Source: Escherichia phage kaset
Reading direction: 5' to 3' (one strand)
Sequence record: PV245935.1
DNA: 64,000 bases
Of the stretch, positions 1 through 64,000 are shown one piece after another. Within the stretch, counting starts at the first letter, position 1. Each line of letters begins with the position of its first letter. The notes below the pieces were generated by a model. That model was not told where the DNA came from, ran no database searches, and saw only the letters and a list, made by a program, of their open reading frames with translations. The translations under genes were made by a program, and so were the position numbers.

Positions 1-596
1 AAGGTCTGGAGGGTATTGCGGATTACTACCTGAAAGAAGGTCAGGATGTGGATTTTGACCCTCAAAAAGATTCACGGTCGGTGCAACCGTCTACCCTTCC
101 AAGCGTCAAAGGTAATGTCGTTAACTTACGACACAACGTTGGAAAGATGGACGCAGCATCGTTACCTAAGATGAAGTTGCACGGGCTGATTCTTGGGATT
201 GAGAATCCTCGCAACAGCATCCGTAGAGGGAACAGCCTTGACGGTGAATGGGCAGTCAAGATGCCGCATCACTACGGATTCATCAAGGGCACTAAGGGCG
301 CGGACGGCGATGAAGTCGACTGCTTTGTTGGTCCAAATATGAAGTCGCCGAAGGTCTTTATCGTTAACCAGAACGATAATTACTCTGGCGAGTTTGATGA
401 ACACAAGTGTATGCTTGGATTCGATTCAGCAGAAGAAGCGAAAGAAGCTTATCAAGCATCATTTGGTAACGGTTGGAATGGATTCGACTCAATCCACGAA
501 TTAGATGTGAACTCATTCAAGGAGTGGTTGAAGGGTGATTGCTCTCAAGCATACGGAGCACTCAATAATCCTACTAATTCACCGAAGCAAGGTTGA
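1..596 (+). CDS. Partial CDS (5' end outside window); C-terminal region carries an inorganic-pyrophosphatase-like signature
   Basis: Frame is open from window start into track ORF 48..596; motif YGFIKGT...DGDEVDC fits the family I pyrophosphatase pattern D-[SGDN]-D-[PE]-[LIVMF]-D as I recall it. Confidence 0.5.
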   Translation, partial: GLEGIADYYLKEGQDVDFDPQKDSRSVQPSTLPSVKGNVVNLRHNVGKMDAASLPKMKLHGLILGIENPRNSIRRGNSLDGEWAVKMPHHYGFIKGTKGADGDEVDCFVGPNMKSPKVFIVNQNDNYSGEFDEHKCMLGFDSAEEAKEAYQASFGNGWNGFDSIHELDVNSFKEWLKGDCSQAYGALNNPTNSPKQG

Positions 597-597
597 T

Positions 598-1449
598 ATG
601 GCTTTTAAAGCTTCGAAAAAACGTGAGCGCCGCTCACCCGATAGAATCGGGCGCGGCAGTCCGATAATCCCATCAAACGCTATTGCGATGGCCTACCGTC
701 GTGAGATGAAAGGTCTTTGCTATGCGATGATTGATGACTATCAGGAAGGCATTTCAGAATGGCTTGACAAGAAGCAGGTGCAGAAGTTTTTTGCGCAAGA
801 CTCTGCTGATTCGACATTCCAGACCCTTATGAAACGGCTGCAGCTGAAATGGGCAAAGGCGTTTGCACGTGTTGGGTCGAAGATTGCTGCTGATTTTGTC
901 AAATCGGTCGAAAAGGGTGCCACTTCTGCTACATTCGCCAGCCTTAAGTCCGCAGGCATAGAAGCGCCAAAGGCCACGTACAACAAATTCGTTGAGAACA
1001 CTCTTAGAACAAGCGAGACATTTAACACGACTCTAGTGACCAAGGTCGGCGAGGATATTCACAACAGAGTGTACGAAGCAGTAATGCTTTCACTGACTTC
1101 GCCCGACCCAGCCAAACAAGGCACGTCAGGCATTCAGGCGGCGCTGCGAAACGTCAAACACTTTTCTGCAAAGAGAGTCGATTTAATCGCTAAAGATCAA
1201 ACAAGTAAATTGTATTGCGTTCTAAGCGATGAAAGAATGCGCCAGAATGGAGTTGAAGAATTTGAGTGGGCGCACTCAGGAGCAGGAAAGGAGCCGCGAA
1301 TCTCTCATGAACACGTCGACGGAATGAGATTCAAACTTGATGACAAGCGTCTATGGGAAGTTGGCGGAGAATTGAAGTTCAAAAAGGGCGACATCGGTCC
1401 TCCTGGATGGGCGATACACTGCAAGTGCAGGAAAATACCAATCATTTGA
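598..1449 (+). CDS. Head morphogenesis protein, Mu F / SPP1 gp7-like
   Basis: ATG at 598 overlaps upstream stop (TGATATG); C-terminal R-x-S-H-x-H-x-DG motif (PRISHEHVDGMRF) typical of MuF-like minor head proteins. Confidence 0.7.
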   Translation: MAFKASKKRERRSPDRIGRGSPIIPSNAIAMAYRREMKGLCYAMIDDYQEGISEWLDKKQVQKFFAQDSADSTFQTLMKRLQLKWAKAFARVGSKIAADFVKSVEKGATSATFASLKSAGIEAPKATYNKFVENTLRTSETFNTTLVTKVGEDIHNRVYEAVMLSLTSPDPAKQGTSGIQAALRNVKHFSAKRVDLIAKDQTSKLYCVLSDERMRQNGVEEFEWAHSGAGKEPRISHEHVDGMRFKLDDKRLWEVGGELKFKKGDIGPPGWAIHCKCRKIPII

Positions 1450-1456
1450 GGTCATT

Positions 1457-2377
1457 ATGACGATACCAATCAGCACGTTTCCTCTATCTGGACAAACGCC
1501 AGTATTACCTGCTGTATATGCGAACGGTTTGGCGATTGTTTCAGAATTTACATCCGATAAAAATTTGATTGTTCCATTGAGTCCGCCATTGGCATCTGGA
1601 TACAATTCAGTCGGACAATTCTTTATGATCGGTAATGATGGAGATTCTACCAGCAAACCGAATCTGACCCTTTCAGTCCCCAAAATGAACATAACAGACG
1701 TGCAGACTGGTTTGACTGCATCTACAATCACCATCGCTTTTGGAGAAGCAGTGATTATAGGCATGGAGTCTGGAGGGTCCAAGAATGCTGTCGCCGTTAA
1801 AGTAGTCAAATCCAGCGGCAACCAATACACATTACCAGCAGCAACGGCTTCTGTTCTTGGCGGAGTCAAAATAGGGAGTGGCATAAGCGTTGCAGGTGAC
1901 GGTACAATTAGCGTGACTCAATACTCATTACCGATTGCATCAGCATCAACCTTGGGTGGCATAAAGGTAGGTACGACACTATCAATTGATGGTTCTGGAG
2001 TTCTCAATGCTGCTGCAAGCACTGTGCAGAACGCAAGCAACAGCGTAAGCAATCCTCCGACAACTCTGGTGAATCTGGCAACCTTAAACCTGCCTGCAGG
2101 GAAATGGCTTGTGACAGCAAGTCAGTTGACTGTTGCGACAGAAGGAGTTCAAGCGAATACCGGAATTACAGTCAAACTGTCAACAAGTAATTCAGATATT
2201 ACGGATGATGCATTTACGATGTCAGCTGGCATTCGGGCTGCAGGTCGTTTCGGCGGCAATATTCCAACAAAAATAATTACTCTTGCCGCGCCTGGCAACG
2301 TGTATCTAAACTATCAATGCACAGACGCATTGACATCTACCGTTTACGGACAGATCACCGCAATTAAGTTGAACTAA
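1457..2377 (+). CDS. Structural protein with internal Gly/Ser-rich repeats (decoration or fiber-like)
   Basis: RBS GAGG before ATG; repeated segments LGGVKIGSGISVAGDGTISV / LGGIKVGTTLSIDGSGVL. Confidence 0.6.
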   Translation: MTIPISTFPLSGQTPVLPAVYANGLAIVSEFTSDKNLIVPLSPPLASGYNSVGQFFMIGNDGDSTSKPNLTLSVPKMNITDVQTGLTASTITIAFGEAVIIGMESGGSKNAVAVKVVKSSGNQYTLPAATASVLGGVKIGSGISVAGDGTISVTQYSLPIASASTLGGIKVGTTLSIDGSGVLNAAASTVQNASNSVSNPPTTLVNLATLNLPAGKWLVTASQLTVATEGVQANTGITVKLSTSNSDITDDAFTMSAGIRAAGRFGGNIPTKIITLAAPGNVYLNYQCTDALTSTVYGQITAIKLN

Positions 2378-2387
2378 AGAGGAAGTT

Positions 2388-2525
2388 ATGCAAAAGATTA
2401 TTCAGTCACGTTACGTTAAAGTGCGAAATATTAATTGCAACTCTTTGCTTTCTTGGAAATGGGCTGTTTACGACTCGATGCTGATTGGCGTTTTAGTTGC
2501 TGGAGTGCTTTTTAATATTCACTGA
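2388..2525 (+). CDS. Small hydrophobic protein (45 aa), hypothetical
   Basis: Strong RBS AAGAGGAAG 4-11 nt before ATG; C-terminal hydrophobic stretch MLIGVLVAGVLF; below the ORF-track size cutoff. Confidence 0.4.
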   Translation: MQKIIQSRYVKVRNINCNSLLSWKWAVYDSMLIGVLVAGVLFNIH

Positions 2526-2539
2526 ATCGCCTGGCAGTG

Positions 2540-2835
2540 GATTGCCGCAGGATTTTACGCGTATAATGACGTATCATCCGTATCAAGTAAGTAGTTGTTT
2601 TCAAAAGAATCTTACGGATGATACGGATGATACGCGTTGCCGCGATACTTTATAGGAATTCAAATAAATTAATTTAAAATTATATATCTAATTTAATTTT
2701 ATTTTTTTATAAACTCTTATATATGAAAAGTATCCGTATCATCCGTATCATCCGTAGCACACCAGTGATAGCGCGGCTTATACACCGATACGGATAAAAA
2801 TACGCCTCATTTTATCCGTATCATCCGTATCACAC
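2540..2835. repeat. Iteron-like module A: 9-mer ATCCGTATC arrays in direct and inverted orientation around an AT-rich core
   Basis: Direct copies at 2576-2584, 2732-2756, 2814-2831; inverted TACGGATGA x2 at 2613-2630; AT-rich 2646-2730; homologous to 54601-54890. Confidence 0.7.
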
Positions 2836-2889
2836 TAATTAAGGCGCGGCTATATCGGTTGTTATACATATTCAAACCATAATTATTGT

Positions 2890-2918
2890 TTGCCTAAGTT
2901 TTTTTCATTAGATATAAT
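2890..2918 (+). promoter_or_regulatory. Sigma70-like promoter candidate upstream of the scaffold/capsid genes
   Basis: -35 TTGCCT (2890-2895), 17 bp spacer, -10 TATAAT (2913-2918); ATG at 2942. Confidence 0.4.
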
Positions 2919-2941
2919 ACACAATACTTATTTGAGGGTGG

Positions 2942-4363
2942 ATGCGAATGCAAACGGCACGCGAAATTGACAAAAATGGATTCTTGACGATTGTGGGTTG
3001 TCCCATTTCGTCATTTGGCATTTTTGATTATTCTGCAGGTCAGGTTGGACTTGATGGTGATCCGAATCGCATCGTAAAAGTTTATCGCCCAGAGTCAGCG
3101 GTGAAAGACCCCGAAGCGATAGATTCATTCAAAAATATCCCTTTCATCGACAATCACGAAATGCTTTCTGGATTCGAAGGTGATGAGGATAACACGGCAC
3201 CCGAAGAGTATGGCGTTGATGGAGTTCTAACTGGCAATGTTTATTATGACAAGCCATGGATGCGCGGCGACCTTAAAGTTTTTAGCCGTCGTCTGAAGAA
3301 AGCCATCGATTCTGGAAAGGTTGACTTGTCTTTGGGCTATGACTGTGAATTCATCATACAGTCTGGAGAGTTTGACGGGCAGCCGTATGAAGTGGTACAG
3401 ACAACTCTTCGCGGCAACCACATTGCTCTCGTGGACGTTGGTCGAGTACCAGGTGCACGGGTGCTGGATGGTCGTTGCTTTGACCATCTTTGTTTGACGA
3501 CTGTAACACCATCCAACGAGGATTTAGATATGCCAAAACCGTTAAAAGGTAAAGCGCGTGATAATGCTGTTGAACAGCTGAAATCACTGATCCCTGCGCT
3601 CGAACAATTTCTGAATGAAGAGAGCACCGAAGCTGCTCATCAGGATGAAGTTGAAGTGAAAGCAGAAGAGAAGGATTCAACCGAAGAACGTGAAGAAGTG
3701 ATGGTTGATCCAGAAGTCAAAGCAGAAGCTGAAGAGACTCCAGAAGGTGAAGAGAAGTTTGAAGTTGAAACTGAATCTCACGCTGGTGGCGAGCTTCCGC
3801 AACTGATCAGCCAAATCGAAGCACTTATTGCAAAACTGAAAGGTGGCGCGGTAGGTGATGAAGAAGAAGTTGAAGCCGAAGTCAAAGACGAAGAAGAAGT
3901 TGAAGTCAAGGCTGAAGATGTATCACCTTGCGACAAAGCTGAAGATGTGGTTAGCGGCCTGCAAAACAGCAACGTAAAGGGGGCTTCGGTCGAAAAAGAT
4001 GACAAACCGACAAAAGCGGCGAAAGCGTCGCCAGGTCCAGCAAAAGGGGAACACTCAATGGCATCTGATTCAGCAGTTGCTGCTTTCTACGCTGATTCTG
4101 CTCGTAAGAATAGCCTCTACCAGCGCCTGTCTAAAGTTGTTGGTGCCTTTGATCATGCAACTATGGACTCCAAGTCCGTAGCGAAATATGGCGCTAAAAA
4201 GTTAGGCTTGAAGTGCGTTGATGGCGCTGAGTTTGACGTTGTGGATAACTATCTGCGCGGCGTTGAACACGGTCAAAAACAGCGTGTAGTCGCAAAACAA
4301 AAGGCCGCTGCGGATTCTGCAGCAACTGACGAAGCATTTGAAGCTTGGTTGAAAGGGGAATAA
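2942..4363 (+). CDS. Putative scaffolding / prohead assembly protein with acidic repeat region
   Basis: Lies immediately upstream of the capsid candidate; long E/V/K-rich acidic repeats (EEVEAEVKDEEEVEVKAED); RBS GAGGG. Confidence 0.55.
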   Translation: MRMQTAREIDKNGFLTIVGCPISSFGIFDYSAGQVGLDGDPNRIVKVYRPESAVKDPEAIDSFKNIPFIDNHEMLSGFEGDEDNTAPEEYGVDGVLTGNVYYDKPWMRGDLKVFSRRLKKAIDSGKVDLSLGYDCEFIIQSGEFDGQPYEVVQTTLRGNHIALVDVGRVPGARVLDGRCFDHLCLTTVTPSNEDLDMPKPLKGKARDNAVEQLKSLIPALEQFLNEESTEAAHQDEVEVKAEEKDSTEEREEVMVDPEVKAEAEETPEGEEKFEVETESHAGGELPQLISQIEALIAKLKGGAVGDEEEVEAEVKDEEEVEVKAEDVSPCDKAEDVVSGLQNSNVKGASVEKDDKPTKAAKASPGPAKGEHSMASDSAVAAFYADSARKNSLYQRLSKVVGAFDHATMDSKSVAKYGAKKLGLKCVDGAEFDVVDNYLRGVEHGQKQRVVAKQKAAADSAATDEAFEAWLKGE

Positions 4364-4365
4364 AC

Positions 4366-4983
4366 ATGACTTTCCAAACTAGTGTAGGCCGTCAATATAC
4401 AACTGGCTTTCCTGGCGACATCGTTCGCGACGGCCCACAGCGTGGGAAGCCAGGCCGAATTGCCAACGCTAACGAAGGCGCAAACGTAAACGCCATCAGC
4501 CGTGTGTTCGGTTTTAAGACTGACGTATCCTTAATGGGTACTGGTCAAACCAAAACTTTGGGCGCGCAGGACTTTGAAGTTGAGCTGGGCGGCACTAACT
4601 ACTACGGCATCCTCGGTAATAGCAAGCGTTACGCGCTGTATGGCAACTCTACTGGTCCTTTAGGTGCCAGCATGGTTCTGCCTCAATATAGCGAAGGCGA
4701 GTTTTACGATATGTGCACGGGCCTTGTAGTTGAAGTATTCAACCCAAGCACCAGCCCGCAGACGCTTAACTATGGCGACCTGCTCGCTTATGTACCTAAA
4801 GGCATTTCCGGCGCGAACAACCCGAACAACTTGCCTATTGGCGCAATTATCGCCTATACTGGCTCACTGCCAACTGGCATGGTTGCCATCCCAGGCGGTA
4901 TTGTGATTGACCCGACTGCTATTGCCCTTTCCGGTCCAAGCGTCCAGTCTTCCACTTATACCATTGTACAATTGACTCGTTAA
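4366..4983 (+). CDS. Head-associated structural protein, hypothetical
   Basis: ATG 4366 with RBS GAAAGGGG; sits between scaffold-like and capsid candidate genes. Confidence 0.55.
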   Translation: MTFQTSVGRQYTTGFPGDIVRDGPQRGKPGRIANANEGANVNAISRVFGFKTDVSLMGTGQTKTLGAQDFEVELGGTNYYGILGNSKRYALYGNSTGPLGASMVLPQYSEGEFYDMCTGLVVEVFNPSTSPQTLNYGDLLAYVPKGISGANNPNNLPIGAIIAYTGSLPTGMVAIPGGIVIDPTAIALSGPSVQSSTYTIVQLTR

Positions 4984-4997
4984 TAGGCAGGTGAATA

Positions 4998-6137
4998 ATG
5001 ACTCGCATTAGCCAAACACACTCTCGCCTCCCAGCGAGCAAGGTGCGCCCTTTTGATATGCAATCCGTTACCGACGCGGCTGTTTCCCAGCTTGCTCGTA
5101 TCGGTATTGTGTTTGATTCCGCGATTGTGCGTGATCAGATTGAGCACTTAAACCGTGCAGGCGCTTTCCGCGTAGGTGACGCCGCGTTTACTGCACCGCA
5201 GACCACGCCATCAATCCCGACCCCGCTGCAGTTCCTGCAACAGTGGCTGCCTGGCTTCGTCAAAATCATGACCGCTGCTCGTAAAATTGACGAGCTGGTT
5301 GGTATTGACACCGTTGGCCAGTGGGAAGATGCAGAAATCGTTCAGGGCATTGTTGAACCAGCTGGCACCGCAGTTGAATATGGTGATTTCACCGCCATTC
5401 CTCTGGCAAGCTGGAACGTAAACTTTGAACGCCGTTCCATCGTTCGCGGTGAAATGGGCATGGCAGTCGGCATGCTGGAAGAAGGTCGCGCGTCTGCGAT
5501 GCGTCTGAACTCCGCAGAAACCAAGCGCCAGCAGGCTGCTGTATCTCTGGAAATCATGCGTAACGCAATCGGCTTCTATGGTTGGTACAACGGGAACAAC
5601 CGCACGTTCGGCTTCCTGAATGATCCAAACCTGCCAGCGGCGATGACTTCAAACACCACTTCCGGCTGGGCTACTGCGACCTTCCAACAGGTGACTGCAG
5701 ACATCCGTTTGATGGTTCGTCAAATTCGTGTAAACTCTCAGGACCAGATTGATCCAGAGAAGGTTGACATGACTCTGGCGCTGCCGACCAACTCTATTGA
5801 TTGGCTGTCAAACACCACCGACTTCGGTATTTCTGTACGTGACTGGATCACCCAGACTTATCCGAAGATGAAGATCAAATCTGCACCGGAACTCAACGGC
5901 GCACTTGGCAGTGACCCGACTTTCCTGAACGTGGCATATCTGTACGCTGATCACATCGATTCCTCAATTGATGGCTCAAGCGATGATGGTTCCGTATTCA
6001 GTCAGCTGGTCCAGACTAAGTTTATGACTCTGGGCGTTGAGAAACGTGCTAAGAGCTACGTTGAAGACTACGCAAACGCAACAGCAGGCGTTCTGCTCAA
6101 GCGTCCTTTCGCAGTCGTCCGTATGACTGGTATCTAA
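4998..6137 (+). CDS. Major capsid protein candidate
   Basis: 379 aa ORF following the scaffold-like gene; position and size typical of a major capsid protein; stem-loop follows the stop. Confidence 0.55.
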
Positions 6138-6162
6138 TTGCTGTGATTACACAGTAAAACAC

Positions 6163-6192
6163 ATGGGGCGTGGTCGAAAGGCTTCGCCCCAT
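6163..6192 (+). terminator. GC-rich stem-loop after capsid gene (possible terminator or mRNA stability element)
   Basis: GGGGCG ... CGCCCC inverted repeat; no clear U-tract. Confidence 0.3.
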
Positions 6193-6252
6193 ATCAATAG
6201 ACCTCAAGGGCTGTAGGGGCTTATCTGAGGCTTATATAAATAGGACTACAAA

Positions 6253-6717
6253 ATGCCAAAATATATCGTTTCAACTATGTCTATGTCAGTCAACTACACT
6301 TTCTATACTGAAGTGAAAGAAAACCCGAACGCAAAAGCTGGTTCAGGCGCTCTTCCAAATATTCGCAAACAGATTCTGATTAAGGGCGGCGCTGGCCTTA
6401 CTTCGGCAACCTCCGGCTTTGGTGAAATGGCAAAAGGCGCTGATGGTGCACCTTTGTGGACTCCTGAAGGAATCGTCACCGTTGTAAGCGATGCTGATTT
6501 TGAACATCTAAAAGATCATCACGTATTCAAGCAACACCTTGAAAAAGGTCTGGTTAAAGTCGTAAATCACGACATTGTTGGCAATCACAAAGCTGTCGCT
6601 AAAGAAGTGCGCGGCATGTCAGATGACCCGTTCGCACCTATGACGCGTGAGACGGCTGACAAGCGCATCAAGGTTAAATTGAGCGGCGACCAAGAAGATG
6701 ATTTGTTCCGCGTTTAA
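6253..6717 (+). CDS. Hypothetical structural protein
   Basis: ORF with ATG start in head-tail joining region. Confidence 0.5.
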   Translation: MPKYIVSTMSMSVNYTFYTEVKENPNAKAGSGALPNIRKQILIKGGAGLTSATSGFGEMAKGADGAPLWTPEGIVTVVSDADFEHLKDHHVFKQHLEKGLVKVVNHDIVGNHKAVAKEVRGMSDDPFAPMTRETADKRIKVKLSGDQEDDLFRV

Positions 6718-6731
6718 ATAAGGTGAATGCC

Positions 6732-7187
6732 ATGTCATTAGATTACGAAAAGTTCAGAATAAAATTTCCACAGTTTGCTGATCAGGTCAAATTCCCTGAC
6801 ACAACGCTTCAAGTATTCTATGACATGGCATGTGAATTTATTGAATCACAAGACAGTCCTTGTCGTGTTTTAAATGGCAGTAAATTGGAGCTGGCATTGG
6901 AATATATGACGGCTCATCTTTTATGCATAGCCGCAGACCAACAGGTGTCTGTGTCTTCTGGTGACGGAGTTGAACAAGGCGGTTTCGTGACTGGTGCAAC
7001 AATCGGTGACATCACCGTGAATAAAGTAGCGCCGCCTGCGAGTGATGGTTGGGAATACTGGCTGTCAAGCACTCCTTATGGCATGGCGTTGTGGGCGCTT
7101 CTTCAAGCACTGGCCGTTGGCGGCTTGTCATTCGGTGGGCTTCCAGAGCGCGAAGGATTTCGTAAAATTGGTGGGGTATTCTGGTGA
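6732..7187 (+). CDS. Hypothetical structural protein (head-tail connector region)
   Basis: In-frame ATG at 6732 preceded by AAGGTG RBS. Confidence 0.5.
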   Translation: MSLDYEKFRIKFPQFADQVKFPDTTLQVFYDMACEFIESQDSPCRVLNGSKLELALEYMTAHLLCIAADQQVSVSSGDGVEQGGFVTGATIGDITVNKVAPPASDGWEYWLSSTPYGMALWALLQALAVGGLSFGGLPEREGFRKIGGVFW

Positions 7188-7570
7188 GGATTCCTGGCGT
7201 AAACTTATATCGAGTTGCGACAAAGGTCATCGGTCGCCAACCGATTCAATATTACATGTACAAGGGGCGCACTCTTGATAAAATGCGCAACTACGTTACA
7301 ACTTATGAAGAACCAATCACGCTACTTGCTTCGGTGCAGGCTGTTCTTCGAAATCAATACGTCGAGCTTGGATTAGAGCTTCAAAAGAACTATGTCAAAA
7401 TCTGGGTAGACAAAGACATTGTTGACCTTGACCGCGATGCTTCCGGCGACTATTTTGTGTTTGGTGGGAAAAAGTATAAAATGGAAGATGAAACGACATG
7501 GTTTGACCAAGATGGTTGGACGTCTTGCCTTGCCGTGGAAGTAAAACAAAGCTTTCCAGTGTCTACTTGA
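7184..7570 (+). CDS. Hypothetical structural protein
   Basis: Track ORF with GTG start overlapping upstream stop; start uncertain. Confidence 0.45.
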   Translation: MRIPGVNLYRVATKVIGRQPIQYYMYKGRTLDKMRNYVTTYEEPITLLASVQAVLRNQYVELGLELQKNYVKIWVDKDIVDLDRDASGDYFVFGGKKYKMEDETTWFDQDGWTSCLAVEVKQSFPVST

Positions 7571-7577
7571 GGTGTAT

Positions 7578-8153
7578 ATGACAGATGTCGACCTGATTGA
7601 CATGCTGGCAACGCGAATTGAAGAAGGTCTGGCGGCGTATAGTCGTGCAGACCTTTCTGCTGTTCCGGTCCAGAAAAAGTATCAACCGACTCAACAGGGC
7701 ATTCCGACTGGTGATCAAATTTGGTTTAACCTTTTATTCTCAGTTCCTTTTGGATGGTCCATGAGGAAAAGTGAATTTGCCAATGATGAGTCTCAATTCG
7801 TAAACGGCAAATTTAAAGATATTGAAGATCAGATATACGCAACACGTTTTCAAATCAGCGGCTTATTTCCAGAAGTTCCTGGCAATCCAGAAAAGCCTAC
7901 TGCTAATGACGTGTTGACTTATTTGGCAAGATTCATAACTCATAAAGCTAATCTGAGAGATTGGTTCAAAAAGCATCAGGCATCAGTATATCGAATCGAC
8001 ATGAATAATAATGAAAAGTTTTATGATGACATGTCACAATTCGAATCATTCCCTTCTTTTGATTTAGTAATACTTCACAGAAACGCAATTTCAATTGATA
8101 CTCCTGCAGTGGCAAGAGCTGTTAATAATGATTTGGGTGACGTTCCGGTGTAA
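7578..8153 (+). CDS. Hypothetical structural protein
   Basis: ATG 7578 after GAGGTG RBS. Confidence 0.5.
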   Translation: MTDVDLIDMLATRIEEGLAAYSRADLSAVPVQKKYQPTQQGIPTGDQIWFNLLFSVPFGWSMRKSEFANDESQFVNGKFKDIEDQIYATRFQISGLFPEVPGNPEKPTANDVLTYLARFITHKANLRDWFKKHQASVYRIDMNNNEKFYDDMSQFESFPSFDLVILHRNAISIDTPAVARAVNNDLGDVPV

Positions 8154-8154
8154 T

Positions 8155-8640
8155 ATGACAAAATCAAAAATGATAGAAAAACAGATTAAGGCACTTCAAT
8201 CTATGAAGGGTCTTACTGTTGAGGCAGGATGGTTTGATTCTACCAGATACCCTTCAGAAACTGGTGGAGAAGGCATGCTGGTGTCAGAAGTCGCGCGGCT
8301 TAACGAGTTTGGTCACATAGCCGTTTTGAACTTTGGACAAGGCCCAGTCAGGGTAGAAGTGCCACCCAGACCATTCATGAGATATGCCTATGAATTATTC
8401 GTTAGTGAGCGCAGTGAAATAGAGAATAAAATTGCTAAAAAGATTTTTTCCGGTAAAATAGACGCTAGACAGGCATTGGGTCAAATTGGGCTTGCGATGG
8501 AAGCAAAGATTGTCGAATCAATTAAAAACGGACCGTGGCAACCAAACGCCAGATATACTGTACGTGTGAAGGGATTCGACAAGCCTTTGATTCACACTAG
8601 CCTCATGTGGCAATCTGTCAGCAGCCAAGTCATTAAATAA
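8155..8640 (+). CDS. Hypothetical structural protein
   Basis: ATG at 8155 immediately after upstream stop. Confidence 0.5.
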   Translation: MTKSKMIEKQIKALQSMKGLTVEAGWFDSTRYPSETGGEGMLVSEVARLNEFGHIAVLNFGQGPVRVEVPPRPFMRYAYELFVSERSEIENKIAKKIFSGKIDARQALGQIGLAMEAKIVESIKNGPWQPNARYTVRVKGFDKPLIHTSLMWQSVSSQVIK

Positions 8641-8652
8641 GAGGACACCGAC

Positions 8653-10191
8653 GTGATCAGTCAATCTCGTTATATTAAAATTGTATCAGGGGTCGGAGCA
8701 GGCGCGGCTGTTGCAGTTCGCAAACTGTCGCTTCGCGTCATGACTTCTAATACAGTTCTGCCGCCAGGCATTGTAGCAGAATTTTCAACGGCTGATGCTG
8801 TTGGATCATATTTCGGTTATTCTTCCGAAGAATATAAGCGCGCAGCATTATATTTTGGATTCATCAGCAAGCAAATTAACTCGCCTGATTCAATCAGCTT
8901 CTCGCGTATTGTTTCAACTGCGATCCCAGCAATGGTCATCGGTGATACTGAGCCTAAAGTGCTTGCTACGTTTCAAGCATTCACTGGCGCTATCTTAAGC
9001 ATCACTTATGATGGCACAGACTACCTGACTGACGCAATTAACCTTTCAGCGGCAACAAGCCTGGCAAATGTGGCTGAACTTCTGGAAACGGCAATCAATA
9101 CTAAATTTGCAGCAGAAGGTGGCACGTCGGTGCCTGCACTTGCTGATGCAGAAGTGTATTGGAACGCTAATACTCAGCAGTTCACGCTGGAAGCAGCGCC
9201 GTCGACCGCTGGTGCAGGCAATCTGTCTATCAACGTCACAGGCCAACCGACCGACCCGTCTCAGGCATTGGGTTGGACCACCACTGGCACCGTAACCGTT
9301 GCAGGCCAGGGCGTTTCAAGTCCGGTAGAAGCCATCGCGGCATCTGTGGAAATCTCCAACAACTTTGGCTCATTCCTTTTTGCTGGGGCTGACCGAACTC
9401 TGGAAGAAATTACCGCTGTGGCAGCGTGGACTCATTCGCAGAATAATATGTACATGTATTTATTCTCGACTTCGTTCGCTAATATCGGGTCATACTACAC
9501 CGCTCTGAAAGGGTACTCAGGCGTTGGCATGATGATTCGCGCAACTAACCTTGCCAACGATTACATCGACCAAGCACCTGCTGAAATCCTCGCGGCAACA
9601 AACTATAATACTGTGAATGCGACTCAAAACTACATGTATTATCAGTTTGATACTCGCAACGTGACTGTTTCAACTGACTCTCGCGCAGATACTGCTGATC
9701 AAAACCGTGCGAACTACATCGGTGCTACTCAGCAGGCCGGACAAACCTTGGCATTCTTCCAGCGCGGCGTATTGATGGGCGGGTCAACAGCAGCAGTTGA
9801 TATGAACACTTATGCCAACGAAATGTGGCTCAAGTCTGCTATTACATCTCAGCTGTTCAGCATGTTCTTGAATCTTGGTCGCGTCCCTGCTAACGAAGAA
9901 GGGAAAGCGACTGTGCAAGCCATGATTCAGGTTGCTGTGGATAACGCAAAAGTGAACGGCACCATCTCTGTTGGCAAGGCGCTGACTGAGATTCAGAAAC
10001 AATACATCACGCAAACTTCCGGTGACAACACTGCTTGGCGGCAGGTTGAAACTATCGGTTACTGGCTGACTGTAGATTTTGATACTGAAACCACTTCCGA
10101 TGGGCGCACCGAATACTATGCAACATACACGCTAATCTACTCTAAAGATGATGCTGTGCGTCGCGTTGAAGGTCGTGACGTTCTTATCTAA
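8653..10191 (+). CDS. Tail sheath-like / major tail structural protein candidate
   Basis: 512 aa ORF directly upstream of tube-like genes; GTG start with AAGAGGA RBS; assignment by size and synteny only. Confidence 0.45.
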   Translation: MISQSRYIKIVSGVGAGAAVAVRKLSLRVMTSNTVLPPGIVAEFSTADAVGSYFGYSSEEYKRAALYFGFISKQINSPDSISFSRIVSTAIPAMVIGDTEPKVLATFQAFTGAILSITYDGTDYLTDAINLSAATSLANVAELLETAINTKFAAEGGTSVPALADAEVYWNANTQQFTLEAAPSTAGAGNLSINVTGQPTDPSQALGWTTTGTVTVAGQGVSSPVEAIAASVEISNNFGSFLFAGADRTLEEITAVAAWTHSQNNMYMYLFSTSFANIGSYYTALKGYSGVGMMIRATNLANDYIDQAPAEILAATNYNTVNATQNYMYYQFDTRNVTVSTDSRADTADQNRANYIGATQQAGQTLAFFQRGVLMGGSTAAVDMNTYANEMWLKSAITSQLFSMFLNLGRVPANEEGKATVQAMIQVAVDNAKVNGTISVGKALTEIQKQYITQTSGDNTAWRQVETIGYWLTVDFDTETTSDGRTEYYATYTLIYSKDDAVRRVEGRDVLI

Positions 10192-10196
10192 ATAAT

Positions 10197-10217
10197 TGCC
10201 GCCGTAACTGGCGGCCA
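10197..10217 (+). terminator. Stem-loop after sheath-like gene
   Basis: GCCGCC-GTAACT-GGCGGC hairpin immediately after stop; weak U-tract. Confidence 0.3.
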
Positions 10218-10238
10218 TCTCTCTGAGAGGAATCTGTA

Positions 10239-10706
10239 ATGATTAACGTTTCCGGTTTTGGCGCTTCGATTCGTTTAGTGGCATCAAACACTTTTCCAAA
10301 TGGTGTAACTCTTTCTGATTTCGCAGATGATGCTGATCCGATTGACGCGCCTGATCTTCAAATCTCTGAAGCAGCAATGGGATTGAACGGTGACCTGGTA
10401 GTATGGAACCGTGCCAACCCTCTTGAAGTAGGCGTCAACATCATCCCTACTTCTGAAAGCGATGTGAACTTAGATGTTCTGGCAGCGGCTAACCGTGTAG
10501 GCAAGCGAAAGAACTCTGCGAAAGACGTGATCACCCTTATTCTGACCTACCCTTCTGGCATGGTCATTACACTGAACAAGGGCACTTTGACGACTGGCTC
10601 AGTAATTCCTGGCATCCAGTCTCAGGGTCGTGTAAAAACACGTCAATATCGCTTTAAGTTTGAGAACGTAGTCAAAACTGGCGTGAGCAACCAAGAGATT
10701 TTATAA
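10239..10706 (+). CDS. Tail tube-like protein, paralog 1
   Basis: RBS GAGAGG; N-terminus MINVSGFGASIRLVA matches paralog at 11657. Confidence 0.55.
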   Translation: MINVSGFGASIRLVASNTFPNGVTLSDFADDADPIDAPDLQISEAAMGLNGDLVVWNRANPLEVGVNIIPTSESDVNLDVLAAANRVGKRKNSAKDVITLILTYPSGMVITLNKGTLTTGSVIPGIQSQGRVKTRQYRFKFENVVKTGVSNQEIL

Positions 10707-11035
10707 TGTATCAAATACCACTTGACAGCGTACCTAACCAGAATATCAGCTTTAACGTTGACGGTGCTTATTGGCAGCTGCACATATTCGCCGCAATTGA
10801 GCACATGTGCGCAGATGTTTACCGCAATGGCGAATTGTTGATTCAGGGGGTACGTTGTTTTGGTGGTATACCAATGGTGCCTTATAAATATCTCATGATT
10901 GGGTACGGCAATTTTATTTTTGACAGCACACCCGATTATGAGAATTTTAACTCTGGCGGCTGTAATTTATATTACATGTCAGAATCTGAGTTGGCTGAAT
11001 TCCAGAAAACTGCTGAAGCGGAGTTTGCAATTTGA
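10706..11035 (+). CDS. Hypothetical tail protein
   Basis: ATG overlapping upstream stop (TAATG). Confidence 0.5.
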   Translation: MYQIPLDSVPNQNISFNVDGAYWQLHIFAAIEHMCADVYRNGELLIQGVRCFGGIPMVPYKYLMIGYGNFIFDSTPDYENFNSGGCNLYYMSESELAEFQKTAEAEFAI

Positions 11036-11388
11036 CAACTCTAACGATTGAAGTTAATGATAACAACGACCTGTTTCTGCCTGATGGAAGAAATTTGAAT
11101 ATTCTGTCAGGAGAAAAGGCCATGGTACAAGTTATCAAGGCGGCGCATCAAATGCGACTTGGTGAAGACTTGTACGATGTTGAAAACGGAGTCGATTATT
11201 TAGGCACTGTTTTCAAATCGCCCGTTGATGAAGACGGTGCGAGAAAGTCGATTGCAGATGCTATTCTGAAGAAAGCAGACGTTGCCGGAATCGACTCATT
11301 GACTGTCACCATCCAAAACGGTATTCTTGGATTCACCGCTGAAGTGGTGACTATTTATGGCGAACGTATAAAGGTGAGTAATCAATAA
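11032..11388 (+). CDS. Hypothetical tail protein
   Basis: Track ORF, TTG start overlapping upstream gene. Confidence 0.45.
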   Translation: MTTLTIEVNDNNDLFLPDGRNLNILSGEKAMVQVIKAAHQMRLGEDLYDVENGVDYLGTVFKSPVDEDGARKSIADAILKKADVAGIDSLTVTIQNGILGFTAEVVTIYGERIKVSNQ

Positions 11389-11654
11389 TGGCACAAGTAA
11401 TTCATTTTGCTAATGGCGTCATGAAATTTGGCGAAAAATTTGAAGACGCATCTGAATTATTTAACAAGACTTCAAAGCCTGTTGCGGAGAAGAAAGAACA
11501 GGTCGAAGAGAAGACATTAGAGTCGAAAGTTGATTTTGATTCAATGAGTGTCTCTGAATTGAAGGCTTATGCAAAGGAACATGAGATTGACATCAAAGGT
11601 CTTTCTTATAAGGATGAAATTCTTGCGGCAGTTAAATCTGCATCTGCGGAGTAA
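11388..11654 (+). CDS. Hypothetical acidic protein
   Basis: ATG overlapping upstream stop (TAATG). Confidence 0.5.
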   Translation: MAQVIHFANGVMKFGEKFEDASELFNKTSKPVAEKKEQVEEKTLESKVDFDSMSVSELKAYAKEHEIDIKGLSYKDEILAAVKSASAE

Positions 11655-11656
11655 AC

Positions 11657-12154
11657 ATGGTCAATATTAGTGGATTTGGCACAAGCATTAGAATTGTCGC
11701 TCTCCAATCTTTTCCTGTTGGGCTGAACATCAGTTCTTTGTCTGATGACCAGGATTCGCTAATTATTGAGGAAGTTGAATCAGTAGGCTATCAACTTACT
11801 TATGACGGCGGCATTTGTATTTACGACAAGGCCGCCGTCGTTCGCGTATCCATTTCGGTGATCCCAAACACTGAAGACGACATAAACCTAAAGCTTTTGC
11901 TTTCCGCTCGTAAAGGCGGATTCAAGTGGCTTCCTATACAGGATGTCACGTCAATGCTTATTACATATCCTGATGGCGGCAGAGTGGCATTTTCAAACGG
12001 AACCATCATCAGCGGTCCGCTTGGCGACTCCATTGAGCAATCCGGTCGTCGTAAGACAAACAGATACACATTCGTGTTTGCCAGCTACGGCGGCGCACAG
12101 AGCACATCGCAAATTGCAAAAGGCGTGGTGCAGAGCATATTGGGGTCAATTTAA
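11657..12154 (+). CDS. Tail tube-like protein, paralog 2
   Basis: N-terminus MVNISGFGTSIRIVA and C-terminal GRRKTNRYTFVF match 10239..10706 (SQGRVKTRQYRFKF). Confidence 0.55.
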   Translation: MVNISGFGTSIRIVALQSFPVGLNISSLSDDQDSLIIEEVESVGYQLTYDGGICIYDKAAVVRVSISVIPNTEDDINLKLLLSARKGGFKWLPIQDVTSMLITYPDGGRVAFSNGTIISGPLGDSIEQSGRRKTNRYTFVFASYGGAQSTSQIAKGVVQSILGSI

Positions 12155-12687
12155 TGGCTATCGATTTATTGTCATATAGTCTTTCCAACAGAAGCTTCAC
12201 AATAAGAAGCTTCAACCTTGGGGAAGTGTCAACGCTTGGTTGGGCAATTGTTAACGTTAAAATAAGACTCCAAGCAAAGATATTCAAGAACCAAAGGGAA
12301 GATGGAAGCTATATTGTCGATGGCAGAGTCAAAATGCCTAGAATATTGACTGTGACTGTAATAGCACAGACAAAAAGCGCATCCGACGCAATCGCAAAGA
12401 TGTTGCAGAACAGGTCCACGATATACACAATAAATTCTCGTGGGCTAATATTTGAACGTATGGTGCTGCAAAATAACAATTTCAGCCAAGACGCTGACAA
12501 TATAACTTCACAACCCATACAACTGGTCTTCCATGAGATATTAACACAGCAGGACGTGTCTATTCAAACAGCGCAAGCAGCCGACTCCACTGTCATTGAG
12601 CGCGGCATCGCTTATATAAAAGAGACTACTGCCAGCGTCACTGGCGTTGCAACAAAGGTGATGAATGGCATCAAGGGGATGTTCTGA
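12154..12687 (+). CDS. Hypothetical tail protein
   Basis: ORF overlapping upstream stop. Confidence 0.5.
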   Translation: MAIDLLSYSLSNRSFTIRSFNLGEVSTLGWAIVNVKIRLQAKIFKNQREDGSYIVDGRVKMPRILTVTVIAQTKSASDAIAKMLQNRSTIYTINSRGLIFERMVLQNNNFSQDADNITSQPIQLVFHEILTQQDVSIQTAQAADSTVIERGIAYIKETTASVTGVATKVMNGIKGMF

Positions 12688-13247
12688 TGGACTTTGTTTC
12701 GATTCTGCTTTCTGGTCAATCTCTGACCATAACGAATGAGTCGACAGGGCTTCCTGTCTGGACAAGGCTTTCTCCAGTGTCTGCAGAAATAACATCACCA
12801 GCAGAAACTACTCAATTTCCACTTGCTGGAACGGCGATGCAGGTGGTGGAAGTATCAAGCACATCCTCAGTAAGCAATTTACAGGCGGCAAAAGTAATAA
12901 TGCCAGCGCACATGGCGCTAAACGTAATTTGCAACGACCAATCGACTATTGAAAACATAATTAATACATTCGACAATGATGAAGTCACATTTTCGATAAC
13001 TTCTCGAAGCATAATTGCAAGCAAAATGTCGATGTCTGATGTCGAAATAACTCAGTCAGAAGAAAACCTGAATGGAGTCTCAATTGTAATAACATTTGAA
13101 CAGACGTCATTTAGTATTCAAGGAAGCTTTGACCCTAAACAGTCCGCAGATGAATCGTCAAATGGCGTGGCTATTAAAGAGCCAGTCAGTTTGACTACAA
13201 CTGTGAGTTCGTTATATAATAAAATAAAATCAACAGTAGGAATATAA
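12687..13247 (+). CDS. Hypothetical tail protein (possible tail assembly chaperone)
   Basis: Position just upstream of tape measure gene. Confidence 0.45.
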   Translation: MDFVSILLSGQSLTITNESTGLPVWTRLSPVSAEITSPAETTQFPLAGTAMQVVEVSSTSSVSNLQAAKVIMPAHMALNVICNDQSTIENIINTFDNDEVTFSITSRSIIASKMSMSDVEITQSEENLNGVSIVITFEQTSFSIQGSFDPKQSADESSNGVAIKEPVSLTTTVSSLYNKIKSTVGI

Positions 13248-13248
13248 A

Positions 13249-13665
13249 ATGAAGATCACCAATAAACAAACTGGTCGCAAAGTAGAAATTAAAATCAGCA
13301 AAATGACTGCGATGGAAGGTTGGAACATACAGCGACGATTCATCGAATTTGCGATGTCAAAAGACCCTGCCTTTCGTTCAGAATATACAATGGAAGTATT
13401 AAGCTTTGCGAAGGTTGAACTTGATGTCGGGCAAGAAATTCCTCTGAGCACTGGCGCACTTATTGACAACCATCTTGGCGACTGGGAAAACTTGAAATTG
13501 GTTTTCGAAGCGGTGTTGATGGAAAACGGAATCAACCCAGAGACTCACGCTGAACGTGAAGGATACTGGGAACAAGCTGGCGGCGAAATGGCTGCAGCAT
13601 TTATTGGCGAATCGATGCGATTAATCGCGCCATTCCTCAGCGGCGAGACTCCAAACAAGGGGTAA
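13249..13665 (+). CDS. Hypothetical tail protein (possible tail assembly chaperone)
   Basis: Position just upstream of tape measure gene. Confidence 0.45.
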   Translation: MKITNKQTGRKVEIKISKMTAMEGWNIQRRFIEFAMSKDPAFRSEYTMEVLSFAKVELDVGQEIPLSTGALIDNHLGDWENLKLVFEAVLMENGINPETHAEREGYWEQAGGEMAAAFIGESMRLIAPFLSGETPNKG

Positions 13666-13668
13666 ACT

Positions 13669-15849
13669 GTGTCTGACTCATTAGAAAAATTTGTTCTTCA
13701 ATATACGGTGGACTTGAAAGAGTCCATCAATCGTCTTGAGCAATTGCAAGATAAGGTTGATCAGACAAACAAAAAGGCAAAGTCCGCTGGTAAAGACTTC
13801 ACCGGAGCATTCAAAGATGTATTTGGTGAGTTGAAGCCTCTCACAGCTGAACTGGGGTCTATTGACGGAATCCTTGCGCGGCTTACTTATCGCTTTGCCG
13901 CGCTCGTTCCTGTTGTCGCAGGATTGGCTGTTGTAGTTAAATCAATCGTTGATGTTCGAAAAGAATATGAAGCGCAAAGGAAGCTTGGATTTGAAGCAGG
14001 ACTTTCACCAATCGGAGTGGAGCAACTACAGCGACAATTGAATGAAAGTTCAGGCGGCATCCTTGGTGCGCAGGGATCAAGGGATTTGATCAGCAAGGCT
14101 TCTAATCTCGCATTCAACGCATACACCAACCCCGATGTGATGAACAAGGACAACTTGCTGCTGAACAAGATGGGGACCAGTCCTTTCAACAGTAACGGCG
14201 GCATCAAAGACACAAACCAGCTGCTTGATGAAATTGGCACAAAGCTGAGAAGTGTGAATGAGCAGACCGCTCGTGCTATTGGTGCTCTGGCAGGTTTTAC
14301 CGCCGATGAAGTCCGTGCGCTTCGTGAGCGAAATCAATCAGTCAAAGAAAGTACCCGTATAAGCGACGAAGAAACCGCGAAGCTGCAAAGACAGCAGGCC
14401 GCGCTTGAAACGATACGAAACAGCATGGGCCAAATTCAAGAAGACTGGCGACGCATTGAACTGGTAATCGGTGAAAACGTGATGCCTGCATTCTCGACGC
14501 TTGTCAGCAAAACCGCCGATACAGTCGAAGGATTCCAGATGATGTTCCAAAGAATGTCTGATGGATGGTCCGAATTTGTCGACAATTTCATTGCTGACTT
14601 GAAGCACCCGTTTGATAAACAGGCGGCTGTCAACGAGCGCCACGAGCGTGCCGTTGATAGATGGATCACACAGATGGCAGACGGTGATGTGAAACGTCAG
14701 AGGAACCAGGAGCAAAACGCGGCTGAACAACGTTCTGCGCAAGCACTTTTCACTCGCGATATAAACCTGTTTTCAAGCGCCGTTTCAACCTTTGCTGGTG
14801 TTATTGATGAGCGACAAGCGTGGGCTGCATGGGCTGGTGAGATAGGACGAAGCGCAGGTCAATCCGCAATGCCTGGCACGCCAGCACTAAGCACTGGTGC
14901 GACCGTAGGCAACAACTTGGGGTCAGGCAATCCGACTGCATATGACTCAATCTATGAGGAAGCCTCCAAGCGTTATGGAATCCCTGTTGCGATGATGAAG
15001 GCCGTCACAGAAGTTGAATCCGGATTCAACCCTAATGCTGTGAGCGGAGCAGGCGCAACCGGATTGATGCAAATAATGCCTTCCAACTTCAAAGGTCTTG
15101 GAATCACGGACGGTAACGACCCAAGACAAAACATTATGGGAGGCGCTCAACTTCTCAAGGAATATTTAACTGCTGCCAATGGCGATTGGAATCTTGCTCT
15201 GACGATGTATCACGGCGGATACGACCGCAGCGGATGGGGGAAGAACACACGTGCATATCCTGGCAAGGTCATGGCTGCTCTCGACCGACAGGCGAATGGA
15301 GAATACGCCACAGGAGCGCCGCAAGGTGCACCAGTAACTCCAGTCCTTAGCGGTAGCGGAGCAGAAGCGCCGAAAGGCAGTTACGCACCAGTACAAGGCC
15401 AATCCCGCCAAACGGTGCAATACAGACAGTTGCAAGAAGCCATTGCAGGATACCTAAATGTGCCAGTTGAGCAGTTGATGCAAGGGCAAGTTAACAAAGG
15501 CGATATTGACTTTGCTCAAACTTACCTTAAACTTGGAACGCAAAGGGATTATATTAAAAACATGCAGCTGGCTTCAACTCCAGGCGTAAGACCGAACATT
15601 CAGGCCGAAGCGATGAAGAATGCTCGTCTTGCGGCATTCCAGCTTGAGGCATTCCAGAAATACGGCAGCGACCTTTCCGCTAATAGTCGACCTGGTGGGC
15701 GTGATATTACTATGGGTCAGAAAAACGTTGTCATCAACGTCAACGGCGCTCAAGACCCAAGAAGCACGGCATTCGAAACAAAACGAGTGCTTGAACAAGA
15801 TGATATCAATGACATAAACAACCTTACTGCTACACCTTTGAAGTGGTGA
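13669..15849 (+). CDS. Tail tape measure protein with lytic transglycosylase (SLT) domain
   Basis: 726 aa, N-terminal coiled-coil and TM segment; SLT motif EVESGFNPNAVSGAGATGLMQIMPSNF. Confidence 0.7.
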   Translation: MSDSLEKFVLQYTVDLKESINRLEQLQDKVDQTNKKAKSAGKDFTGAFKDVFGELKPLTAELGSIDGILARLTYRFAALVPVVAGLAVVVKSIVDVRKEYEAQRKLGFEAGLSPIGVEQLQRQLNESSGGILGAQGSRDLISKASNLAFNAYTNPDVMNKDNLLLNKMGTSPFNSNGGIKDTNQLLDEIGTKLRSVNEQTARAIGALAGFTADEVRALRERNQSVKESTRISDEETAKLQRQQAALETIRNSMGQIQEDWRRIELVIGENVMPAFSTLVSKTADTVEGFQMMFQRMSDGWSEFVDNFIADLKHPFDKQAAVNERHERAVDRWITQMADGDVKRQRNQEQNAAEQRSAQALFTRDINLFSSAVSTFAGVIDERQAWAAWAGEIGRSAGQSAMPGTPALSTGATVGNNLGSGNPTAYDSIYEEASKRYGIPVAMMKAVTEVESGFNPNAVSGAGATGLMQIMPSNFKGLGITDGNDPRQNIMGGAQLLKEYLTAANGDWNLALTMYHGGYDRSGWGKNTRAYPGKVMAALDRQANGEYATGAPQGAPVTPVLSGSGAEAPKGSYAPVQGQSRQTVQYRQLQEAIAGYLNVPVEQLMQGQVNKGDIDFAQTYLKLGTQRDYIKNMQLASTPGVRPNIQAEAMKNARLAAFQLEAFQKYGSDLSANSRPGGRDITMGQKNVVINVNGAQDPRSTAFETKRVLEQDDINDINNLTATPLKW

Positions 15850-15853
15850 TAAT

Positions 15854-16726
15854 TTGAAAAAGAGAATCCTTAAAGTCACCTTATCCATGCCGGATGGCAC
15901 AAGCCAAGTGCTTGATGAAGGGTTGATGCTTAGATGCCGAATCAAAAAGGCAGCACTTTCCGTTCAGAATAAGGCCACGATTGAAGTTGCAGGATTGACA
16001 GGGTACTTGAGAGAGTACCTGCTTTCTAACTTCACGGCATTCAACAAACGTCTGCGCGACCAAGGCCAGCTGGCGGCGAACTACGTCAACGTGACTATTG
16101 AAGCTGGATACAGAGAGGGGAGCGTAATCAGCAGCAACTTGGTATACAAGGGACAGGTGACGACGGTGGAGATAACAGCGCCGCCGCCGAATATCGTCAT
16201 CAGAATCACGTGTTATACAAACCAAATAAACAGAACTAAGTTCATAACTCAAGCCGCGCCATCCAACCCGACTTTCAAAGAGTTTGTGGAATGGTCTGCA
16301 AAACAAATGGACATCGACACTGTTATTTGCGACACGTCGATTAATAATCAGCGCCTTGTGAATCCAGGAAGAACGACATATGTTGCTGCTGCGCTGCTGC
16401 TTGAGATCCAGAACTATCAACGCAACTCAATCGCGGCATACATTGATGACGATACGTTAATTGTTAAGGATAAAGACAAAATTCTAAATCCAGACCAGAT
16501 TACAGTCATTGAGGAATTTGTCGGAATACCGATGTGGAACGAGTGGGGTGCAGACTTCACTTGTATGTATAACGCAGATTTGAAGCTTGCACAAGGTGTT
16601 AAATTCAAATCAGTCTTAAACCCAAGCTTGAACGACACCACATTTGTCATCATGCAACTTGAATATGATTTAGCGAGTCGTGATGATATATTTACGGTGA
16701 CGGGCGGCGTTGCACCATCGGCATAA
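15854..16726 (+). CDS. Tail/baseplate protein, hypothetical
   Basis: ORF following tape measure gene; TTG start in track. Confidence 0.5.
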   Translation: MKKRILKVTLSMPDGTSQVLDEGLMLRCRIKKAALSVQNKATIEVAGLTGYLREYLLSNFTAFNKRLRDQGQLAANYVNVTIEAGYREGSVISSNLVYKGQVTTVEITAPPPNIVIRITCYTNQINRTKFITQAAPSNPTFKEFVEWSAKQMDIDTVICDTSINNQRLVNPGRTTYVAAALLLEIQNYQRNSIAAYIDDDTLIVKDKDKILNPDQITVIEEFVGIPMWNEWGADFTCMYNADLKLAQGVKFKSVLNPSLNDTTFVIMQLEYDLASRDDIFTVTGGVAPSA

Positions 16727-16728
16727 AT

Positions 16729-17250
16729 ATGAGAAAGAATAAAATAATCGACTTGTTTGGCGTAACTTATGAAATTCATCAATTCAGCGCAATAGATGCA
16801 TTTGAAATGGTCGATGACATAAGTATATTAACCCCACTTGAATTATTGAGTGAATGTTATGTAATCAAATACGACGGGTCCAAAGTAAGGCTTAATTCTG
16901 AAAAAGTAATTAGCGAGGAAGTGAAAAGTATTCCTAATCACTTGCCGCCTAATCTTGTGTTGAAAGTATTGATGGAAGCCGTTAAAAAGCACAACTTTGG
17001 ATTCCTTAGCGATTGGAAAAGCACCAAAATTCCAAATAGATTCTTGGCTGATGCACCGACAGTAGAGCCTAATTATCTTGAGCCAATGGTTGCAAGTCTA
17101 ATAAATAACGGCCTTGCATCTTTAAAGGAGTTGGAAGAATACTATTCACTGCGTGATGCATTTGCCATGTTTGATGGTTTAATAGCAAAATCACTTAATG
17201 AAGCCTACTCAAACGAAGCTGCCATTAAAGAATCAAAGTCAAATCGCTAA
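16729..17250 (+). CDS. Tail/baseplate protein, hypothetical
   Basis: ATG start; in baseplate block. Confidence 0.5.
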   Translation: MRKNKIIDLFGVTYEIHQFSAIDAFEMVDDISILTPLELLSECYVIKYDGSKVRLNSEKVISEEVKSIPNHLPPNLVLKVLMEAVKKHNFGFLSDWKSTKIPNRFLADAPTVEPNYLEPMVASLINNGLASLKELEEYYSLRDAFAMFDGLIAKSLNEAYSNEAAIKESKSNR

Positions 17251-17307
17251 AATATTGCTTATAGACTCCTTATAGATTATAATTTGTTGATCAGATATAA
17301 GGAGTCT

Positions 17308-18036
17308 ATGATGGCAGAAAAGTTAACCCAACTTACAAGCCCCAACCAAACTGACAAATCAAGTATGTTTGCCGCGCTTCAGGGAATGCTGGACCGTGGC
17401 AAGTATACCACTGACGGCATGATTCCTGCGCAAGTAATATCTTATGACCGCGCTAAAAATTTAGCAGTCATAAAACCTGTAATTCATTTCGTAAGTCTTG
17501 ATGATAAACCAGTGGAGCGTCAACCTTTGGTGTCAATTCCGGTATTGGCAATCGGCGGCGGCGGCTTCGTGATTAACTTCCCTTTGAAGGAAGGGGACTT
17601 GGGCTGGATATTCGCTGGCGACCGCGAGTTGTCGACATTCCTTGAAGAATTGAAGCCGACTGCGCCTACCAATGGCCGTGTAAAAACTTTCGCTGATGGA
17701 CTGTTCATACCGGATGTATTCCGAAAATACACCATAAGCGGAGAGGATGCAGGGTCAATGGTAATTCAATCCCTCAGCGGCGCTGTGAGAATTGCACTAA
17801 GCGATGACTCAATAAACATAACTGCGTCTGCTGGAGTAAACGTCAAGACCCCGATAACCACTATCGATCAACAATTGATAGTAAATGGAAAGGCAACATT
17901 CAATGGTGGGATAGAAGGCAAAGAAGGAACGACGGCAACGCTTCCGACTGGCACAACGGTCGGCGGCATTGATGTATCCACTCACGGGCATATCGGTAAC
18001 GGGCCTGGAAACAGAACTGGGAATATGATAGAATGA
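17308..18036 (+). CDS. Putative baseplate spike/hub protein
   Basis: ATG 17308 preceded by AAGGAG; Gly-rich C-terminal beta-like repeats ending in HGH. Confidence 0.45.
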   Translation: MMAEKLTQLTSPNQTDKSSMFAALQGMLDRGKYTTDGMIPAQVISYDRAKNLAVIKPVIHFVSLDDKPVERQPLVSIPVLAIGGGGFVINFPLKEGDLGWIFAGDRELSTFLEELKPTAPTNGRVKTFADGLFIPDVFRKYTISGEDAGSMVIQSLSGAVRIALSDDSINITASAGVNVKTPITTIDQQLIVNGKATFNGGIEGKEGTTATLPTGTTVGGIDVSTHGHIGNGPGNRTGNMIE

Positions 18037-19304
18037 GTGCACAATATTCTTACATAGTAAGCACTGGTGTGATCACCATTGACACGGCAGATTTATTGGC
18101 TGATGTTCAAGGTGAATGGATTGAGTCTTTAGGGGTCGGGCTTGATGTTGATGCTTCGACGCCGCAAGGCACGCTAATCGCAACAGAGACATTGGCAAGA
18201 ACTTCAGTGATGAAGAACAATGCCGAATTGGGAAGTCTCATCAACCCTAACTACTCATATGGAGTATATCTTGATGCAATCGCGGCGCTTCTTGGTATCG
18301 AGCGAACAAAGAACGTAAGCACGATGTTGAAAGGTGTGACTGCAGAGGGAACGCCGCTGCTGGAAATTCCTGCTGGAAGTCTTCTTACTGATTCAAATGG
18401 TACATACTGGTATGTTCTGGAAGACGTTCAAATCACTTCGACTGGCAAGACAAGCAATATGACTCTTGCGTCAAAAGATTATGGATCATTCACTGTTGCG
18501 CCTGATGAAGAGTTTACAGTGGTGCAAGGTTATGACGTCATCGGATGGTCAAGAACTTATTCAACGTCGGCAACAACGACCGTGCCAGGAACACAATACA
18601 TGAGCGACGGAGCATTAAAGGCCGCTCGTGTTAAGCGTCTTTACCAGCAGGGCATTGCATCGCTTGGTGCCATTCGCGCTCGCGCCATGTCGGTCGACGG
18701 TGTAGAATCTGTGATGGTCGTGGAGAACGACACAGGAGCGCCTGGAACGGTGCGCGGCATCACCTTCTCAACGCCTAACGGTGTTTGGGTGTGCGCAAGC
18801 GGAACATTTGACAAGCAAGTGTTTGCGGAGACGATATTCAAGGCGAAGATGGGCGGTCAACCTTGGGACTTTGGCGCTGCTAATCAAGGTGATCCGGTAA
18901 ACTCGCCTGATGGAATCGAAGTGGTCGATGCAGAATCACAGCTGTCTTATTTCGTCAAATTCAACACTGCAGTGATATATGATTTGTATGTTGATATAAC
19001 CGTTTCAAGAGGAACGGCTACCGCTGATGCTGAGTCTATCATTGCCGCTGTGCTGAATTACGGCAATGGCAATTTTAACGGTGAGCAGGGATATACAGTA
19101 GGCCAATCTCAATCTTCTTTTGAAATTGCTTCAGCAGTATCCTGTGAATATCCAGGACTTTATATCAAAGATTGCAAAATTGCAGCAGTCAAAAGCGGAC
19201 AGGCAGCGCCAACTTATCCTTCCGATTATGGCAGCGAGTGGATTGCCAATCCATGGGATAAGGCCAATACTATGCGCGGCTTCATCAACGTTAAATTTGT
19301 GTGA
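18033..19304 (+). CDS. Baseplate protein (J-like by position)
   Basis: 423 aa; ATGA overlap with upstream gene; position in baseplate block. Confidence 0.45.
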   Translation: MSAQYSYIVSTGVITIDTADLLADVQGEWIESLGVGLDVDASTPQGTLIATETLARTSVMKNNAELGSLINPNYSYGVYLDAIAALLGIERTKNVSTMLKGVTAEGTPLLEIPAGSLLTDSNGTYWYVLEDVQITSTGKTSNMTLASKDYGSFTVAPDEEFTVVQGYDVIGWSRTYSTSATTTVPGTQYMSDGALKAARVKRLYQQGIASLGAIRARAMSVDGVESVMVVENDTGAPGTVRGITFSTPNGVWVCASGTFDKQVFAETIFKAKMGGQPWDFGAANQGDPVNSPDGIEVVDAESQLSYFVKFNTAVIYDLYVDITVSRGTATADAESIIAAVLNYGNGNFNGEQGYTVGQSQSSFEIASAVSCEYPGLYIKDCKIAAVKSGQAAPTYPSDYGSEWIANPWDKANTMRGFINVKFV

Positions 19305-19310
19305 GGAACT

Positions 19311-22049
19311 ATGCAAAAGTTTGACACAAACCTGTTGCAAAACCTTAAGTGGATGCAGAACAACGCGCCAAACATCACATCTTTGGTTCAGAAGAAGAGT
19401 GACTGGTATGAGCGATATCAAGATCAGTTTTGGATTGACTGGTACAAGAACATATTCAACATTGATACTTGTGATGCAATGGGCATCTATATTTGGTGTG
19501 ACATCCTATGCATACCAAGGGATTTTGTTGACTTAAGCAACTATGAGCACAACTGGGCGTTTGGACCCACACGCGACAACTTCGAAGGGCCGGACAATAT
19601 CGGCGGCAACTTCTTTGGTGCTGGCGGAAAGGTTGTGAAAAACATCGAAGAAGCCCGCATCCTTCTGAAGCTTCGTTATCTGACGCTTACAAGTGATGGC
19701 CGCATAGAAAGCATCAACCGTATGCTTAAGTGGATTTTCAACCGTGGAGAAGATTGGGATTACTCTTCATCGCGCTACGCATATGTGACAGATAATACTC
19801 AAGGCGCGGTGTCTTCTTCTGAAGCAACAAACGGCTCATTCCTTCTGTACGACTGGCAGGGGTCAACTGAGATTCAGCACGATTATAAACAAGTCCTTTT
19901 GAGCCACGGCAACAACGCAGGACTTACCATAAGTGGGGTGGCAGGGACCGTTTCGCGAATGGCACACCCAGACTGGTATTCATGGGGTAATGGTTCCGGC
20001 GCTGGTATTGTCGGCGGCGATACACGACAATATGGCGGCCCTGACTATTACGGCCAACTGTGCGGTGACTACCCAGGAGAGGCCATAGAGAATTTCGCCA
20101 ACGCAGTACGGGTCATCAAGACCGCTTCCAGCGGCGAGCCTGTGTATTCTTTGGCCAATAATCCAAGCGCCCAATCTATTGCGCTTCCTTCTCAGGCTGG
20201 TGTCAACGTTTGCTATAGCTTCTACATAAAAGTGCTTTCTGAAAACGTGGCTTCTGTTTCCGTAACAGAGAACAGTGATGCATCGAGTAATGGAAAACTT
20301 TTCGACCCAGTGACTGGTCAGTTCAATCTTGACTCTTCTTTGAGTTATTTCATCACAGGCAAGTTCGATGGTGTGAGAAGGGAATCAAACCGTGGTGGCA
20401 TCAAGGCAATCGGCGGCGATTGGTACAGAATCTGGATTGTAGAGCAAACTGCAAACGCGACGGCTGGGGTGAAAACAAGCTTTTCAATTGAGTTGAAAGC
20501 AACTGCCGCTGGATCAACCCAGACTCGCGAATTGCCTGAAGGGTCTGATGCGCTTCTTTTTGGATACTCCATTTGCGTTTGCGACCCTGTTCAAAATCCT
20601 AATGGGCCTGAGCCTTATTTCTATGGGACTCAAAATCCTCCTGCAGATGGAACGGCAATCCTGTCTGTTACGGCAGGAACGCTCAACAACATATCTTGCG
20701 CAAACGGTCCGTTGACCACAAGGGATGGCGTGGTAGGTGAATCATTCATGCAGCCTGGTTCATCGCTTGCATACTCTGGTTCAATCGGCGGCTACCCGTA
20801 CCCAGGAAACGCAACATTGATTGCAGAGACAGATGGAATCAGACGCTCATGGAACGTTAGCCGACTGGACGGAGTACCGCCGCCGCCGACCGCTGACTAT
20901 TACATGGAATATGTCATCGGACCTTATTTCGCCAACAACTTGTCTGATAACTTTAAGACGCTAGTTGGCGACAGGAATGAAGGATTCTTGCCAGCAAATG
21001 CCGGAATACGTTGGCAGCTTTACCAAGAAGTCGCAGACTTATCTGATATTGATTTGACTGTCAGCAACATAACAGACACGCGAGTAGGATTTGAAACGGA
21101 AGGTGTCGCATGGATTAACACTGACGGCATCATCAGAGTTGGCGGCATAAACGAGTGGCCGTTGAACAACTTCAAAGGTGTTATACGACAGCTTGAATCT
21201 TTGAAAGGTGTGAACCAAGTTATCGACGGCGCACTTGTCAACGACTATTCAATCTCAAAAGCATCAAGAGATGACTTTGGTCGTGAAATCCCACGTGCCG
21301 CGATCACAAACTACTGGCGATACACACAACCCAATGACGGCACATCTTTTGGAAATATCGTCAAGGACGGAGATAACACGGTAACGGCGACGCCAATCAG
21401 CGGTGTTCCCAACCAGTTCCCATCATTCAAGCTTTCCGCTACAATAGGGACTGTGCCAGCGTCCGGCTATGCACGTGCTGTACTTGCTACTAAATACACT
21501 GGCAACCTGACTGGTCCTTTGTCATTTATCGCAATAGTTAAAAACAACACGGCAAACGGTCAAAAACTTTTCGTAACCGTACCGGATGGTATGGGCGGCT
21601 ATATCCCTAAATTCTACAGCATAGGCGCAGGTGATTTGCAACGCATCGAAATTGACCTTGCCGCTGAGATTGTTGCAGGAACGACTTGGGATGGTTCGAC
21701 AGGTGGAATCAGCATTGGTTTGATATCAGGGAAAGACTTGCCGACCGAAGTCGGTACGACTCTTGAACTTGATATTTTAAGCTTGATGCTTGTTTCTGGT
21801 AATACGATGAATGCGCTTGCGATTTCAACAAGCGAAGACTTTGCAAAGAAAACTGCAACTTCCATATACATCAAAAACCCAGGGTCACTGGCGACTGGAG
21901 TTCAATTGATAGCTTCGAATGGGGATGTTGTAGCGACAGTAAACTTTCCAAGAAGTGCTGCTGGCGGTTATGTTTCAAGCATGAATATAACTGACTTAAC
22001 TGGTGATTGGGCATCGACCCTTTTATCAAAAATTAAATACATCGTGTAG
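19311..22049 (+). CDS. Large baseplate wedge / fiber-associated structural protein
   Basis: 912 aa ORF upstream of tail fiber gene. Confidence 0.5.
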   Translation: MQKFDTNLLQNLKWMQNNAPNITSLVQKKSDWYERYQDQFWIDWYKNIFNIDTCDAMGIYIWCDILCIPRDFVDLSNYEHNWAFGPTRDNFEGPDNIGGNFFGAGGKVVKNIEEARILLKLRYLTLTSDGRIESINRMLKWIFNRGEDWDYSSSRYAYVTDNTQGAVSSSEATNGSFLLYDWQGSTEIQHDYKQVLLSHGNNAGLTISGVAGTVSRMAHPDWYSWGNGSGAGIVGGDTRQYGGPDYYGQLCGDYPGEAIENFANAVRVIKTASSGEPVYSLANNPSAQSIALPSQAGVNVCYSFYIKVLSENVASVSVTENSDASSNGKLFDPVTGQFNLDSSLSYFITGKFDGVRRESNRGGIKAIGGDWYRIWIVEQTANATAGVKTSFSIELKATAAGSTQTRELPEGSDALLFGYSICVCDPVQNPNGPEPYFYGTQNPPADGTAILSVTAGTLNNISCANGPLTTRDGVVGESFMQPGSSLAYSGSIGGYPYPGNATLIAETDGIRRSWNVSRLDGVPPPPTADYYMEYVIGPYFANNLSDNFKTLVGDRNEGFLPANAGIRWQLYQEVADLSDIDLTVSNITDTRVGFETEGVAWINTDGIIRVGGINEWPLNNFKGVIRQLESLKGVNQVIDGALVNDYSISKASRDDFGREIPRAAITNYWRYTQPNDGTSFGNIVKDGDNTVTATPISGVPNQFPSFKLSATIGTVPASGYARAVLATKYTGNLTGPLSFIAIVKNNTANGQKLFVTVPDGMGGYIPKFYSIGAGDLQRIEIDLAAEIVAGTTWDGSTGGISIGLISGKDLPTEVGTTLELDILSLMLVSGNTMNALAISTSEDFAKKTATSIYIKNPGSLATGVQLIASNGDVVATVNFPRSAAGGYVSSMNITDLTGDWASTLLSKIKYIV

Positions 22050-22059
22050 AGGAACGGCA

Positions 22060-23847
22060 ATGCCAACACTTATTAACAGACCTTTCGCGCAAAGCGGTGA
22101 TGTATCCGTGGTGCCGGATGCAAGCCCAAGCGGTTATGTGAACTTCCAGCGCGGCTACACTCCTGACTATGCGCTTGCGCTGGAGGCCGGAAACGTCGCC
22201 GCGAAAGCTGTTGAGCGCGAATCGATGAACTGGTTGCTGAATTTGATTACAGACAACCTTATGTTTATTCAAGATCATGGCGCTCAACAATATTTCTCTT
22301 CTGACTTGAAGCCGGATGGATACCCGAAAAACGCCATTGTTGTCAGCAACTCTGGAACGCCTTCAGCACCTGAGTGGCGCATCTTTCAAAGTGTGGTTGA
22401 CGGCAACACAAGCGCAGTACCAGCTAACGGAGAAACGGAATCTTGGCAGGAATTAACACTGCCCAGCGAAGCGCGAAAATACATTCCTATGCCTGCTGGC
22501 GGCGATGCGCAAAACCCGTATTTTGTTCGCGGATTGATTTCAAGCGTTGTCGACTTTGACAATATTACGACTTCCACAACTATTGTCATCCAATCCGATG
22601 CCGTTGCCGCTCTGTGCTCTAATATTCCGAATGCTGTTGGCGCGACGAAGGTTGCAGGTCGCCTTCAGGTTTGCGCTTGGCAGGTCGATGCGCAAACGTT
22701 TGCGCTGCAACAATACACGTCAATGAACGGATATGTTTTTACCCGCTCTTATACGTCTGGTGCTTGGAGTGCTTGGATTCAAAATGCCACCGTTCAAGAT
22801 GTGCAAATTGGAACGCCGAATCTTGCATCAGGTAAAGGCGCGCAAGATATAATCCTCACCGTTCCAGCAGGGTATTCATGGCCTCCGTCAGCAGGTAGTC
22901 GTTTGACAATCGTCAATGATGTAACGACTACCGGACCTGTCACCGTGACCATTGGTGTAAACAAAGTTGCCGTTCTTGGATTCGACGGCGGCGAGCTGCC
23001 AGCTGGCGCTATCGTAGGCTTGTTGCCATTCACCATAATTTATGACGGCACTGTTTGGCGTCTCCTTCAGGCGTTTGGCGCGGCGCAAATCGGCGTTGAT
23101 GCTACTGAGCCGCAACAGTTTGTTACAAAGCGCCAACTCGATGCTTTGGCTGCGAAATTGATCACTATGGGCGACGTATTCGAAGTCGGTGAGACTCGAT
23201 TCCTCACCAACGGAACAGACCCGAATACTAAACTGGGCGCTTACGGCCAGGTATGGACACGACTTCCTGATAACATGGTCATCAGAACATCTGGCACGGC
23301 GCGAAACGGTCTTGCCACTGGCGGCGCGGACTCTGTTACTCTCACCGCTGCAATGCTTCCTCTCCACAATCACAGCGTGAACATTACCACGCGACAAAGT
23401 GGTCCATGGTCTAATACCACTGGAGATGCTGGAAATCACAACCACACAGGTGATACAAGTCAAAACGGTGCTCACGTGCATGGAATGGATACGGCAGGCA
23501 ACCATCACCATGACAGCAGCTGGGGTGAAGCCAATACTAGCGATGCGCGGTACGGCGTTTATGATGGGACACACAACAACTTCGGAAGTCGCAAAGGCGG
23601 CGACTGGGATAACTACAAATACAACACTTCGACTAACGGCAACCACGTCCATAATATTCAATCTTCTGGATCACACACCCATGGATTGAATATAAATTAC
23701 GCTGGCAATCACAGCCACAGTTATACCCTTCCCGCTCACACTCACGATGTGGTCGGTAACACTGGCAACGCAGGGCAGTCGGTGCCAACGGCTGTTGCGA
23801 CTTTGCCGCGATACGTTGTCTTGAATGGCTGGTACAGAAGCGCATAA
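22060..23847 (+). CDS. Tail fiber protein with His-rich C-terminal tip
   Basis: ATG 22060 after GAGGA RBS; C-terminal region has seven HxH motifs (NHNH, HVH, HHH, HVH, HTH, HSH, HTH) as in metal-binding fiber tips. Confidence 0.65.
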   Translation: MPTLINRPFAQSGDVSVVPDASPSGYVNFQRGYTPDYALALEAGNVAAKAVERESMNWLLNLITDNLMFIQDHGAQQYFSSDLKPDGYPKNAIVVSNSGTPSAPEWRIFQSVVDGNTSAVPANGETESWQELTLPSEARKYIPMPAGGDAQNPYFVRGLISSVVDFDNITTSTTIVIQSDAVAALCSNIPNAVGATKVAGRLQVCAWQVDAQTFALQQYTSMNGYVFTRSYTSGAWSAWIQNATVQDVQIGTPNLASGKGAQDIILTVPAGYSWPPSAGSRLTIVNDVTTTGPVTVTIGVNKVAVLGFDGGELPAGAIVGLLPFTIIYDGTVWRLLQAFGAAQIGVDATEPQQFVTKRQLDALAAKLITMGDVFEVGETRFLTNGTDPNTKLGAYGQVWTRLPDNMVIRTSGTARNGLATGGADSVTLTAAMLPLHNHSVNITTRQSGPWSNTTGDAGNHNHTGDTSQNGAHVHGMDTAGNHHHDSSWGEANTSDARYGVYDGTHNNFGSRKGGDWDNYKYNTSTNGNHVHNIQSSGSHTHGLNINYAGNHSHSYTLPAHTHDVVGNTGNAGQSVPTAVATLPRYVVLNGWYRSA

Positions 23848-23855
23848 GGTGATTT

Positions 23856-24500
23856 ATGATTAATGCAAACGTAATATCTAAAGGGACCGGATGCAGCATG
23901 GATGTTGCAGAGAAATGGGTGGACCCTTTCAAGCAGGCTTGTGAGCACTACGGAATCAAAAGCAAGAATGCCATCGCGGCATTCCTTGCAAACGTAGGAG
24001 TAGAGACGGGCAGCTTGAAAACCTTTGTGGAAAATCTCAACTACTCTGCTCAAGGTCTTGCCAATACATGGCCTAGTCGTTACAGCGTCAACGGTCGTTT
24101 CGGCGGCGCACCCAACTCCTTGGCATTGTCGATTGCCCGTAAACCAATGGAAATCGCCAATAATACATACGCAAACCGCATGGGCAACGGTTCAGTATCA
24201 TCTGGCGACGGTTGGAAGTACCGTGGCCGTGGTGCCATTCAGCTAACCGGAAAGGCTAACTATGCTGAATATACGCGTCAATCAGGCTATGATGCATTGA
24301 ACAATCCTGATATTCTGACTGAACCAAAATACATTGCTGACAGCGCGGCGTGGTTCTTCAAGAACAGCGGTTGCATTCCACTTGCTGATGCAGGCGCATT
24401 TGATTCGACTGTGAAGAGGATTAACGGGGCCGCGCCGAATACGGCTAACCATGGGGATTTGCGACGGAAGCGTTACAAGGATGCACTAGCAGTTATGTAA
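23856..24500 (+). CDS. Endolysin, glycoside hydrolase family 19 (chitinase-like) type
   Basis: Motifs AAFLANVGVETGSLKTFVENLNYSA and KYRGRGAIQLTGKANY typical of GH19 endolysins; RBS AAGGTGA. Confidence 0.75.
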   Translation: MINANVISKGTGCSMDVAEKWVDPFKQACEHYGIKSKNAIAAFLANVGVETGSLKTFVENLNYSAQGLANTWPSRYSVNGRFGGAPNSLALSIARKPMEIANNTYANRMGNGSVSSGDGWKYRGRGAIQLTGKANYAEYTRQSGYDALNNPDILTEPKYIADSAAWFFKNSGCIPLADAGAFDSTVKRINGAAPNTANHGDLRRKRYKDALAVM

Positions 24501-24501
24501 G

Positions 24502-24532
24502 AAAAAGGCCCATATGGGCCTTTGTTTATTTT
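24502..24532. terminator. Bidirectional rho-independent terminator between convergent genes
   Basis: Palindrome AAAGGCCCATATGGGCCTTT with T-runs on both strands. Confidence 0.6.
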
Positions 24533-24738
24533 ACGGCTTCAACTTGGACGGGCGGAGCGGAACTTGTATCAATGTCTGGCAAGTCGAAGTAATACCCCGC
24601 CATACCAATCACACCTACAATCGCGGCCCGTGCCACCTTGTTGCTAATTGACTCCCCAATAAGCTTTACCAACAGGGATAAGATTTGAGACGTCAAAGCC
24701 TTTTTCAGCCTTTTGTTTTCTTCCAAATCTTTCTGCAT
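24526..24738 (-). CDS. Small membrane protein (possible holin-like), hypothetical
   Basis: ATG at 24738 with GGTGG RBS; single hydrophobic segment AAIVGVIGMAGYYF; function unverified. Confidence 0.4.
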   Translation of the reverse strand: MQKDLEENKRLKKALTSQILSLLVKLIGESISNKVARAAIVGVIGMAGYYFDLPDIDTSSAPPVQVEAVK

Positions 24739-24752
24739 AACTACCACCCATG

Positions 24753-25295
24753 TCAACGCACTTCCTGTGTCTTAACATTACCTGAAGCATCTCTCAAGGG
24801 CAGTGGATAGTAGGCCATTTGGTAGTCTGATACGCCTTCAATGTGATAAAACACGATTACGTCTTTGCTGTTGATGAGCATGTTAACGACATCTGATTTA
24901 TCTTCTGGAGTGAGTATTAGTGCGCCGCCTGTCCTGCTGTCTACTGCAACAGGGTATGTCTTGTCGACAAGGCCGCTGTCCAATGTATTATACCTGACAA
25001 CGATTTCAGGGGCATCAACTTTTGCCATCGACATTCCGAACACAAACGACACGACCTGCCGACCGCGATCATTCATTACGCACATCTTTTCTTTGTCAAA
25101 TCTTTCTTTTATTACGTCGTATTTATTCCAGCAAAACTCAAATGACTGCCCATTGTTGAAATATCTTGTCAAAACTTTTGCACTTCCATTCGGCGGCGTA
25201 AACATATTTTCAGCCGATGCAGTCTTGGTGAAGAATATAACTGTCAGCATAGCCATGATGATGATCAAAACAATCTTTAATTTGTTCGCTTTCAT
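24753..25295 (-). CDS. Secreted/periplasmic protein with signal peptide, hypothetical
   Basis: N-terminus MKANKLKIVLIIIMAMLTVIFFTKTASA resembles a Sec signal peptide; RBS AAAGGTGA. Confidence 0.55.
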   Translation of the reverse strand: MKANKLKIVLIIIMAMLTVIFFTKTASAENMFTPPNGSAKVLTRYFNNGQSFEFCWNKYDVIKERFDKEKMCVMNDRGRQVVSFVFGMSMAKVDAPEIVVRYNTLDSGLVDKTYPVAVDSRTGGALILTPEDKSDVVNMLINSKDVIVFYHIEGVSDYQMAYYPLPLRDASGNVKTQEVR

Positions 25296-25365
25296 TATAA
25301 TTCACCTTTTGATTATGAATATTAATAGTATAGGCTCAAGGTTTTGAAAGTAAATACGCCGAAAG

Positions 25366-25396
25366 TAAATAAAAGAAAAGCCGGAAATTTCCGGCT
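25366..25396 (-). terminator. Rho-independent terminator on - strand
   Basis: Palindrome GCCGGAAATTTCCGGC followed by T-run on - strand. Confidence 0.55.
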
Positions 25397-25470
25397 TTAT
25401 GTATACACTGTATATTAAATTCTAGAAAACGGCGCGATAGATTATACGCACCAATTATTTATCCAGTGTG

Positions 25471-26445
25471 TTAAAAATACTCCATATCGGTAATATCACG
25501 GAAGCATTTATACAAGGCAGAGCGCGGCACGTCAACGATGCCAAAGTTGAAGAATTTATATGTCAGATACTTGTTGCGATAATTCTCGCGATTCTCCCAA
25601 AGCATTTTTCTCTCTGCCATAGGCATTGAACCAGCGGAGACGCGGAAAGGAATCATTTCACCTTTCTCATCAACATATTTTGGATTGACAACCACAAATG
25701 ATCCAAGGTATCCTTTTGCAACTAAGCCTTCAGCCTCTTTCGAACGCTTAGTGCGACCCAACTCATCAATGAATGCTTCGTTGTTGTTCTCCATCATCTC
25801 AACGAAGTCTATGATCAGTCCTTCTTCATCGGTCCACGGCTTGTCCTTCCACACATCACGTGACTTTGGCGTCGCGCGACCATGCTTGTATTTGCCCGTC
25901 CAAGACTTGCCATACAAGCCTTCATAGCCAAGTTGGTCTGCTTCGATTTGCATTGCCGCGTACTGTTCCATATTTTCGATGTTGCGATATTCGAGAGCGC
26001 GAAGGAATGGACGTCGGCCATGGTCAATGAGATATTGATTGACCTCAGCAACGCGTCGATTATACTGCTCATAACGTGCCGAGAAAGGCAAATCAGGTTC
26101 GCTAAAGTCATCAAACACCCACCATGTGAAGTTTGTTATAGCATCGGTATTCATGCAGGCGGTATAGGCTTGCTGCATTACGTTCTTATCATTCGGATTG
26201 CCGTCAATAAGCTCTCCATCAAGGCCGTGAATCAATTCACCCAAAAAGAGGAACTCTTTTTTAATCTGGACGTTTCGAAGCGCCATGCCGGACGTACCCA
26301 TTGGCAAGTTGTCATACGCCATCGCGCGTATGCCATCGACCTTGAAGGACAACCCGCAAGGCAGCGGCACATCTTCGCCACGCTCGATAATTTGTTTACG
26401 CTGGCAACCTTTCATTGGTTTTAATGCTTTGATTTCCCCTGCCAT
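25471..26445 (-). CDS. ATP-dependent ligase-like nucleotidyltransferase (DNA or RNA ligase)
   Basis: Motif I KVDGIRA (KxDGxR); EGLYGKS resembles motif IV. Confidence 0.55.
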   Translation of the reverse strand: MAGEIKALKPMKGCQRKQIIERGEDVPLPCGLSFKVDGIRAMAYDNLPMGTSGMALRNVQIKKEFLFLGELIHGLDGELIDGNPNDKNVMQQAYTACMNTDAITNFTWWVFDDFSEPDLPFSARYEQYNRRVAEVNQYLIDHGRRPFLRALEYRNIENMEQYAAMQIEADQLGYEGLYGKSWTGKYKHGRATPKSRDVWKDKPWTDEEGLIIDFVEMMENNNEAFIDELGRTKRSKEAEGLVAKGYLGSFVVVNPKYVDEKGEMIPFRVSAGSMPMAERKMLWENRENYRNKYLTYKFFNFGIVDVPRSALYKCFRDITDMEYF

Positions 26446-27038
26446 TACTCGCGACCCTCATTCATTACTTGTTCCATTGCGTAGGCATAAGCCTGATCAG
26501 TCGATTTGATAAACGTGCCGTTGTACATCACCCCTTTACGGTCCTTGATGTCTTCATAGGCGGCTTGAGCGCAATCAGACAGTCGAAGTCCATAATCATG
26601 CGCTACGCCGGAAAGATAATCGACTGCGGCCATGATAGTGACATCAATATCCATGCTTTGATTTTTAGCAATGGCGTCACCAAGCCGTCCGAGAGTCTTC
26701 GCCAAGCGAAGGATAAAGGAATGAGGGTGAGCGCCTTTGTCAGCGCAACCGCCGCCGATGATGTCTTCGATTTTTGCACCATTTTGCGCGGCAAGAATAG
26801 TTAACACAACAAGGCAATCACCGATGTCGTCCTTGATTGCGGCTTGCAAATCACAAATGGCCTGCTCTGTATATCCGATTTCAGGGTCAAAGAACACAAG
26901 GTCATGGAGTTGATCCACGTGGTCGGTCAACTCCCCAAACTCGCTAATAAGCTTCGGGTATTGGTCTTTAAGGTCGCAACCTTTGATGATGTTACGGTCA
27001 GAAGCCCATTGGCGAATGTTTGCATAAATCTGGTTCAT
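26445..27038 (-). CDS. MazG-like nucleotide pyrophosphohydrolase candidate
   Basis: EFGEL and IGDCLVVL segments resemble MazG EExGE / GDxL helices. Confidence 0.45.
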   Translation of the reverse strand: MNQIYANIRQWASDRNIIKGCDLKDQYPKLISEFGELTDHVDQLHDLVFFDPEIGYTEQAICDLQAAIKDDIGDCLVVLTILAAQNGAKIEDIIGGGCADKGAHPHSFILRLAKTLGRLGDAIAKNQSMDIDVTIMAAVDYLSGVAHDYGLRLSDCAQAAYEDIKDRKGVMYNGTFIKSTDQAYAYAMEQVMNEGRE

Positions 27039-27553
27039 TTATTTTCCTTTGATGCGTTGAATTGGTCGATTTTAATTTTAGCCTGATTATAAGTATCAAT
27101 CAAGCTATTAACTTTCTCTTTTAATCGGTTCGTTTCTGCGGCGAACTGAACAAGAAATCGGACATCCTCTTCTGATAGTCCACAGTTTCCTTCTGGGATA
27201 GAGAGGCGTCCAGTGGTCGCAGAGTAGGGCACACTCCTGAGTAATTCACGGGAACAGCTGAGTTGCTCGCGCAGCTTGATATTCCCAGACTTGTAACGAG
27301 CAATAGTGTCATCAGCAACCAGTTGCGCTTCCTGGCGACCCTTCTCATATGCCGATGCCGATTCAACCTGTAAAGATGCAATTTGCTCTTCGAGTGCATT
27401 TATCTTGTCCTTACGCTCATTAAGCGATGTCAGATATTGATTGTCCTTGGCCAGTGATGCGTTGGTTTGCTGAAGGTCTTCAACGTATGATCCAGCGGCG
27501 AACGCGCCAACAAGGGCCAGAATCTTCAGTAGCGGTACAATTCTTTCTATCAT
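27035..27553 (-). CDS. Rz-like inner-membrane spanin (i-spanin)
   Basis: N-terminal TM segment LLKILALVGAFAAG followed by long coiled-coil-type sequence; embedded lipoprotein ORF in +1 frame. Confidence 0.6.
   Translation of the reverse strand: MIERIVPLLKILALVGAFAAGSYVEDLQQTNASLAKDNQYLTSLNERKDKINALEEQIASLQVESASAYEKGRQEAQLVADDTIARYKSGNIKLREQLSCSRELLRSVPYSATTGRLSIPEGNCGLSEEDVRFLVQFAAETNRLKEKVNSLIDTYNQAKIKIDQFNASKENK
27121..27399 (-). CDS. Rz1-like outer-membrane lipoprotein spanin (o-spanin), embedded in Rz-like gene
   Basis: Signal-peptide-like region with lipobox-like ISSC (LLLVTSLGISSC); out of frame within 27035..27553; AAGGA RBS before 27399; alternative internal starts at 27348 or 27312. 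Confidence 0.5.
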   Translation of the reverse strand: MHSKSKLHLYRLNRHRHMRRVARKRNWLLMTLLLVTSLGISSCASNSAVPVNYSGVCPTLRPLDASLSQKETVDYQKRMSDFLFSSPQKRTD

Positions 27554-27610
27554 GATGCACCAGATAAATAAAAGGCCGCCAATCGGCAGCCTTGTTGATT
27601 TGATTGTCGA

Positions 27611-28471
27611 TTAAAACTCTTCTGCGTCGGTCGGAGTTTCATTGACAGGACCAGCGGCACCACTTGCTTCTTCCTGCTTGCTGCGGTCAATGTTAACGTT
27701 GCCGCCAACTACGTCGTTGTGGAACGCTTTGGCGACTTCGTACAGGCCTTTGTCCTGCACCAGACCTTCCAGCTCAAACTTCAGGACGGACCAGGTGTTG
27801 CCGTCTTTGGACTGAGACGCAGTACCCATGCGAACGATGTTCATGAAGGTCGGCGGCATTTTCAGGCCCTGCGGAGTCTGAACTTTCTTCTGCTGCAGCG
27901 CGGTCATCAGCATGCGAGACGGCTTGATCATGGAAGAAGTCAGAGACAGCATTGCGCTACCAAATTCACCAGTTTCTTCGTTCAACAGGATCACAAAGTG
28001 GTTACGTGTATCTGCGTAGTAAGGTGATTTCTTCTCGTGCACCTTGCCGTTTTCGTCTGGAACAAACACCTTACCGTTGATCTCAACAGCGCGGCCTGCC
28101 GCGACTTCTGCATCAACGTGCTCTTTGGTAAATTCACCTTTAAAGCCTTTATCGTCGGACTCGCGACCGCCCCAAAGGATGAAGGTGCGTTTGAATGCAC
28201 AAGGGATGATCTGCACGCCTTTCTTGCCGTCATACAATTCACCAGTAACGGTATTGTACAACATACCAGCTTTTGCGCCAGGAACGTGTTTTGGATCATC
28301 TTCGTCGACCATCGGAGACATCTTTTGCAGTACGACGATAAAAGGAATGGCATAAGCGTCGGCATCGGCACCTTCAAAACCAGCGCCAAAATCGGTCATA
28401 TCGACAAAATCAGCCATAGCGGACATCTGGGTGTTTTTCACTGCAACTTCGGTAGTTTCTTTCTTAGACAT
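27611..28471 (-). CDS. Putative ssDNA-binding protein (T7 gp2.5-like by C-terminal acidic tail)
   Basis: Acidic C-terminus ending ...TDAEEF; location within replication module; similarity judged by eye. Confidence 0.4.
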   Translation of the reverse strand: MSKKETTEVAVKNTQMSAMADFVDMTDFGAGFEGADADAYAIPFIVVLQKMSPMVDEDDPKHVPGAKAGMLYNTVTGELYDGKKGVQIIPCAFKRTFILWGGRESDDKGFKGEFTKEHVDAEVAAGRAVEINGKVFVPDENGKVHEKKSPYYADTRNHFVILLNEETGEFGSAMLSLTSSMIKPSRMLMTALQQKKVQTPQGLKMPPTFMNIVRMGTASQSKDGNTWSVLKFELEGLVQDKGLYEVAKAFHNDVVGGNVNIDRSKQEEASGAAGPVNETPTDAEEF

Positions 28472-28530
28472 TTGATGTTTTCCTATAGTATCAAGTTTCG
28501 TGGCAACCTGATTTCAAGATAAAGGTTAAA

Positions 28531-29088
28531 TTACTTTTTGCTTTTAGGCAAGGTTATTTTAGCTTCTTTATACTCAAAGACGCTAATATCTTCACTGACT
28601 GGATTACCCGCTTCCAGCTGTTCTTTTACGAATGACTTCAGTGTAGCAGAATGAACGCCTTGTTTCAACGTGGCTTCAATACCGTCTTCACGCAGCGCGG
28701 CAACAATCTCTTGCGCTTGCTCGATTTCTTCGCGACCGAACTCAGCCGTGACGCTGGACTTGATCAAGCCGCCGTAACCGTTGTTGACAAGCCAATCGAA
28801 TACTTTCAATTCATTTTCTTTCTTAATTGAAGCATTGACTTTTGACTCGACCTTGATTTTGGTCTTGTCTTCAAGCTTGATTTCGGACACGCCAAGCTCA
28901 TCCATAACGCCAGGAAGCAGAACAGTTTTGATTTCACTGATGCGCTGCTTTTGCATATCAGCTTCATCTTCAAGCTCTGTCAAAGCTTCTTGGCGTTCTG
29001 CCAATTCCGATACTAAGCGCGCAAGGCGCTCTTGGATGCTCTCAGGAGCGACCTGCGGCAAATCATCTTCCCAATTAATATTGCTCAT
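28531..29088 (-). CDS. Hypothetical protein
   Basis: ATG with RBS AAGAAGGT; start codon lies in first copy of a 52-bp tandem repeat. Confidence 0.5.
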   Translation of the reverse strand: MSNINWEDDLPQVAPESIQERLARLVSELAERQEALTELEDEADMQKQRISEIKTVLLPGVMDELGVSEIKLEDKTKIKVESKVNASIKKENELKVFDWLVNNGYGGLIKSSVTAEFGREEIEQAQEIVAALREDGIEATLKQGVHSATLKSFVKEQLEAGNPVSEDISVFEYKEAKITLPKSKK

Positions 29089-29184
29089 ATTTTACCTTCT
29101 TGCATTAGCCCTTCAACACGGGTCATTTGATATTGCTCATATTTTACCTTCTTGCATTAGCCCTTCAACACGGGTCATTTGATA
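29081..29184. repeat. Perfect 52-bp tandem duplication (2 copies) spanning a gene junction
   Basis: TTGCTCATATTTTACCTTCTTGCATTAGCCCTTCAACACGGGTCATTTGATA at 29081-29132 and 29133-29184. Confidence 0.85.
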
Positions 29185-29400
29185 ACGTTCAGGTTTCCAA
29201 GCCGCCAAAGCCTTCTCAGCGCCTTTTAAAGTTTTATATGCCTTGATGCCAGGCATAATGACGGTATTCACCCCAGCACCGTTGCCATAATCAAACTCTT
29301 TTACAACGCGGAACATGCCGTCAATTTCTTTGACCAAAAGACGTTTGAACGCGATTGCGCCAGTAGCTTCATTTTTGTAACGTTCAAGGATGCGTACCAT
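29137..29400 (-). CDS. Hypothetical protein
   Basis: 87 aa ORF; C-terminal codons lie within second copy of the 52-bp repeat. Confidence 0.5.
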   Translation of the reverse strand: MVRILERYKNEATGAIAFKRLLVKEIDGMFRVVKEFDYGNGAGVNTVIMPGIKAYKTLKGAEKALAAWKPERYQMTRVEGLMQEGKI

Positions 29401-29474
29401 TTTGTATTCTTCTATTTCGTTTCGATGAAGTAATTATGACTCATCTTCCGTGACAAGTCAAATTATTTTTGATA

Positions 29475-30998
29475 TTAATTCATCTTTTTGCCGTCGAGGA
29501 TGTGATCAGCAAGCATAGACTTCATACTTAGTGAACGCTGAATTTCTTCATCGATGGTGTCAACACCAATAAAATCAACATACAACACGCTTGATTTGGT
29601 GCCGATGCGGTGATTTCGGTCTTCGGATTGCTTGCGCAACTCGTTGTCGTAGTTGCAAGAATAATAAATTGCCAAGTCAGCGGCTGTAAGCGTGATGCCG
29701 ATGCCTGCCGCAGCAGCGTGGCAGACCAATACTTGTGTTCCACCATTCTCGACTGTGTTTTTCTGGAAGTCATCAATCAAGAACTCACGCTGCTCTTTTG
29801 ACGTTTCACCGTTGTATACACCCGTGACCACGCCTTCAGACTCAAGCCAATCCTTAATCTGGTTCATCTCTTCCTTAAAGATGGCCCAAACAATGAACTT
29901 GCGCTCTGGGTCGTCTTCCAGCACCCCTTCCACATAATCCTTAAAGGCCGTGAATCGTGGGTTGTCTTCCATGTAGACCATCTCATCATACACCTTAACA
30001 AAACCGGATGTCACCTGCTTCATCTTAGTGCGCGACGCGATCATCTCAAACTTGACGTTTTCTTCTTCGCCCTTGTATTCCATCAAATAGTTGTACTCAT
30101 TCTTGAGTTCATCGTAAACATCGCGTTGTTTAGGCGACAACTCGAAGTCAATAAACTTGTACACCTTCTCTGGAAGGTCAGGCAAGTATTCTGCTTTTGT
30201 TGCACGAAAATAGTGCGGTTCCATCAGCCGGATAAGCTTGTCAAGGTTCTTGTACATCGGTCGGCCAAACTGGTCTTTGCGCGGCACTTGCGGAATCCCA
30301 TAGCCATTGCCGCCGATTTTCTTGAGGATGGCTTGCATCTCTGGGTCGTGCGCTTCAAGCAGCACAGTGAATTCAGAGTTGAAGGCGCGGAAAGATTTGG
30401 TGCCGAGCAATCCTGCTTCAAGGAAGTGATATTGCATGTAAATATCAGCAGGCGAGCGCGGCAACGGCGTGCCAGAAAGGATTCGACGGGCCTTTGCCAG
30501 CCGTCCCAATTCCACAACCTTGATGGAGCGTTTGGCTGTGTTATTCTTGATGCGCGTTGATTCGTCGATGATCATCAGGCAGCGGTACTTCTTCAAGACC
30601 GACTCGATGTGTTGATAACCGACTGGTGTGTTGACAGTATCGATGTTGAATGAGAAGATGCGCGCAGGCACTTCGCCTTCGGGGTAGTGATCAGCAAACA
30701 TCTTCTCCCAAAGCGCCTTGCCCTTTTTAGTTTTCATCTTATCATTGCCGCGCCAGTAGTGCCCAATCCACTTGATGGAAAGGTGTTCTGGTGCTTCACG
30801 ACGAATCCAGTTTGAGTGGACGCCGTTTGGAGCGATGACGACCATGGCATCGAACGCGCCAGCGGTGAAGTGCTTTTCAAACTCTGCCAAAGCGGTCCAA
30901 GTTTTACCAAGACCCTGTTCCATAAAATAGGCAAAGTATTTTCTGCGGCCTGCTTTATCAAGCGCCAATAGTTGGTGGCGCATTCCTTGTGTTTTCAT
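29475..30998 (-). CDS. SNF2-family helicase
   Basis: Motif I GLGKT, motif II DESTRIKN (DExx box), LSGTPL motif. Confidence 0.75.
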   Translation of the reverse strand: MKTQGMRHQLLALDKAGRRKYFAYFMEQGLGKTWTALAEFEKHFTAGAFDAMVVIAPNGVHSNWIRREAPEHLSIKWIGHYWRGNDKMKTKKGKALWEKMFADHYPEGEVPARIFSFNIDTVNTPVGYQHIESVLKKYRCLMIIDESTRIKNNTAKRSIKVVELGRLAKARRILSGTPLPRSPADIYMQYHFLEAGLLGTKSFRAFNSEFTVLLEAHDPEMQAILKKIGGNGYGIPQVPRKDQFGRPMYKNLDKLIRLMEPHYFRATKAEYLPDLPEKVYKFIDFELSPKQRDVYDELKNEYNYLMEYKGEEENVKFEMIASRTKMKQVTSGFVKVYDEMVYMEDNPRFTAFKDYVEGVLEDDPERKFIVWAIFKEEMNQIKDWLESEGVVTGVYNGETSKEQREFLIDDFQKNTVENGGTQVLVCHAAAAGIGITLTAADLAIYYSCNYDNELRKQSEDRNHRIGTKSSVLYVDFIGVDTIDEEIQRSLSMKSMLADHILDGKKMN

Positions 30999-31417
30999 GA
31001 CAATTCCTCTAAATACTTAATGATGTGATGAATAGTTCCCTTCACGATTATCTCACGTTGAACGTCTGCAATATTATAACGCTTTAATTCAATCGAAGGG
31101 TGGACTAAATAAAACATCTTCTCAGAATCGACTTTAAGCAAAACAAATGATGGGTATTTCCAATCATTCCACGAAGAAAGAAAGCTGCACTGACCTTTCT
31201 CAAATGCATTTCTGAAAGGTGCAGTGGTAGCCCTTGCAGGCCACGATTCAAAGAACTTCATTTCAAGCCAAAAGCCGCGCCCTTTCCGGTTGGTGCCGAT
31301 TACATCCGGCACACCATCACCCGTCATGGATTCGATTCTTTGAAGCTTCAATACTGATTCCGAATGCTTCTTCAAAGGTACGAATATGTATTTCTGTTCA
31401 CGGTTGTTTGTTGCCAT
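30995..31417 (-). CDS. VRR-NUC / PD-(D/E)xK nuclease
   Basis: GVPDVIG ... FWLEMK motif; AGGTG RBS before ATG 31417; adjacent to SNF2 helicase. Confidence 0.6.
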   Translation of the reverse strand: MATNNREQKYIFVPLKKHSESVLKLQRIESMTGDGVPDVIGTNRKGRGFWLEMKFFESWPARATTAPFRNAFEKGQCSFLSSWNDWKYPSFVLLKVDSEKMFYLVHPSIELKRYNIADVQREIIVKGTIHHIIKYLEELS

Positions 31418-34301
31418 CTGGATACACCTGTTTGATAACGTCGACGATGAACATGTCAATGCCTTCAAGTTTGCGACCTTTCATCAGGAAGAATGCACCG
31501 TTCCCGACGTTCTCTGCAATGTACTTCCCGTACTTCTGGAACTTCTCTGGGCGAATCCTGAAACGCATTGGCGAATCGGTCGAATCGTCTTTGCACATAA
31601 GGTCGATGAACTGAGTTTCAAGCTTGTTTCCATACTGGTCAAACTCTGCGTAGCGGCCATCGGCCTGAAGACCCTTTTTAAGTTTGCCGTGCTTTGTATA
31701 AATGCCGCGCTCAAGACGTTTACGGATTCGTGTTGCTTCGTTCTCGTCTGCCAGCACTTTCTTGGTCAACTTGCCGATTACTATTGCACGCTCATCATCG
31801 CCTACTTCCTTCATCTGGCGTATTGAAGCACCGGAAGTAACGCCAATCAGATAGGGGTCATTATACGCCCAGCCGAACTTGGTGTGCATCTCTGTAAGGT
31901 CGCCGTATTTGACTTCAGCATTGGCCAATGCATCCTTTTGCTTTTGCGTTAAGGTTCCGGCTTCACGTGCTTCGATATACTTCATCGCCTTCACCATTCC
32001 GTACCCTTTAGCGTTCATGATGCCGCCGATTAGCTTTCCGTTAGCGATGGTCCAGTTCATTGAAGAGTGATCAGGGTCGATTGGCACATAATCCACGCCT
32101 TCCTTCGCAAGTTCACGTAATATCGCAATCGTCTGGTCTTCGTCCTTAGCAGCGCGTAAGCAGGCAGCGGCAAATTCCAACGGGTAGTGTCGTTTAAGCC
32201 ACAAGGTCCAGTAGGTCACGACCGCGTATGATACGGAGTGTGACTTGTTAAAGCCCCATGACCCGAACGTCGCCATCGCTTGCCAAAGCTTTCTTGCATC
32301 CGCTTCCGGTACGCCGTTATTTATTGCGCCTGCAACGAAGTCTTCGCCAAGCTTGTTAAAGTATTCCTCACCCTTACGGCCTGACATCGCCTTACGTACA
32401 GCGGATGTCTTCGCCCAGTCAAATGAACCAATCTCTTTCACCACGGCCATGATTTGCTCTTGGTAAAGAAACACGCCGTAAGTCTCTTTTAAGTACGGCT
32501 CAAGCTGCGGCACGTCGTACTCAATCGGCGCACGTCCTGCCGCGCGTTCAATGTATTTCTGGGCCATACCGGATGACAACGGGCCAGGTCGACCAAGTGC
32601 TGTCAGGTTATCGATTTTGTTAAAGTTATCAACGTGCACAAAGTTGGTTACTGAGCGTACAGCATCGCCTTCGAACTGGAAGATGCCTGACATCTTATTT
32701 TCGTTAAGGATGTCAAGGACGCTTTGATCATTGAGCTTGATTCCGTACAGCGTTTCAGCATCTATCACGCCAGTATCGGAAATTATTCCGAGTGTGCGGA
32801 GGCCCAGCGCATCAAGCTTCAAAAGGTTAAGGTATTCGCTGTCAGGCTTATCAATTTGCGCAATCCCTTCCGCCGTTACCGTACAGTAATCAGAGATTGG
32901 ATCATTACACACGATGATTCCCGCTGCGTGAACGCCAGTGTGGGAAGGGTGAATCTCAAGGTCACCCATGCATCGCGCGGCGTCAGGATATTTCGCCACG
33001 AACTCTTGGCCCGTGGTCGTGGTTGCAAAGGTATCCTCCAGGCCGTGACCATAACGGGCGTCACCGGATGAGTATTCAAGCAATGCGTTTTTAATGTTGG
33101 CCGTTTCGTGATAGCCGATGTTGAACTTCTTACCAACCTGAGCCATTACTGAGTTGGCCTTAAGCGTGTTGATGTTGCCAAGTTTTGCAACGTTCATTTC
33201 GCCGTATTTTTCTTTAAGGTAATCAAACACCATATAGCGTTTGGTATCCTCAAAGTCAATATCAATATCAGGAAGGTCGGCGCGGCTTACGTCGATGAAT
33301 CGGGCAAACAACAGCTTATACGGGATTGGGTCAACTTCCGTGATGCCGAGACAATAGCAAACCAGTGAACCAGCCGATGAGCCGCGAGCGGGTCCGACGA
33401 GCATTTTTGTCTTTGCGAATCGTACAAGGTCTGCTACCACCAGAAAGTATGAGTCGAAATCTTTCAGCTGAATCTGGTGAATCTCTTCGTTGAATCGGTC
33501 CTCATATTCCTGAGTCCATTCTTTGATGTGGCCTGCCTTGAGGCGGTACTCCATCCCCTCACGAGCAAGTTTAACCATGTCACCAGCAAGGTGAATAATC
33601 GGTGCCTTGCGCAACTTCAGGCCAAGCCCCACGATTCCGTTTGCGATATCAACAGCATTGGACGTTGCTTGATTCAACTCATCTTCGGTAAGGATTCCTT
33701 CAAGCTGTTTTCGCAAGTCTTCCGCGTCAACGATGCAATGCGGCTTAACTGTGTCGCGAACTTCCCACGCATAAGCAAAGTCGACGTGCTCAGGTGAAGG
33801 CATATGGTTGTATCCGGTTAAAACCAGCGGCCTTCCGTTGCTGCGGTGAGCCAATGCCTGGCGCTTAGCCAAAAGGAACGATGATGGGTTGACGTCTATA
33901 TAATCGTAGTCCTCTGGCAGCAGCAACTCCACGGCACCGCCACAGAATTTAACGACTCCATCGAGCGCCCCGAACTCTGCACGGGTCAGTCCGCCGCGCT
34001 GTGTTGCAAGTGTCGTAGCGTTGTAAAAAGATTTCAGGTCAAGGGCCAATATCCAAGCCTTCGGTTTGAATCCCTTTTTCGGGTCCGCATCAGGGTCAAT
34101 GATTGGAATCTCCATGCCGAACATAGGCTTGATATCATTCTTCTGACATTCCTTTTCCCAGCGAACGTGACCCCATGTATTGTTGTCAACTAATGCCGCG
34201 ACTTCGCAGCCCAACTCTTTGAGCCGTGCTATAATTTCAGGATGCCGTCCATATACTTCTTTGAACGTGTAACCGCTGCGAACTCTCAATTGTGGAAACA
34301 T
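31398..34301 (-). CDS. DNA polymerase III alpha-like (DnaE-type) replicative polymerase
   Basis: 967 aa; motif NKSHSVSYAVVTYWTLWLKRHYPLEFAAA characteristic of DnaE family. Confidence 0.8.
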   Translation of the reverse strand: MFPQLRVRSGYTFKEVYGRHPEIIARLKELGCEVAALVDNNTWGHVRWEKECQKNDIKPMFGMEIPIIDPDADPKKGFKPKAWILALDLKSFYNATTLATQRGGLTRAEFGALDGVVKFCGGAVELLLPEDYDYIDVNPSSFLLAKRQALAHRSNGRPLVLTGYNHMPSPEHVDFAYAWEVRDTVKPHCIVDAEDLRKQLEGILTEDELNQATSNAVDIANGIVGLGLKLRKAPIIHLAGDMVKLAREGMEYRLKAGHIKEWTQEYEDRFNEEIHQIQLKDFDSYFLVVADLVRFAKTKMLVGPARGSSAGSLVCYCLGITEVDPIPYKLLFARFIDVSRADLPDIDIDFEDTKRYMVFDYLKEKYGEMNVAKLGNINTLKANSVMAQVGKKFNIGYHETANIKNALLEYSSGDARYGHGLEDTFATTTTGQEFVAKYPDAARCMGDLEIHPSHTGVHAAGIIVCNDPISDYCTVTAEGIAQIDKPDSEYLNLLKLDALGLRTLGIISDTGVIDAETLYGIKLNDQSVLDILNENKMSGIFQFEGDAVRSVTNFVHVDNFNKIDNLTALGRPGPLSSGMAQKYIERAAGRAPIEYDVPQLEPYLKETYGVFLYQEQIMAVVKEIGSFDWAKTSAVRKAMSGRKGEEYFNKLGEDFVAGAINNGVPEADARKLWQAMATFGSWGFNKSHSVSYAVVTYWTLWLKRHYPLEFAAACLRAAKDEDQTIAILRELAKEGVDYVPIDPDHSSMNWTIANGKLIGGIMNAKGYGMVKAMKYIEAREAGTLTQKQKDALANAEVKYGDLTEMHTKFGWAYNDPYLIGVTSGASIRQMKEVGDDERAIVIGKLTKKVLADENEATRIRKRLERGIYTKHGKLKKGLQADGRYAEFDQYGNKLETQFIDLMCKDDSTDSPMRFRIRPEKFQKYGKYIAENVGNGAFFLMKGRKLEGIDMFIVDVIKQVYPDGNKQP

Positions 34302-34843
34302 TATTTACTCCATATGTCATATACGCCAATTTGTTGGCAGACTTTGTGCAGTAATATTACGTCGTCTAATGCACGGTGCTTCTGTTCATATTTTCCGAAA
34401 TATAATTCATACAACTCTTGAAGCTTAACTCTTCGGCCAAAAATAGGCAAGGTTTGCTCGACTGTACAAATGTTTATTTCTGGAAAATTAACATCACCAA
34501 GTGTAAGACCTTCGCGCTGTAATGCATAGTCAAGAATGTTTTTATCAAACGCATGGTTGTGCGCGATAGTTGCATCCGTCTTCTTGAATATTTCTTTTAG
34601 CTGCGGAACGAAATGAATAAATGGTGGATTGCACTCAAGGTCTTCGTTGGTTAATCCGGTAATCTTCGTGATGATTTCTTCAATCACAATTTCAGGATTA
34701 ATTATGAACTCGAACGTTTCAAGAATCTCTTTGCCGTCCGTCAACAGGCCTGCAAATTCAATAGGGCGCGGCTGCATTCCAAGCGGCGCTTTCGGGTGCA
34801 CGGTTAATCCGGTTGTTTCGAAGTCATAAGGGAGAAATAACAC
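34301..34843 (-). CDS. DnaQ-like 3'-5' exonuclease (proofreading)
   Basis: Exo motifs DFETTGL, HNHAFD, HRALDDV; immediately upstream of polymerase gene. Confidence 0.75.
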   Translation of the reverse strand: MLFLPYDFETTGLTVHPKAPLGMQPRPIEFAGLLTDGKEILETFEFIINPEIVIEEIITKITGLTNEDLECNPPFIHFVPQLKEIFKKTDATIAHNHAFDKNILDYALQREGLTLGDVNFPEINICTVEQTLPIFGRRVKLQELYELYFGKYEQKHRALDDVILLHKVCQQIGVYDIWSK

Positions 34844-34897
34844 ATTGGCCTCCTACAAAAAGGCCGCCCATTAGGACGGCCACAGATTCAAGATTCG

Positions 34898-35449
34898 TTA
34901 TGCAGTGTACGGAGTGCCGTCTTGATTCAACCGCACGATGAATTTAAGGTCTACACCGATGATTTCACGCGTATCAAAGATCACATAGTTGTAACGACGC
35001 TGACCAGCAATATTTGGGTTGGTGTGAGAGTCAGTTACGACTTCCTGCGCAACCTGAATGCCTTCTTCTTTAAAGAACTTACGCCATTCAGCAAGTTCAG
35101 CGACAGTCACGTGCATACCAAGATGGCTGACCTGATTATCGTGCGCATCGAGCATGTCGATGTTTTCGTTGATCCAGTTGCAACCTTTTGTGTAGTCAAG
35201 AATTTCAAGTTCAAGAGGCTTGCCAGCGCCGCCATCGGTGCCGTTGCCAGCCTGATAGTTGAAGCGCAAGTCAGCTTCATTGGTGCAATCGTCGCGACGA
35301 CCTTTAAATTCATCAGCTTCAAATACGCGACCAGTAGCAACAACATGATCATGGAACCATTCTGTCAGGCCGATTTTGGCCAGAAAATCCTGTGCACGCT
35401 GAGCATCTGGAATTGACAGGGCGATTTGTTCAATTTTAAAGTGTGGCAT
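34898..35449 (-). CDS. VOC (glyoxalase/dioxygenase)-like fold protein, hypothetical
   Basis: Two beta-alpha-beta-like modules (IEQIALSIPDAQRAQDFLAKIGL; HLGMHVTVAEL) judged by eye. Confidence 0.45.
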   Translation of the reverse strand: MPHFKIEQIALSIPDAQRAQDFLAKIGLTEWFHDHVVATGRVFEADEFKGRRDDCTNEADLRFNYQAGNGTDGGAGKPLELEILDYTKGCNWINENIDMLDAHDNQVSHLGMHVTVAELAEWRKFFKEEGIQVAQEVVTDSHTNPNIAGQRRYNYVIFDTREIIGVDLKFIVRLNQDGTPYTA

Positions 35450-35469
35450 TTTGTTTCCTTAATTAAATA

Positions 35470-35685
35470 TTATTGATTAATTACTGTGTTGTCTTCGTCC
35501 TGTTTCTTTTCAGGAGCGGGTGTGACAACTTCAAATTTAGGTTTGGGCAATTCACCTTTAGCACCTGGGACTTCAACGACAATCTTTTTGTCAGGCTCAA
35601 CAGGATTTGGAACTTCAAATTTGATCGTGTATCCTAATACAACAAGAAGCACTAAACCGATTACCGCTACCCAGGCTTTGTTCAT
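35470..35685 (-). CDS. Small membrane-anchored protein, hypothetical
   Basis: N-terminal TM segment AWVAVIGLVLLVVLG, Pro/Lys-rich tail. Confidence 0.5.
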   Translation of the reverse strand: MNKAWVAVIGLVLLVVLGYTIKFEVPNPVEPDKKIVVEVPGAKGELPKPKFEVVTPAPEKKQDEDNTVINQ

Positions 35686-35688
35686 GAT

Positions 35689-36372
35689 TTATTTCCCAAA
35701 TGGAATATCAGTACCAGACATAAAGCGCCATGCGCCCGTAATTAAGATATGGCGAATGAAGTCAGCAATTACTTGCGGCTCAGTCTCCAATCCATTCATC
35801 AACGCCTTTTTCTGGTATTCAGCAGCATACTCAGGAGTCCAGCCGCGAGTCGCGCAAACAGCATCTTCAATCTGTTTAGACATACCAGTGCCGCGCAACT
35901 TGTTAGGACTAATAGAGAATACCGTGATCCCGTATTTAGGCGTAAGTTCGTGGGCCATCTGCTTACTGATCATAAGCGCAGCGGCCTTGGAAGCATTATA
36001 ACACAAGCTGGACGTCATAGGAATATGCGCAGCGTTGGAAACGATATTGATCACAAAACCTTTGTTGTCGATAAGACTTTTCAGTGTCGCCTGAGTCGTG
36101 TTAACGAAAGAGAAAGCGTTGGTATGCATAACGCGGTTAAATTCTTCGTAGTTGACATCTTCAAACCAGTTGTTGGAGTTTACGCCAGCACAGTTGATCA
36201 AGCCTTCTACATCATATGGGCTTAAAATTTCTTTCATCTGTTTAGCGTCGCGGACGTCATATCCGTATGCTGAATCGATGCCAAGCACGTTATGACCGTA
36301 AGCGCCAAGGGTGTCAAAAATAGATTTACCAAGACCAGAATTGGAACCTGTTACAACAATTACTTTTTTCAT
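35689..36372 (-). CDS. Short-chain dehydrogenase/reductase (SDR) family oxidoreductase
   Basis: Rossmann motif VTGSNSGLG and catalytic YNASKAA (YxxxK). Confidence 0.7.
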   Translation of the reverse strand: MKKVIVVTGSNSGLGKSIFDTLGAYGHNVLGIDSAYGYDVRDAKQMKEILSPYDVEGLINCAGVNSNNWFEDVNYEEFNRVMHTNAFSFVNTTQATLKSLIDNKGFVINIVSNAAHIPMTSSLCYNASKAAALMISKQMAHELTPKYGITVFSISPNKLRGTGMSKQIEDAVCATRGWTPEYAAEYQKKALMNGLETEPQVIADFIRHILITGAWRFMSGTDIPFGK

Positions 36373-36437
36373 TTATTTATCCTTTTTGGACTTCGTTTCG
36401 ATGAGATAAATATAACTCATCGAAACGCACAAGTAAA

Positions 36438-37310
36438 CTATTTATTGAAATTAATATTGTGGGTGTTGACGAGACGTTCACACATGGCGCTGTAAACACC
36501 ATCATCGTGTATAGAGTCTTCGTGCTTCAGGCCGCTGATTGCGAAGCGTGTAAGCTTGACAATCTTAAGCTCGAACAGATGCCACATGTGGTAGTCTTCC
36601 GGCGTTTTCAACGTTACGCCATTAGGGAAAAGCACCTGCATAACCTGGCCAACCATCACGGCGTTATCGCCATAGACAGCGTTGCGCTCACGGAAGGTTG
36701 CCGCCATTGCATCAAGAATATCGGCGGCAGTGGCCGGAGATTGTTCAATTTCCACAGCCTTAGTCTCTTCTTGCCCTGTTGCGCTTGGATCAATTGCTAA
36801 TTGTTGCACCACTTCACCTGCCTTGCAAAGATTAAATGTAAAAGCGATTTTATTTTGAGCAACGGAATTATAATACAATGCTTCATCTTGCATCCGCGCG
36901 AGCACGTCTTGTCGGTCGTCGAATACATTGATGATTCGATAATCGCCGTGCCGCAATGCGTGCGATAGCCATGCAGATTTCATAATAGTTGATGGACGTT
37001 TGTCGCCATAGTCTCTCATCTTGATTGTAAATTCATCAAAAGGAAAAACATTGTCCAGACGTTCAAAAGTCACTTGTCTGTATTTTTCTGGCCTTGCAGT
37101 CCAATATTCAACCGCCTCACCGCGAAGAGATGCCGACTCTACTGCTGATGCAATGTGAGGATAGAACTGATCATAACCAATACCGCTGTGATAGTCATCA
37201 TAGTCTGACAACGGACCTGCCACCTTGATGCGGTCTAAGCGCCAACGGTCATCAAACAGCGTTCCGTCAAGGTCGAATACGTTTAAGATTTCGCTGTTTT
37301 TAATGCTCAT
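36438..37310 (-). CDS. HAD-superfamily hydrolase domain protein with extra C-terminal domain
   Basis: Motif I VFDLDGTLFD (DxDGT); later VFDDRQD. Confidence 0.6.
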   Translation of the reverse strand: MSIKNSEILNVFDLDGTLFDDRWRLDRIKVAGPLSDYDDYHSGIGYDQFYPHIASAVESASLRGEAVEYWTARPEKYRQVTFERLDNVFPFDEFTIKMRDYGDKRPSTIMKSAWLSHALRHGDYRIINVFDDRQDVLARMQDEALYYNSVAQNKIAFTFNLCKAGEVVQQLAIDPSATGQEETKAVEIEQSPATAADILDAMAATFRERNAVYGDNAVMVGQVMQVLFPNGVTLKTPEDYHMWHLFELKIVKLTRFAISGLKHEDSIHDDGVYSAMCERLVNTHNINFNK

Positions 37311-38152
37311 CCTTTTGATACTCCATCTTTAGCGACTGGATTGTTGGTGATTGGCATCGCACTCCAAAACTGGATGCGCAACTCTTCTTGCTGTGCCGTG
37401 GTATCCATCCAATCACGATACCAAGGGCAATGTGCTTTACCGTGACGGGGAAATGCGCACTTACCCATACCGATGCATTGCGGCTGTAGTAAAGGATTAG
37501 CCCAAGGGTGCACCTTGAGGACTTCCGCAACCATTGCACGAAATACTTCTTGATACTCGCCTTGAGTGCGCGTGCACAAGCGGTTTGACGCCATCTGCTG
37601 CAGCGTGCGCAAGTTGAACTTTGCCATGATATGCGTTTGCATATTAGAAGGCAACACGGCACGTGCATCCTGAATCTCTGCGCCAGCCGCGCGAAGTTCT
37701 TGGTATAGGGCGTCAATGGTTGCCATTGCATCATCCCACTTCTCTGCCAGCACACTTCTTTTTTCAGAGTCCCAGTATCCTTCTTCATCCTGGTCGAAAA
37801 AGTCTTTTTTACCAAGATCATCTAAACTATCAAAATCACCATCCCTTTCAAATGCCTTCGGACGAATTGCATCAAACGCAGACGACTCCTGAGCGCGGCT
37901 AGTGCGTTCTTGATATGCGCCTGTGCGTGTGCGCACCATCTGATGGGTCATGTTCTTTGAAACATCAGTGATGTCAAAGATATAGTCCACAAAGTCAAAG
38001 GGCGACTTGATTGTATCAAGCATGTAGCGCCAGTGCTCTTGCTTCTCTGATTCTGTCATCTCAGAGACAGGCTTGCCAGTCATGCGCGTGTTCTTTGTTT
38101 CCAGCAAAAGGTCAAGTGCATCTTGGGTGTATCGAATTAATTCAACTTTCAT
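37307..38152 (-). CDS. ThyX-like flavin-dependent thymidylate synthase homolog (divergent)
   Basis: ARAVLPSNMQTHIMAKFNLRTLQQM resembles ThyX ARxVLPxN...NxRSL block; RHR-like motif present as RTRTGAYQERTSR. Confidence 0.55.
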   Translation of the reverse strand: MKVELIRYTQDALDLLLETKNTRMTGKPVSEMTESEKQEHWRYMLDTIKSPFDFVDYIFDITDVSKNMTHQMVRTRTGAYQERTSRAQESSAFDAIRPKAFERDGDFDSLDDLGKKDFFDQDEEGYWDSEKRSVLAEKWDDAMATIDALYQELRAAGAEIQDARAVLPSNMQTHIMAKFNLRTLQQMASNRLCTRTQGEYQEVFRAMVAEVLKVHPWANPLLQPQCIGMGKCAFPRHGKAHCPWYRDWMDTTAQQEELRIQFWSAMPITNNPVAKDGVSKG

Positions 38153-38166
38153 TTTAATTATTCCTA

Positions 38167-38613
38167 TTAACGGTAATTCACTAATTGCTGATCACCAGAG
38201 AAGGTGCAATGATAAACGAATTGTGCGTTGTAAAGCAACTGAAAACTTTTCTTTGGTTCACTATTAGCACTCATCGATGTGAATACTTCTGCACCGGAAC
38301 GGTTTTCACCAATCAGATTGATAAAGCCGCCAGTTGAACGAGGTTGAACGAAAGTGAAACGTTGCATCCACGGAGTCCGGTTGGCACCTTTACCCGTGAA
38401 TCCTTGAATCTGAATATTCAGACCTTCTTGCTCATTCACACCGATGTAAGTGGTAATCTTCGCACCAGTCGTTGCTGCGGTCTTGCCGTCCATCGCTTCG
38501 CAATCGTAAACAGCGATTGAATCGGAAGTACGGATGGCAGCTTCAGTCGCTTCCATATACATGGTGCCGAGAATAGCAGTTGCGGCAAGCGCGATTCCAG
38601 TGATTCGTTTCAT
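38167..38613 (-). CDS. Secreted protein with signal peptide, hypothetical
   Basis: N-terminus MKRITGIALAATAILGTMYMEA; two Cys residues. Confidence 0.5.
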   Translation of the reverse strand: MKRITGIALAATAILGTMYMEATEAAIRTSDSIAVYDCEAMDGKTAATTGAKITTYIGVNEQEGLNIQIQGFTGKGANRTPWMQRFTFVQPRSTGGFINLIGENRSGAEVFTSMSANSEPKKSFQLLYNAQFVYHCTFSGDQQLVNYR

Positions 38614-38677
38614 TTCGTTTCCTCTATGAGTTCTGCTTCAATGATTAAAGTATACGCCCATTGAAGCAGAAAGCAAA

Positions 38678-39673
38678 TTATTTATTGGCAATATAAGCAA
38701 ATTTTTGATAGTTATTTGCTTTGATGAGTTTTTCAACTTCAACAAGGTCATGAGCGACGTCATCAAGCAAAATGTTGCGCCAGGTAGCGAATCGACCAAC
38801 ACTAAACACGTTCAAATCCATAGTCAGCTGCAGGAGTAGGGCGTGTCGCAAGTCTTTCGGAATGTCGACAATCTTGCCATATTTCTGGTCGACCTTTTCA
38901 ACTTCTTCAAGAGCAATGTCACTCCATGAAAGGCCAAAGGCCGTCAACACTTCGTCGACTTCTGCGCGAAGCTTTATGTCACGGTAACGAGTGATGCCGC
39001 CAGCGGCTTCAACTGCAGCTTCACTTACGCTGACCAAAGGAATTGTTTCAATGATAAGCGTGTCACCAGTAATTGATGCGCGGTAAGTTCTGACTGAGTA
39101 GTCAGGGAAGTAAATTGTTTGATACAACTCACACTTACGTTTAATCTTAAAGCGGTAAACACGAATGTTTGCTTTATCAAATGAGAAATCAAGCTTTTGA
39201 TCAATCCCAGCAAGCTTCAGCATGACTGGCAGCGGCGATGTGTTGATGATTGGCGTCTCGCTATAGCCGCAAAGAGTATCAACCGGAGTATTAAAGAATA
39301 TGCGGTCACCCAGTTTGTCGACAAGCTGATCATAAAAGTCATCAGGCGCAATATAACGCGTTGCAGTTTTAAGCTTCATGATTGAACGGCTGCCAAACTG
39401 ATTGGTGACCTTCATGGAATACATATTGGCAAGGTTAATTGGGCAATGGTCGTGGTAGTAGTTGCCGCGAAAATACACAGCCTTGTCAACTGTCACGGCC
39501 TTAAAGGGGATTCCGGTAATACGGCTTACTTCTTCGCCACGGAAGCGTAGCAACGCCTTGTGCTGTTGCGCCCGTTCCCCTGCTTCGTACACAATAGAGT
39601 TCGGGAAGTGACACGCTGTGATAAGTCCTGCCAGTCCGCCGCCGATAATCATTACAGGTTGTTTCATGTTCAT
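38678..39673 (-). CDS. FAD/NAD(P)-binding oxidoreductase
   Basis: N-terminal dinucleotide-binding motif VMIIGGGLAGL (GxGxxG). Confidence 0.6.
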   Translation of the reverse strand: MNMKQPVMIIGGGLAGLITACHFPNSIVYEAGERAQQHKALLRFRGEEVSRITGIPFKAVTVDKAVYFRGNYYHDHCPINLANMYSMKVTNQFGSRSIMKLKTATRYIAPDDFYDQLVDKLGDRIFFNTPVDTLCGYSETPIINTSPLPVMLKLAGIDQKLDFSFDKANIRVYRFKIKRKCELYQTIYFPDYSVRTYRASITGDTLIIETIPLVSVSEAAVEAAGGITRYRDIKLRAEVDEVLTAFGLSWSDIALEEVEKVDQKYGKIVDIPKDLRHALLLQLTMDLNVFSVGRFATWRNILLDDVAHDLVEVEKLIKANNYQKFAYIANK

Positions 39674-39805
39674 TTGTCCTTTGTGGGTGATATGAGAAGT
39701 ATAATAGCTAAATTATTTTACAGCAACAAGTCATTTTATTTAGTACAGATGAAAAAAGACCCACAACAAGTGTGGGTCAATTACCGCTGCATAACCGTCC
39801 TAAGG

Positions 39806-40651
39806 TTATTCCGCTTGATCACCGTCTTCGGCATCGTCGTTGGATTCAACATCGACAAACTCGATGTGGCCCATCTCTTCCAGCTTGCTCAGGTAGGAGC
39901 GAACGGAAGCGCCAAACAGTTGATCTTTAACTTTTTCGCCCAGCTCATCGATAGACTGCGCCACGCCAACTTCGCCTTCTTTGATCGCCGCTAGAACGCG
40001 TCCACGGGTGGAATGCTCTTGCGGCTGGCTCAGGCCATTGCCAGTGTAGATGAAGTGGGTTGCTTTTGCACGACGCTGACCGTTTGCCTTTTTAGCAGCC
40101 TTACGTTCTGCGATGGCTTTGCGACGTTCTTCAGCTTCTTGCTTACGCTGTTCTTTCTGCTGTTCTGCAGCTTCTTTTGCCGCAATCTTAGCAGCTTCAC
40201 GCTCTGCCTTGCGTTTCGCTTTAGCTTCTTCTTTGGCCTTCTCTTTTTCGGCCTTCGCTGCAGCACGGGCTTGATCACGCTCTGCTTTCTTAGCAGCAGC
40301 TTGTTCAGCTTTCAGGCGCTTGGCTTCTTCTTTAGCCTTTGCCTTTTCGATTTCTTTCGCTGCTTTAGCGGCTTCACGCTCTGCTTTCTTAGCAGCAGCC
40401 TTTTCTGCGCGCTCTTTGGCCTTCTTAGCTGCTTCTTCAGCACGCTTCTGAGCCTTCTCATCAGCAGCCTGCTTGCGTTTCAGTGCAGCTTCTTCACGCT
40501 TGGCTTGTTTTTCCTGCTCACGCTTCTGGCGTTTTTCTTCGGCTTCTTTCTTTTTAGCCAGGCGTTTTTCTTCAGCCACGCGACGACGTTCTGCTGCAGC
40601 TGCTTGTTTTTCTTCTTTAGATAATACTTTGATTGCTTCGGCCATGTTCAC
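39806..40651 (-). CDS. Highly charged Lys/Ala/Glu-repeat protein with globular C-terminal domain
   Basis: About 200 aa of KAE-rich low-complexity repeats (AEEKR, KAKEEAK) then acidic tail; nucleotide-level repeats gcttctttagc. Confidence 0.5.
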   Translation of the reverse strand: MNMAEAIKVLSKEEKQAAAAERRRVAEEKRLAKKKEAEEKRQKREQEKQAKREEAALKRKQAADEKAQKRAEEAAKKAKERAEKAAAKKAEREAAKAAKEIEKAKAKEEAKRLKAEQAAAKKAERDQARAAAKAEKEKAKEEAKAKRKAEREAAKIAAKEAAEQQKEQRKQEAEERRKAIAERKAAKKANGQRRAKATHFIYTGNGLSQPQEHSTRGRVLAAIKEGEVGVAQSIDELGEKVKDQLFGASVRSYLSKLEEMGHIEFVDVESNDDAEDGDQAE

Positions 40652-40804
40652 AGTCCTTAAATAAATTAGTTTATTTTATATTCCCCGTTTGGGATAACTT
40701 AATTATGCCTTCAGTCGCCGCCAGTAGCAACTAAAAACTCTGGCGGCAATGCCACTTTAATTAAACTGATTTTCAGTTTTATTTTTCGTAAATTTACGTC
40801 AACA

Positions 40805-41989
40805 TTAACGCGCTTTCAAATCACGGTACACGGTCAGATTCTTTTTAGCGCGGGTGATGGCGGTGTACATCATCTTGGAGTACGGAACGCCGCGCAAGAT
40901 TTCTTCCAGCACGCACACATTGTCCCACTCGCTGCCTTGCGATTTGTGCACCGTTATGACATAGCCATAGTCCATGCCTCCAACAGCGCGTTGGGCCTCT
41001 TTGCGCACTTCCTGATCAGTAGAGAAGGAAAGAGGATTTATCTTCACCTTTATATCTTTGCCATCGGTAAGCGAGCGCAAATTGACATACATTATTTCAT
41101 TGGACTCGTCTTCATCCCTTTCAAAGTCCGGTACTGGCTCATAACTAATAACAATCCCTTGCTCGCCATTACAGAATCCTGGACCGTGTTGGTTGAATGT
41201 GCAAATAACTTTCTCGCCGATTCCTGGCATTGGCGTTATACGTCCGCTCACTTGGCGCAATAATGAATTCCATTTATCTTTGGTGCTATTATATGAGCAA
41301 ATAATTTGATCATCTTCGCCCATGAATTTCTTCAACGCAGTAACGCGCGGCGATTCAGCCAAAACCTTGACGTCATCGTATTCACGCGGAGGAAGTCGGT
41401 TGCCCTGTCGCACGAAGAAGGAAGCGCGGATTATGTTTGACTCTTTTCCTTGCCGCATGATTTCGGTTAACAGTACGTCAACGGCATCTTCAGTAAAGTA
41501 GGCGGCGGCTTTTACCGGAGGGACTTGTCCAATGTCGCCTAATGCCAGAACAGGGATGCGGTGATCAAGAAGGCGCTCTGTGTCCCACTCGCCAACCATT
41601 GAAGCTTCATCAAGGACGACAAGATGCGGCCTTTCATCAAGCGTTGACTTCCTTGCAAAGATTGGTTCATTGTCATCGTTAACGCCGCGCACGTTATAGA
41701 TGAACTGATGAAGGGTCTTAGCGCCACGACACCCTTTCTGCTTCAATCGGCTGGCGGCCTTTCCGGTCGGCGCAATATAAATGGCACCGTACTCACCGAC
41801 ACAACGGCGCACAATCTCACGCGCAATAGATGTTTTACCTGTTCCTGCATAGCCAGCGATGAAAAACACGCGCTTCGTTGTTTTACCGTCCTGCAATCGC
41901 TTGTACCATGCAACGGCCTTTTCGATGGCATCAATTTGTTGCGCGTTGAACTGAATCACTGGCTCATTATTAAATTCTGGAATGTTCAT
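40805..41989 (-). CDS. SF1B helicase, Dda/RecD-like
   Basis: Walker A AGYAGTGKT; VLDEASM (motif II); VHKSQGSEWDNV and TAITRAK (motifs V/VI). Confidence 0.7.
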   Translation of the reverse strand: MNIPEFNNEPVIQFNAQQIDAIEKAVAWYKRLQDGKTTKRVFFIAGYAGTGKTSIAREIVRRCVGEYGAIYIAPTGKAASRLKQKGCRGAKTLHQFIYNVRGVNDDNEPIFARKSTLDERPHLVVLDEASMVGEWDTERLLDHRIPVLALGDIGQVPPVKAAAYFTEDAVDVLLTEIMRQGKESNIIRASFFVRQGNRLPPREYDDVKVLAESPRVTALKKFMGEDDQIICSYNSTKDKWNSLLRQVSGRITPMPGIGEKVICTFNQHGPGFCNGEQGIVISYEPVPDFERDEDESNEIMYVNLRSLTDGKDIKVKINPLSFSTDQEVRKEAQRAVGGMDYGYVITVHKSQGSEWDNVCVLEEILRGVPYSKMMYTAITRAKKNLTVYRDLKAR

Positions 41990-42315
41990 TATAACTCCAC
42001 TACGCTTTCAAGGTCCAGATATACTGGAATAAAATGGCAATCTTCTTTTCGTTCAAACATCTCGCCGTCAACGTGACTGAAGAAGACAGTTGTGTTTGGT
42101 ATCTTCCACCCTTTCTCGTCGCGCACCAGGTACGCCATGGATTCAACAGGGATGTAAAGCGATACCGGATTCGCGGCAAAGATGAATTTGATTCTGTCTG
42201 GTTGACCCAGGAATCGCATAATTGTAAGACTTGAATTCAGTCTTGTATTAAGGAAGGACTCAACAATGCCGACGTGTGTTGCACGTTCGCGTTGCTTCGT
42301 ATCTTTTTCGTTCAT
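41989..42315 (-). CDS. Hypothetical protein
   Basis: 108 aa ORF, ATGA overlap with helicase gene. Confidence 0.5.
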   Translation of the reverse strand: MNEKDTKQRERATHVGIVESFLNTRLNSSLTIMRFLGQPDRIKFIFAANPVSLYIPVESMAYLVRDEKGWKIPNTTVFFSHVDGEMFERKEDCHFIPVYLDLESVVEL

Positions 42316-42418
42316 TTCAGGCGACCTTTGTTAGTGCGGAAATATTTTCTGATAGTATAATTGCAGATATAGTATAAAGCAAAGTAAATCGAAATTGTGA
42401 ACTAAATGGTAAATATTG

Positions 42419-42446
42419 TTGACTTTGTATCACTCAATATTATACT
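42419..42446 (+). promoter_or_regulatory. Sigma70-like promoter upstream of PrimPol gene
   Basis: -35 TTGACT (42419-42424), 16 bp spacer, -10 TATACT (42441-42446). Confidence 0.45.
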
Positions 42447-42475
42447 GCAGGTATTGATCACCGAAGGAAAGAAAG

Positions 42476-43558
42476 ATGGCTAGTTTAAGAGAAGAAGCAA
42501 AAATAATCGAAGAGTTTTTGACGGAACTCCAAAGAGGCATTCCAGAAGATGAACGCGTCATGACTGTGTTTGCGCCTGAAGCAACGGTGCAGACCGACGA
42601 GCGCGGCAAAAAGATTAACAGCAGCTTCTGGCCTAAGCCTTGGAAGCTTGGCAAGCCGCTGATGCAACATCAGAACGGTTACGCCTGCATAAGTTCAATG
42701 CGCAAGTCTCCCAACCCAAAGACAGGCGAGATGCGATACTGGCGCACGGAATCGGCTTTCGGTCATGGCATGGCAATGATGGTCGACGACATCGGACACG
42801 GTAAAGGGTCAAAGGGCGATTTAGATTTGGAGTTCTTTTTCGAGCGTCTGAAGCCAACCGTTATCGTTGAGACTTCACCGAACAACCATCAGCTGTGGTA
42901 CTTCTTTAAAGAACCGATTGACCATCTTATTCAGTTCAAAGCATTCCTTGGGTCTTTCGTAAACATGGTACTCAAGAAGGGCGGCGACAACACGATTAAA
43001 GACGTGACGCGCGTGGGCCGTGTTCCTGGGTGCATCAACAATAAGCGTGTGACTCACGACGGCCCCTATAAATATGTCGATGAGAACGGCGACCCGTTCC
43101 GCTGCCGACTTGTTCATGCAGACTATTCTTTGCGCTACACAATCGAAGAGATTTGCCAAGCATTCGGTTTCCACGTCGTTATGCCGCAAAAGCGTGAAAT
43201 TCAAATCGACGTTGACGAATACAAATATGACGCTGTTTGGTATAAGATAGCCCAGCAAATCCTTGCGCGCAATAAGATGGGCGAAGGGTCCGATGGCGAT
43301 GTGGTTGAAAACATGTCAGGTAAATGCCGCATCATCTGTCCTTGGGGTGAAGAGCACACCAACGGCGACCCATACGGCGCTTATTTTCGCGGCCCAATCC
43401 CTGGCGCTGAACATGAATTCGTTTTCGGTTGCGCTCACGACTGTCACCGGAAAGGGGAAGGCAAGAAAGGCTGGACCGCTTTTGTTGAAGCAGTAGTCAT
43501 GCCTTATATTGAGAATCAACTTGATATGATAAATCGTCGCGCAGGTGGCATAAAATAG
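42476..43558 (+). CDS. Primase-polymerase (AEP/PrimPol-like) with C-terminal Cys/His cluster
   Basis: AEP-like motifs MMVDDIGHG, SPNNHQLWYFF, RVGRVPGCINNK; CPWGEEH...CAHDCH. Confidence 0.65.
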   Translation: MASLREEAKIIEEFLTELQRGIPEDERVMTVFAPEATVQTDERGKKINSSFWPKPWKLGKPLMQHQNGYACISSMRKSPNPKTGEMRYWRTESAFGHGMAMMVDDIGHGKGSKGDLDLEFFFERLKPTVIVETSPNNHQLWYFFKEPIDHLIQFKAFLGSFVNMVLKKGGDNTIKDVTRVGRVPGCINNKRVTHDGPYKYVDENGDPFRCRLVHADYSLRYTIEEICQAFGFHVVMPQKREIQIDVDEYKYDAVWYKIAQQILARNKMGEGSDGDVVENMSGKCRIICPWGEEHTNGDPYGAYFRGPIPGAEHEFVFGCAHDCHRKGEGKKGWTAFVEAVVMPYIENQLDMINRRAGGIK

Positions 43559-43616
43559 TTTGCTTTTATTTTTCTAGCAACTATAATCATTTTATGAACT
43601 GAAGCAGAGGTGATTT

Positions 43617-43763
43617 ATGAAAAGCGAAGAATTGAATATCGAGCTTGAAGGTCTGTTAAAGTCGTTAGAACCTAAGCCCGTAGAGCTTCCCACCCTTGAA
43701 GGTGTCATGGCTCACCACCAATCGGCTGCGGCCAAACACTACTATGAATTTGTTAAGGAATAA
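43617..43763 (+). CDS. Small hypothetical protein (48 aa)
   Basis: RBS GAGGTG before ATG; stop adjoins next ATG; below ORF-track cutoff. Confidence 0.4.
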   Translation: MKSEELNIELEGLLKSLEPKPVELPTLEGVMAHHQSAAAKHYYEFVKE

Positions 43764-43765
43764 AA

Positions 43766-44056
43766 ATGAACGAACCAAAAATGATGACTCCTGAAGAAGC
43801 GCAAAAACTTCGCGTGGAGAACGAGCTTAAGCTTGTCAATGAAATCCTTCCTCTGTTTAAAGGCTATGCGGTTGAAGAAGTCGTTGGCGCAATCCTTAAT
43901 GTGTCGACGCACGTGGCGATGAATCTGAATGCAGAGCGTTTCAATACTTTGCTGACGATTAACAACTTTACTGTCAGTGCAACGTTTACCGTTGAGCCAG
44001 TGAATTTTGAAGAAGCTGCAGCCGCGATTCAACAACAGCGAGATCAAGAGGTGTAG
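43766..44056 (+). CDS. Hypothetical protein
   Basis: Track ORF with ATG. Confidence 0.5.
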   Translation: MNEPKMMTPEEAQKLRVENELKLVNEILPLFKGYAVEEVVGAILNVSTHVAMNLNAERFNTLLTINNFTVSATFTVEPVNFEEAAAAIQQQRDQEV

Positions 44057-44057
44057 C

Positions 44058-44321
44058 ATGGGTGCTTTCCGCAACGAGTTCGTTTGGAACGTCACAAGCA
44101 GTCTTTCGACTTGTCCTAACTGTGCAAGTGATGTGATCAAGGTGCGGCAGCATCGCAATGCAGAGGAAGGTGCCTGGGAGGACGGCGACCTTGTAGAGTG
44201 CCAGTGTTGCTCTCACGAAGGCGTGGTGGAGCTTTACGCCGGAGAAGGTTGTCCACCAGCAGAACGTACAGCACGCGTTGAATGGGATGCGACAGACTCC
44301 ATTGGTGATCCTCAACAGTAA
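44058..44321 (+). CDS. Zn-ribbon-like small protein
   Basis: CPNC ... CQCC cysteine pairs; RBS GAGGTG. Confidence 0.5.
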   Translation: MGAFRNEFVWNVTSSLSTCPNCASDVIKVRQHRNAEEGAWEDGDLVECQCCSHEGVVELYAGEGCPPAERTARVEWDATDSIGDPQQ

Positions 44322-44339
44322 ATTTAGGTATAGATACAT

Positions 44340-44444
44340 ATGAAAGCCGTAAAGAAATACACATTAATCATTTCCCTTGTTATCATCCTGGGGCTATTAT
44401 ATGTATTGGATATGGCATATTATTTGGCAGGGGTGAGTAAATGA
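44340..44444 (+). CDS. Small hydrophobic peptide (34 aa), hypothetical
   Basis: ORF MKAVKKYTLIISLVIILGLLYVLDMAYYLAGVSK; stop overlaps next ATG (ATGA); weak RBS. Confidence 0.35.
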   Translation: MKAVKKYTLIISLVIILGLLYVLDMAYYLAGVSK

Positions 44445-44731
44445 ATATTGTAATTCTTTATGGTGAGAATATCAGCGATGACGACATCGAAGTTGCCGTT
44501 GATGTTTACGGTATCGATGAGGTGAAACGTGTTGAAGAAATTAATGGCGCAAATCTTAACGAGATTGTCAAAGAAGCTGGTTGCCCTTCGGAAGAGATTC
44601 TGGTGGTTACTAACGATGACCTGTCTTCTATGGATTGTTTGCGCCGCATCTTCACCGATTGCCAATACCTTCATGCTGTTCAGTCAGTAAACAAATTGAG
44701 AAAGACATACGCTGACCAATTTCCTTGCTGA
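44441..44731 (+). CDS. Hypothetical acidic protein
   Basis: Track ORF with ATG. Confidence 0.5.
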   Translation: MNIVILYGENISDDDIEVAVDVYGIDEVKRVEEINGANLNEIVKEAGCPSEEILVVTNDDLSSMDCLRRIFTDCQYLHAVQSVNKLRKTYADQFPC

Positions 44732-44780
44732 TAGTTCACCAGTTATATTGCTTTAAACTGAGTTTTACTATATTAATATA

Positions 44781-44806
44781 CAACGCCAGATTTCTGGCGT
44801 TTATTT
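44781..44806 (+). terminator. Rho-independent terminator candidate
   Basis: AACGCCAG-ATTT-CTGGCGTT hairpin then TATTTA. Confidence 0.5.
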
Positions 44807-44867
44807 ACCGCACCCTGAAAGGATATATCCATGCAACAATATAACAAAGCCGTATCAGGAGGATTAA

Positions 44868-46538
44868 ATGTCAATTGAACATGACAATCTTCCAGAGGAT
44901 ACAGGTGATGAATTTGGTGCAATCTTTGACGAAATTCAAGATGCTGGTGTTTCAGAAGAAATGCAAGCGGCAGAGCAGCAAGGCACCAGAGCTAAAATAA
45001 GCCTTCAGCACAAGGCTGTTGAGAAAGATGCAGAGCGCATGGAATGCTACGGTGAAGAAGACTTGGTTGAAAGAGCACGTTTGCTCGCCTCACTTCAGGT
45101 AATCAAGTTCCCTCACTACAAACCGACGAAAGATGATTTTGTTCTTCAGGCGGACCGGACGAGTGACATGAACCGTTATGCGGTTTTCGACGCGTTGTTT
45201 GATAAGGGAAGCGGCATCGTCCCATTCCCTCACAAAGATACTTTTCGTGGACGCTTAGTCGACCATCGCGGCGAAACATTCACCGACCGGACATTGGAAG
45301 TCACAGAGATAGTTGCCGCTGTCGACGCAGCAGGTCTGTCCAACCCAAACTCACGTCAGGTCGCTCAATCCTATAAGGAATGGGCCATGCGTTATCAGCG
45401 CGACGACCTGATGGACTTCTTCTACAAGAAGCTGCCTGAATGGGACGGTACTGCGCGCATTGAAAAATACCTTATCGAGCTATTCCGACCGTTCGATACA
45501 GAGTTAAACCGACAAATCGGTGTGTATTTTTGGCTATCGCTCTATAACCGCCTGACCAATCCTGGCTGTCAAGCGCCAATCTCCATTGCGCTCATCGGCG
45601 GCCAGAACGCAGGGAAGAGTTATTTTAGTAAGCTGCTTTGCGAAGCTATTATGAACGACCGCCACGCAACACCGATTCCGTTGAACTTGGCCGCGCAAAA
45701 CTTCAACCCGTTCTTGCGAGCTATTACGGGTCGCTCAATTATCGCGAACGTTGGCGAGATGACAGGCTTTAAAAAGGCTGACATCGAAAACATGAAAGCA
45801 TTCCTGACTAAGACGGAAGATGACCTGGACTTCAAATTTGAAGATACGCAGGTTAAACCACGCCAGTGGATTGCTATCATGGACGGCAACGAATACGCAG
45901 GCATGCAGCGTGACGATACGGGCAACCGTCGTGTGTATCCTATCTTTGTTGGCCAACTCGCCGACAAGGACGGGCAACCGAACTGGTCTAAAGACTTCCA
46001 AGCTGACCTTTCCACTTTGAAAGAAGACGTTTGGCAGCTGATGGCTGAGTGCGCTGCGTGGATGGAGAAGCACGGCGAAGCAGGTTACAACGCCTTTGTT
46101 GGTGAAACATCTCGTATGCTTACTGAGTTCAGTAAGAACGAAATGGAACGTGCGCGCGGCGTTATCCGTGATGAGATGGTCGACAACGACCTTGTTGAAG
46201 TCATCATCACCGCGCCTTATGACCGACATCACAGCGGACGCTGGCACATCACCAGTGGGGCAATCGCTATGGGATTCAGAGCTAAGTGCGGCAAGTCGCC
46301 TTTCTCACGTACCCTTGCGCCGCACATGTCGAAGCTTGGATTTGAGCCTGCAACCTATCGCAACCAGCGTGGCTACTTTACGCCGCTGATTAAGAATGAA
46401 GCAGGGGAATACATTTCTGACTTGATGACCATCTTAGCGTATCTTATTCGCGACGAGTCTGACCCTGAAGATATTGAATTCTTGAAGAAGGTTATTGAAC
46501 GCAAACGTTCTTTAGGAAGAGATAAGGATGAATTCTGA
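44868..46538 (+). CDS. P-loop NTPase, primase-associated (VirE/D5-like helicase candidate)
   Basis: Walker A IGGQNAGKS; 556 aa; downstream of PrimPol gene. Confidence 0.6.
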   Translation: MSIEHDNLPEDTGDEFGAIFDEIQDAGVSEEMQAAEQQGTRAKISLQHKAVEKDAERMECYGEEDLVERARLLASLQVIKFPHYKPTKDDFVLQADRTSDMNRYAVFDALFDKGSGIVPFPHKDTFRGRLVDHRGETFTDRTLEVTEIVAAVDAAGLSNPNSRQVAQSYKEWAMRYQRDDLMDFFYKKLPEWDGTARIEKYLIELFRPFDTELNRQIGVYFWLSLYNRLTNPGCQAPISIALIGGQNAGKSYFSKLLCEAIMNDRHATPIPLNLAAQNFNPFLRAITGRSIIANVGEMTGFKKADIENMKAFLTKTEDDLDFKFEDTQVKPRQWIAIMDGNEYAGMQRDDTGNRRVYPIFVGQLADKDGQPNWSKDFQADLSTLKEDVWQLMAECAAWMEKHGEAGYNAFVGETSRMLTEFSKNEMERARGVIRDEMVDNDLVEVIITAPYDRHHSGRWHITSGAIAMGFRAKCGKSPFSRTLAPHMSKLGFEPATYRNQRGYFTPLIKNEAGEYISDLMTILAYLIRDESDPEDIEFLKKVIERKRSLGRDKDEF

Positions 46539-47185
46539 TGAATAAAGCAATCAACATCGCTAAATTCTTTCAACATCTCGGTGAACTGAACAAAGAGAGT
46601 GACGTTCACGGAGAAGAAATGAACCGGATGATTTCAACCGTGTTGCGTGGTTTTGGGTACGATAAGGACTCCATCACCTGTAAACGCACGAAGCTTGTCG
46701 ATGAGACATACCTTTACTACGTTGAATTGCGCGTAGGCAAGGATTTGATGATCATCGACCCTAAATTGGAAGGGGCGCACTGTTTTGGCGCTCACCCTCG
46801 TGCGAGTGAATTCAAGGGGCGCGGTCGCAACCGACTCCAGAAGCTTGATGATGCAGGCGACCTGAACATCTCGATGTTCCTCAAAGAGTTCCTTGCTCTG
46901 CCGAAGGTTGCATCCTCAACAGGTCGTGATGACCTGTGCAAGATTGGATTCAGAACTAAAGATTTGCGCAATGCGCTACGCAAGAAGGGATTTGTGCCTT
47001 CTTATGATAACGTCGCCGCGCTGATGGCTTCCATGGAGGAAGCTGAAGCAATGGATAAAGTGCGCGGCTATTTCCTGAATACAGGCTACACAATGTATGA
47101 GTGGCACACCAAAGGATTGACTGTCGCCGACTTCATCTATTCATTAGAGCAGAAGTATGTACGCAATATGCAGGCCACAGGATAA
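46538..47185 (+). CDS. Hypothetical protein
   Basis: 215 aa ORF, ATGA overlap with upstream gene. Confidence 0.5.
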   Translation: MNKAINIAKFFQHLGELNKESDVHGEEMNRMISTVLRGFGYDKDSITCKRTKLVDETYLYYVELRVGKDLMIIDPKLEGAHCFGAHPRASEFKGRGRNRLQKLDDAGDLNISMFLKEFLALPKVASSTGRDDLCKIGFRTKDLRNALRKKGFVPSYDNVAALMASMEEAEAMDKVRGYFLNTGYTMYEWHTKGLTVADFIYSLEQKYVRNMQATG

Positions 47186-47224
47186 TTATCATCAAAATAT
47201 TTGCTTTTCTGACGAGGTGATATT

Positions 47225-47449
47225 ATGATTAATTTAGACAGGATTGAGTTAGCACTTAGTACCTTAATCAAATATTACCAGTTTGCTTTTAAGGCTAGTT
47301 TGTTTGGCTTGTTCAATCCTCATCAAGCAGCAAAGGCTCGAAGCAATGCCAACCGCCTGCGCTGCACTGGTATAGTCATCCACGACCGGATATTGACAGA
47401 GGGTAGATTCAGCCATGAATACACAAGGGAGAATAACAAAGCAACGTAG
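47225..47449 (+). CDS. Hypothetical small protein
   Basis: RBS GAGGTG before ATG. Confidence 0.45.
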   Translation: MINLDRIELALSTLIKYYQFAFKASLFGLFNPHQAAKARSNANRLRCTGIVIHDRILTEGRFSHEYTRENNKAT

Positions 47450-47620
47450 GGCTTTACAAGTCCTCATCTACTACCTGACACGCCTTTATCCAACGGCGCA
47501 CGAGCAGAATCCATCAACGGGTCACCTGTTTAAGCGCCGTAACCTTTCGTTGAAAACATTCGCTTTAATCCAATACGACCGCTACCTGGACGGGCGCTAC
47601 TGCGGCCCGAAGGACTCACT

Positions 47621-47899
47621 ATGATTACTACATACAAAGTATTCTTTGTCAAATGCACATCATCGATTGATGACCAGTTTACTGCTGGAAAGAATTATCC
47701 CGTGATTTCTGAGTCAATACTAGATATAATCTTGAACGATCATGAAATCTATGAGCCGATGCCAGCGACTGCGTTTGATGTTATCGGTCACGTTCGGATT
47801 AAGACGAATGTTGAAACGATGCATGACCCGTTGTTCAAGAAGCAAATTAAGAATGCCATGCAAGACTTTTGCGCGGCTATGTTCAAATACTATAAGTGA
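47621..47899 (+). CDS. Hypothetical small protein
   Basis: Track ORF. Confidence 0.45.
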   Translation: MITTYKVFFVKCTSSIDDQFTAGKNYPVISESILDIILNDHEIYEPMPATAFDVIGHVRIKTNVETMHDPLFKKQIKNAMQDFCAAMFKYYK

Positions 47900-47906
47900 G
47901 TTGAAG

Positions 47907-48128
47907 ATGAGCAAGAAAACTCTTAAGGCTGGCGACCGTATCCGTTGGATGTCAGGGCAGAATATGCGCGCAGGCACCATCCTTGAGCTGGACCAATACC
48001 TTACTGATTCACGCGGTCGCAATCATTACCGCGTTCGAATCGATACGGTAAAAGAAGATGACAAGTCACTTGTTGGTGAAGTGGTCATCGTTACTCCACG
48101 TCAAATTAAGGCGGCTTGTGAAGCATGA
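47907..48128 (+). CDS. Hypothetical small protein
   Basis: In-frame ATG 47907 within track ORF 47742..48128. Confidence 0.45.
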   Translation: MSKKTLKAGDRIRWMSGQNMRAGTILELDQYLTDSRGRNHYRVRIDTVKEDDKSLVGEVVIVTPRQIKAACEA

Positions 48129-48280
48129 ATAAATTTCAGTTTAACGATAACAAGGTTAGTAAAGCAGACGCAATCAAGCAGCTTCGCCGCGTGCTTGAAG
48201 CCAGCGGCCACACGAAAGAGCGCGCACGCGTCTTAGCCAAAGAACATTATAAACGTTTCGTGTCACAAATCAGAGGTTGA
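48125..48280 (+). CDS. Hypothetical small basic protein (51 aa)
   Basis: ATGA overlap with upstream stop; below track cutoff. Confidence 0.35.
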   Translation: MNKFQFNDNKVSKADAIKQLRRVLEASGHTKERARVLAKEHYKRFVSQIRG

Positions 48281-48282
48281 CC

Positions 48283-48630
48283 ATGGCTCATGTTAAAGAC
48301 GAAGTGCTGTTTGGCGCAGAGATTAAGAAGCGTGTCAGAGAAATGGCAGGAGAAGAAAGAATGAAGCCACTGCGAAAAGGTTTTGATCACATCAATGGCG
48401 TATCCGGCACGAAGGAGATGGGTGTGTTGGTAAAAGACATTCGCGTTGGCGATGTCATGGTCATCGACCGACAAGCGCGAGTCGTTATCCAGGTGCAACC
48501 GAACGATGATGAAGGATGTGTCCTATTGAAGCTGAAGAAGCTTTCATCCAGCCCAGCAAAGGCCGTCATCAAGAAGGTCTGGCCAGAAGGATTACGCAAA
48601 CTCATTCGTCGACCCGTGGAGAATGTGTGA
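48283..48630 (+). CDS. Hypothetical protein
   Basis: ATG 48283 after AGAGG RBS. Confidence 0.5.
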   Translation: MAHVKDEVLFGAEIKKRVREMAGEERMKPLRKGFDHINGVSGTKEMGVLVKDIRVGDVMVIDRQARVVIQVQPNDDEGCVLLKLKKLSSSPAKAVIKKVWPEGLRKLIRRPVENV

Positions 48631-48866
48631 TGGAAGATTATATCAATTCTATGTACATGGCATTCTATGTCGTACAACTTCCCAATGGCGCGGTATTTTA
48701 TGGCGAGTATACCTTTGACGTTCAATATGACGTCTCAGAGCGTACAGTGTTAACAAGGGAGTTGATTGCGGACCTTAAGGACGACATCAAGCGCGTCGCG
48801 CGGCAGCAGTTCAATTTGGATGACACCGTCATCGTTCGAATTACCGGAATAACAGAGGTGCAGTGA
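48630..48866 (+). CDS. Hypothetical small protein
   Basis: Start overlaps upstream stop. Confidence 0.45.
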   Translation: MEDYINSMYMAFYVVQLPNGAVFYGEYTFDVQYDVSERTVLTRELIADLKDDIKRVARQQFNLDDTVIVRITGITEVQ

Positions 48867-49195
48867 TGACCCGTGATCAGATACTCGCCGCGCATGAGCG
48901 TGAAAAGGCGAAAGAAATCTGGAAAAGACACAACGCCTTTGCCGAGTCCTATTACTTCTTAAAGAGGTGCATAAAAGAGAATGTGAGGATGGGTGATACC
49001 GTTTTGACATTTAACATTTTGTCTTATGGTAATAAGCTTAATGCAATATATGCTTGTCGACTAGCCAACATGAAGTTCGATAGAGGAGGTGACGGAGAGT
49101 TGACCATCTATCGATTCTCTCACCGGACGGGTGATACAAAGATAACAAGGACACGTGAACAGATAGAGATTGACTTACTTCACTATGTAAAATGA
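48863..49195 (+). CDS. Hypothetical protein
   Basis: ATGA overlap; followed by terminator-promoter cassette. Confidence 0.5.
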   Translation: MMTRDQILAAHEREKAKEIWKRHNAFAESYYFLKRCIKENVRMGDTVLTFNILSYGNKLNAIYACRLANMKFDRGGDGELTIYRFSHRTGDTKITRTREQIEIDLLHYVK

Positions 49196-49200
49196 ATATC

Positions 49201-49249
49201 AAAAAGGTGAGCTAAATGCTTGCCTTTTCTTTTATCAATACTTATACTC
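49201..49249 (+). promoter_or_regulatory. Terminator-promoter cassette copy 1
   Basis: Hairpin AAAAAGGTGAGC-TAAAT-GCTTGCCTTTT with U-tract; -35 TTGCCT (49220-49225) overlapping 3' arm; -10 TATACT (49244-49249). Confidence 0.5.
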
Positions 49250-49280
49250 TTTTCATCAAGACTAACAAGCGAGGTGAATT

Positions 49281-49598
49281 ATGATTTACTTAGGCATCGA
49301 CCAGGAACAAGATGAGCAGTTAGGAAGCGTGTTAAACGTAGAATTAAACACAGCTGTACACGTCAAGCCTTGGCCAGAGGCGCACCCCGACGTAGTTGTA
49401 CCCGTTGCACCTTGGACGCGTTACGTTGCCATTGACGATAACGGCCTTGTCCATTGTTACTCAGAAAAGCCGACATACTTCGAAAAGTATCACCAATGGC
49501 TTATGACTGGTTGGGCAAAGGTGCGCTGTTGCGGCGAAGTCGGCCTGGAAGGATGGGGCTTCAAGGCTAGTGAATCATGCGTCGAGGTGCAATTATGA
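49281..49598 (+). CDS. Hypothetical protein
   Basis: RBS GAGGTG before ATG. Confidence 0.5.
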   Translation: MIYLGIDQEQDEQLGSVLNVELNTAVHVKPWPEAHPDVVVPVAPWTRYVAIDDNGLVHCYSEKPTYFEKYHQWLMTGWAKVRCCGEVGLEGWGFKASESCVEVQL

Positions 49599-49813
49599 AT
49601 GCCGCGCTGGGTAAGCTGTCTTTCAACAAACGCAATGAGCTGCGCATGGTATCGCTCTTTCAACAAACGCATTTATCACTAATCAAGATTGCAAACAAGG
49701 CCTACTCTCTAAATTGTCCTGAAGAAGAATGGAAAGAATTGAATGAGCGTCGTAAACAATTACAAAAGGCTGCATTCAAGCTGCAGCAATATGCCATGGA
49801 GTATGCAAAATGA
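49595..49813 (+). CDS. Hypothetical small protein
   Basis: ATG 49595 after GAGGTG; ATGA overlap. Confidence 0.45.
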   Translation: MNAALGKLSFNKRNELRMVSLFQQTHLSLIKIANKAYSLNCPEEEWKELNERRKQLQKAAFKLQQYAMEYAK

Positions 49814-50202
49814 GAATGAAACGTTGCCCGTATTGCCACGATGTGATGCATCTTCCACATGAAGAGTTTGTGCAGCACATGACTCATTGTGATAAGAATC
49901 CTAAAAGCGAGAGTCAACTTGAAGAAAGAATGTTTCTGGTTTCGTTCAAGTATTCAGCTTATGACGCGCAACTGGCTTACGGTGCGAGCGGTGCACCAAA
50001 TGCTATTTACCGACCAACAACATTGAGAAGCGACATAGACTCAATACAGCTTGTGGCCTGGATTAACGTTAAGGAAGGAATCACGGCGCACTTTATCGCG
50101 CGCATCCAATCCGAGATTCTACGAATCAAGCGCGAATACAACCGTGACATTACTGAAGTGAAGGTGCTGACCATCACACCGATGAATAAGGAGTTGCTGT
50201 GA
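49810..50202 (+). CDS. Zn-finger-like protein, hypothetical
   Basis: CPYCHD ... HMTHC motif. Confidence 0.5.
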   Translation: MRMKRCPYCHDVMHLPHEEFVQHMTHCDKNPKSESQLEERMFLVSFKYSAYDAQLAYGASGAPNAIYRPTTLRSDIDSIQLVAWINVKEGITAHFIARIQSEILRIKREYNRDITEVKVLTITPMNKELL

Positions 50203-50459
50203 ACAAGGGTCCGATGACTAAGCTGGCCGTTGCCGCGCGGAAGCTTCGACAAGCTGTTAATGGGTCGCGGCCCGTGGTGTTAACACTCGACGACGCGAAG
50301 GCGCTGGTAGAGCTGCTCGACGAGCACAACCGACGAAAGAATCTGGAGAACACATTACGCTGGCGCGTCACCCCAGCCGGGCGGGAGAGCGAGAAGAAAG
50401 CTTACTTGCGACGCAAACTAAGGTCAGTCGGCCTTCACGAAGAGGCGAAGAATATTTAA
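50199..50459 (+). CDS. Hypothetical basic protein
   Basis: GTG start after AAGGAG RBS. Confidence 0.45.
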   Translation: MNKGPMTKLAVAARKLRQAVNGSRPVVLTLDDAKALVELLDEHNRRKNLENTLRWRVTPAGRESEKKAYLRRKLRSVGLHEEAKNI

Positions 50460-50462
50460 TTC

Positions 50463-50509
50463 AAAAAGGTGAGCTAAATGCTTGCCTTTTTATTTGCCTG
50501 TATTATACT
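50463..50509 (+). promoter_or_regulatory. Terminator-promoter cassette copy 2
   Basis: Same hairpin AAAAAGGTGAGCTAAATGCTTGCCTTTTT; TTGCCT then -10 TATACT (50504-50509). Confidence 0.5.
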
Positions 50510-50537
50510 TAGTTCATCAAGCAAAGGAGAATTGATT

Positions 50538-50834
50538 ATGAGTTACGACGAAAGGTTTGGCAGAAGCGGGCTGTTTCATGATGCTGTATACAAAGACAGC
50601 CAAGATGTCGTCTGCGTATTGAGAAATGATTCTTACGGCGTGCTCAAGCCGTTTAAGGTCGGTGAGACATACGAATTGTTTCACGGATGGATTACGCAAC
50701 CAAACAACCTTCCTGATATGGAAGTCTGGTGGATAGAATACAAGGGCCAGGCGCATCGTTGCAAGGTCGTAGAAATACGCGGCGTGACACACTATCAATC
50801 TATTATCAGCGGATTTGTTTTTAAGGAGATTTGA
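50538..50834 (+). CDS. Hypothetical protein
   Basis: ATG 50538 after AAAGGAG RBS; track N-terminal extension runs through terminator and is rejected. Confidence 0.5.
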   Translation: MSYDERFGRSGLFHDAVYKDSQDVVCVLRNDSYGVLKPFKVGETYELFHGWITQPNNLPDMEVWWIEYKGQAHRCKVVEIRGVTHYQSIISGFVFKEI

Positions 50835-50836
50835 TT

Positions 50837-51139
50837 ATGAGTACCGAAGCGATGAAGAAAAAGGTTTTGAACGCTTTGCAAGAAGCCGTGAACTGTGGTG
50901 CCATTAAAGTATTTCATGAATTGCAATTTGGTGAAGGTGACGCGGTAGAATTTTACAGCAATAAAGACGGTCTTGCGACAATTTTCTTTTCAGAGCAAAG
51001 GGTTGGTGAGTGCATCCTGCAAATTGGTGGATATAGGCTTGTCGTCGACGATGCATTTATCACCTGCGCTGATGGCCTTAATCCGATGTTGACGTTTGAG
51101 CGTCGCGGCATCCGTGTTGCAACATTTGGAGGACAGTGA
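50837..51139 (+). CDS. Hypothetical protein
   Basis: ATG after AAGGAG RBS. Confidence 0.5.
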   Translation: MSTEAMKKKVLNALQEAVNCGAIKVFHELQFGEGDAVEFYSNKDGLATIFFSEQRVGECILQIGGYRLVVDDAFITCADGLNPMLTFERRGIRVATFGGQ

Positions 51140-51324
51140 TGAGCACCGAAGTACACAACGCATCAGCCTTGGTAAGCTTTTACCGTAACAAAGGCGTGTC
51201 GCTCGTTAAAACGCCGCAAGGGATGTTGTTCTTTGGCACGCGATTCCTTAAAGCATCGGAGCGTGAAACGCTGTCCAAGTTCGACCAGAAAACATTACAC
51301 GCAGTTTGGAGAAGACAACAATGA
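51139..51324 (+). CDS. Hypothetical small protein
   Basis: ATG overlapping upstream stop. Confidence 0.45.
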   Translation: MSTEVHNASALVSFYRNKGVSLVKTPQGMLFFGTRFLKASERETLSKFDQKTLHAVWRRQQ

Positions 51325-51614
51325 GACTAAGCCTAGCGCAAATTCAAACATTATACCGAATGGAAGACGGCACGCCATACATGCTGCGCGGCGACCGCAA
51401 GAAGGCTTATGAAAAGCGGCCATCACTATTTCACGACATCAATGCGCCATCAATACCTGTCTTATTCCGGCTTGGTCTTGTTGATTGGGCGGTGCCAGGA
51501 GAGAAAGACCCGACGCGTTATTCATCCGTGGTGATGACAAAAGCAGGTCGCGCGGCATTAAAAGAAATTAAAGAGAATATGGCTGGAGGTAAATATTATG
51601 ACATCAAATCTTAA
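51321..51614 (+). CDS. Hypothetical protein
   Basis: ATGA overlap. Confidence 0.45.
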   Translation: MRLSLAQIQTLYRMEDGTPYMLRGDRKKAYEKRPSLFHDINAPSIPVLFRLGLVDWAVPGEKDPTRYSSVVMTKAGRAALKEIKENMAGGKYYDIKS

Positions 51615-51780
51615 GGCCCGTTTATTATTCATCAATCCGCATGTGCCGTATAAGATTAGCAAGCGCACCTGGCTTAATATTTACAACCGCAGCGGCGACC
51701 GTTGCTTGTACAAGGCGAAGCGACGCAATAAAAGATACTTTCGTGTAGCGCAACCAAGTTTTCTCGGAGTAAAGAAATGA
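51598..51780 (+). CDS. Hypothetical small basic protein
   Basis: Track ORF overlapping neighbours; uncertain. Confidence 0.35.
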   Translation: MTSNLKARLLFINPHVPYKISKRTWLNIYNRSGDRCLYKAKRRNKRYFRVAQPSFLGVKK

Positions 51781-52286
51781 AAATCGAACAACTCGAAGCA
51801 GTACTGGAAATGGCTGTAAAGGCAGGCGCAATCAAAAGCTATCGTCGCGAGAAGTCTGAGGATTCTGCACACTTTTGTCGCAACTTCTATATCGTCGGCA
51901 ACCTTAACGACCACTACACCATCGAGTGGTATATTAACATAATGACCCTTAAGTCGCGCAGCATGGAGCTTTGGTGTGATGACATCTGTCTTTCGAATAC
52001 TCACCCAAGCTATGATGTCGCCCTGGCGTTCTATCACGGAAGCCGTCAACCTGTCGCCCACATCGGTGAGAAGCATGAGCAATTGAAGGAGAAACCAACG
52101 GCAGCTGACGGCTGGGTTGATTGGGACGGCGGCGACTTGAATCCAGTACCAGGAAAGAAGGTGCTTTACATTCTGCGCGACGGTGCTACAGCTACAAAGC
52201 CGATTGCATCAAATGAATTGCGCTGGGAAAAGATTGAGCGCCACCGCGATGGCGATGTCATCAAATACAAAGTCGTGGAGGAATAA
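51777..52286 (+). CDS. Hypothetical protein sharing a C-terminal domain with 53170..53838
   Basis: C-terminus WVDWDGGDLNPVPGKKV...YKVVEE parallels WTAWFGGENPVPGKMV...YRVVKEG. Confidence 0.5.
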   Translation: MKIEQLEAVLEMAVKAGAIKSYRREKSEDSAHFCRNFYIVGNLNDHYTIEWYINIMTLKSRSMELWCDDICLSNTHPSYDVALAFYHGSRQPVAHIGEKHEQLKEKPTAADGWVDWDGGDLNPVPGKKVLYILRDGATATKPIASNELRWEKIERHRDGDVIKYKVVEE

Positions 52287-52627
52287 TGGAAGAGCAAGAA
52301 GGCCGTGAGCTAACGTTCGACGAGCAAATGAAAGAGCTTCAGCGCACATCGCCGCTGCGCGGTAAGGTTGTTGACATTGAGGCGAGCGAATCCAATCTCA
52401 CCAAGTGGCGAATCAAGTGCACCAGCACAAGCAAGGATATGTTAAGCTTCAAAGTCGGTCAGACTTATTTGCTTTATGAGGCAAAAGGACTTATTATTGA
52501 TGGAAGGCAAATTGTCTTCACGGTAGTCAACGGCATGCGTTGGTTCGTGAAGCGTGATGTAGAGGGTCGTGACATGTTTGTCGCAGGCTTCCCAGAAACA
52601 AGATTCAAATTGGAGAAGGTTAAATGA
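52286..52627 (+). CDS. Hypothetical protein
   Basis: ATG overlapping upstream stop. Confidence 0.5.
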   Translation: MEEQEGRELTFDEQMKELQRTSPLRGKVVDIEASESNLTKWRIKCTSTSKDMLSFKVGQTYLLYEAKGLIIDGRQIVFTVVNGMRWFVKRDVEGRDMFVAGFPETRFKLEKVK

Positions 52628-52953
52628 AATTGAAATGGTACGTGGACCCTGAGCCAACAGGCCAATACAGGTCATTCCAACGTCGCGGCTGGCCGACTTG
52701 TTACAGCGGTAATCCCGATAAAGAAGATTGCGAGCTGCTTGCCGCTATCGTAAGCCTCGACCGTCACGGCTATGAAGGCCACTACGCGAGAGCAACCAAC
52801 CTTCGGCTTAAGGTGCGCATCCATTTCAAGGTCGCAGGCGAGGACCGCACCGGACTCTCCAAGGAAGAGTTCAGCAGCATCGCTGAAGCAAAGGCATGGC
52901 TCAAGGCGTTCTATAAGAACAACCCTAAATTCTATCCAACTAAGGATGCATAA
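52624..52953 (+). CDS. Hypothetical protein
   Basis: ATGA overlap. Confidence 0.5.
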   Translation: MKLKWYVDPEPTGQYRSFQRRGWPTCYSGNPDKEDCELLAAIVSLDRHGYEGHYARATNLRLKVRIHFKVAGEDRTGLSKEEFSSIAEAKAWLKAFYKNNPKFYPTKDA

Positions 52954-53186
52954 TGACCGATAAACAATACGCAGTCGGGCAACGTGACATCGAGCAACTC
53001 GACGAGGGCGGCTATTATACGCGCCACATCTATGCCATGACGCATGAAGGACTTTACAGCAAGTCGGACATCGCCGCTGAACTGGCCCATCGTGACTTGC
53101 AAATTGACGTGTTGCGTCTCGCGCTTGAGAAGCAAACGCAAATCGCTATTGAAATTTTGGAGAAGTTAAATGATACAACGTTATGA
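52953..53186 (+). CDS. Hypothetical small protein
   Basis: ATG overlapping upstream stop. Confidence 0.45.
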   Translation: MTDKQYAVGQRDIEQLDEGGYYTRHIYAMTHEGLYSKSDIAAELAHRDLQIDVLRLALEKQTQIAIEILEKLNDTTL

Positions 53187-53838
53187 TGTTGATTATTGCA
53201 CGCAGCACGCTTGTACATGCGAAGTTGTAAAGGATGATGAAGGCGGCTACGTTGAATATGAGGACTATGCCGCGCTGGAAGCGAAATATAGTTCTCTTAC
53301 GTACATTGACAGCGAACCGTTTGCATACATCATTCAGGACAAGTATGAAAGGGAGAAAGGATTAGATGGTCATCTCAGTCGCAGTCATGTATCCAAATAT
53401 GTTAGCCAGGAAGACATCAACGAGCATGAAATAACTTGCATCCCGCTCTATCGCCAAGCACAGTTGGCGATAGCAATAAAACCGTTGGCAAAAACCGATG
53501 ATGAGGACTACGCCGCGCTGGAAGCGAAATATGGTGAAGCGCAACGCGAGTTGGTTGCATTACGCTCACAGGTCCGTGATGCGTCGGCGCTCGTTAAGCA
53601 GTTGCACGACGTTGTTGCTACTATAGGCGTGGATGTTGATGCTTGCGAAAAGCAGGAAGAAGCGTGGACCGCGTGGTTTGGTGGAGAGAATCCGGTGCCT
53701 GGGAAGATGGTTGTGTTTGAGTTGTTAAACGGTTACAAATCAAAAGAGGCTGTGCCTTCGGATAATTTGAACTGGGGTGCAGTGGCAAGCCCTTTTGGCG
53801 AAGACATTGTTGCTTATCGGGTCGTTAAGGAGGGGTGA
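53170..53838 (+). CDS. Hypothetical protein with internal duplicated segment and shared C-terminal domain
   Basis: EDYAALEAKY occurs twice; C-terminal domain paralogous to 51777..52286. Confidence 0.5.
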   Translation: MIQRYDVDYCTQHACTCEVVKDDEGGYVEYEDYAALEAKYSSLTYIDSEPFAYIIQDKYEREKGLDGHLSRSHVSKYVSQEDINEHEITCIPLYRQAQLAIAIKPLAKTDDEDYAALEAKYGEAQRELVALRSQVRDASALVKQLHDVVATIGVDVDACEKQEEAWTAWFGGENPVPGKMVVFELLNGYKSKEAVPSDNLNWGAVASPFGEDIVAYRVVKEG

Positions 53839-54287
53839 TGAGTAAACGGCTTATCGCCGCTGGCTGGGCCATACCGAAGTGGGGCCATCGTGCGCATTAC
53901 TTTGACGAAGGAGAAGTGCAAAGCCTTTGTGGTCGCGCAACGTATTTCGGTGATGAGCGCGTCAGCGGCGATTACATCGACTCGCTTTTAGGTAAAGGTG
54001 ATTGCAAGAAGTGCCAGAATATATTAAGAGATATTCTTACGCAAAAAGGATTGCTTGAGCTTGATGAATCGGAAGAAGTGATTGAGCTTAAGCTGGAAGC
54101 AAATTACCTTATTTATACGTTCAAGAACTATTACGCAACTAATATGCGCTCAAAAATGAGCGAGGAAGTAATAGAAAAGGTGTTCACCTACAATCCGCTA
54201 AGGATGAATAAAACTAAATTGAAGAAGTTTAATATAATGTTAAGGAAAGAATTTAAAAGGCTAGGAGTGAAGAATTTTATATTTTAA
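53835..54287 (+). CDS. Hypothetical protein with Cys cluster
   Basis: CGRATYF...CKKCQ motif; last gene before terminator. Confidence 0.5.
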   Translation: MMSKRLIAAGWAIPKWGHRAHYFDEGEVQSLCGRATYFGDERVSGDYIDSLLGKGDCKKCQNILRDILTQKGLLELDESEEVIELKLEANYLIYTFKNYYATNMRSKMSEEVIEKVFTYNPLRMNKTKLKKFNIMLRKEFKRLGVKNFIF

Positions 54288-54303
54288 TAGTGATTAATGT
54301 TAA

Positions 54304-54328
54304 GAGGGCCAATCGGCCCTTTTTGTTT
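54304..54328 (+). terminator. Rho-independent terminator ending the + strand early gene block
   Basis: AGGGCCAATCGGCCCT hairpin followed by TTTTGTTTG. Confidence 0.6.
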
Positions 54329-54600
54329 GCCTGTTGTTTGTGAGTTTTTATTATCGGATAAAGCGATTGATTTGTGTAAATCTATTAGAGGATGGTGGGC
54401 CGTGAGGATTGTGACGTGAATTTTGTGTCTTGAATATGTGTTCGAATTTGGAAGAATATTGTACTGTGGTGCTGTGGGATTGGAGAGGGAATCACTAGGT
54501 TTTGGGGCGTGTACCGTGGTGTGTGGGCCTGTAGGCTGCGCCGTGTCTGGGATTGCCGCTTGAAATTAAAAAGGAGATATAGTTAGCTGGCTAACCTTAC

Positions 54601-54890
54601 GTATAGAATTTAAGCGTATAATGACGTAAGATTTGGACCTATCCGTAGTTCACTCCACACACTTCTATGGTGCGCCGCGACTGGGTTCAATGGTACATCT
54701 TACGGATGATACGGATGATACGCGTCGCCGCTATACTTTATACAACTTTGAAAAAAACAATTAACTCCATTTTGAATTAATTTAAATTAATTTTTTTCTA
54801 CATCCTCATACTTATACTAAAATTATATTTATACGTATTATCCGTAAGATATAAATAAAAACAAAGACTTGCGGCAATACGGATGATACG
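54601..54890. repeat. Iteron-like module B, homologous to 2540-2835
   Basis: Shared GCGTATAATGACGTA; inverted TACGGATGA x2 at 54689-54706; CGCTATACTTTATA; AT-rich core 54721-54850; further copies at 54826-54834 and 54864-54887. Confidence 0.7.
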
Positions 54891-55047
54891 CCATGATACG
54901 CTTCAGCCAGCCAGCAGCGGCTAAGTCATTGATTTGCATAACAAGCGGCGAAAGGGATGGATTTCTTTTATACGTATCAAACAGTACACCACGCACCACG
55001 GTCCATTATTCATTCAGCACTATGATTTATGTACTTTTACAGCCAAT

Positions 55048-55094
55048 TTGAACATCAATCTGCACTTGAATATAATGTTCATTCATTGTATAAT
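55048..55094 (+). promoter_or_regulatory. Tandem sigma70-like promoter candidates upstream of 55129 gene
   Basis: TTGAAC-17 bp-TATAAT (55071-55076) and TGTATAAT (55086-55093). Confidence 0.4.
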
Positions 55095-55104
55095 TCACAC
55101 TATT

Positions 55105-56584
55105 AATTTGCACTATGGGATTTGCACTATGAGTCAAGATTATGTAGCAATGCCTGAAGACTTTGAAGACCCGCGATTTGCAGAGCATAATCAGGCATTA
55201 TTCGATGAGTTCATTGACCTTGTTATTCAGGGCCATGACATGCGCGCAGCTTTTGCACTAGTATTTGGCATGGAGGTTGCGACCGATAACTACACTGGCC
55301 AGCGAATCCTGTGCACGCAACGCAATCCGTACTACAAGATGCGCTACAAAAAGCGTATGGAAGAGATGCCATTGAAGGAATTGTGGAGCGTAAAGAGTTC
55401 CATCCACAATTTAGTGAAGCTTGTGCGTGATCCAGAAGTCGCGGCATCAGCCAAGCTTAATGCCATTCGTGAACTGAATATCATCTACGGCATCACGATG
55501 ATTGATGAAAACGGCAATAGTAAAATGGGCCGTTCCATGGACGATTTCTACAAGGATTTTGGAGAGGCAGCCAAAGAGGGTGAGCAATTCTCCCGCCACT
55601 AGCCAATTTGCACTATAAAACGGCCCTAGAACACATTTTCTCCACTTCTAGGGCCATCGGTAATACGACGGTGAATGCTGCAACCATAAACGCGTTAGAA
55701 AGTGTATTATTATAAGTCATCTTTTAGTCACTTTACGTAACAATTTACGACCTTCCGCCGTCCAGTCGAACGACTCCACCAGCAGATTTGCACTATAACC
55801 TAAGACGATGCGCCCTTTCTCGTTATCGACCCGCCAACAAGTCTCGAATAGCATTCGATTTGCACTATTAACTATCACCGCAACGCGCGTTGGGTAAGCG
55901 CAATTTGCACTATGGTCGTAAAGGGATAAGGTGCGACCACTTCCGATGGACAACGTAGCGATGAGAATGAGTGTGTTCATAAGCCACCAATTTGCACTAT
56001 GAAAAGCGACCCCGAAGGGCCGCCATTCGATTAGATGATCTGGAAGGTGTAGGATTTGTTGCCGAACTCAAAGTTCAAGCGCCCAGCTTCCTTAAGCTTC
56101 ATACGGAAGCGAATGTGCTTGCTATCCGGTAAGCCCAGCGCGGCGAACGCTACGCGGACCGATTTGAACTCGCCTACACCCTCGACCATAACGCCGTTGC
56201 GCGTAAGACGCTTTTGCGCTACTTCCTTGTTGTCCCAACTTTTTGCAATACCTTCGCTATTCGAACGGCGATGGGAAGGAGTTCCATTTTGCACTACGCA
56301 ATTTGCACTATCGTTTAGGCCGCTCTTAACGAAGGCTTCATACTCTTCGTCGGTCATCGCGTCGAGTTCTTCCTGGGTCGGCTCGGCCTTTTTAACGACC
56401 GCACGCGCCTTATGCGTTTTTACATCGCTGGACACTTCCTCGCGCGGCTTCGCGTCGGGGATGGGCGATTCGTTGGACGGCTCATCGAGCGCGTTTAAGG
56501 ACTCGATTAACGCGATTACGCGAGTCTCGGCGGTACGGCGGTCCGCGAACTTTTTAATCGGCTTCGAACCGGAATTTGCATTAT
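55105..56584 (+). repeat. Dispersed same-strand array of ATTTGCACTAT motifs
   Basis: Copies at 55105, 55120, 55605, 55786, 55858, 55902, 55989, 56300; variants at 56286 and 56573; related AATTTGCAGTACACT at 58462 and 58559. Confidence 0.7.
55129..55602 (+). CDS. Hypothetical protein (candidate regulator; ATTTGCACTAT motifs overlap its start)
   Basis: ATG 55129; track N-terminal extension runs through promoter region and is rejected. Confidence 0.5.
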   Translation: MSQDYVAMPEDFEDPRFAEHNQALFDEFIDLVIQGHDMRAAFALVFGMEVATDNYTGQRILCTQRNPYYKMRYKKRMEEMPLKELWSVKSSIHNLVKLVRDPEVAASAKLNAIRELNIIYGITMIDENGNSKMGRSMDDFYKDFGEAAKEGEQFSRH

Positions 56585-56657
56585 AAAATGCAACGAGGTC
56601 GGCGGTCTTAGTTGCGATAACGTCGCCGCTAGTCGAGAAGCGATTTAAGCTAACCAT
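56031..56657 (-). CDS. Hypothetical protein in CpG-rich block
   Basis: 208 aa ORF; CG-rich codon usage distinct from rest of window. Confidence 0.5.
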   Translation of the reverse strand: MVSLNRFSTSGDVIATKTADLVAFYNANSGSKPIKKFADRRTAETRVIALIESLNALDEPSNESPIPDAKPREEVSSDVKTHKARAVVKKAEPTQEELDAMTDEEYEAFVKSGLNDSANCVVQNGTPSHRRSNSEGIAKSWDNKEVAQKRLTRNGVMVEGVGEFKSVRVAFAALGLPDSKHIRFRMKLKEAGRLNFEFGNKSYTFQII

Positions 56658-56737
56658 AATAAACTCCTATTTGTTAGGGCGCTAGGCGCGAAAGAATTTT
56701 ATTAAAGCGCCGCGCACGACGCTCTAAAAATCCTCTC

Positions 56738-57022
56738 TTACGCTTCGACGAGGGAGAAGGTCTCAAATTCTTCTTCGCCCATAACGAGTAAAATATTACC
56801 GATTTCGACCGCTTCGAAGAAGTATCCGTTAACGTTTACTTCGAAGGCTTCGCGGTCCGATTCCGGTAACGCCGCGTAAAGTTTAAAAGCTTCGGCGACC
56901 GTTACCCCACCCGCTTCGATAGTTTGGTCTACGTTCGCGGCGTAGACTTCGGATAAATTTTGTTTTACGCCGTAGTTCTCGACGATAGCGTTACGGATAG
57001 AAGAAACGTTAAGAATAGCCAT
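56738..57022 (-). CDS. Small protein, member of paralog family (with 57655..57945)
   Basis: Shared pattern SEVYAANVDQTIE / ESVYLSNVDAIIE and VNGYF..EIG / INGFV..EIG. Confidence 0.55.
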   Translation of the reverse strand: MAILNVSSIRNAIVENYGVKQNLSEVYAANVDQTIEAGGVTVAEAFKLYAALPESDREAFEVNVNGYFFEAVEIGNILLVMGEEEFETFSLVEA

Positions 57023-57245
57023 TTTAAACTCCTAGTTGGGAGAGGCGTTAACGACCTATTCGTTAACTCATCCCGTCCCGATATGAGTACATTATAATAT
57101 AGTGTAGAAAAAAGTAAAGCACTTTTTCGATAAAAATGCGATAAATTATTTTATCTTTTTTCTTTACTTCTTCGTACACTCGCGTATACTTGTTTATATC
57201 GAGACGGGCGATGGCCTTTCTTCTACTATCATCGGGAGCTTTATT

Positions 57246-57548
57246 ATGACTACTTTAATCTCTTCCATCCTTACTTACGACGAAGACCGTTTAACCGTTC
57301 GCTCTCTTATCGCCGCCGTTAACGCGGAACTAGAATCTAGCGCCATTAAGGTCCGCGCTTTCGTCTTCGCTAGTCTTTCCTTCGACGAAATTAAATACGC
57401 CGAACGTAGCGCCATCCGCTTCGCGAAGACCGACGACGAAGCCGTTACCCTTATCGAGACGGTTACGCCGCGCGGCGAAGCGTTAATTATCGTCGAGTAT
57501 ATCGACGTAGAAGGCGATAAATCTTATAAATATTTTATCGCAGAATAA
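57246..57548 (+). CDS. Small protein, possible distant paralog; flanked by 16-bp inverted repeats
   Basis: Preceded by promoter-like module; inverted repeats GTAAAGCACTTTTTCG (57114-57129) and CGAAAAAGTGCTTTAC (57549-57564). Confidence 0.5.
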   Translation: MTTLISSILTYDEDRLTVRSLIAAVNAELESSAIKVRAFVFASLSFDEIKYAERSAIRFAKTDDEAVTLIETVTPRGEALIIVEYIDVEGDKSYKYFIAE

Positions 57549-57654
57549 CGAAAAAGTGCTTTACTTCTTCGTACACTAAGACTATACTTATTTATATCGA
57601 GAGGGGAGAGGAAGCGAATAGGTCGCTACCCTCCCGACTAACTAGGAGAATATT

Positions 57655-57945
57655 ATGATCACTTTATCCGCTATCCGTTCCGCTCGCGTCGAAACTTCCG
57701 AAAACTCTAACATATTTGGCGAAACCTTAGAGAGCGTTTATCTCTCTAACGTCGACGCGATTATCGAGTCTATTTATGAGCCGATCAACTTCCTCGACCT
57801 TTACAAGTATCGCGACGAGGACATCGTATCCTGCCGCGTAACGATTAACGGCTTCGTCTATACGATTACCGAAATCGGCGGCGAATATATCGCTGTACCG
57901 CAACTCGGCGGAGAAGTGACTTATTTTAAAATCGTCTCCTTATAA
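57655..57945 (+). CDS. Small protein, member of paralog family (with 56738..57022)
   Basis: RBS AGGAGA; preceded by duplicated promoter-like module. Confidence 0.55.
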   Translation: MITLSAIRSARVETSENSNIFGETLESVYLSNVDAIIESIYEPINFLDLYKYRDEDIVSCRVTINGFVYTITEIGGEYIAVPQLGGEVTYFKIVSL

Positions 57946-57963
57946 TACCCTTCCGTTACTAAT

Positions 57964-57990
57964 AGGCCGCGCTTAGTCGCGGCTTTTCTT
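57964..57990 (+). terminator. Rho-independent terminator candidate
   Basis: GGCCGCG-CTTAGT-CGCGGC hairpin followed by TTTTCTTCG. Confidence 0.5.
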
Positions 57991-58642
57991 CGTCCCTATC
58001 TCGATGCGCTTCTCCGCGAAAACTCCTTTATTCTTCCCTTCGTCGTCTCATAATCTTCTTCGAGATGCTCCTTAGTTCGCATAACGGGTATTACGTTAAA
58101 TGGAGAACATCGCGTAAGTCCTTGTTTTATATAGACACCTATATCGGACCGTTAAGGCGGGTCGCGTAAGTCGTTGTTTTATAAAGGCGCAAAACTTTCC
58201 CTTCGTTCCGAACTAAAACGAGAAATATGCGGACCCTTCGCCCGAAAATAGTACGCATACGAAATTACCGACATCTAAAATAATCCCCGCCTATATTATC
58301 CTACACGCAATCATTAGCCTTCGAATCATTATGCTTCATATTATTATGCATCGAATCATTCGCTTTCGAATTGTAACGCTGGAAACTGTAACGGCGATTG
58401 ATTATTGCGTTCGTGTGGTTTTTAGGGCATGGGTCTTTTGGTGCGTTTTGGTACTTGATGAAATTTGCAGTACACTAATCAAAATATGACACATTTGGTC
58501 CACTAACTTTTCAAAGAAAAAGTCCTAGACAGTACCGTACTATTTTGTGCCCACAGTAAATTTGCAGTACACTCCTGCGCGGCAGGCAAAATAAAGGGCC
58601 GCCACAGCGACCCACGATTCACGGTTAAATCAGCAACACCCA

Positions 58643-59023
58643 CTATTCACTCTTATGGGCATCACCAAAGCCATCCGCAATCTGGCTGATCAATGATTCA
58701 ATGGACACAGTTTTACCAATTGATCGAGCGGTAATAGCAAGCATATTATCAATCAAACCATGATTGGCTGCATATGGTCCAGGTTGTGAATCATCTTCAG
58801 AACAACCAAAAAGCTGATCGCGAAGACTTTCAAGAGAACGCTCAATATTTTCCAGCTTCTCTTCTAAATCGGATTGGCGACGTAAAACCCATGTTAAGTC
58901 TCGGTTGCCGACTTCCAACCCATCAGAATCGCAAGCTGGAACGTCAATTTTGATACTGCCACCAAAGGCCATTCCGCTGCCTTTAGTATACGCGTGGTGA
59001 ATAGAATCATTTTTATTCGACAT
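58643..59023 (-). CDS. Hypothetical protein
   Basis: ATG 59023 preceded by AAAGGT; upstream in-frame ATG at 59038 lacks RBS. Confidence 0.45.
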   Translation of the reverse strand: MSNKNDSIHHAYTKGSGMAFGGSIKIDVPACDSDGLEVGNRDLTWVLRRQSDLEEKLENIERSLESLRDQLFGCSEDDSQPGPYAANHGLIDNMLAITARSIGKTVSIESLISQIADGFGDAHKSE

Positions 59024-59096
59024 ATCATTACCTTTCATGAGGGTGATTAACTTAATTTATAATAAAGCCGCATTGCGCGGCATTCAAATCGGTTTA

Positions 59097-59345
59097 TTAA
59101 TTGTAACGATTGGATTCATCAATCGATACCAACTGTACTGGGTCGCCGGATACGGTCGCACCAATGATGCCCATCTGCTGAAAGAACTCTGAATAAACTT
59201 CCTTCCAGTACTTACGCGCTGCTTTCTGGGCTTGTCCTTTGCGCTTGAAGCTTTTACCTTGAAAGATGAAACGGTCGCTTGCCGCGCGATACTCCACCAC
59301 ACCTTCCAGCCATTGTAAGAATGCTACTGATTCATTTTGATTCAT
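59097..59345 (-). CDS. Hypothetical small protein
   Basis: Track ORF. Confidence 0.45.
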   Translation of the reverse strand: MNQNESVAFLQWLEGVVEYRAASDRFIFQGKSFKRKGQAQKAARKYWKEVYSEFFQQMGIIGATVSGDPVQLVSIDESNRYN

Positions 59346-59352
59346 GTTAACC

Positions 59353-59748
59353 TCAATATTTTAATAAGAAAGCACCCAACCAACTTTCCTCAACCTCGCG
59401 CCCAGTAGCCACACGGTCGGTCTTTGCTATGGGTCTGGATTCGCCGCAGGGCAATCCGTCTTGCAATTGTGTACTATTGCCAATTCTCACCATAACCTTT
59501 CCATCAGGGTCGATATAAGCACGGCAACCCATGATTTCGAGTCGTTGTAGACACTGGCGAATCGTTTTCAGCCTTTCACCGGACCGGATAGAGCGCAGTC
59601 GCGACCTCTGACCGTTCTTGTTCACTGTACGCTTAACAACCGGAATCTCATTGGTGCGTTGCGCTTTCGGTCGGTAGTATGCTTCTTCGCCAGGAGTCGC
59701 ACCTGGCGTCAATTCGCGCTTGAGCGCCTTTTCAATATCGATGATCAT
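59353..59748 (-). CDS. Hypothetical basic protein
   Basis: Track ORF, Arg/Lys-rich. Confidence 0.45.
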   Translation of the reverse strand: MIIDIEKALKRELTPGATPGEEAYYRPKAQRTNEIPVVKRTVNKNGQRSRLRSIRSGERLKTIRQCLQRLEIMGCRAYIDPDGKVMVRIGNSTQLQDGLPCGESRPIAKTDRVATGREVEESWLGAFLLKY

Positions 59749-59842
59749 GATTCATGCCGCTGCAGCGTGGATGATTACGTAAACGATGCCAAATAGTGCG
59801 GCAATACACACCGTGCCCCAAAATGCAAAGCGTCGTGACTCT

Positions 59843-60139
59843 TTATCCATTAGAACTTTCTCCGCATGACATGTAATTCACGATTAATGTCGCGATGTCA
59901 TCTTGTGAAACGACACTGTAGTGCTTAGGCAAATTTCCTTCTGACAATGCTTTCTGGGCTTTTTCTGCTGTCTCAAACAAAGGGATGCACCAATTAACTG
60001 CGTCGCCAGAATCATTGCTATCAACTTGTTTCAAGAAAACCAAGCGGTTGTCTTCAGGATCAATTCCGCAAATCAAGTATTTAGGCAACGCTTTTGCTTT
60101 TTGGGCCTTATCGATGTCTTCGAATTTCATTTCACTCAC
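59843..60139 (-). CDS. Hypothetical small protein
   Basis: Track ORF immediately downstream of fiber gene. Confidence 0.45.
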   Translation of the reverse strand: MSEMKFEDIDKAQKAKALPKYLICGIDPEDNRLVFLKQVDSNDSGDAVNWCIPLFETAEKAQKALSEGNLPKHYSVVSQDDIATLIVNYMSCGESSNG

Positions 60140-60213
60140 CTCACTTGTTAACGTATAATGAGTATAACTTAATAGCGCATAAAGTAAAGGCGCTTTTCAG
60201 CGCCTTGAGTGAA

Positions 60214-62586
60214 TTATTTTGCTGCTTTCAGCGCGGCTATCTCTGTCTCTAAAGATTCGACCTTCTTCATCAACTCCTGTACAACGTGCATCGTATCCAA
60301 AAGCATAGGTGTTGTGTCAAGTTGTTTTTGCTCAACTTCGACACCTTCACTCGGATAGAATTTAATCGTTTTAACATACAACGGGTCAATAGTCTCTGCC
60401 TGTTGAGCGATAATTCCCCTTCTCACCCTTTCCTTTTCATCATTGTTGTAGATGAACGTTACATACTCCAGAGATGAAAGGTTGCTCCATGCTTTTTCTA
60501 CCGTTCCTGGTTGTATGTCATGCTTCAAATTCTCATCAGAGATAGCATTCTTTTGAAGAGTGAAGAAGCTGTCAGAGCCTGGAACGGATACTGAAAAGAA
60601 TACGTCCTCTACGTTAGGCTGGATTTGCATCTTTGTTTGATACTTTGCATCATCATCACCAGAAGCAATCCACGTAGCTTGCGCAAAACTTCCATTGTTG
60701 TTGTGAATCATGCCATGGTGAACAGTAGTTGCGTATCCTGTATTAACAGATTGACTACCGCTGATAAGGCTGTTGAAACCATAGTTCTGACCAAGACCCT
60801 GACGAACCATCGAGAAGGTGCCTGACTTTGATCCTGTCTCAGCCCATGACATCAATGTTCCGTAACGTGCTGCAAATCGGTCAGACCATAATAGACCGTC
60901 ATCCGTCAAGCTGATGTCTTTTTCTTTACCTGCAGTGACATTTTTTACTGATAATTGAGTTGAATATGTACCGCCAATCGTTGCTGATGTGTAAACCGTT
61001 CCTTGCGCTTCGATGGAAGTTCCAATCTTGTATTCTGCGCTTACTTTTCCTGATTCAACTCTCGTACCGTCTATCGGTCTGGTGGCGTCACCGTTGATAA
61101 CACTCCAAGACGTTTTCGCGGCAACAAATCCACCCGATGCACGAATCACCCAAACGCCTGAGAAGTTGCGAGGCAGCACTTCATCCGTTGCAAGGTTATT
61201 ACGACCGTAAGCTGGACTTGAGTTTGAAGCTCTTAGTGTGATGCTGCCCAAAGAGTTTGCACCGGAACTTAAAAGTGATACCCCACGAACATATCGCGGA
61301 ATGGTGAATCCTTCTCCATTGACGAATGCACCGCCAGCACCTGCGACAACCGTTCCTGATGCTGGCTCACTGGCAGGGCCGGACCCGTGGAAGTTGATGT
61401 TGCCAGTAATGTTTGGTAGGAAGGATTCCATTATCATTCCGTCATTTGACGAGTTTCCGCCATCGCCACGGGCAAAAAGTGCACGAACACTTCCCGTTTG
61501 AACGCCGTTCCTGTCCGGTACGCGGAATGTTGTTGTGCCGTTGCCCAATGAATACTTGCCGCGCTTCAATGGGTCTGCAAGCCAGTCAGCGTCAGCAATA
61601 GGTGAAAGCATTTGCGCATACGCCCAAAGCTCAGGCCAGTCCGCACGGTTTAACAGTTGTCCATCGGCAACGACTTCATAAGGTTGAATATAAGCACGAC
61701 TATCACGTAAGTGGAAATCACCTACACCATAGTTCATGACTCCATTCATGCTTGGGCCAACGGTGCCTGTGTTTATCAAGTTCTCGACCCAACGCTTGGT
61801 AGTTGCATCATAATCGTTAACGGGGTCGCCTGCAAGTGGCGTTGATCCTTGAGGGCGTATGTTCAGCCATGCTTGCGCATTATCCCCTGAGCCTGTTCCG
61901 CCCATGGAAGTTGGAACAATGTTTTGATCAGCAACTTGACCAAATCCAAAAGCAGTCTTCATGCCTTGAATGGTGGTTTGACCCGTTCCACCGTTTGACA
62001 CTGGCACTATTCCGCCTGAGTTGAATTCACTGTACCAAGGTGACCATTCAACTCCATTATATGTCCTTCTGTATTCAGTTTTTGAACTGTATGGGTGATA
62101 CTTCTGAATACAATCACTTGCTGAATTGGCTGGAACTTGGAACACTTCAAGAACACCAGCTTGCTGAATGGGATAATTAAGCACTGGAGATGCTTGAGAA
62201 TCACTTCTTTGATAGTACTGACCGAACCAAGGACCAGTAAGCGCATCAAGATTAATTCCTGAAGGGATTGGACCGAAATTCCTGATTGTTCCTGCCAAAA
62301 GCGCGGCAGTGGTTCGAATGGAAAGAAGGTCACCAGCCGCCCATGCACGTGCCGCAGTCCCTTCCTGTGCACGCTGCACGGTTAGTACGTTGCCAACAAC
62401 GGCTGTTACTGTGACGATTTCGAATTGGAGGCCTGTTGCAGCGTCGACGATTGTCGCCACTACTTGCTCGTTTGCAGCCAAGGTCGGAAAGCCCGACCCT
62501 GAGCGGATTGTAATTGTGGTGTCTGAAGTCGTCGTTGGTTGAGCCAGCGCGACCTCAAAGTTGTTTTTGAATATTAGCCTTGGCAT
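60214..62586 (-). CDS. Tail fiber/tailspike protein with C-terminal intramolecular chaperone-like (S74-type) domain
   Basis: 790 aa; GAGGA RBS; SDENLK motif (Ser-Lys spacing as in self-cleaving fiber chaperone domains) about 108 aa from C-terminus, then coiled-coil tail. Confidence 0.6.
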   Translation of the reverse strand: MPRLIFKNNFEVALAQPTTTSDTTITIRSGSGFPTLAANEQVVATIVDAATGLQFEIVTVTAVVGNVLTVQRAQEGTAARAWAAGDLLSIRTTAALLAGTIRNFGPIPSGINLDALTGPWFGQYYQRSDSQASPVLNYPIQQAGVLEVFQVPANSASDCIQKYHPYSSKTEYRRTYNGVEWSPWYSEFNSGGIVPVSNGGTGQTTIQGMKTAFGFGQVADQNIVPTSMGGTGSGDNAQAWLNIRPQGSTPLAGDPVNDYDATTKRWVENLINTGTVGPSMNGVMNYGVGDFHLRDSRAYIQPYEVVADGQLLNRADWPELWAYAQMLSPIADADWLADPLKRGKYSLGNGTTTFRVPDRNGVQTGSVRALFARGDGGNSSNDGMIMESFLPNITGNINFHGSGPASEPASGTVVAGAGGAFVNGEGFTIPRYVRGVSLLSSGANSLGSITLRASNSSPAYGRNNLATDEVLPRNFSGVWVIRASGGFVAAKTSWSVINGDATRPIDGTRVESGKVSAEYKIGTSIEAQGTVYTSATIGGTYSTQLSVKNVTAGKEKDISLTDDGLLWSDRFAARYGTLMSWAETGSKSGTFSMVRQGLGQNYGFNSLISGSQSVNTGYATTVHHGMIHNNNGSFAQATWIASGDDDAKYQTKMQIQPNVEDVFFSVSVPGSDSFFTLQKNAISDENLKHDIQPGTVEKAWSNLSSLEYVTFIYNNDEKERVRRGIIAQQAETIDPLYVKTIKFYPSEGVEVEQKQLDTTPMLLDTMHVVQELMKKVESLETEIAALKAAK

Positions 62587-62624
62587 TTTACGGTCCTCGT
62601 TTTGTCGACAACCGTATTATAACC

Positions 62625-62966
62625 TTAATTTCTTTTGAGAGGAATATGACGGTTACTGTCATTATTTGGTTTAATAATGAGCATAAAAACGATTAGAAAG
62701 ATGATGGCTGATATACTTAATTCAATCAGCGCGGCCTGAGATATGGATTGATCTTCATGATATTGCTTTTGCATTTCCGCTTTCTTCTGAGCGCAAACTT
62801 CAGGTGATATATAATCGCCTTTTGAGTTGCCATAATAAATCTCGCCATTCTCAGAAATAAGTCTGCCGCAAATATCCGTATCGGCCTTTGCGCTTGACAT
62901 CATAATAACGGTGCCGATGATAGCAGCGATTGTCCAGATTAGCAGTTGTGATAAAGTGTTGTTCAT
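62625..62966 (-). CDS. Membrane protein, hypothetical
   Basis: N-terminal and C-terminal hydrophobic segments (LLIWTIAAIIGTVIMM; AIIFLIVFMLII). Confidence 0.5.
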   Translation of the reverse strand: MNNTLSQLLIWTIAAIIGTVIMMSSAKADTDICGRLISENGEIYYGNSKGDYISPEVCAQKKAEMQKQYHEDQSISQAALIELSISAIIFLIVFMLIIKPNNDSNRHIPLKRN

Positions 62967-63161
62967 GATAACCTCTTTAATTCCCTTCCCGATATGGGAA
63001 GGGTGAATATTATTTTACGCGAAAGAATAAGCGCGTGCCACACAGCGAGTCCCAACGGCCCTCACCGTCCCATATCGACCCAACACCAGCGGTGATTGGG
63101 CCAGCAGAATTGGCGGCATTGGCCCAGGCGAGTCGTTTCAGCTTCCAACTGCACCAACGAT

Positions 63162-63425
63162 TCACAGTTCACCTCCAGATTGCAAAACAAGTCCCGCATA
63201 GAGGATTGCTAGAGCTAAAGGCGTTCCGCTTCCATAATTTCTGTTTTCTTTGATCTGAATTGTGTCTTTTAAGAATTGCAACTGGACGTTGAATTCATTT
63301 TCAATTCCAAGAACTCCAGCCAATTCCTTCACAGAATCTGCATATGCCTTGTCTAGAACTGCTTTTGGTAATGTCAAAGTCAATTCACTTGCCATTTTCT
63401 TTCCACTCCACAAATGTGCTGCCAC
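63162..63425 (-). CDS. Hypothetical small protein
   Basis: Track ORF. Confidence 0.4.
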   Translation of the reverse strand: MAAHLWSGKKMASELTLTLPKAVLDKAYADSVKELAGVLGIENEFNVQLQFLKDTIQIKENRNYGSGTPLALAILYAGLVLQSGGEL

Positions 63426-63606
63426 TTGTTTCTCTGTTTAGCAGATACCTGCCGCGCATTCCGTGAAGGCTGAACTCAGCCGTCGATGGATTAGATTTTG
63501 AAAGCCACATCGCTTGACCGTCAAAAGGTCCGCCGATGCATATGTATTTGGCCTTTGGCTCACTCCTTTTGGGTCGCTTTGCCCGCTCTTTGATTGATAG
63601 TCTCAT
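63385..63606 (-). CDS. Hypothetical small protein
   Basis: Track ORF. Confidence 0.4.
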   Translation of the reverse strand: MRLSIKERAKRPKRSEPKAKYICIGGPFDGQAMWLSKSNPSTAEFSLHGMRGRYLLNRETSGSTFVEWKENGK

Positions 63607-63821
63607 CAGTCTTCACCTTGAGATTCCAGACAAGTAAGAACAAGCCATGTCATCGGAAGAATCAAAACCAGAGAAATAAGTGACCAAATGGACCAACATA
63701 AGATGACAGACTTGAATGTGTGAACGTTGCCAAACACAGCAGTGAAACAAAATCCCATCACGAAAGCAAGCGCGGTGGAGTGGTTATCAATGGCTTTGAT
63801 GGCGCGGTCGATAAGTTTCAT
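63606..63821 (-). CDS. Small membrane protein, hypothetical
   Basis: Two hydrophobic segments; ATGA overlap with downstream gene. Confidence 0.45.
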   Translation of the reverse strand: MKLIDRAIKAIDNHSTALAFVMGFCFTAVFGNVHTFKSVILCWSIWSLISLVLILPMTWLVLTCLESQGED

Positions 63822-63893
63822 ATTACCTCCGGTTTTGAGTTAATATGATTATAACGCAGAGTTTAAGAAAGGCAAACTTTTTGTGAATTTAAA

Positions 63894-63923
63894 TTAAAAA
63901 AAATGGCCAGAAAGAATCTGGCC
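63894..63923 (-). terminator. Rho-independent terminator on - strand
   Basis: GGCCAG-AAAGAAT-CTGGCC hairpin followed on - strand by T8. Confidence 0.5.
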
Positions 63924-64000
63924 GAAAAGATCACCCTTTATCCACTACTAAGCTGGAATCATAATTTTACTTGATATAGCTGTCGCAAGCAAACTATAAT

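Follow-up and report, generated by a model that had tools for sequence, protein, structure and literature searches.

A CA/TG-purged island in the direct terminal repeat of a Wifcevirus and its possible role as a leading module

The outer part of the direct terminal repeat (DTR) of Escherichia phage kaset, a Wifcevirus, carries an island of ~2 kb from which the dinucleotide pair CA/TG has been almost completely purged; the purge arose in situ and has been maintained over deep divergence. The window, that is the whole stretch of 64,000 nucleotides that was analysed, includes the 3.7-kb DTR, and the block under study (56031-58300) lies within this repeat, ~140-215 bp short of the right physical genome end. 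The right end of the DTR falls at 58441 according to the PhageTerm annotation of Mansfield, whose repeat_region 1-3673 corresponds to window positions 54769-58441, or at ~58519 according to WFC, which has two identical repeat copies of 3,784 bp each (1-3784 is 100% identical to 68689-72472) that map to 54769-~58519.

Loss of CA/TG from the outer terminal repeat

The original prediction described the block as CpG-rich, and this was borne out: CpG observed/expected (o/e) is 2.05 in 56031-58300, against a window mean of ~1.13-1.14 (sd 0.18; z=5.0, 99.5th percentile among equal-size windows), with a GC content equal to that of the rest (0.467 vs 0.463). The richness in NCG codons claimed alongside holds in part, the CpG excess being located mostly at codon junctions (0.26-0.30 per codon vs 0.095). 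CpG richness is secondary, and the primary signal is the depletion of CA/TG, with an o/e of 0.38 in the block vs 1.18 in the rest and compensating gains in CG (2.04 vs 1.09) and TA (1.18 vs 0.66). The Karlin delta* between block and rest is 0.232, while other windows give 0.047+-0.018 (maximum 0.123). As a maximal scoring CA/TG-poor segment the island spans 56307-58303, where CA+TG make up 3.41% of steps vs 14.24%, ~4-fold lower, and 12 of the window's 15 longest CA/TG-free runs fall inside it; its right edge is sharp and its left edge is graded into the gene g208. The features of the region are listed below, L039 and L041 being two distant lineages.

54769..58441, unstranded: DTR, single copy in the collapsed assembly
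55106..56584, + strand: array of 10 same-strand AT(T/C)TGCACTA(T/C) repeat copies, adjoining the inner island edge
55129..55602, + strand: small terminase subunit gene (Mansfield annotation; phrog_4783)
55717..55980, - strand: g87, gene for a small basic protein (pI 9.7) in the left DTR, with orthologs in L039 and L041
56031..56657, - strand: g208, 208 aa, basic (pI 8.9), highly conserved, phrog_4730 (function unknown), with the island boundary inside
56307..58303, unstranded: CA/TG-purged island, CpG- and TpA-enriched
56738..57022, - strand: pA94, 94-aa acidic (pI 4.05) orphan protein, paralog of pB96 by BLASTP
57091..57118, - strand: predicted sigma70-type promoter, copy 1, TTTACT-16 nt-TATAAT, towards pA94, in inverted repeat I1
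57163..57190, + strand: predicted sigma70-type promoter, copy 2, TTTACT-16 nt-TATACT, towards p100, in direct repeats D6 and D10
57246..57548, + strand: p100, 100-aa acidic (pI 4.57) orphan protein, with orthologs in L039 (125 aa) and L041 (122 aa)
57560..57588, + strand: predicted sigma70-type promoter, copy 3, TTTACT-17 nt-TATACT, towards pB96; the 19-mer CTTTACTTCTTCGTACACT is also in L039
57655..57945, + strand: pB96, 96-aa acidic (pI 4.23) orphan protein, paralog of pA94
57964..57985, + strand: intrinsic-terminator-like hairpin 3' of pB96, also annotated in Mansfield and WFC
57986..58303, unstranded: non-coding CA/TG-poor tail of the repeat, containing a direct repeat at 58110 and 58162
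58461..58573, + strand: two copies of AAATTTGCAGTACACT, straddling the right DTR boundary

The purge acts at the level of the duplex: neither strand nor any codon position escapes it, and it extends to intergenic DNA and to the amino-acid make-up of the proteins. Along the sense strand of each island gene CA is depleted as well as TG, at all three codon positions; the pA94 gene, for instance, has 6 CA/TG where 34+-4 are expected from its own protein sequence and genome codon usage. His, Gln, Cys, Trp and Met together account for 1-4% of the small island proteins vs 10.6% elsewhere, and the intergenic DNA of the island contains 3.65% CA/TG vs 13.4-14.2%. The total content of pyrimidine-purine steps is conserved in the island and every conversion needed is a transition; the richness in CpG and TpA is what remains once every CA/TG has been converted by transition.

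Classical restriction-site avoidance is genome-wide and concerns 4-6-bp palindromes. The island resembles it in that short words are under-represented by selection, GATC (6 vs 35.6 expected, z=-5) and likewise CCGG being additionally avoided in the islands, but differs from it in being local (2 kb), in concerning a non-palindromic dinucleotide pair and in having palindromes that are commoner than elsewhere. CTAG, which is normally avoided in coliphages, occurs 14 times in the block vs 1.9 expected. Since 4-bp palindromes are not avoided in the island (164 vs 113+-12), generic type II avoidance is not the driver.

Genes and signals of the island

The proteins at 56738..57022 and 57655..57945 had been taken for paralogs, and they are: pA94 and pB96 match in BLASTP with 32% identity (E=8e-6), profile members P0140 and P0145 belong to the same pA/pB family, and the regions upstream of the two genes form an inverted duplication (57029-57151 vs 57528-57657, ~76%). 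The possible third paralog, p100, proved unrelated, with no BLASTP match to pA/pB and an hhalign probability of 0.2%; judged by sequence comparison it is a separate family, with orthologs in the two distant lineages. For pB96 we found an alpha/beta fold with no solved relative, and the genus contains two ancient pB alleles (61.5% aa identity, dS~1.2), with the purge present in both. In WFC, Bas98 and Bas101 an unrelated gene of 104 aa stands in the pA94 slot, the WFC replacement showing no membership in the pA/pB family, and in ECML-117, Eco4M-7 and RCIP0319 the slot is empty. Consensus matches predict three sigma70-like promoter copies in a divergent layout, plus a terminator.

The island proteins are under purifying selection (dN/dS 0.08-0.33). 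Homology recognised no function for them, and they matched no known anti-defence family or fold. Among the DTR proteins, the Pfam scan detected no domain in any protein scanned, and neither Pfam nor PHROG yielded a recognisable nuclease.

The left edge of the island runs through g208, whose N-terminal half is purged (17 CA/TG vs 42 expected) while the C-terminal half is near normal (29 vs 35). Farther left the DTR has normal composition, as in the small terminase gene (77 CA/TG vs 65-70 expected). The AT(T/C)TGCACTA(T/C) repeats sit in frame inside coding sequence, three of them in g87 (dN/dS 0.09), and the position and orientation of the array are kept in L039 and L041. In the tail of the island, the direct repeat at 58110 and 58162 reads TCGCGTAAGTC[C/G]TTGTTTTATA[T/A]AG.

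The purge arose in situ and is maintained

The same island is present at a syntenic position in L039 and L041, with which the window phage shares 307/16,354 alignable bp and 27-51% protein identity. In L039 the CA o/e of the island is 0.16 vs 1.15 (CG 2.4, TA 1.25), and the sole CA/TG of two whole genes (312 and 378 bp) is the ATG start codon; in L041 it is 0.35 vs 1.03. CAG/CTG is the most depleted trinucleotide, or nearly so, in all three islands (0.08, 0.08 and 0.19 of expectation). We know of no cellular or viral genome with a CA/TG o/e of 0.16-0.38.

The original prediction suggested horizontal acquisition, which our data do not support. Import from a donor whose exotic dinucleotide signature the island has simply kept would fit the extreme compositional contrast (delta* 0.232), the CTAG count (14 vs 1.9 expected), the orphan status of the genes and a cassette content that differs among isolates. 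Against this, the compositional boundary at 56307 lies inside the vertically conserved g208, whose N-terminal domain has 0.04-0.19 CA+TG per codon here vs 0.31-0.46 in its homologs from distant viral contigs, which are of normal composition. Non-homologous cassettes at the same slot in other Wifceviruses are purged equally, two deeply diverged lineages bear the same signature at the same position, and searches of 5.8e9 protein clusters and of 1.84e9 representatives turned up neither a donor nor any homolog from outside. The left compositional edge matches no gene or mobility-element boundary, and we found no integrase, tRNA or flanking mobility repeats at the block. Finally, amelioration predicts an excess of CA/TG-creating changes, whereas the block has a deficit of such derived mutations (65 vs 84.2 expected, z=-2.8) and the flanks a surplus (z=+2.7 and +2.2). 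Import is largely refuted and we regard it as extremely improbable. The direction of change also bears on a local mutational bias, in which some process of repair or replication found only at the repeat end would turn CA/TG into CG or TA. The all-transition conversions and the conserved pyrimidine-purine total would suit such a process, and the region adjoins a DNA end probably processed during concatemer formation. However, minority alleles run the opposite way, with 65 CA/TG created vs 19 destroyed; the purge is almost perfect in open reading frames, with functional ATGs and promoter bases spared; amino acids are affected although the proteins are under purifying selection; and we know of no process that makes both A>G and C>T specifically at CpA. 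We consider this explanation very unlikely. Equally poor prospects attach to translational optimisation, meaning codon adaptation for very fast early expression. The island genes do have a CAI of 0.38-0.42 (82nd-92nd percentile of phage ORFs; the w values reportedly come from Sharp and Li 1987), and CAI rises when NCA codons are avoided and NNC preferred. Yet the optimal Leu codon CTG is used for 0 of ~45 Leu codons and TTA (w~0.02) is preferred, depletion is as strong in intergenic DNA and codon junctions, whole amino acids are lost, and neither TG nor CA is spared on either strand; as sole cause it is already contradicted. Conjugative plasmid leading regions, which carry anti-defence genes, offer a precedent in being GC-rich and codon-adapted but not consistently motif-depleted (PMC13478746). 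They share the raised CAI with the island, where in contrast GC is unchanged and one dinucleotide is almost gone.

A possible leading module and its alternatives

We propose, with moderate confidence, that the block, the outer part of the DTR, works as a T5-like pre-early or leading module that is kept without nuclease targets. Because the repeat stands at both genome ends it would be among the first DNA in the cell, and the island, 140-215 bp from the right terminus, is perhaps the first 2 kb of all to go in. Three copies of one strong promoter would then let host RNA polymerase transcribe pA94, p100, pB96 and g208 while the remaining genome is not yet exposed. The near-absence of CA/TG would be a selectively maintained, position-specific loss of nuclease targets, imposed in situ, which may hide the leading segment from one or more sequence-specific DNA-targeting activities at the stage when no other part of the genome is inside the cell; candidate agents are restriction-type systems of the host or a nuclease that the phage induces to destroy host DNA. 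For this scheme we infer the early timing, the order of DNA entry, the protein functions and the agent selecting against CA/TG. One point against the leading-module reading is that the purge is confined to the rightmost ~2 kb of a 3.7-kb repeat, which would leave the normal left half unaccounted for if the repeat enters first as a whole. It also counts against it that losing one dinucleotide removes only about half of arbitrary 5-7-bp recognition sites.

The closest comparison is the T5 pre-early region. The genome ends of both phages carry a long direct terminal repeat with mostly small genes of unknown function. The divergent host-polymerase units of T5 may have their counterpart in the predicted promoter copies of the island, and the repeat-rich zone at the inner border in T5 may correspond by analogy to the oriented array at the inner island edge. 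T5-like phages resist RM, CRISPR and Ssp if the first-injected terminal repeat is without sites, and T5 is restriction-insensitive despite sites in its DNA, sensitivity following the sites within the repeat (PMC10644984), a behaviour that the Wifcevirus site maps and phenotypes parallel. The T5 first-step-transfer (FST) repeat, too, stands out from its own genome in dinucleotide composition (delta* 0.17-0.25 vs 0.02-0.08); it is depleted in AG/GA and enriched in GCGC, whereas here a near-total CA/TG purge affects the outer 2 kb only, so there is no motif common to the T5 and Wifcevirus repeats. The repeat is also shorter here (3.7 kb vs ~10 kb), the phage is a 68-kb myovirus related to Pbunavirus, and stepwise DNA entry would apply to it by analogy. 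No homologs of T5 A1 (metallophosphatase), A2 or dmp were detected by Pfam, and PHROG matches were only to function-unknown families.

T7-like leaders, which are free of sites and encode Ocr/gp0.3, and Murciavirus early regions share with the island small acidic proteins and, as predicted for the island, strong host promoters and first-entering DNA; in Autographiviridae RM sensitivity depends on where in the leading region the restriction motifs fall (PMC12455610). Like the DNA mimics Ocr and ArdA, the orphans here are small, strongly acidic proteins at the presumed leading end (pI 4.05, 4.57 and 4.23). Pfam gave no match of pA/pB or p100 to Ocr/ArdA and we found no membership in that fold, Ocr being a helical DNA mimic and the pB fold alpha/beta. 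A dinucleotide-level purge is not described for T7-like leaders.

Wifceviruses resist almost all restriction systems tested, without a known protection mechanism (PMC11990801). The DTRs of Bas98, Bas99 and Bas101 have 0 EcoRI, 0 EcoRV and 0 EcoAI-type sites, 0-1 EcoKI sites, 0-1 single-orientation CACAG sites (a motif deduced from site counts) and 5-6 AGACC sites in both orientations; one EcoKI site lies within the island in several phages. The five resisted systems are without a cleavable site pair in the repeat, and EcoP1, the sole sensitivity, has such a pair. The in-silico site maps of these three phages match published EOP phenotypes for 6/6 systems (PMC11990801), of which only the CACAG vs AGACC contrast is statistically informative, zero rare sites in 3.7 kb being expected by chance (~1 EcoRI site expected). 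Site position would account for the puzzling sensitivity to EcoP1, for which the total number of sites offers no explanation.

A specific version of the leading-module idea is that an early Wifcevirus function degrades host DNA at very short CA/TG-containing (CAG/CTG-like) sites, with a leading segment lacking these sites and the rest entering or being protected later. Davison reportedly made the same proposal for T5 A1 and FST DNA. The near-total purge, down to L039 genes of 312 and 378 bp that retain the ATG alone, is easier to reconcile with a specificity of 2-3 bp than with avoidance of 5-7-bp RM sites, and CAG/CTG is depleted in all three islands. T5 A1 is necessary and sufficient for host DNA degradation (10.64898/2026.04.02.716235), which favours the idea as does the compositional outlier status of T5 FST, and Wifcevirus development, done in ~10 min (PMC7048862), is so fast that it would profit from rapid nucleotide scavenging. 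On the other side, the scan of the DTR proteins revealed no recognisable nuclease domain, host DNA degradation is unreported for Wifcevirus, and the remaining genome, of normal CA/TG content, would require separate protection; we hold immunity to a nuclease of the phage itself to be unlikely. In its general form, a nuclease with 2-3 bp specificity, perhaps the enzyme with which the phage itself destroys host DNA or perhaps some host activity so far unrecognised, would act in the first infection minutes and lead the lineage to keep its first-entering 2 kb free of one dinucleotide, which is a doubtful proposition to the same degree. Less probable still, though not to the point of the explanations set aside above, is a cis-acting constraint by which a protein that binds AT(T/C)TGCACTA(T/C) has to be kept off the stretch from the array to the genome end, partial sites containing CA/TG being purged; the binder might be the small terminase, acting in packaging, or an entry-pausing factor as at T5 iss. 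It is favoured by the oriented array adjoining the inner island edge in all three lineages, the related repeats flanking the outer DTR boundary and the repeat-rich injection stop region at the inner end of the T5 repeat, but purging all CA/TG, amino-acid changes included, far exceeds what avoiding an 11-bp site needs.

The host-interaction or anti-defence role put forward in the original prediction remains plausible even though homology identified no function: it is consistent with the repeat location, the strong host-type promoters predicted, the acidic orphans, the cassette mosaicism and the restriction phenotypes. On the leading-module reading, pA94, p100, pB96 and g208 are candidate pre-early host-takeover or anti-defence factors. 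As far as our full-text literature searches found, a terminal-repeat CA/TG purge has no earlier description. It is an unusually strong DNA-level constraint, which alters protein composition and persists where the DNA of the lineages no longer aligns. A simple scan for a local dinucleotide outlier within terminal repeats, as also seen in T5, may point to leading regions in phage genomes. If the reading with a 2-3 bp nuclease were true, it would give the first sequence-level answer to how first-injected T5 DNA survives the destruction of host DNA, and a new computable signature by which leading regions and their anti-defence genes could be found in phages not yet cultivated. A caution for phage engineering and therapy is that DNA recoded or inserted in this segment may abolish restriction evasion. 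Altogether, a T5-like, target-free leading repeat would be a concrete and testable explanation of the restriction resistance of Wifceviruses.

Composition and position of the CA/TG-poor island

The region 56031-58300 had been singled out in the original prediction as a CpG-rich block; CpG there has an observed/expected (o/e) ratio of 2.05 (window mean 1.14, sd 0.18; z=5.0; 99.5th percentile). The compositional signal is real and much stronger than had been described, but CpG richness is the wrong description of it, the driver being a loss of CA/TG. In the full dinucleotide table, CA/TG o/e is 0.38 in the block vs 1.18 elsewhere, with CG up to 2.04 (elsewhere 1.09) and TA up to 1.18 (elsewhere 0.66); Karlin's dinucleotide distance delta* puts the block at 0.232 from the remaining sequence, compared to 0.047+-0.018 (max 0.123) for equal-size windows. 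A GC island was ruled out (block GC 0.467 vs 0.463). Since CG+TA steps gain about as much (~0.09 per bp) as CA/TG steps lose (~0.108) and the total pyrimidine-purine content is retained, the CpG richness is the residue left after transitions convert CA/TG. The maximal CA/TG-poor segment, called the island here, is 56307-58303 (3.41% of steps vs 14.24%); of the 15 longest stretches without CA/TG in the 64-kb window, 12 fall inside it. In the complete relative Bas99, the equivalent region is the sole genome region with CA o/e <1. Elsewhere, 40001-41000 carries the window extremes of AT skew (-0.40) and GpC o/e (1.96), and no tandem repeat was found at 40-41 kb.

The window belongs to a Wifcevirus (E. 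coli/Shigella myovirus, ~68 kb) and is 96% identical to phage Mansfield. For Mansfield, PhageTerm predicts a direct terminal repeat at 1-3673, equivalent to window 54769-58441. The record of phage WFC holds both repeat copies (3,784 bp, 100% identical), which map to 54769-~58519. With the repeat ending at 58441 or ~58519, the island is its outer 2 kb and stops 140-215 bp short of the right physical terminus. The repeat's left part is normal in composition and contains the small terminase gene (TerS), g87 and a ten-copy array of the motif AT(T/C)TGCACTA(T/C), which adjoins the inner edge of the island in the window and in L039 and L041, two contigs of divergent relatives.

Genes and repeated elements of the terminal repeat region
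55717-55980, minus strand: g87, small basic protein
56031-56657, minus strand: g208, conserved 208-aa protein
56738-57022, minus strand: pA94
57246-57548, plus strand: p100
57655-57945, plus strand: pB96
55106-56584, plus strand for all copies: AT(T/C)TGCACTA(T/C) array, 8 exact and 2 variant copies
L039 4210-5200 and L041 409-1410: the same array, position and orientation kept
58110-58134 and 58162-58186: direct repeat TCGCGTAAGTC[C/G]TTGTTTTATA[T/A]AG, in the CA/TG-poor non-coding tail
58461-58476 and 58558-58573: two exact copies of AAATTTGCAGTACACT, akin to the array motif, spanning the right repeat boundary (58441 or ~58519)

Array copies sit in frame (x-Ser-Ala-Asn) in g87 and g208 and surround the small terminase gene; the array may be recognised in packaging or act as a T5-iss-like element, and the AAATTTGCAGTACACT copies may mark the terminase cut region. 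The direct repeat of the tail has no Rfam match and lies where ORFs are very short only, and Rfam and tRNA scans of the whole terminal repeat returned no matches.

Imported or made in place

Horizontal acquisition, which had been suggested from the composition, was rejected on five results. The left boundary of the island falls within g208, which is 92-100% identical across the genus and whose N-terminal domain (KTADLVAFYN...KKFADRxTAExR) is common to 34-38%-identical genes (tblastn) on uncultivated 64-72-kb viral contigs. On these contigs no segment amounts to a CA/TG-poor island (best score <=9 vs ~130), and at aligned g208 positions CA+TG per codon is 0.04-0.19 here vs 0.31-0.46 in their homologs. 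The g208 family (phrog_4730) is found on many such contigs (L018-L023) with an invariant N-terminal KTADLVAFYN...KKF(A/S)DR and a C-terminal SNSxG..SW...LPDxKHIRFR; its profile found no match among PDB sequences, and among the matches listed in a large protein collection there were near-identical copies and no diversity.

Wifcevirus gene content is mosaic, with optional 51-aa and 69-aa genes, two pB alleles and a pA slot that is either empty or occupied by pA94 or by an unrelated 104-aa gene. That gene, a non-homologous cassette, is as poor in CA/TG as the rest of the island. Compared to its WFC/Bas98 orthologs, pB96 represents one of two ancient alleles in the genus (61.5% aa identity, dS~1.2 over codons 40-96), both purged despite this divergence. 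The N-terminal 39 codons and flanking DNA are ~93% identical, which indicates that a gene segment was exchanged by recombination.

An exhaustive profile search of 1.84 billion representatives returned two further family members only, on contigs of very divergent relatives, while a search of viral contigs with one profile member (P0140) gave no matches. Only 307 of 16,354 bp are alignable between L039 and the window, and protein identities of the divergent relatives to the window are 45-51% for TerS, 45-49% for g208, 35-36% for pB and 27% for p100. Both contigs nevertheless have the synteny and the island of the window, the island starting again inside the g208-like gene.

Islands in the divergent relatives
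L039 5429-7276: CA o/e 0.16 vs 1.15, CG 2.4, TA 1.25
L041 1702-3454: CA o/e 0.35 vs 1.03

In the pB-like (312-bp) and p100-like (378-bp) genes of L039, the sole CA/TG is that of the ATG start codon. The same contig encodes a macro-domain-like protein (1346-1957; weak Pfam Macro matches) among its small genes on the plus strand, upstream of the region that corresponds to the repeat.

Finally, in an alignment of 12 Wifcevirus genomes, the minority allele was taken to be the derived one, and expected numbers were matched for type of mutation and coding class. The island has 65 changes that create CA/TG vs 84.2 expected (z=-2.8), with flanks at z=+2.7 and +2.2; polarising by minority allele is a rough method, and the region recombines frequently. 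Altogether, the g208 boundary, the purged cassettes, the divergent lineages, the pB alleles and the mutation deficit show that the island is a position-specific signature kept by selection and not a legacy of transfer.

Small genes and the level at which the purge acts

The proposed paralogy of pA94 and pB96 was confirmed (32% identity, E=8e-6), and the sequences upstream of the two genes are inverted duplicates of each other; the possible third member, p100, turned out to have no relation to them. All three proteins are acidic (pI 4.05-4.57) and under purifying selection (dN/dS 0.08-0.33), without a match in Pfam, PHROGs or PADLOC, which gave nothing informative for any island protein. Pairwise dN/dS (0.33) gives no support for positive selection on pB96, whose two alleles are simply ancient. 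A first AlphaFold run on a shallow alignment (pLDDT 51) was set aside. Searched against BFVD, a pB96 model weakly resembles two uncharacterised small proteins, A0A5B9NNY6 of Erwinia phage vB_EamM_TropicalSun (E=1e-3, TM 0.64) and A0A513QBN4 of Shigella phage MK-13 (TM 0.57); searches by sequence may thus underestimate how common the fold is in early proteins of phages. Each of the three genes is preceded by a copy of one predicted sigma70-type promoter (TTTACT, 16-17 nt, TATAAT or TATACT), one copy on the minus and two on the plus strand, and a terminator is predicted 3' of pB96. The -35 hexamer of these promoters is TTTACT; the consensus, TTGACA, contains TG and CA.

CA and TG are both scarce on the sense strand of every island gene, at codon positions 1-2, 2-3 and 3-1. 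His+Gln+Cys+Trp+Met account for 1-4% of residues in the three small proteins (10.6% in other genes), and NCA, CTG, TTG and GTG codons are almost absent. pA94 has 6 CA/TG, compared to 34+-4 predicted from its own amino-acid sequence and genome codon usage (2,000 simulations, minimum 21) and 42+-5 for a generic gene segment, while intergenic DNA of the block is at 3.65% vs 13.4-14.2%. The purge is a property of the DNA duplex, neither codon adaptation nor an mRNA property. The 6-mer vocabulary of the island is 18% smaller. Relative to each island's own Markov composition, GATC is further avoided in the three islands (pooled 6 vs 35.6, z=-5.0) and CCGG is likewise under-represented (16 vs 36.5); CAG/CTG is the most depleted trinucleotide or near it in all three (0.08, 0.08 and 0.19 of expectation).

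Codon adaptation could at most operate within the constraint: island gene CAI lies at the 82nd-92nd percentile, but CTG, the optimal Leu codon, is used 0 times. A mutational origin is unlikely, as functional ATGs and promoter bases are spared and the present mutational flux runs toward CA/TG creation. Avoidance of an mRNA interferase (MazF, ACA) was ruled out, since few CA-containing words are less depleted than ACA and the effect extends to both strands, and generic palindrome avoidance by an excess of four-base palindromes (164 vs 113+-12). Obligatory DNA hypermodification is also unlikely: curated annotations hold no modification genes, and the rebooting of a Wifcevirus from PCR fragments (PMC11074155) counts against it. 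For so near-total a purge, an agent with 2-3 bp specificity is a better fit than avoidance of 5-7-bp sites, and the loss of one dinucleotide removes only ~half of arbitrary recognition sites. A candidate for such selection is a phage-induced nuclease destroying host DNA, a role that Davison proposed for T5 A1 (10.1101/866236), although no nuclease was recognisable among the terminal-repeat proteins scanned.

Restriction phenotypes and a proposed T5-like leading region

Wifceviruses withstand nearly all restriction systems tested, and EcoP1_I is the exception though its site numbers are similar to those of the type III system EcoCFT_II (PMC11990801), whose motif is shown in the BASEL papers only as a figure. 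We inferred CACAG, the sole 5-mer with exactly 93 (Bas98) and 92 (Bas99) genome sites; the same counting exactly reproduces the published site counts of the other five systems in these phages, so that all published counts are matched.

Sites in the terminal repeats of Bas98, Bas99 and Bas101, with published phenotypes
EcoRI: 0 (18-19 in genome); resistant
EcoRV: 0; resistant
EcoAI-type (EcoCFT_I): 0; resistant
EcoKI: 0-1; resistant
EcoCFT_II (CACAG, inferred): 0-1, never both orientations (~5 expected); resistant
EcoP1_I (AGACC): 5-6, both orientations; very sensitive

EcoP1_I is thus the one system with a cleavable site configuration in the repeat, and the one restricting these phages. AGACC is without CA/TG, whereas CACAG has two CA steps.

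The closest precedent for the island is the first-step-transfer (FST) region of T5-like phages. Located in the terminal repeat, it is the DNA that these phages inject first; it carries two pre-early transcription units in divergent orientation and is bordered on its inner side by repeat-rich sequence. T5-like phages escape restriction-modification, CRISPR and Ssp when this first-injected repeat has no target sites (PMC10644984), a principle also demonstrated for the leading regions of Autographiviridae (PMC12455610), and plasmid leading regions (PMC13478746) offer a comparison for codon adaptation. We found that the T5 FST repeat (NC_005859, 1-9140) is a dinucleotide outlier in its own genome (delta* 0.17-0.25 vs 0.02-0.08), of which the T5 literature searched yielded no mention. 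Like the island, it shows a ~1.8-fold CpG rise (o/e 1.35 vs 0.75) at nearly equal GC (0.399 vs 0.384), with GCGC 7-fold enriched (106 vs 14.7 expected) and AGAG at 13 vs 69; unlike the island, it is depleted in AG/GA steps and not in CA/TG.

Supposing that packaging is initiated at the left of the repeat, close to the terminase gene and the array, and that the last-packaged DNA is ejected first, the right-end repeat copy would enter the cell first, in the order terminus, island, repeat array and remainder of the genome. Within the island, pB96 and p100 would be read outward and pA94 and g208 inward, a proposed layout like that of T5, in which the terminus is followed by an outward unit, divergent promoters, an inward unit and the injection stop signal. 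Such an entry order would account for a purge of the outer 2 kb only. The predicted host-interaction or anti-defence role is supported by the genomic context and by the published phenotypes, but not proven. A full-text literature search found no description of a maintained, near-complete CA/TG purge, and the module is best filed under the T5-type leading/pre-early terminal-repeat strategy, from which this purge distinguishes it.

What the first reader, a model, noticed from the sequence alone, without database searches (positions are those of the whole stretch)
57114..57605. Gene 57246..57548 flanked by perfect 16-bp inverted repeats and duplicated promoter-like modules
GTAAAGCACTTTTTCG (57114-57129) and its exact reverse complement (57549-57564) bracket one small gene and its upstream region. 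The block CTTTACTTCTTCGTACACT...TATACTT...TTTATATCGAGA(C/G)GGG occurs upstream of both 57246 and 57655, with TTTACT / TATACT spaced like a sigma70 promoter. This looks like a duplicated promoter-gene cassette, possibly mobile or recombination-prone.
Basis: seen in the sequence. Interest (0 to 1): 0.45.

Follow-up and report, generated by a model that had tools for sequence, protein, structure and literature searches.

The report
Repeated early promoters in phage terminal repeat
The "inverted repeat" is the shared upstream part of two back-to-back copies of one host-type early promoter in the terminal repeat of an E. coli Wifcevirus phage, which is ordinary, but the same 2 kb is almost completely free of the dinucleotides CA and TG, which is not.

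Summary
The perfect inverted repeat is 18 bp (57112-57129 / 57549-57566), and the promoter-like block occurs three times, not twice.

The window is a Wifcevirus (E. coli myophage). The finding lies inside its ~3.7-kb direct terminal repeat.

The repeat arms are the A-rich upstream stretch plus the -35 hexamer (TTTACT) of two oppositely oriented copies of one sigma70-type promoter-leader module. P_left (minus strand) drives gp005 and gp004. P_right drives gp007. P_mid drives the bracketed gene gp006.

gp005 and gp007 are paralogues, and their leaders share a hairpin with an identical loop. The bracketed segment is never inverted in 20 related loci, and gp006 is always present. Neighbouring cassettes do come and go: gp005 is lost or replaced, extra ORFs appear, there is a tandem duplication, and gene order is swapped in a distant lineage. 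"Duplicated, recombination-prone promoter-gene cassettes" is therefore partly right; "mobile element" is not. The closest analogues are the PeSL cassettes of T4-like phages and the T5 and T7 early regions.

The finding also sits in a conserved ~1.9-kb island where CA/TG is depleted to 0.1-0.4 of expectation (0.03 in a distant relative). The depletion shapes codons and amino-acid content. I could not explain it.

The parts
54769..58438 (.). Direct terminal repeat (DTR) of the phage genome; context of everything below
   Evidence: Phage Mansfield DTR 1-3673 (annotated as predicted by PhageTerm) aligns to window 54769 onward at 96.7% identity. A terminal repeat of about 3.7 kb is reported for WFC and WFH (PMC6563267).
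57112..57129 (.). Left arm of the perfect 18-bp inverted repeat; on the minus strand it is the A-rich UP-like stretch plus the -35 hexamer of P_left
57549..57566 (.). Right arm of the perfect 18-bp inverted repeat; it is the UP-like stretch (CGAAAAAGTGC) plus the -35 TTTACT of P_right, and it starts directly after the gp006 stop codon
57091..57132 (-). P_left: sigma70-type promoter, -35 TTTACT (57118..57113), 16-nt spacer, -10 TATAAT (..57091)
   Evidence: conserved in relatives
57023..57084 (-). Leader of gp005, starting with the conserved ATATCG(G/A)GA. It holds an 8-bp hairpin at 57047-57067 with loop AAUAGG, then SD UAGGAG
56738..57022 (-). gp005, 94 aa, acidic (pI 4.05), paralogue of gp007; absent or replaced by another allele in some relatives
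56031..56657 (-). gp004, 208 aa (phrog_4730, function unknown). It is second in the leftward operon here and fused directly to the P_left leader in ECML-117-type phages
57162..57190 (+). P_mid: -35 TTTACT (57163-57168), 16-nt spacer, -10 TATACT (57185-57190). It lies back to back with P_left across a shared A+T-rich 44-bp stretch
   Evidence: (I6)
57196..57245 (+). Leader of gp006. It has the same initial transcribed sequence ATATCGAGA but a different, weaker 5' hairpin, then SD GGGAG
57246..57548 (+). gp006, 100 aa, acidic (pI 4.57), an ORFan confined to Wifcevirus-like phages. This is the gene 'bracketed' by the inverted repeat and it is present in all 21 loci surveyed
57559..57588 (+). P_right core: -35 TTTACT (57560-57565), 17-nt spacer, -10 TATACT (57583-57588; TATAAT in most relatives)
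57594..57654 (+). Leader of gp007: hairpin at 57610-57630 with the same loop CGAAUAGGUCG as the gp005 leader, then SD UAGGAG
57655..57945 (+). gp007, 96 aa, acidic (pI 4.23), paralogue of gp005
57964..57995 (+). Intrinsic terminator closing the rightward early unit
   Evidence: annotated at the same place in Mansfield and WFC
56651..56673 (.). RBS/start-codon repeat of gp004. Together with 57016-57038 it forms a direct repeat flanking gp005. ECML-117-type genomes have one hybrid copy and lack gp005
   Evidence: (D14)
57016..57038 (.). RBS/start-codon repeat of gp005 (partner of 56651-56673)
   Evidence: (D14)
56450..58300 (.). CA/TG-depleted island that contains all the promoter modules and gp005-gp007. 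It has a graded left edge inside gp004 and a right edge just inside the DTR end

Best explanation
The region is the immediate-early control region of a Wifcevirus phage and lies in its direct terminal repeat. It holds three copies of one promoter-leader module. Each module has an A/T-rich UP-like stretch, a -35 TTTACT, a conserved 16-17-nt spacer (TCTTCGTACACT...), a -10 TATAAT or TATACT, a conserved initial transcribed sequence ATATCG(A/G)GA, a 5'-proximal hairpin and a strong Shine-Dalgarno. P_left fires leftward into gp005-gp004. P_mid and P_right fire rightward into gp006 and gp007, ending at the terminator at 57964. The 18-bp 'inverted repeat' is a by-product: P_left and P_right are the two most similar copies, they point in opposite directions, and they share the CGAAAAAGTGCTTTACTT (UP-like plus -35) part. 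gp006, with its own promoter copy, happens to lie between them. Inferred mechanism: host sigma70 RNA polymerase recognises the modules as soon as the terminal repeat enters the cell and produces small acidic early proteins of unknown function, probably for host take-over or anti-defence. The 5' hairpins probably stabilise the mRNAs and/or bind a regulator. Because the same short regulatory sequences (promoter, leader, RBS) precede each gene, they also serve as recombination joints through which early-gene cassettes are duplicated, lost and swapped between related phages. Shown here: the sequence anatomy, its conservation, the paralogy, and the structural variants. Inferred: promoter activity, timing, the role of the hairpin, and the recombination mechanism.
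For: Identity and location: 92-96% identity to 28 Wifcevirus genomes, inside the DTR. Three aligned modules, all scored as sigma70-like, each 50-65 nt upstream of an ATG with an SD. The pattern occurs only here in the 64-kb window, apart from one coding-region near-match. Conservation: the modules are present in the same order and orientation in 19 of 21 loci. The 19-nt core is identical in a distant lineage (L085; one mismatch in L087) whose proteins are only 27-49% identical. Paralogy of gp005 and gp007. Shared leader hairpin: 97% of cells paired, two pairs with compensatory changes (UA/GC/CG and GC/AU/GU), and a loop that is invariant except for one A-to-G change in one of 13 leaders. Cassette variants whose joints lie in shared regulatory sequence: gp005 loss through the TAGGAGTTTA RBS repeat; a 303-nt tandem duplication that includes P_right in F13; an extra ORF just upstream of P_right in AV128. 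Further variants: gp005 allele replacement; gp007-like then gp006-like order in L085. Patchwise identity between P_mid of Mansfield and P_right of the window.
Against: No transcription start sites or expression data exist for any Wifcevirus; nothing was found in the literature searched. The -35 TTTACT matches the consensus at only 4 of 6 positions. The strong conservation of the spacer and of the initial transcribed sequence is more than a plain sigma70 promoter needs, so an additional factor may be involved. The hairpin covariation rests on few independent events, mainly the P_left/P_right difference plus one lineage. In one relative (L073) the whole P_left-P_mid block is replaced by canonical TTGACT promoters, so this module is not indispensable.
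Confidence: 0.85

Rival explanations
1. The inverted repeats are the ends of a mobile or invertible cassette (IS/MITE-like element or recombinase-driven invertible switch) that carries gp006 and its promoter.
For: A perfect 18-bp inverted repeat brackets one gene plus its promoter, and it is far beyond chance.
Against: There are no other copies in the genome. There is no flanking direct duplication; the flanks continue as an imperfect repeat because they are promoter sequence. The six neighbouring proteins scanned matched no Pfam family and only two PHROG families of unknown function, so no recombinase or transposase was seen. The orientation is identical in all loci that carry the modules, and gp006 is present in 21 of 21 loci. 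In IMG/VR the promoter-core pattern appears in more than one copy only in Wifcevirus contigs.
Confidence: 0.03
2. The repeated modules are primarily recombination 'linkers' (PeSL-like mobile regulatory cassettes) whose main evolutionary role is to shuffle early ORFan genes. Promoter function is real, but the repetition is maintained because it promotes exchange. This complements the best explanation rather than excluding it.
For: Indels and replacements are concentrated here among genomes that are otherwise 92-96% identical. Some joints fall in shared RBS or promoter sequence. Gene order is swapped in L085. Patch exchange is seen between promoter copies. The precedent is PeSLs in T4-like phages (PMC2839356, PMC4122927).
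Against: There are only three copies, against ~50 PeSLs per T4-like genome. Several joints are not at the modules: the gp007 deletion in L073 joins ...AATAA to the sequence after the gp007 stop. No mini-circle or recombination data exist. The repeats are short (19-27 nt).
Confidence: 0.45
3. The conserved non-hexamer parts of the module (AAAAAGTGC upstream, spacer TTCGTACACT, ATATCGAGA at +1, hairpin loop AAUAGG) are binding sites for a phage-encoded regulator. That regulator would switch the three promoters or their mRNAs off, or on, together. The inverted repeat would then reflect operator-like sites.
For: The spacer and the initial transcribed sequence are identical in lineages whose proteins have diverged to 27-49% identity. 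The loop stays the same while the stems covary. CA/TG dinucleotides survive in these motifs inside an otherwise CA/TG-poor region.
Against: No DNA- or RNA-binding protein was identified. The 70-aa protein labelled 'transcriptional regulator' in ECML-117 is absent from this window. Conservation could equally reflect promoter strength or escape kinetics.
Confidence: 0.2
4. The two arms pair in an RNA or in DNA, as a long-range hairpin, terminator or cruciform, to regulate gp006.
For: Perfect 18-nt complementarity.
Against: The left arm lies upstream of the predicted starts of both P_left and P_mid, so no predicted transcript contains both arms. The arms are 419 nt apart. Each arm aligns base for base with promoter sequence.
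Confidence: 0.03

Closest known systems
PeSL (promoter-early stem-loop) regulatory cassettes of T4-like phages (Arbiol et al. 2010, PMC2839356; Comeau et al. 2014, PMC4122927)
   Same: Repeated sigma70-like early promoters with an A/T-rich upstream region and an associated stem-loop. They end in an SD and start codon, sit in front of small ORFan early genes in the most plastic part of the genome, and mark indels and replacements between close relatives.
   Different: Only 3 copies instead of ~50. The phage lineage is unrelated. The stem-loop lies inside the leader (after the start site), has no U-tract and is not an obvious terminator. The location is a terminal repeat. No mini-circle evidence exists.
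Pre-early (first-step-transfer) region in the terminal repeat of phage T5; host-takeover module in the SPO1 terminal redundancy (the SPO1 comparison is from my own knowledge)
   Same: A cluster of small early genes with host-RNA-polymerase promoters in divergent units, located in a long direct terminal repeat that necessarily enters the cell first (T5 annotation). Wifcevirus, like T5, resists restriction without a known protection mechanism (PMC11990801 section 16; PMC8594841).
   Different: No sequence homology was detected: no Pfam match, and among PHROGs only an unknown-function family for gp004. The repeat is 3.7 kb rather than 10 kb. Two-step transfer is not known for Wifcevirus. The T5 repeat shows no CA/TG depletion.
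T7 early promoters A1, A2 and A3 with gene 0.3 (Ocr)
   Same: Three similar strong host-type promoters near the entering genome end, followed by structured leaders and a small, very acidic first gene product (for the T7 map; Ocr properties from my own knowledge).
   Different: The T7 promoters are tandem and feed one transcript; here each feeds its own gene and one is divergent. No similarity of gp005, gp006 or gp007 to Ocr was found.
Invertible promoter or gene segments (fimS, Hin/Gin/Cin) and IS/MITE terminal inverted repeats
   Same: Short inverted repeats flank a promoter-containing segment.
   Different: No recombinase, no second orientation in any relative, no target duplication, and the repeat is itself promoter sequence. 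Membership was tested and failed.

Membership tests
sigma70-dependent (host RNA polymerase) promoter | -35 and -10 hexamers close to TTGACA / TATAAT with 16-18 nt spacing | tested here: met
   TTTACT-16-TATAAT (P_left, 10/12), TTTACT-16-TATACT (P_mid, 9/12), TTTACT-17-TATACT (P_right, 9/12; TATAAT in most relatives)
sigma70-dependent (host RNA polymerase) promoter | Position upstream of a gene with leader and SD; conservation among relatives | tested here: met
sigma70-dependent (host RNA polymerase) promoter | Transcription start mapped, or activity shown with E. coli holoenzyme | not testable with these tools
   No transcript data for Wifcevirus were found in the literature searched
PeSL cassettes of T4-like phages | Early sigma70-like promoter with A/T-rich upstream region, ending in the SD and ATG of an ORFan | tested here: met
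   definition from PMC2839356
PeSL cassettes of T4-like phages | Stem-loop acting as terminator or attenuator for upstream transcription | tested here: inconclusive
   A covarying hairpin exists, but it lies in the transcribed leader and has no U-tract. The scan found no terminator between gp006 and P_right.
PeSL cassettes of T4-like phages | Many copies, with indels between close relatives bounded by the motif | tested here: inconclusive
   Only 3 copies. Some joints lie in the module or its RBS and others do not.
PeSL cassettes of T4-like phages | Formation of mini-circles by recombination between neighbouring motifs | not testable with these tools
   Needs PCR or long reads on lysates
Invertible DNA segment (site-specific inversion switch) | Both orientations found in populations or relatives | tested here: not met
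   Same order and orientation in all 19 loci that carry the modules
Invertible DNA segment (site-specific inversion switch) | Adjacent serine or tyrosine recombinase | tested here: not met
   No Pfam family match for any of the six neighbouring proteins, and only two PHROG families of unknown function; the relatives' annotations list none
IS / MITE / transposon | Terminal inverted repeats plus target-site duplication, a transposase, or multiple genomic copies | tested here: not met
   The inverted repeat is present but has no direct repeat at its flanks, no transposase and no other copy in the window
T5-type pre-early (FST) region | Early genes with host-type promoters inside a long direct terminal repeat | tested here: met
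T5-type pre-early (FST) region | Homologues of A1, A2 or dmp; two-step DNA transfer with an injection stop signal | tested here: not met
   No family hits for gp003-gp007 other than an unknown-function PHROG. Two-step transfer itself cannot be tested here.

The most novel reading that the evidence does not exclude
The three promoter modules are the control elements of a 'CA/TG-free' immediate-early expression island. Over ~1.9 kb at the inner end of the terminal repeat, the CA:TG base-pair step has been purged from promoters, leaders, coding sequence and terminator. Synonymous codons are chosen to avoid it, and the proteins almost lack Gln, His, Cys, Trp and internal Met. The purge is conserved, and nearly absolute, in a lineage whose orthologues are only 27-49% identical. 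That implies strong position-specific selection on DNA or RNA sequence by something acting at CA/TG. Candidates are a host defence or nuclease met by the first-entering DNA or its transcripts, or the phage's own, still unknown, DNA modification or nuclease whose target must be absent from the region transcribed first. I found no description of such an evasion strategy, but the literature check for it was a single keyword search. It may connect to the unexplained restriction resistance of Wifcevirus.
Probability: 0.45. Interest if true: 0.8.

Novelty: new member of a known kind. Interest (0 to 1): 0.45.

Why it matters
As flagged, the finding matters little. It adds one more example of repeated early promoter cassettes that phages use to express, and shuffle, small take-over genes. 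It also gives a ready map of probable immediate-early promoters for a poorly studied phage genus that is reported to replicate unusually fast and to resist restriction with no known protection mechanism (PMC11990801).

The compositional island around it matters more. Near-total removal of one base-pair step from 1-2 kb, strong enough to remove five amino acids from the encoded proteins and conserved across divergent lineages, points to a strong sequence-specific pressure on the first DNA or RNA made in infection. Identifying what reads CA/TG could reveal a new defence or counter-defence principle. It would also give rules for recoding early genes in engineered phages.

Tried and rejected
Searches that gave nothing useful:
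- Rfam scan of 54500-59000 at permissive E-values: only two chance-level hits.
- Pfam and PHROGs for gp003-gp007 and the terS-like gene: nothing informative for gp005, gp006 or gp007.
- AlphaFold2 models of gp006 and gp007 had low confidence (pLDDT 63-64). Foldseek against PDB and BFVD gave no significant matches except the Wifcevirus orthologue itself.
- Profile-profile comparison of gp006 with the gp005/gp007 family: unrelated.
- Scan of IMG/VR for the promoter core: only Wifcevirus contigs had multiple copies; the other ~55 loci were single chance matches.
- IMG/VR scans for the distant homologues P0038 and P0042 found nothing. Their contigs were recovered by exact look-up instead.

Leads judged to be chance or too weak:
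- The near-match to the promoter core at 1068-1086 (-) lies in coding-looking sequence without a -10.
- The exhaustive profile search hit Big_13 Ig-like repeats in giant proteins. This is a weak, repeat-inflated similarity to the 'VxVxVNGxxY' strands and is not a family assignment.

Explanations for the CA/TG island that were rejected:
- Simple foreign origin. The left edge is a gradient inside gp004, and the island is conserved in a divergent lineage.
- A general property of first-entering phage DNA. The T5 terminal repeat, the T7 early region, the whole PB1 genome and 508 kb of unrelated viral contigs never fall below 0.63.
- Translational optimisation. CTG is avoided and TTA is preferred.

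Left open:
- I could not find the EcoCFT_II recognition sequence in the held texts. The idea that resistance or sensitivity to type III systems tracks sites in the island therefore remains untested.

Full report
**1. What the window is**

The 2.4 kb around the finding is 92-96% identical to 28 Wifcevirus genomes, which are E. coli/Shigella myophages such as WFC, WFH, ECML-117 and Mansfield. Position 1 of phage Mansfield aligns to window 54769. Its direct terminal repeat (1-3673, annotated as predicted by PhageTerm) therefore spans window 54769 to about 58438. A terminal repeat of about 3.7 kb was also reported for WFC and WFH (PMC6563267). The finding lies in the inner half of this repeat.

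**2. Check of the observation**

- The perfect repeat is in fact 18 bp (57112-57129 / 57549-57566), and it continues imperfectly to 33 nt.
- Perfect inverted repeats of >=16 bp within 1 kb exist at only one other locus in the window. Markov simulations give 0.03 per sequence.
- The direct repeat upstream of both genes is also real: a 19-nt identical core plus a 27-nt block at 89%.

**3. Anatomy**

Aligning the upstream regions of the three neighbouring genes shows one module in three copies. The module consists of:
- an A/T-rich stretch;
- a -35 TTTACT;
- a conserved spacer;
- a -10 TATAAT or TATACT;
- a conserved ATATCG(A/G)GA where transcription should start;
- a 5' hairpin;
- an SD and the ATG.

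All three copies pass a sigma70 consensus scan.

| Copy | Strand | Drives |
|---|---|---|
| P_left | minus | gp005 (57022..56738), then gp004 (56657..56031) |
| P_mid | plus | gp006 (57246-57548) |
| P_right | plus | gp007 (57655-57945), followed by a terminator at 57964 |

P_left and P_right are the most alike. Both carry CGAAAAAGTGC directly upstream of TTTACT. Because they face opposite ways, this shared piece reads as an inverted repeat, and gp006 with its own promoter lies between them. The left arm lies upstream of every predicted start site, so no predicted transcript contains both arms. An RNA-pairing role is therefore unlikely.

**4. The genes**

- gp005 and gp007 are paralogues (32% identity, E 8e-6; alignment).
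- gp006 is unrelated to them by BLASTP and by profile comparison.
- All three are small and acidic, with pI 4.05-4.57.
- All three are found only in Wifcevirus-like contigs.
- They have no Pfam or PHROG assignment.
- They gave low-confidence models without structural neighbours.
- An exhaustive profile search found two distant small homologues of gp007 (about 35% identity). It also gave weak, repeat-inflated matches to Big_13 Ig-like repeats.

**5. The leader hairpin**

The gp005 and gp007 leaders share an 8-bp stem. Its loop, CGAAUAGGUCG, is the same in 12 of 13 leaders; one has A changed to G. Across 13 distinct leader sequences, 97% of cells are paired. Two pairs change on both sides (UA/GC/CG and GC/AU/GU), and slid controls collapse.

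The evidence is modest because the number of independent events is small. Its position near the 5' end, with the SD left free, fits an mRNA-stabilising 5' hairpin. The near-invariant loop also allows a protein-binding role. No Rfam family matches.

**6. Relatives: is it a mobile or recombining cassette?**

I surveyed 21 loci, counting the window itself.
- The three modules appear in the same order and orientation in the 19 loci that carry them. The segment is never inverted.
- gp006 is present in all 21 loci.
- The neighbours of gp006 vary:
  - gp005 is absent in ECML-117, RCIP0319 and vB_Eco4M-7. In ECML-117 and RCIP0319 the P_left leader is joined to the gp004 ATG through the shared RBS TAGGAGTTTA; vB_Eco4M-7's minus-strand copy fell below the 4-mismatch cut-off and was not examined.
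  - gp005 is replaced by a 103/104-aa allele in WFC and five contigs (L077, L079, L080, L082, L084).
  - AV128 has an extra 50-aa ORF just before P_right.
  - F13 has a 303-nt tandem duplication of the gp006 3' half plus P_right.
  - A 70-aa gene follows gp007 in several phages but not in this window.
  - In one contig the whole P_left-P_mid block is replaced by a normal-composition cassette with a 193-aa gene and canonical promoters, and P_right-gp007 is deleted.
- In a more distant lineage (L085) the order is gp007-like then gp006-like.
- Small patches seem to have moved between promoter copies. The -10/+1 patch of the window's P_right is identical to that of Mansfield's P_mid.

This behaviour matches the PeSL cassettes of T4-like phages (PMC2839356, PMC4122927). 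There are fewer copies here, and the hairpin is not an evident terminator. The "mobile element bounded by inverted repeats" reading is not.

**7. Conservation of the promoter**

In L085 and L087 the orthologues of gp004, gp006 and gp007 are only 49%, 27% and about 35% identical. Even so, the 19-nt promoter core is identical in L085 and has one mismatch in L087. The TATACTT...TTATATCGAAAG part is also kept in L085. This argues for strong selection on the whole module, spacer included. A plain sigma70 promoter does not need that much, so a regulator-binding rival stays open.

**8. The unexpected part: a CA/TG-free island**

*Size of the effect in the window*
- The finding sits in the core of a ~1.9-kb stretch (about 56450-58300).
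- CA and TG are at 0.1-0.4 of expectation there. The window mean is 1.16 with sd 0.21, and there is no other such place in 64 kb.
- CG (observed/expected about 2.2) and TA are correspondingly enriched.

*Effect on codons and proteins*
- gp006 has 5 CA/TG dinucleotides, one of them in its ATG. Recoding the same protein with genome-wide codon usage gives 35.0 +/- 4.2.
- gp005 has 6 against 33.8, and gp007 has 12 against 33.9.
- The control gene gp003, just outside the island, has 30 against 34.5.
- Codons TCA, ACA and CCA are unused, and CTG and TTG are nearly so.
- Gln, His, Cys, Trp and Met make up 2.8% of gp005-gp007 against 10.6% genome-wide.
- Even the promoters use TTTACT rather than TTGACA.

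*Conservation and specificity*
- The island is present in all relatives examined.
- It is more extreme in the distant lineage. L085 positions 6001-7100 have observed/expected of 0.03-0.09, and two genes carry exactly one CA/TG each, the start codon.
- It is absent from the T5 terminal repeat, the T7 early region, the Pbunavirus PB1 genome and 508 kb of unrelated viral contigs. The minimum there is 0.63.
- The left edge is a gradient inside gp004. The right edge lies just inside the end of the terminal repeat.

*What this rules out*
- Recent foreign origin.
- Translational selection.
- A generic "leading DNA" effect.

*What could explain it*

I cannot explain the island. The candidates, all inferred, are:
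- (a) evasion of a host factor that acts on CA/TG-containing sequence in the first-entering DNA or its transcripts;
- (b) avoidance of the target of the phage's own, unknown, DNA modification or nuclease in the region that host polymerase must read first;
- (c) removal of every start codon and of TTGACA-type -35 or extended -10 sequence on both strands.

*Possibly related published data*

[quoted passage not shown] EcoP1's site, AGACC, contains no CA/TG. It occurs six times in both orientations in 56031-58441. EcoRI, EcoRV, EcoAI-type, CAGCAG, CAGAG and CACAG sites do not occur there at all. This is suggestive only. The expected counts are small, and the EcoCFT_II site could not be retrieved.

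**9. Verdict**

As flagged, the feature is a real but ordinary piece of phage regulatory architecture. It is a new member of a known kind: repeated early promoter cassettes in a terminal repeat, behaving like PeSLs. The inverted repeat is a by-product of promoter orientation. The interest score is raised above "ordinary" only because the same coordinates lie in a robust, conserved and unexplained CA/TG-free island, which deserves its own follow-up.

Noticed in passing
window 56450-58300 (graded from ~56100; ends ~58300-58400); also L085 5400-7300, L086, L087 1800-3500: An island almost free of CA and TG on both strands: observed/expected 0.1-0.4 here and 0.03-0.09 in a distant relative, against a genome mean of 1.16. 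CG and TA are enriched. Synonymous codons and amino-acid content (Q, H, C, W, M nearly absent) are bent to it. It is absent from T5, T7, PB1 and 508 kb of other viral contigs. The cause is unknown.
   Followed up: partly
window 55105-58569 (+ strand): 55105, 55119, 55605, 55785, 55857, 55902, 55989, 56286, 56300, 56573, 58462, 58559: Twelve same-strand copies of (A/G)ATTTGCA(C/G)TAT are confined to the terminal repeat and its right edge. They lie around the terS-like gene and flank the CA/TG-free island. Only one further match exists in the other 60 kb (2.3 expected in total). The motif is also present in the distant contig L085 (about 5163 and 5201). They may be terminase/packaging or other protein-binding sites.
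   Followed up: partly
window 2540-2840: A non-coding stretch with many direct and inverted copies of ATCCGTATC/GATACGGAT around an extremely A+T-rich core. It is the only other place in the window with perfect inverted repeats >=16 bp. It looks like an iteron-type replication origin or a regulatory array.
   Followed up: no
window 58110-58186 and 58309-58368: Two 25-nt direct repeats (TCGCGTAAGTC(C/G)TTGTTTTATA(T/A)AG, 52 nt apart) and three copies of AATCATT(A/C)GC(C/T)TTCG lie in the non-coding 450 nt between the early terminator and the end of the terminal repeat. Similar AATCATTAGC / AATTATT repeats sit at the same place in L085 (7230-7470).
   Followed up: no
window 57547-57559: The only EcoKI site (AAC N6 GTGC) in 56031-58441 lies in the right arm of the inverted repeat, that is, in the UP-like/-35 part of P_right. 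Six EcoP1 sites (AGACC) occur in the same interval, in both orientations. No EcoRI, EcoRV, EcoAI-type, CAGCAG, CAGAG or CACAG sites occur there.
   Followed up: partly
window 57139-57147: CGATAAATT lies between the back-to-back P_left and P_mid. From memory (not checked in a paper here), it matches 9 of 10 positions of the H-NS high-affinity motif tCGATAAATT.
   Followed up: no
window ~34898-39667 (minus-strand genes; mapped from Mansfield 48355-53083): A cluster annotated in phage Mansfield as glyoxalase-family protein, short-chain dehydrogenase/reductase, HAD phosphatase, ThyX and a UDP-galactopyranose-mutase-like protein, with a MazG-like gene further along. It could be a nucleotide or DNA-modification pathway, which is relevant to the unexplained restriction resistance of the genus.
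   Followed up: no
L008 (phage F13) 4561-4882; L073 (ERR11172834 contig) 1906-3100: Structural variants in relatives. F13 has a 303-nt tandem duplication made of the 3' half of gp006 plus P_right. One metagenomic Wifcevirus has the divergent promoter block and gp005 replaced by a normal-composition cassette (193-aa gene, TTGACT-type promoters), and it has lost P_right-gp007.
   Followed up: partly
window 1068-1086 (-): CATTACTGCTTCGTACACT matches the promoter core with 2 mismatches, but it lies in coding-looking sequence without a -10. Probably chance.
   Followed up: partly

Follow-up and report, generated by a model that had tools for sequence, protein, structure and literature searches.

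A probable T-shaped lateral tail fibre with an S74-type chaperone and exchangeable receptor-binding modules in Escherichia phage kaset

Escherichia phage kaset (PV245935.1) is a Wifcevirus-like E. coli myovirus with a genome of about 68 kb, of which about 64 kb form the window, the stretch of 64,000 nucleotides analysed here. The window is collinear with phage Bas100 at 83-97% DNA identity, starts at the equivalent of Bas100 position 4027 within the annotated minor head protein gene and ends just before terL. A first-pass annotation had singled out a 790-aa minus-strand reading frame as a second fibre or tailspike gene with a self-cleaving C-terminus, and this ATG-started frame is confirmed; a full-length match to PHROG 6921, a tail fibre family (E 7e-193; Table 1), bears out its identity as a fibre. 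The gene has its own ribosome-binding site, as had been noted, and its stop codon is followed by a hairpin with an 8-bp stem containing 5 G-C pairs, then TACTTTATGC. Phage genes generally have a ribosome-binding site of their own, and its presence is uninformative on acquisition, of which it had been taken as a sign. Pfam scans of ten small neighbouring ORFs and of seven ORFs of the 52.6-57 kb region returned no match, so that the flanks give no functional context. The tail and baseplate genes extend to about 23.8 kb, and the separation of about 36 kb between them and the fibre gene holds within the window, but is partly an effect of where the window is cut. In the complete genome the fibre gene starts about 1.5-1.7 kb upstream of terL and the two are divergently transcribed.

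The fibre is rightly called the second of the phage, since the tail module contains a genus-conserved fibre of 595 aa which also matches tail fibre and collar families and carries eight HxH motifs at residues 436-562. Such motifs are likewise described for Bas99 Gp32 (PMC11990801). Pfam detects no S74 domain in the 595-aa fibre, an NCBIfam scan of both fibres gave no match, and tblastn of the window revealed no further S74 domain and no second anchor.

Table 1. Features of the fibre locus and of the tail-module fibre in the window (one-based positions).
Feature	Position	Strand	Remarks
Fibre gene, complete	60214..62586	-	ATG-start ORF, 790 aa; probable T-shaped lateral tail fibre
Ribosome-binding site GAGGA (Shine-Dalgarno)	62594..62598	-	7 nt before the fibre ATG; read from the sequence
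N-terminal anchor, residues 1-100	62287..62586	-	Genus-conserved virion-attachment module; single allele
Pyocin-knob-like domain, residues ~103-195	62002..62280	-	Hypervariable; matches to pyocin fibres
Conserved shaft and scaffold of Gp12-like RBD1, residues 198-380	61447..61995	-	89-100% identity across orthologues
Variable part of RBD1, residues 381-470	61177..61446	-	25 alleles, mean pairwise identity 31%
Distal RBD2, residues 501-682	60541..61086	-	17 alleles, mean pairwise identity 25%
Intramolecular chaperone, Peptidase_S74, residues 683-790	60217..60540	-	PF13884; ends in coiled-coil helix 758-789
Ser683 codon	60538..60540	-	Predicted nucleophile and cleavage residue; invariant in 36 orthologues
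Lys688 codon	60523..60525	-	Predicted general base of the Ser-Lys dyad; invariant in 36 orthologues
Terminator-like hairpin	60187..60206	-	Immediately 3' of the fibre stop codon; consensus scan, pattern match only
Other tail fibre, 595 aa	22060..23847	+	Tail module; genus-conserved; PHROG 5717 tail protein, E 4e-175

The protein reads from its N-terminus as an anchor, a knob, two receptor-binding domains (RBD1 and RBD2) and a chaperone. The anchor is 91-99% identical to that of all 35 orthologues and matches the N-terminus (residues 4-98) of the tail fibre chain 8jov_1, with E 2e-6 from the sequence alone and 2e-16 when a profile is used. This chain is taken to belong to a Ralstonia phage GP4-type podovirus, in line with a tblastn match to Ralstonia phage GP4. 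In the literature the anchor is termed the baseplate-attachment domain (PMC11990801). The knob matches the R2/R1 pyocin fibre structures 6ct8, 6cl6 and 6cl5 by sequence and 6ct8 and 6cl6 in Foldseek. It occurs as 27 alleles among 36 orthologues (mean pairwise identity 45% over residues 136-197), and the best match in an isolate reaches only 58%. The Gp12-like RBD1 is assigned by sequence to the middle of the protein, where it takes up residues ~198-500 including the shaft; from residue 233 onward there is high similarity to residues 540-~700 of DT57C LtfA, to IrisVonRoten Gp24 and to EP335 gp13, and a weak Pfam Collar match at residues 344-361 (E 0.04) lies under the threshold. A blastn comparison with Bas100 gave no match across 60884-61492. 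The distal RBD2 corresponds to the "T5-like" tip, and a T5-like fold has been described for this part of the fibre (PMC11990801). An AlphaFold2 monomer model of the full-length protein, built on an alignment of 36 sequences, has a mean pLDDT of 47.5 and is confident only in the knob (69-88), residues 500-565 and the chaperone; the anchor is poorly modelled (pLDDT ~28) and residues 570-682 stay below 50. The two-RBD, T-shaped trimer with a T5-like RBD2 is thus the literature's picture of the Wifcevirus fibre (PMC11990801), carried over to kaset by analogy.

This "T-shaped" lateral tail fibre of wifceviruses was published in 2025 in the BASEL collection paper (PMC11990801). Its closest described counterpart here is the fibre of Bas99 (ManiWeber), called Gp114 in that paper and carrying the locus tag Bas99_0109 in PQ850618, which occupies the same locus and strand and shows the same order of anchor, knob, Gp12-like RBD1, RBD2 and chaperone. 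At 777 aa it is 61% identical to the kaset fibre over the full length; the N-terminal 100 aa agree at ~95%, whereas the alleles of the knob (58%), RBD1 (~40%), RBD2 (~18%) and chaperone (71%) differ. The published T-shaped reference, Gp24 of the Tequintavirus IrisVonRoten (Bas32), aligns end-to-end with kaset residues 235-787 at 57% identity, and residues 540-1073 of DT57C LtfA match kaset residues 233-787 (E 1e-135). Gp24 and fibres of the DT57C LtfA/LtfB type share the order of RBD1, RBD2 and chaperone with the kaset fibre. Siphoviruses, however, carry this module either as a protein of its own that hangs on a proximal fibre or at the distal end of a longer LtfA, whereas in kaset it is fused to an anchor and knob (residues 1-230) for direct attachment to the baseplate of a contractile tail. 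The PDB entry for DT57C LtfA was considered as structural evidence and rejected: 8HQZ models only the N-terminus of LtfA and leaves the matching region unmodelled, so that the match is to sequence only.

Among podoviruses, the Gordonclarkvirinae lateral fibre EP335 gp13 is 39% identical over kaset residues 254-790 (E 7e-99). This non-enzymatic fibre, whose centre resembles T4 gp12 and which ends in a chaperone, recognises O-antigen and binds O157 and O26 cells. It differs in the phage morphotype, in its N-terminal part, in its attachment via the proximal fibre gp12, and in its RBD2 and chaperone alleles, which are divergent from those of kaset. The chaperones of the T5 pb1 and endoNF type are likewise C-terminal domains of about 110-130 residues that start with a Ser-x4-Lys motif and combine an alpha/beta part with a trimeric coiled coil; for kaset, the auto-release known from these is predicted. 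Outside the chaperone there is no detectable sequence similarity between the kaset fibre and pb1 or endoNF, and the kaset chaperone has a fibre with two RBDs as its cargo, against a single bullet-shaped tip in pb1 and a sialidase in endoNF.

The C-terminal domain was recognised in the first-pass annotation from an SDENLK motif about 108 aa from the C-terminus, with its Ser and Lys spaced as in autoproteolytic chaperones. The motif covers residues 683-688 (nt 60523-60540), exactly 108 residues separate the start of Ser683 from the C-terminal end, and a profile search finds Peptidase_S74 (PF13884; E 2.4e-10, 41 bits against a cutoff of 22) over residues 683-737, on profile positions 1-56 of 58, so that the match begins exactly at Ser683, the first residue of the motif. 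A bare SD...K pattern is present twice in the fibre, the other copy being at residue 157, and at least once in 11% of shuffled sequences. The motif alone is therefore within chance, and its credibility derives from the S74 match, the predicted fold and the invariance of Ser683 and Lys688, which are kept in 36 orthologues although the identity of the chaperone drops to ~30%. Precomputed PF13884 assignments are present on nearly all orthologues. The dyad aligns with S959/K964 of DT57C LtfA and with SDERLK of 8jov_1, and Ser683 aligns with Ser621 of EP335 gp13 and corresponds by motif to Ser1264 of T5 pb1, the spacing of five residues to the lysine being equal to that of Ser1264/Lys1269. The AlphaFold2 model of residues 690-790 (pLDDT ~80-90) consists of an alpha/beta part and the long helix 758-789, and its best PDB matches in Foldseek are to the ICA domain of MyRF (7dc3; E 4e-5, probability 1.0, TMt 0.55-0.58) and to the endoNF chaperone (3gw6; probability 0.97-0.99). 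A profile search with the chaperone returns 7dc3 (5e-10), 6f45 (6e-6) and 3gud (0.19). From alignments and model, the fibre is assigned a genuine S74-type C-terminal intramolecular chaperone with a Ser/Lys dyad.

In T5 pb1, Arg1250 of the neighbouring subunit and the upstream Asp1239 form the oxyanion hole, which acts as a folding sensor. No counterpart of the Arg "folding sensor" of T5 and endoNF was located in the kaset sequence upstream of Ser683, and there is no Arg among the 30 residues preceding the serine. In the majority consensus of 36 sequences, four residues of this stretch, Gly670, Asp672, Thr676 and Lys679, are the same as in kaset. The residue directly before the serine is Ile in the kaset fibre and in the orthologue of phage vB_Eco4M-7 and Thr in T5 pb1, EP335 gp13 and ECML-117.

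By analogy with characterised homologues, the fibre is predicted to cleave itself at Ser683 and to release the chaperone after the trimer has folded, which would convert a precursor of 84.7 kDa (calculated) into a mature fibre of ~72.4 kDa and a chaperone of ~12.4 kDa. Cleavage of T5 pb1 relies on Ser1264/Lys1269, and EP335 gp13 is cleaved at Ser621 and loses its chaperone in vitro, as seen by intact mass (ESI-LC-MS). Published proteomics of relatives bears on the same point. In CsCl-purified ECML-117 the 18 peptides recovered from the orthologue all map to the part before the serine, and none of the seven predicted tryptic peptides of the chaperone domain was recovered. In a preparation of vB_Eco4M-7 the orthologue is a major component (34 peptides, 80% coverage), and peptides of its chaperone domain are abundant in the CsCl-purified material (500 of 2013 PSMs), from which it follows that the chaperone is not always absent from purified preparations.

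It is unlikely, on balance, that the S74 domain serves folding and is then never released, so that it would cap the distal end of the mature fibre for good, whether left uncut or bound in place after the cut. All six long tryptic chaperone peptides are found in the CsCl-gradient material of vB_Eco4M-7 with peak areas similar to those of peptides from the mature part, and it is this orthologue that shares with kaset the Ile before the serine. However, a DNA helicase and a glyoxalase-family protein were identified in the preparation and the maturation protease has the second-highest score, so the material does not represent pure mature virions; as it includes non-virion proteins, its chaperone peptides are not decisive. 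No peptide spanning the junction (SISDER, SISDERIK, CQEWRSISDER) was reported from it, though the tables include peptides of six residues. The chaperone of ECML-117 is near-identical and left no peptide, that of EP335 gp13 is also near-identical and is lost in vitro, and uncleaved T5 pb1 does not competitively inhibit infection. On cleavage, the published virion proteomics is no more than suggestive, as ECML-117 and vB_Eco4M-7 give opposite results for the chaperone and non-virion proteins are present in the preparations.

Orthologous fibres are found at the same position in Bas98-101, WFH, WFC, ECML-117, TH35 and others, and Bas98-101, WFH and ECML-117 agree in where the gene lies with respect to terL and its neighbours. 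The contigs that carry orthologues are ~68 kb long. Judged by identities per segment across the orthologue set, alleles of RBD1 and of RBD2 plus chaperone reassort independently. The closest sequenced isolate is TH35 (81.8% overall), which is 96% identical to kaset over the C-terminal 290 aa, where Bas98/100/101 reach 74-75% and T5-like phages 52-64%. RBD2 has only 15-22% identity to most other Wifcevirus fibres, and RBD2 together with the chaperone is closer to T5-like siphovirus fibres (52-64%) than to those. Within the orthologue set, the RBD1 allele (residues 381-500) is common at 90-98% only to the proteins P0001, P0002, P0046, P0047 and P0049, and the RBD2 allele at 95-97% to P0001 and the TH35-like proteins P0004, P0009 and P0016, and the combination of the two in kaset is seen elsewhere only in P0001, a metagenomic protein (98%). 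The exchanged units thus appear to be internal modules that cross phage morphotypes, with the locus and the anchor conserved in the genus.

It is very improbable that this phage gained the entire gene recently and on its own, in the manner of a moron-like host-range cassette. Such an origin would fit a gene that lies outside the tail module among small genes of unassigned function, with its own ribosome-binding site and terminator-like hairpin, and it would also fit Pbunavirus SPM-1, which has no large gene between its homologue of window positions 56031-56657 and terL, and Pantoea phage Kyle, where a comparable position is taken by an unrelated gene resembling EPS depolymerases. Yet the locus is kept in every Wifcevirus relative examined, as are its flanks, at 85-92% DNA identity, and the first 100 residues, at 91-99%; the imports of recent date are internal cassettes only, and at 47.3% GC the fibre gene differs little from the window (46.2%). 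As locus, flanks and anchor are conserved across relatives, any acquisition would predate the genus, and a gain of the whole gene would be plausible for the lineage only. On the comparison of the locus among relatives, the proposed independent acquisition is only partly right: it is unsupported for the gene and its anchor, which are genus-wide, and the RBD modules are what reassorts. The Kyle gene was also considered as a homologue at an analogous position and rejected, as it is not homologous and shares no detectable flanking gene; a "shared RBP slot" would accordingly be positional only.

The term tailspike in the first-pass annotation finds no support, and it is extremely improbable that the gene encodes an enzymatic tailspike (endosialidase or depolymerase): the vB_EcoM_SP13 orthologue (OP352608) is annotated as endo-N-acetylneuraminidase and the family description of PF13884 reads "Chaperone of endosialidase", but searches of Pfam, PHROGs, PDB sequences and Foldseek detect no sialidase, beta-propeller, beta-helix or pectate-lyase-type domain, the part upstream of the chaperone is homologous to the non-enzymatic fibres DT57C LtfA, IrisVonRoten Gp24 and EP335 gp13 and to the pyocin knob, and the SP13 label is most simply explained as a carry-over from the name of the chaperone domain.

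The gene is thus very probably the "T-shaped" lateral tail fibre of a Wifcevirus-like E. coli myovirus, a reading that takes its layout from homology, its mechanism from characterised homologues and its variability from cassette exchange. It is proposed that three chains would trimerise from the C-terminus, with the coiled coil and alpha/beta part of the chaperone serving as a template for folding of the interdigitated distal fibre. In the correctly folded trimer, Ser683 activated by Lys688 would cut the chain at Ser683, the scissile bond lying before the serine by the precedent of T5 pb1 and after it by that of EP335 gp13, and the products would be a mature fibre of ~72 kDa and a chaperone fragment of ~12 kDa. 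The mature trimer would then dock on the baseplate via its N-terminal anchor, and RBD1 and/or RBD2 would bind surface glycans, most likely O-antigen. Homologous fibres recognise O-antigen (PMC11990801, PMC8217332) and Bas98-101 depend fully on the O16 O-antigen (PMC11990801), from which it follows by inference that the kaset fibre is a host-range determinant, as had been suggested at the outset. RBD1 of the kaset fibre is only 39-42% identical to that of sampled orthologues with an overall identity of 73-74%, which is the level of the O16-dependent BASEL isolates. Host range would shift by swapping of the RBD1 and RBD2-plus-chaperone cassettes within the fixed locus, and the exchange partners would include T5-like siphoviruses and Gordonclarkvirinae podoviruses.

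Two further ideas are tentative and, at present, rather doubtful. The knob may contact the host as a third module that evolves on its own, and each chain would then carry three specificity determinants, not two; among the sampled orthologues its alleles outnumber those of RBD2 and are no fewer than those of RBD1. Separately, the chaperone fragment may stay associated with the virion in some alleles, namely those that have Ile before the serine, at which the vB_Eco4M-7 proteomics hints.

The kaset fibre is a new allele combination of a published fibre type; the fibre type, the chaperone and the horizontal exchange were all described in 2025, and no new question is opened. NCBI names the orthologues "pyocin knob domain-containing S74 family peptidase", and the kaset gene can confidently be labelled as the fibre by which a Wifcevirus-type phage binds its receptor, variable in sequence and predicted to be processed at Ser683. 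Natural recombination boundaries are marked by the conserved residues ~200-380 and 471-500 and by the serine junction, and these could guide RBD swaps between myo-, sipho- and podoviruses.

The 790-aa protein of Escherichia phage kaset belongs to a published fibre type and represents a new combination of its alleles. Its ORF begins with ATG and, as the first-pass annotation had stated, possesses its own RBS (GAGGA, 7 nt 5' of the start codon). The product matches the tail fibre family PHROG 6921 over its full length (E 7e-193) and has hundreds of orthologues, nearly all on ~68-kb contigs, some of which already bear the NCBI name "pyocin knob domain-containing S74 family peptidase". In the BASEL expansion paper this family is the Wifcevirus "T-shaped" tail fibre, composed of an N-terminal anchor, a Gp12-like RBD1, a T5-like RBD2 and a C-terminal intramolecular chaperone (PMC11990801). 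The orthologue of Bas99 (GenBank locus tag Bas99_0109, Gp114 in PMC11990801) occupies the same locus and is 61% identical over its full length, and IrisVonRoten Gp24, the structural reference of that paper, matches residues 235-787 end to end with 57% identity. For the anchor there are matches in the N-terminus of 8jov_1, a fibre chain, and in fibres from phages of Ralstonia, Burkholderia, Yersinia and Klebsiella; the strong PDB match to DT57C LtfA is one of sequence only, LtfA being modelled just at its N-terminus in 8HQZ. A second conserved Wifcevirus fibre with a HxH-rich tip is described from the tail module (PMC11990801), and its presence in the window bears out the earlier designation of the kaset protein as one of two fibres. 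The eight HxH motifs of this tail-module protein (residues 436-562) fit a metal-coordinating, T4 gp37-like needle tip; the protein has no S74 domain and no evident chaperone, whether as a separate gene or as a domain. The alternative label "tailspike" is wrong or unsupported for the kaset protein. An orthologue in vB_EcoM_SP13 (OP352608.1) is annotated "endo-N-acetylneuraminidase", most likely a mis-annotation derived from how the S74 chaperone domain is named.

Features of the kaset fibre, its gene and other regions of the window
Feature	Residues	Window position (nt)	Strand	Remarks
Fibre gene	1-790	60214-62586	-	790-aa ORF
Anchor	1-100		-	single allele; identity 91-99% to every orthologue
Pyocin-knob-like domain	~103-195	62002-62280	-	R1/R2 pyocin fibre matches in sequence and fold; pLDDT 69-88
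Conserved scaffold	198-380 and 471-500		-	high conservation across orthologues
RBD1 variable part	381-470		-	mean pairwise identity 31%
RBD2	501-682		-	mean pairwise identity 25%
Chaperone	683-790		-	AF2 pLDDT ~80-90; terminal helix 758-789
SDENLK motif	683-688	60523-60540	-	
Terminator-like hairpin		60187-60206		directly 3' of fibre stop codon
Gene directly upstream of fibre		62625-62966	-	113-aa product
Conserved tail-module fibre		22060-23847	+	595 aa, PHROG 5717
Accessory region		52628-54673	+	~2 kb; ORFs of 109, 77, 222 and 150 aa
Putative terminal repeat copy		~54769 to ~58450		

By megablast and tblastn the window belongs to the Wifcevirus group, E. coli myoviruses of ~68 kb. It is collinear with HansTraber (Bas100) from Bas100 position 4027 to 68453 and therefore lacks only ~4 kb, namely terL, the beginning of the annotated minor head protein gene and two small genes. 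Terminal repeats of ~3.7 kb are present in WFC and WFH (PMC6563267); position 1 of WFH corresponds to window 54769 (97% identity), and the physical genome end and one repeat copy probably lie inside the window. With the same ends as WFH and WFC, the fibre gene would be situated just past the repeat, at a distance of ~5.4 kb from the physical left end, and its start would lie ~1.5-1.7 kb upstream of terL, the two genes being divergently transcribed. The distance of ~36 kb from the tail module holds inside the window, where baseplate and fibre genes stop at ~23.8 kb; in the other direction the fibre gene adjoins the packaging/head block, with the sheath gene ~14 kb and the second, tail-module fibre ~28 kb away. 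Gene orientation switches from + to - near 55.7 kb, less than ~1 kb downstream of the putative left end, and the GC content falls to 0.41 between 54 and 56 kb. The region just before this putative end, which matches Bas100 DNA over only 154 nt (52955-53108) and whose four ORFs have no Pfam matches, is on sequence comparison a variable accessory region. Immediately upstream of the fibre gene lies one whose product has hydrophobic N- and C-terminal segments and no Pfam match and is probably membrane-bound or secreted; Bas100 and Bas99 have an equally sized gene in the corresponding place, and the WFH annotation lacks it.

The first-pass annotation had singled out the SDENLK motif, with Ser and Lys spaced as in autoproteolytic chaperones, about 108 aa from the C-terminus, which is exact when counted from Ser683. 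The bare SD...K pattern is uninformative, with two copies in the fibre and at least one copy in 11% of composition-preserving shuffles. The motif is significant because Ser683 is the first residue of a Pfam Peptidase_S74 match (41 bits, E 2.4e-10; gathering cutoff 22 bits), because Ser683 and Lys688 are invariant in an alignment of 36 orthologues in which identity of the surrounding domain falls to ~30%, and because the predicted fold is in line with chaperone domains of known structure. In Foldseek the chaperone model has its best PDB matches with the ICA domain of MyRF (E 4e-5, prob 1.0) and with 3GW6, the intramolecular chaperone of an endosialidase (prob 0.99); the profile of the 36 orthologues matches the chaperone-type chains 7dc3 (5e-10) and 6f45 of the phage S16 fibre (6e-6), with 0.19 for the GA-1 appendage chain 3gud. 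The chaperone reading was thus right, the C-terminus being an S74 domain with Ser683 and Lys688. In T5 pb1, Lys1269 activates Ser1264 and the Thr1263-Ser1264 bond is cut only after correct trimer folding, a cleavage that is blocked by S1264A (PMC4690869). The non-enzymatic fibre gp13 of podovirus EP335, which binds to cells of O157 and O26, loses 11.8 kDa through cleavage at Ser621 according to ESI-LC-MS (PMC8217332); residues 254-790 of the kaset protein are homologous to it (E 7e-99, 39% identity), and Ser683 is aligned with Ser621 of gp13. By analogy, the C-terminal domain would template trimer folding of the kaset fibre, which would then cut itself at Ser683 into predicted products of ~72.4 kDa (mature fibre) and ~12.4 kDa.

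Published mass spectrometry covers two orthologues, both from CsCl-gradient material (PMC7048862). All 18 of 18 peptides (109 PSMs) of the ECML-117 fibre PI34_24 (PI34_gp24, L007:301-2658 in the record carrying its gene) are N-terminal of the serine and none of the seven predicted tryptic peptides of the chaperone domain is present in the published data (PMC7048862), a pattern that fits chaperone removal. The fibre of vB_Eco4M-7 (vB_Eco4M-7_27, orthologue P0120) is the top-scoring protein of its preparation with 34 peptides and 80% coverage, and 6 of 6 long chaperone-domain peptides were recovered, accounting for 500 of 2013 PSMs (PMC7048862). This preparation does not consist of pure mature virions, since a helicase, a glyoxalase-family protein and maturation protease, the last in abundance, were detected in it as well (PMC7048862). 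No junction-spanning peptide occurs in either data set, though the tables report peptides of six residues. Both sets are compatible with the proposed cleavage, after which the fragment may or may not stay bound. The residue before the serine is Ile in vB_Eco4M-7 and the kaset protein and Thr in ECML-117, EP335 and T5. vB_Eco4M-7 and ECML-117 have near-identical chaperone alleles and opposite chaperone-peptide pictures; the Ile/Thr difference alongside the differing recovery is a lead, not a result.

Sequence identities to the kaset protein, calculated per segment (RBD1 residues 381-500, RBD2 501-682, chaperone 683-790), show cassette shuffling among the orthologues: in this order they are 94%, 63% and 95% for orthologue P0002, 47%, 97% and 98% for P0004, and 96%, 20% and 30% for P0047. 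Among the sampled orthologues, only P0001 (98% overall) has the full allele combination in common with kaset. Over the C-terminal 290 aa, identity is 96% to TH35, 74-75% to Bas98/100/101, 52-64% to T5-like siphoviruses and ~52% to phages with 74-77 kb genomes, presumed Gordonclarkvirinae-type podoviruses; within this stretch the kaset RBD2 is only 15-22% identical to that of most other Wifcevirus fibres. These comparisons indicate that the fibre locus and anchor are inherited vertically within Wifcevirus and that receptor-binding cassettes are imported across morphotypes, the latter being also the conclusion of the BASEL authors (PMC11990801). Independent acquisition of the gene by kaset itself, as had been suggested, is wrong or unsupported. 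In Pbunavirus SPM-1 (terL 64% identical) the 7 kb upstream of terL hold small genes only and a homologue of window 56031-56657 is retained. Pantoea phage Kyle (terL 75% identical) has an unrelated EPS-depolymerase-like gene in a positionally similar place, with no flanking genes detectable in common with the kaset locus. It is therefore plausible that the whole fibre gene was acquired by the Wifcevirus lineage. The Kyle gene product KYLE_15 (L009:3601-5436 in the Kyle record) is listed as a "hypothetical protein" of 611 aa and is encoded upstream of terL, within the - strand cluster; it matches the EPS depolymerase family PHROG 4250 (E 1.6e-149) and is probably an unannotated tailspike, analogous in position to the Wifcevirus fibre.

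The knob keeps a conserved Trp/Tyr/Gly/Cys core, and no sequenced phage has a knob more than 58% identical to the kaset allele. The knob core (residues 136-197) occurs in 27 alleles among the 36 sequences with a mean pairwise identity of 45%, and RBD1 and RBD2 have 25 and 17 alleles in the same sequences; the sample was picked for diversity, which biases the absolute counts and leaves the comparison between segments valid. The knob is as diverse as RBD1 and exceeds RBD2 in allele number. PMC11990801 describes two RBDs and a conserved N-terminus, and the hypervariability of the knob goes beyond this two-RBD description, as far as the excerpted text of that paper extends.
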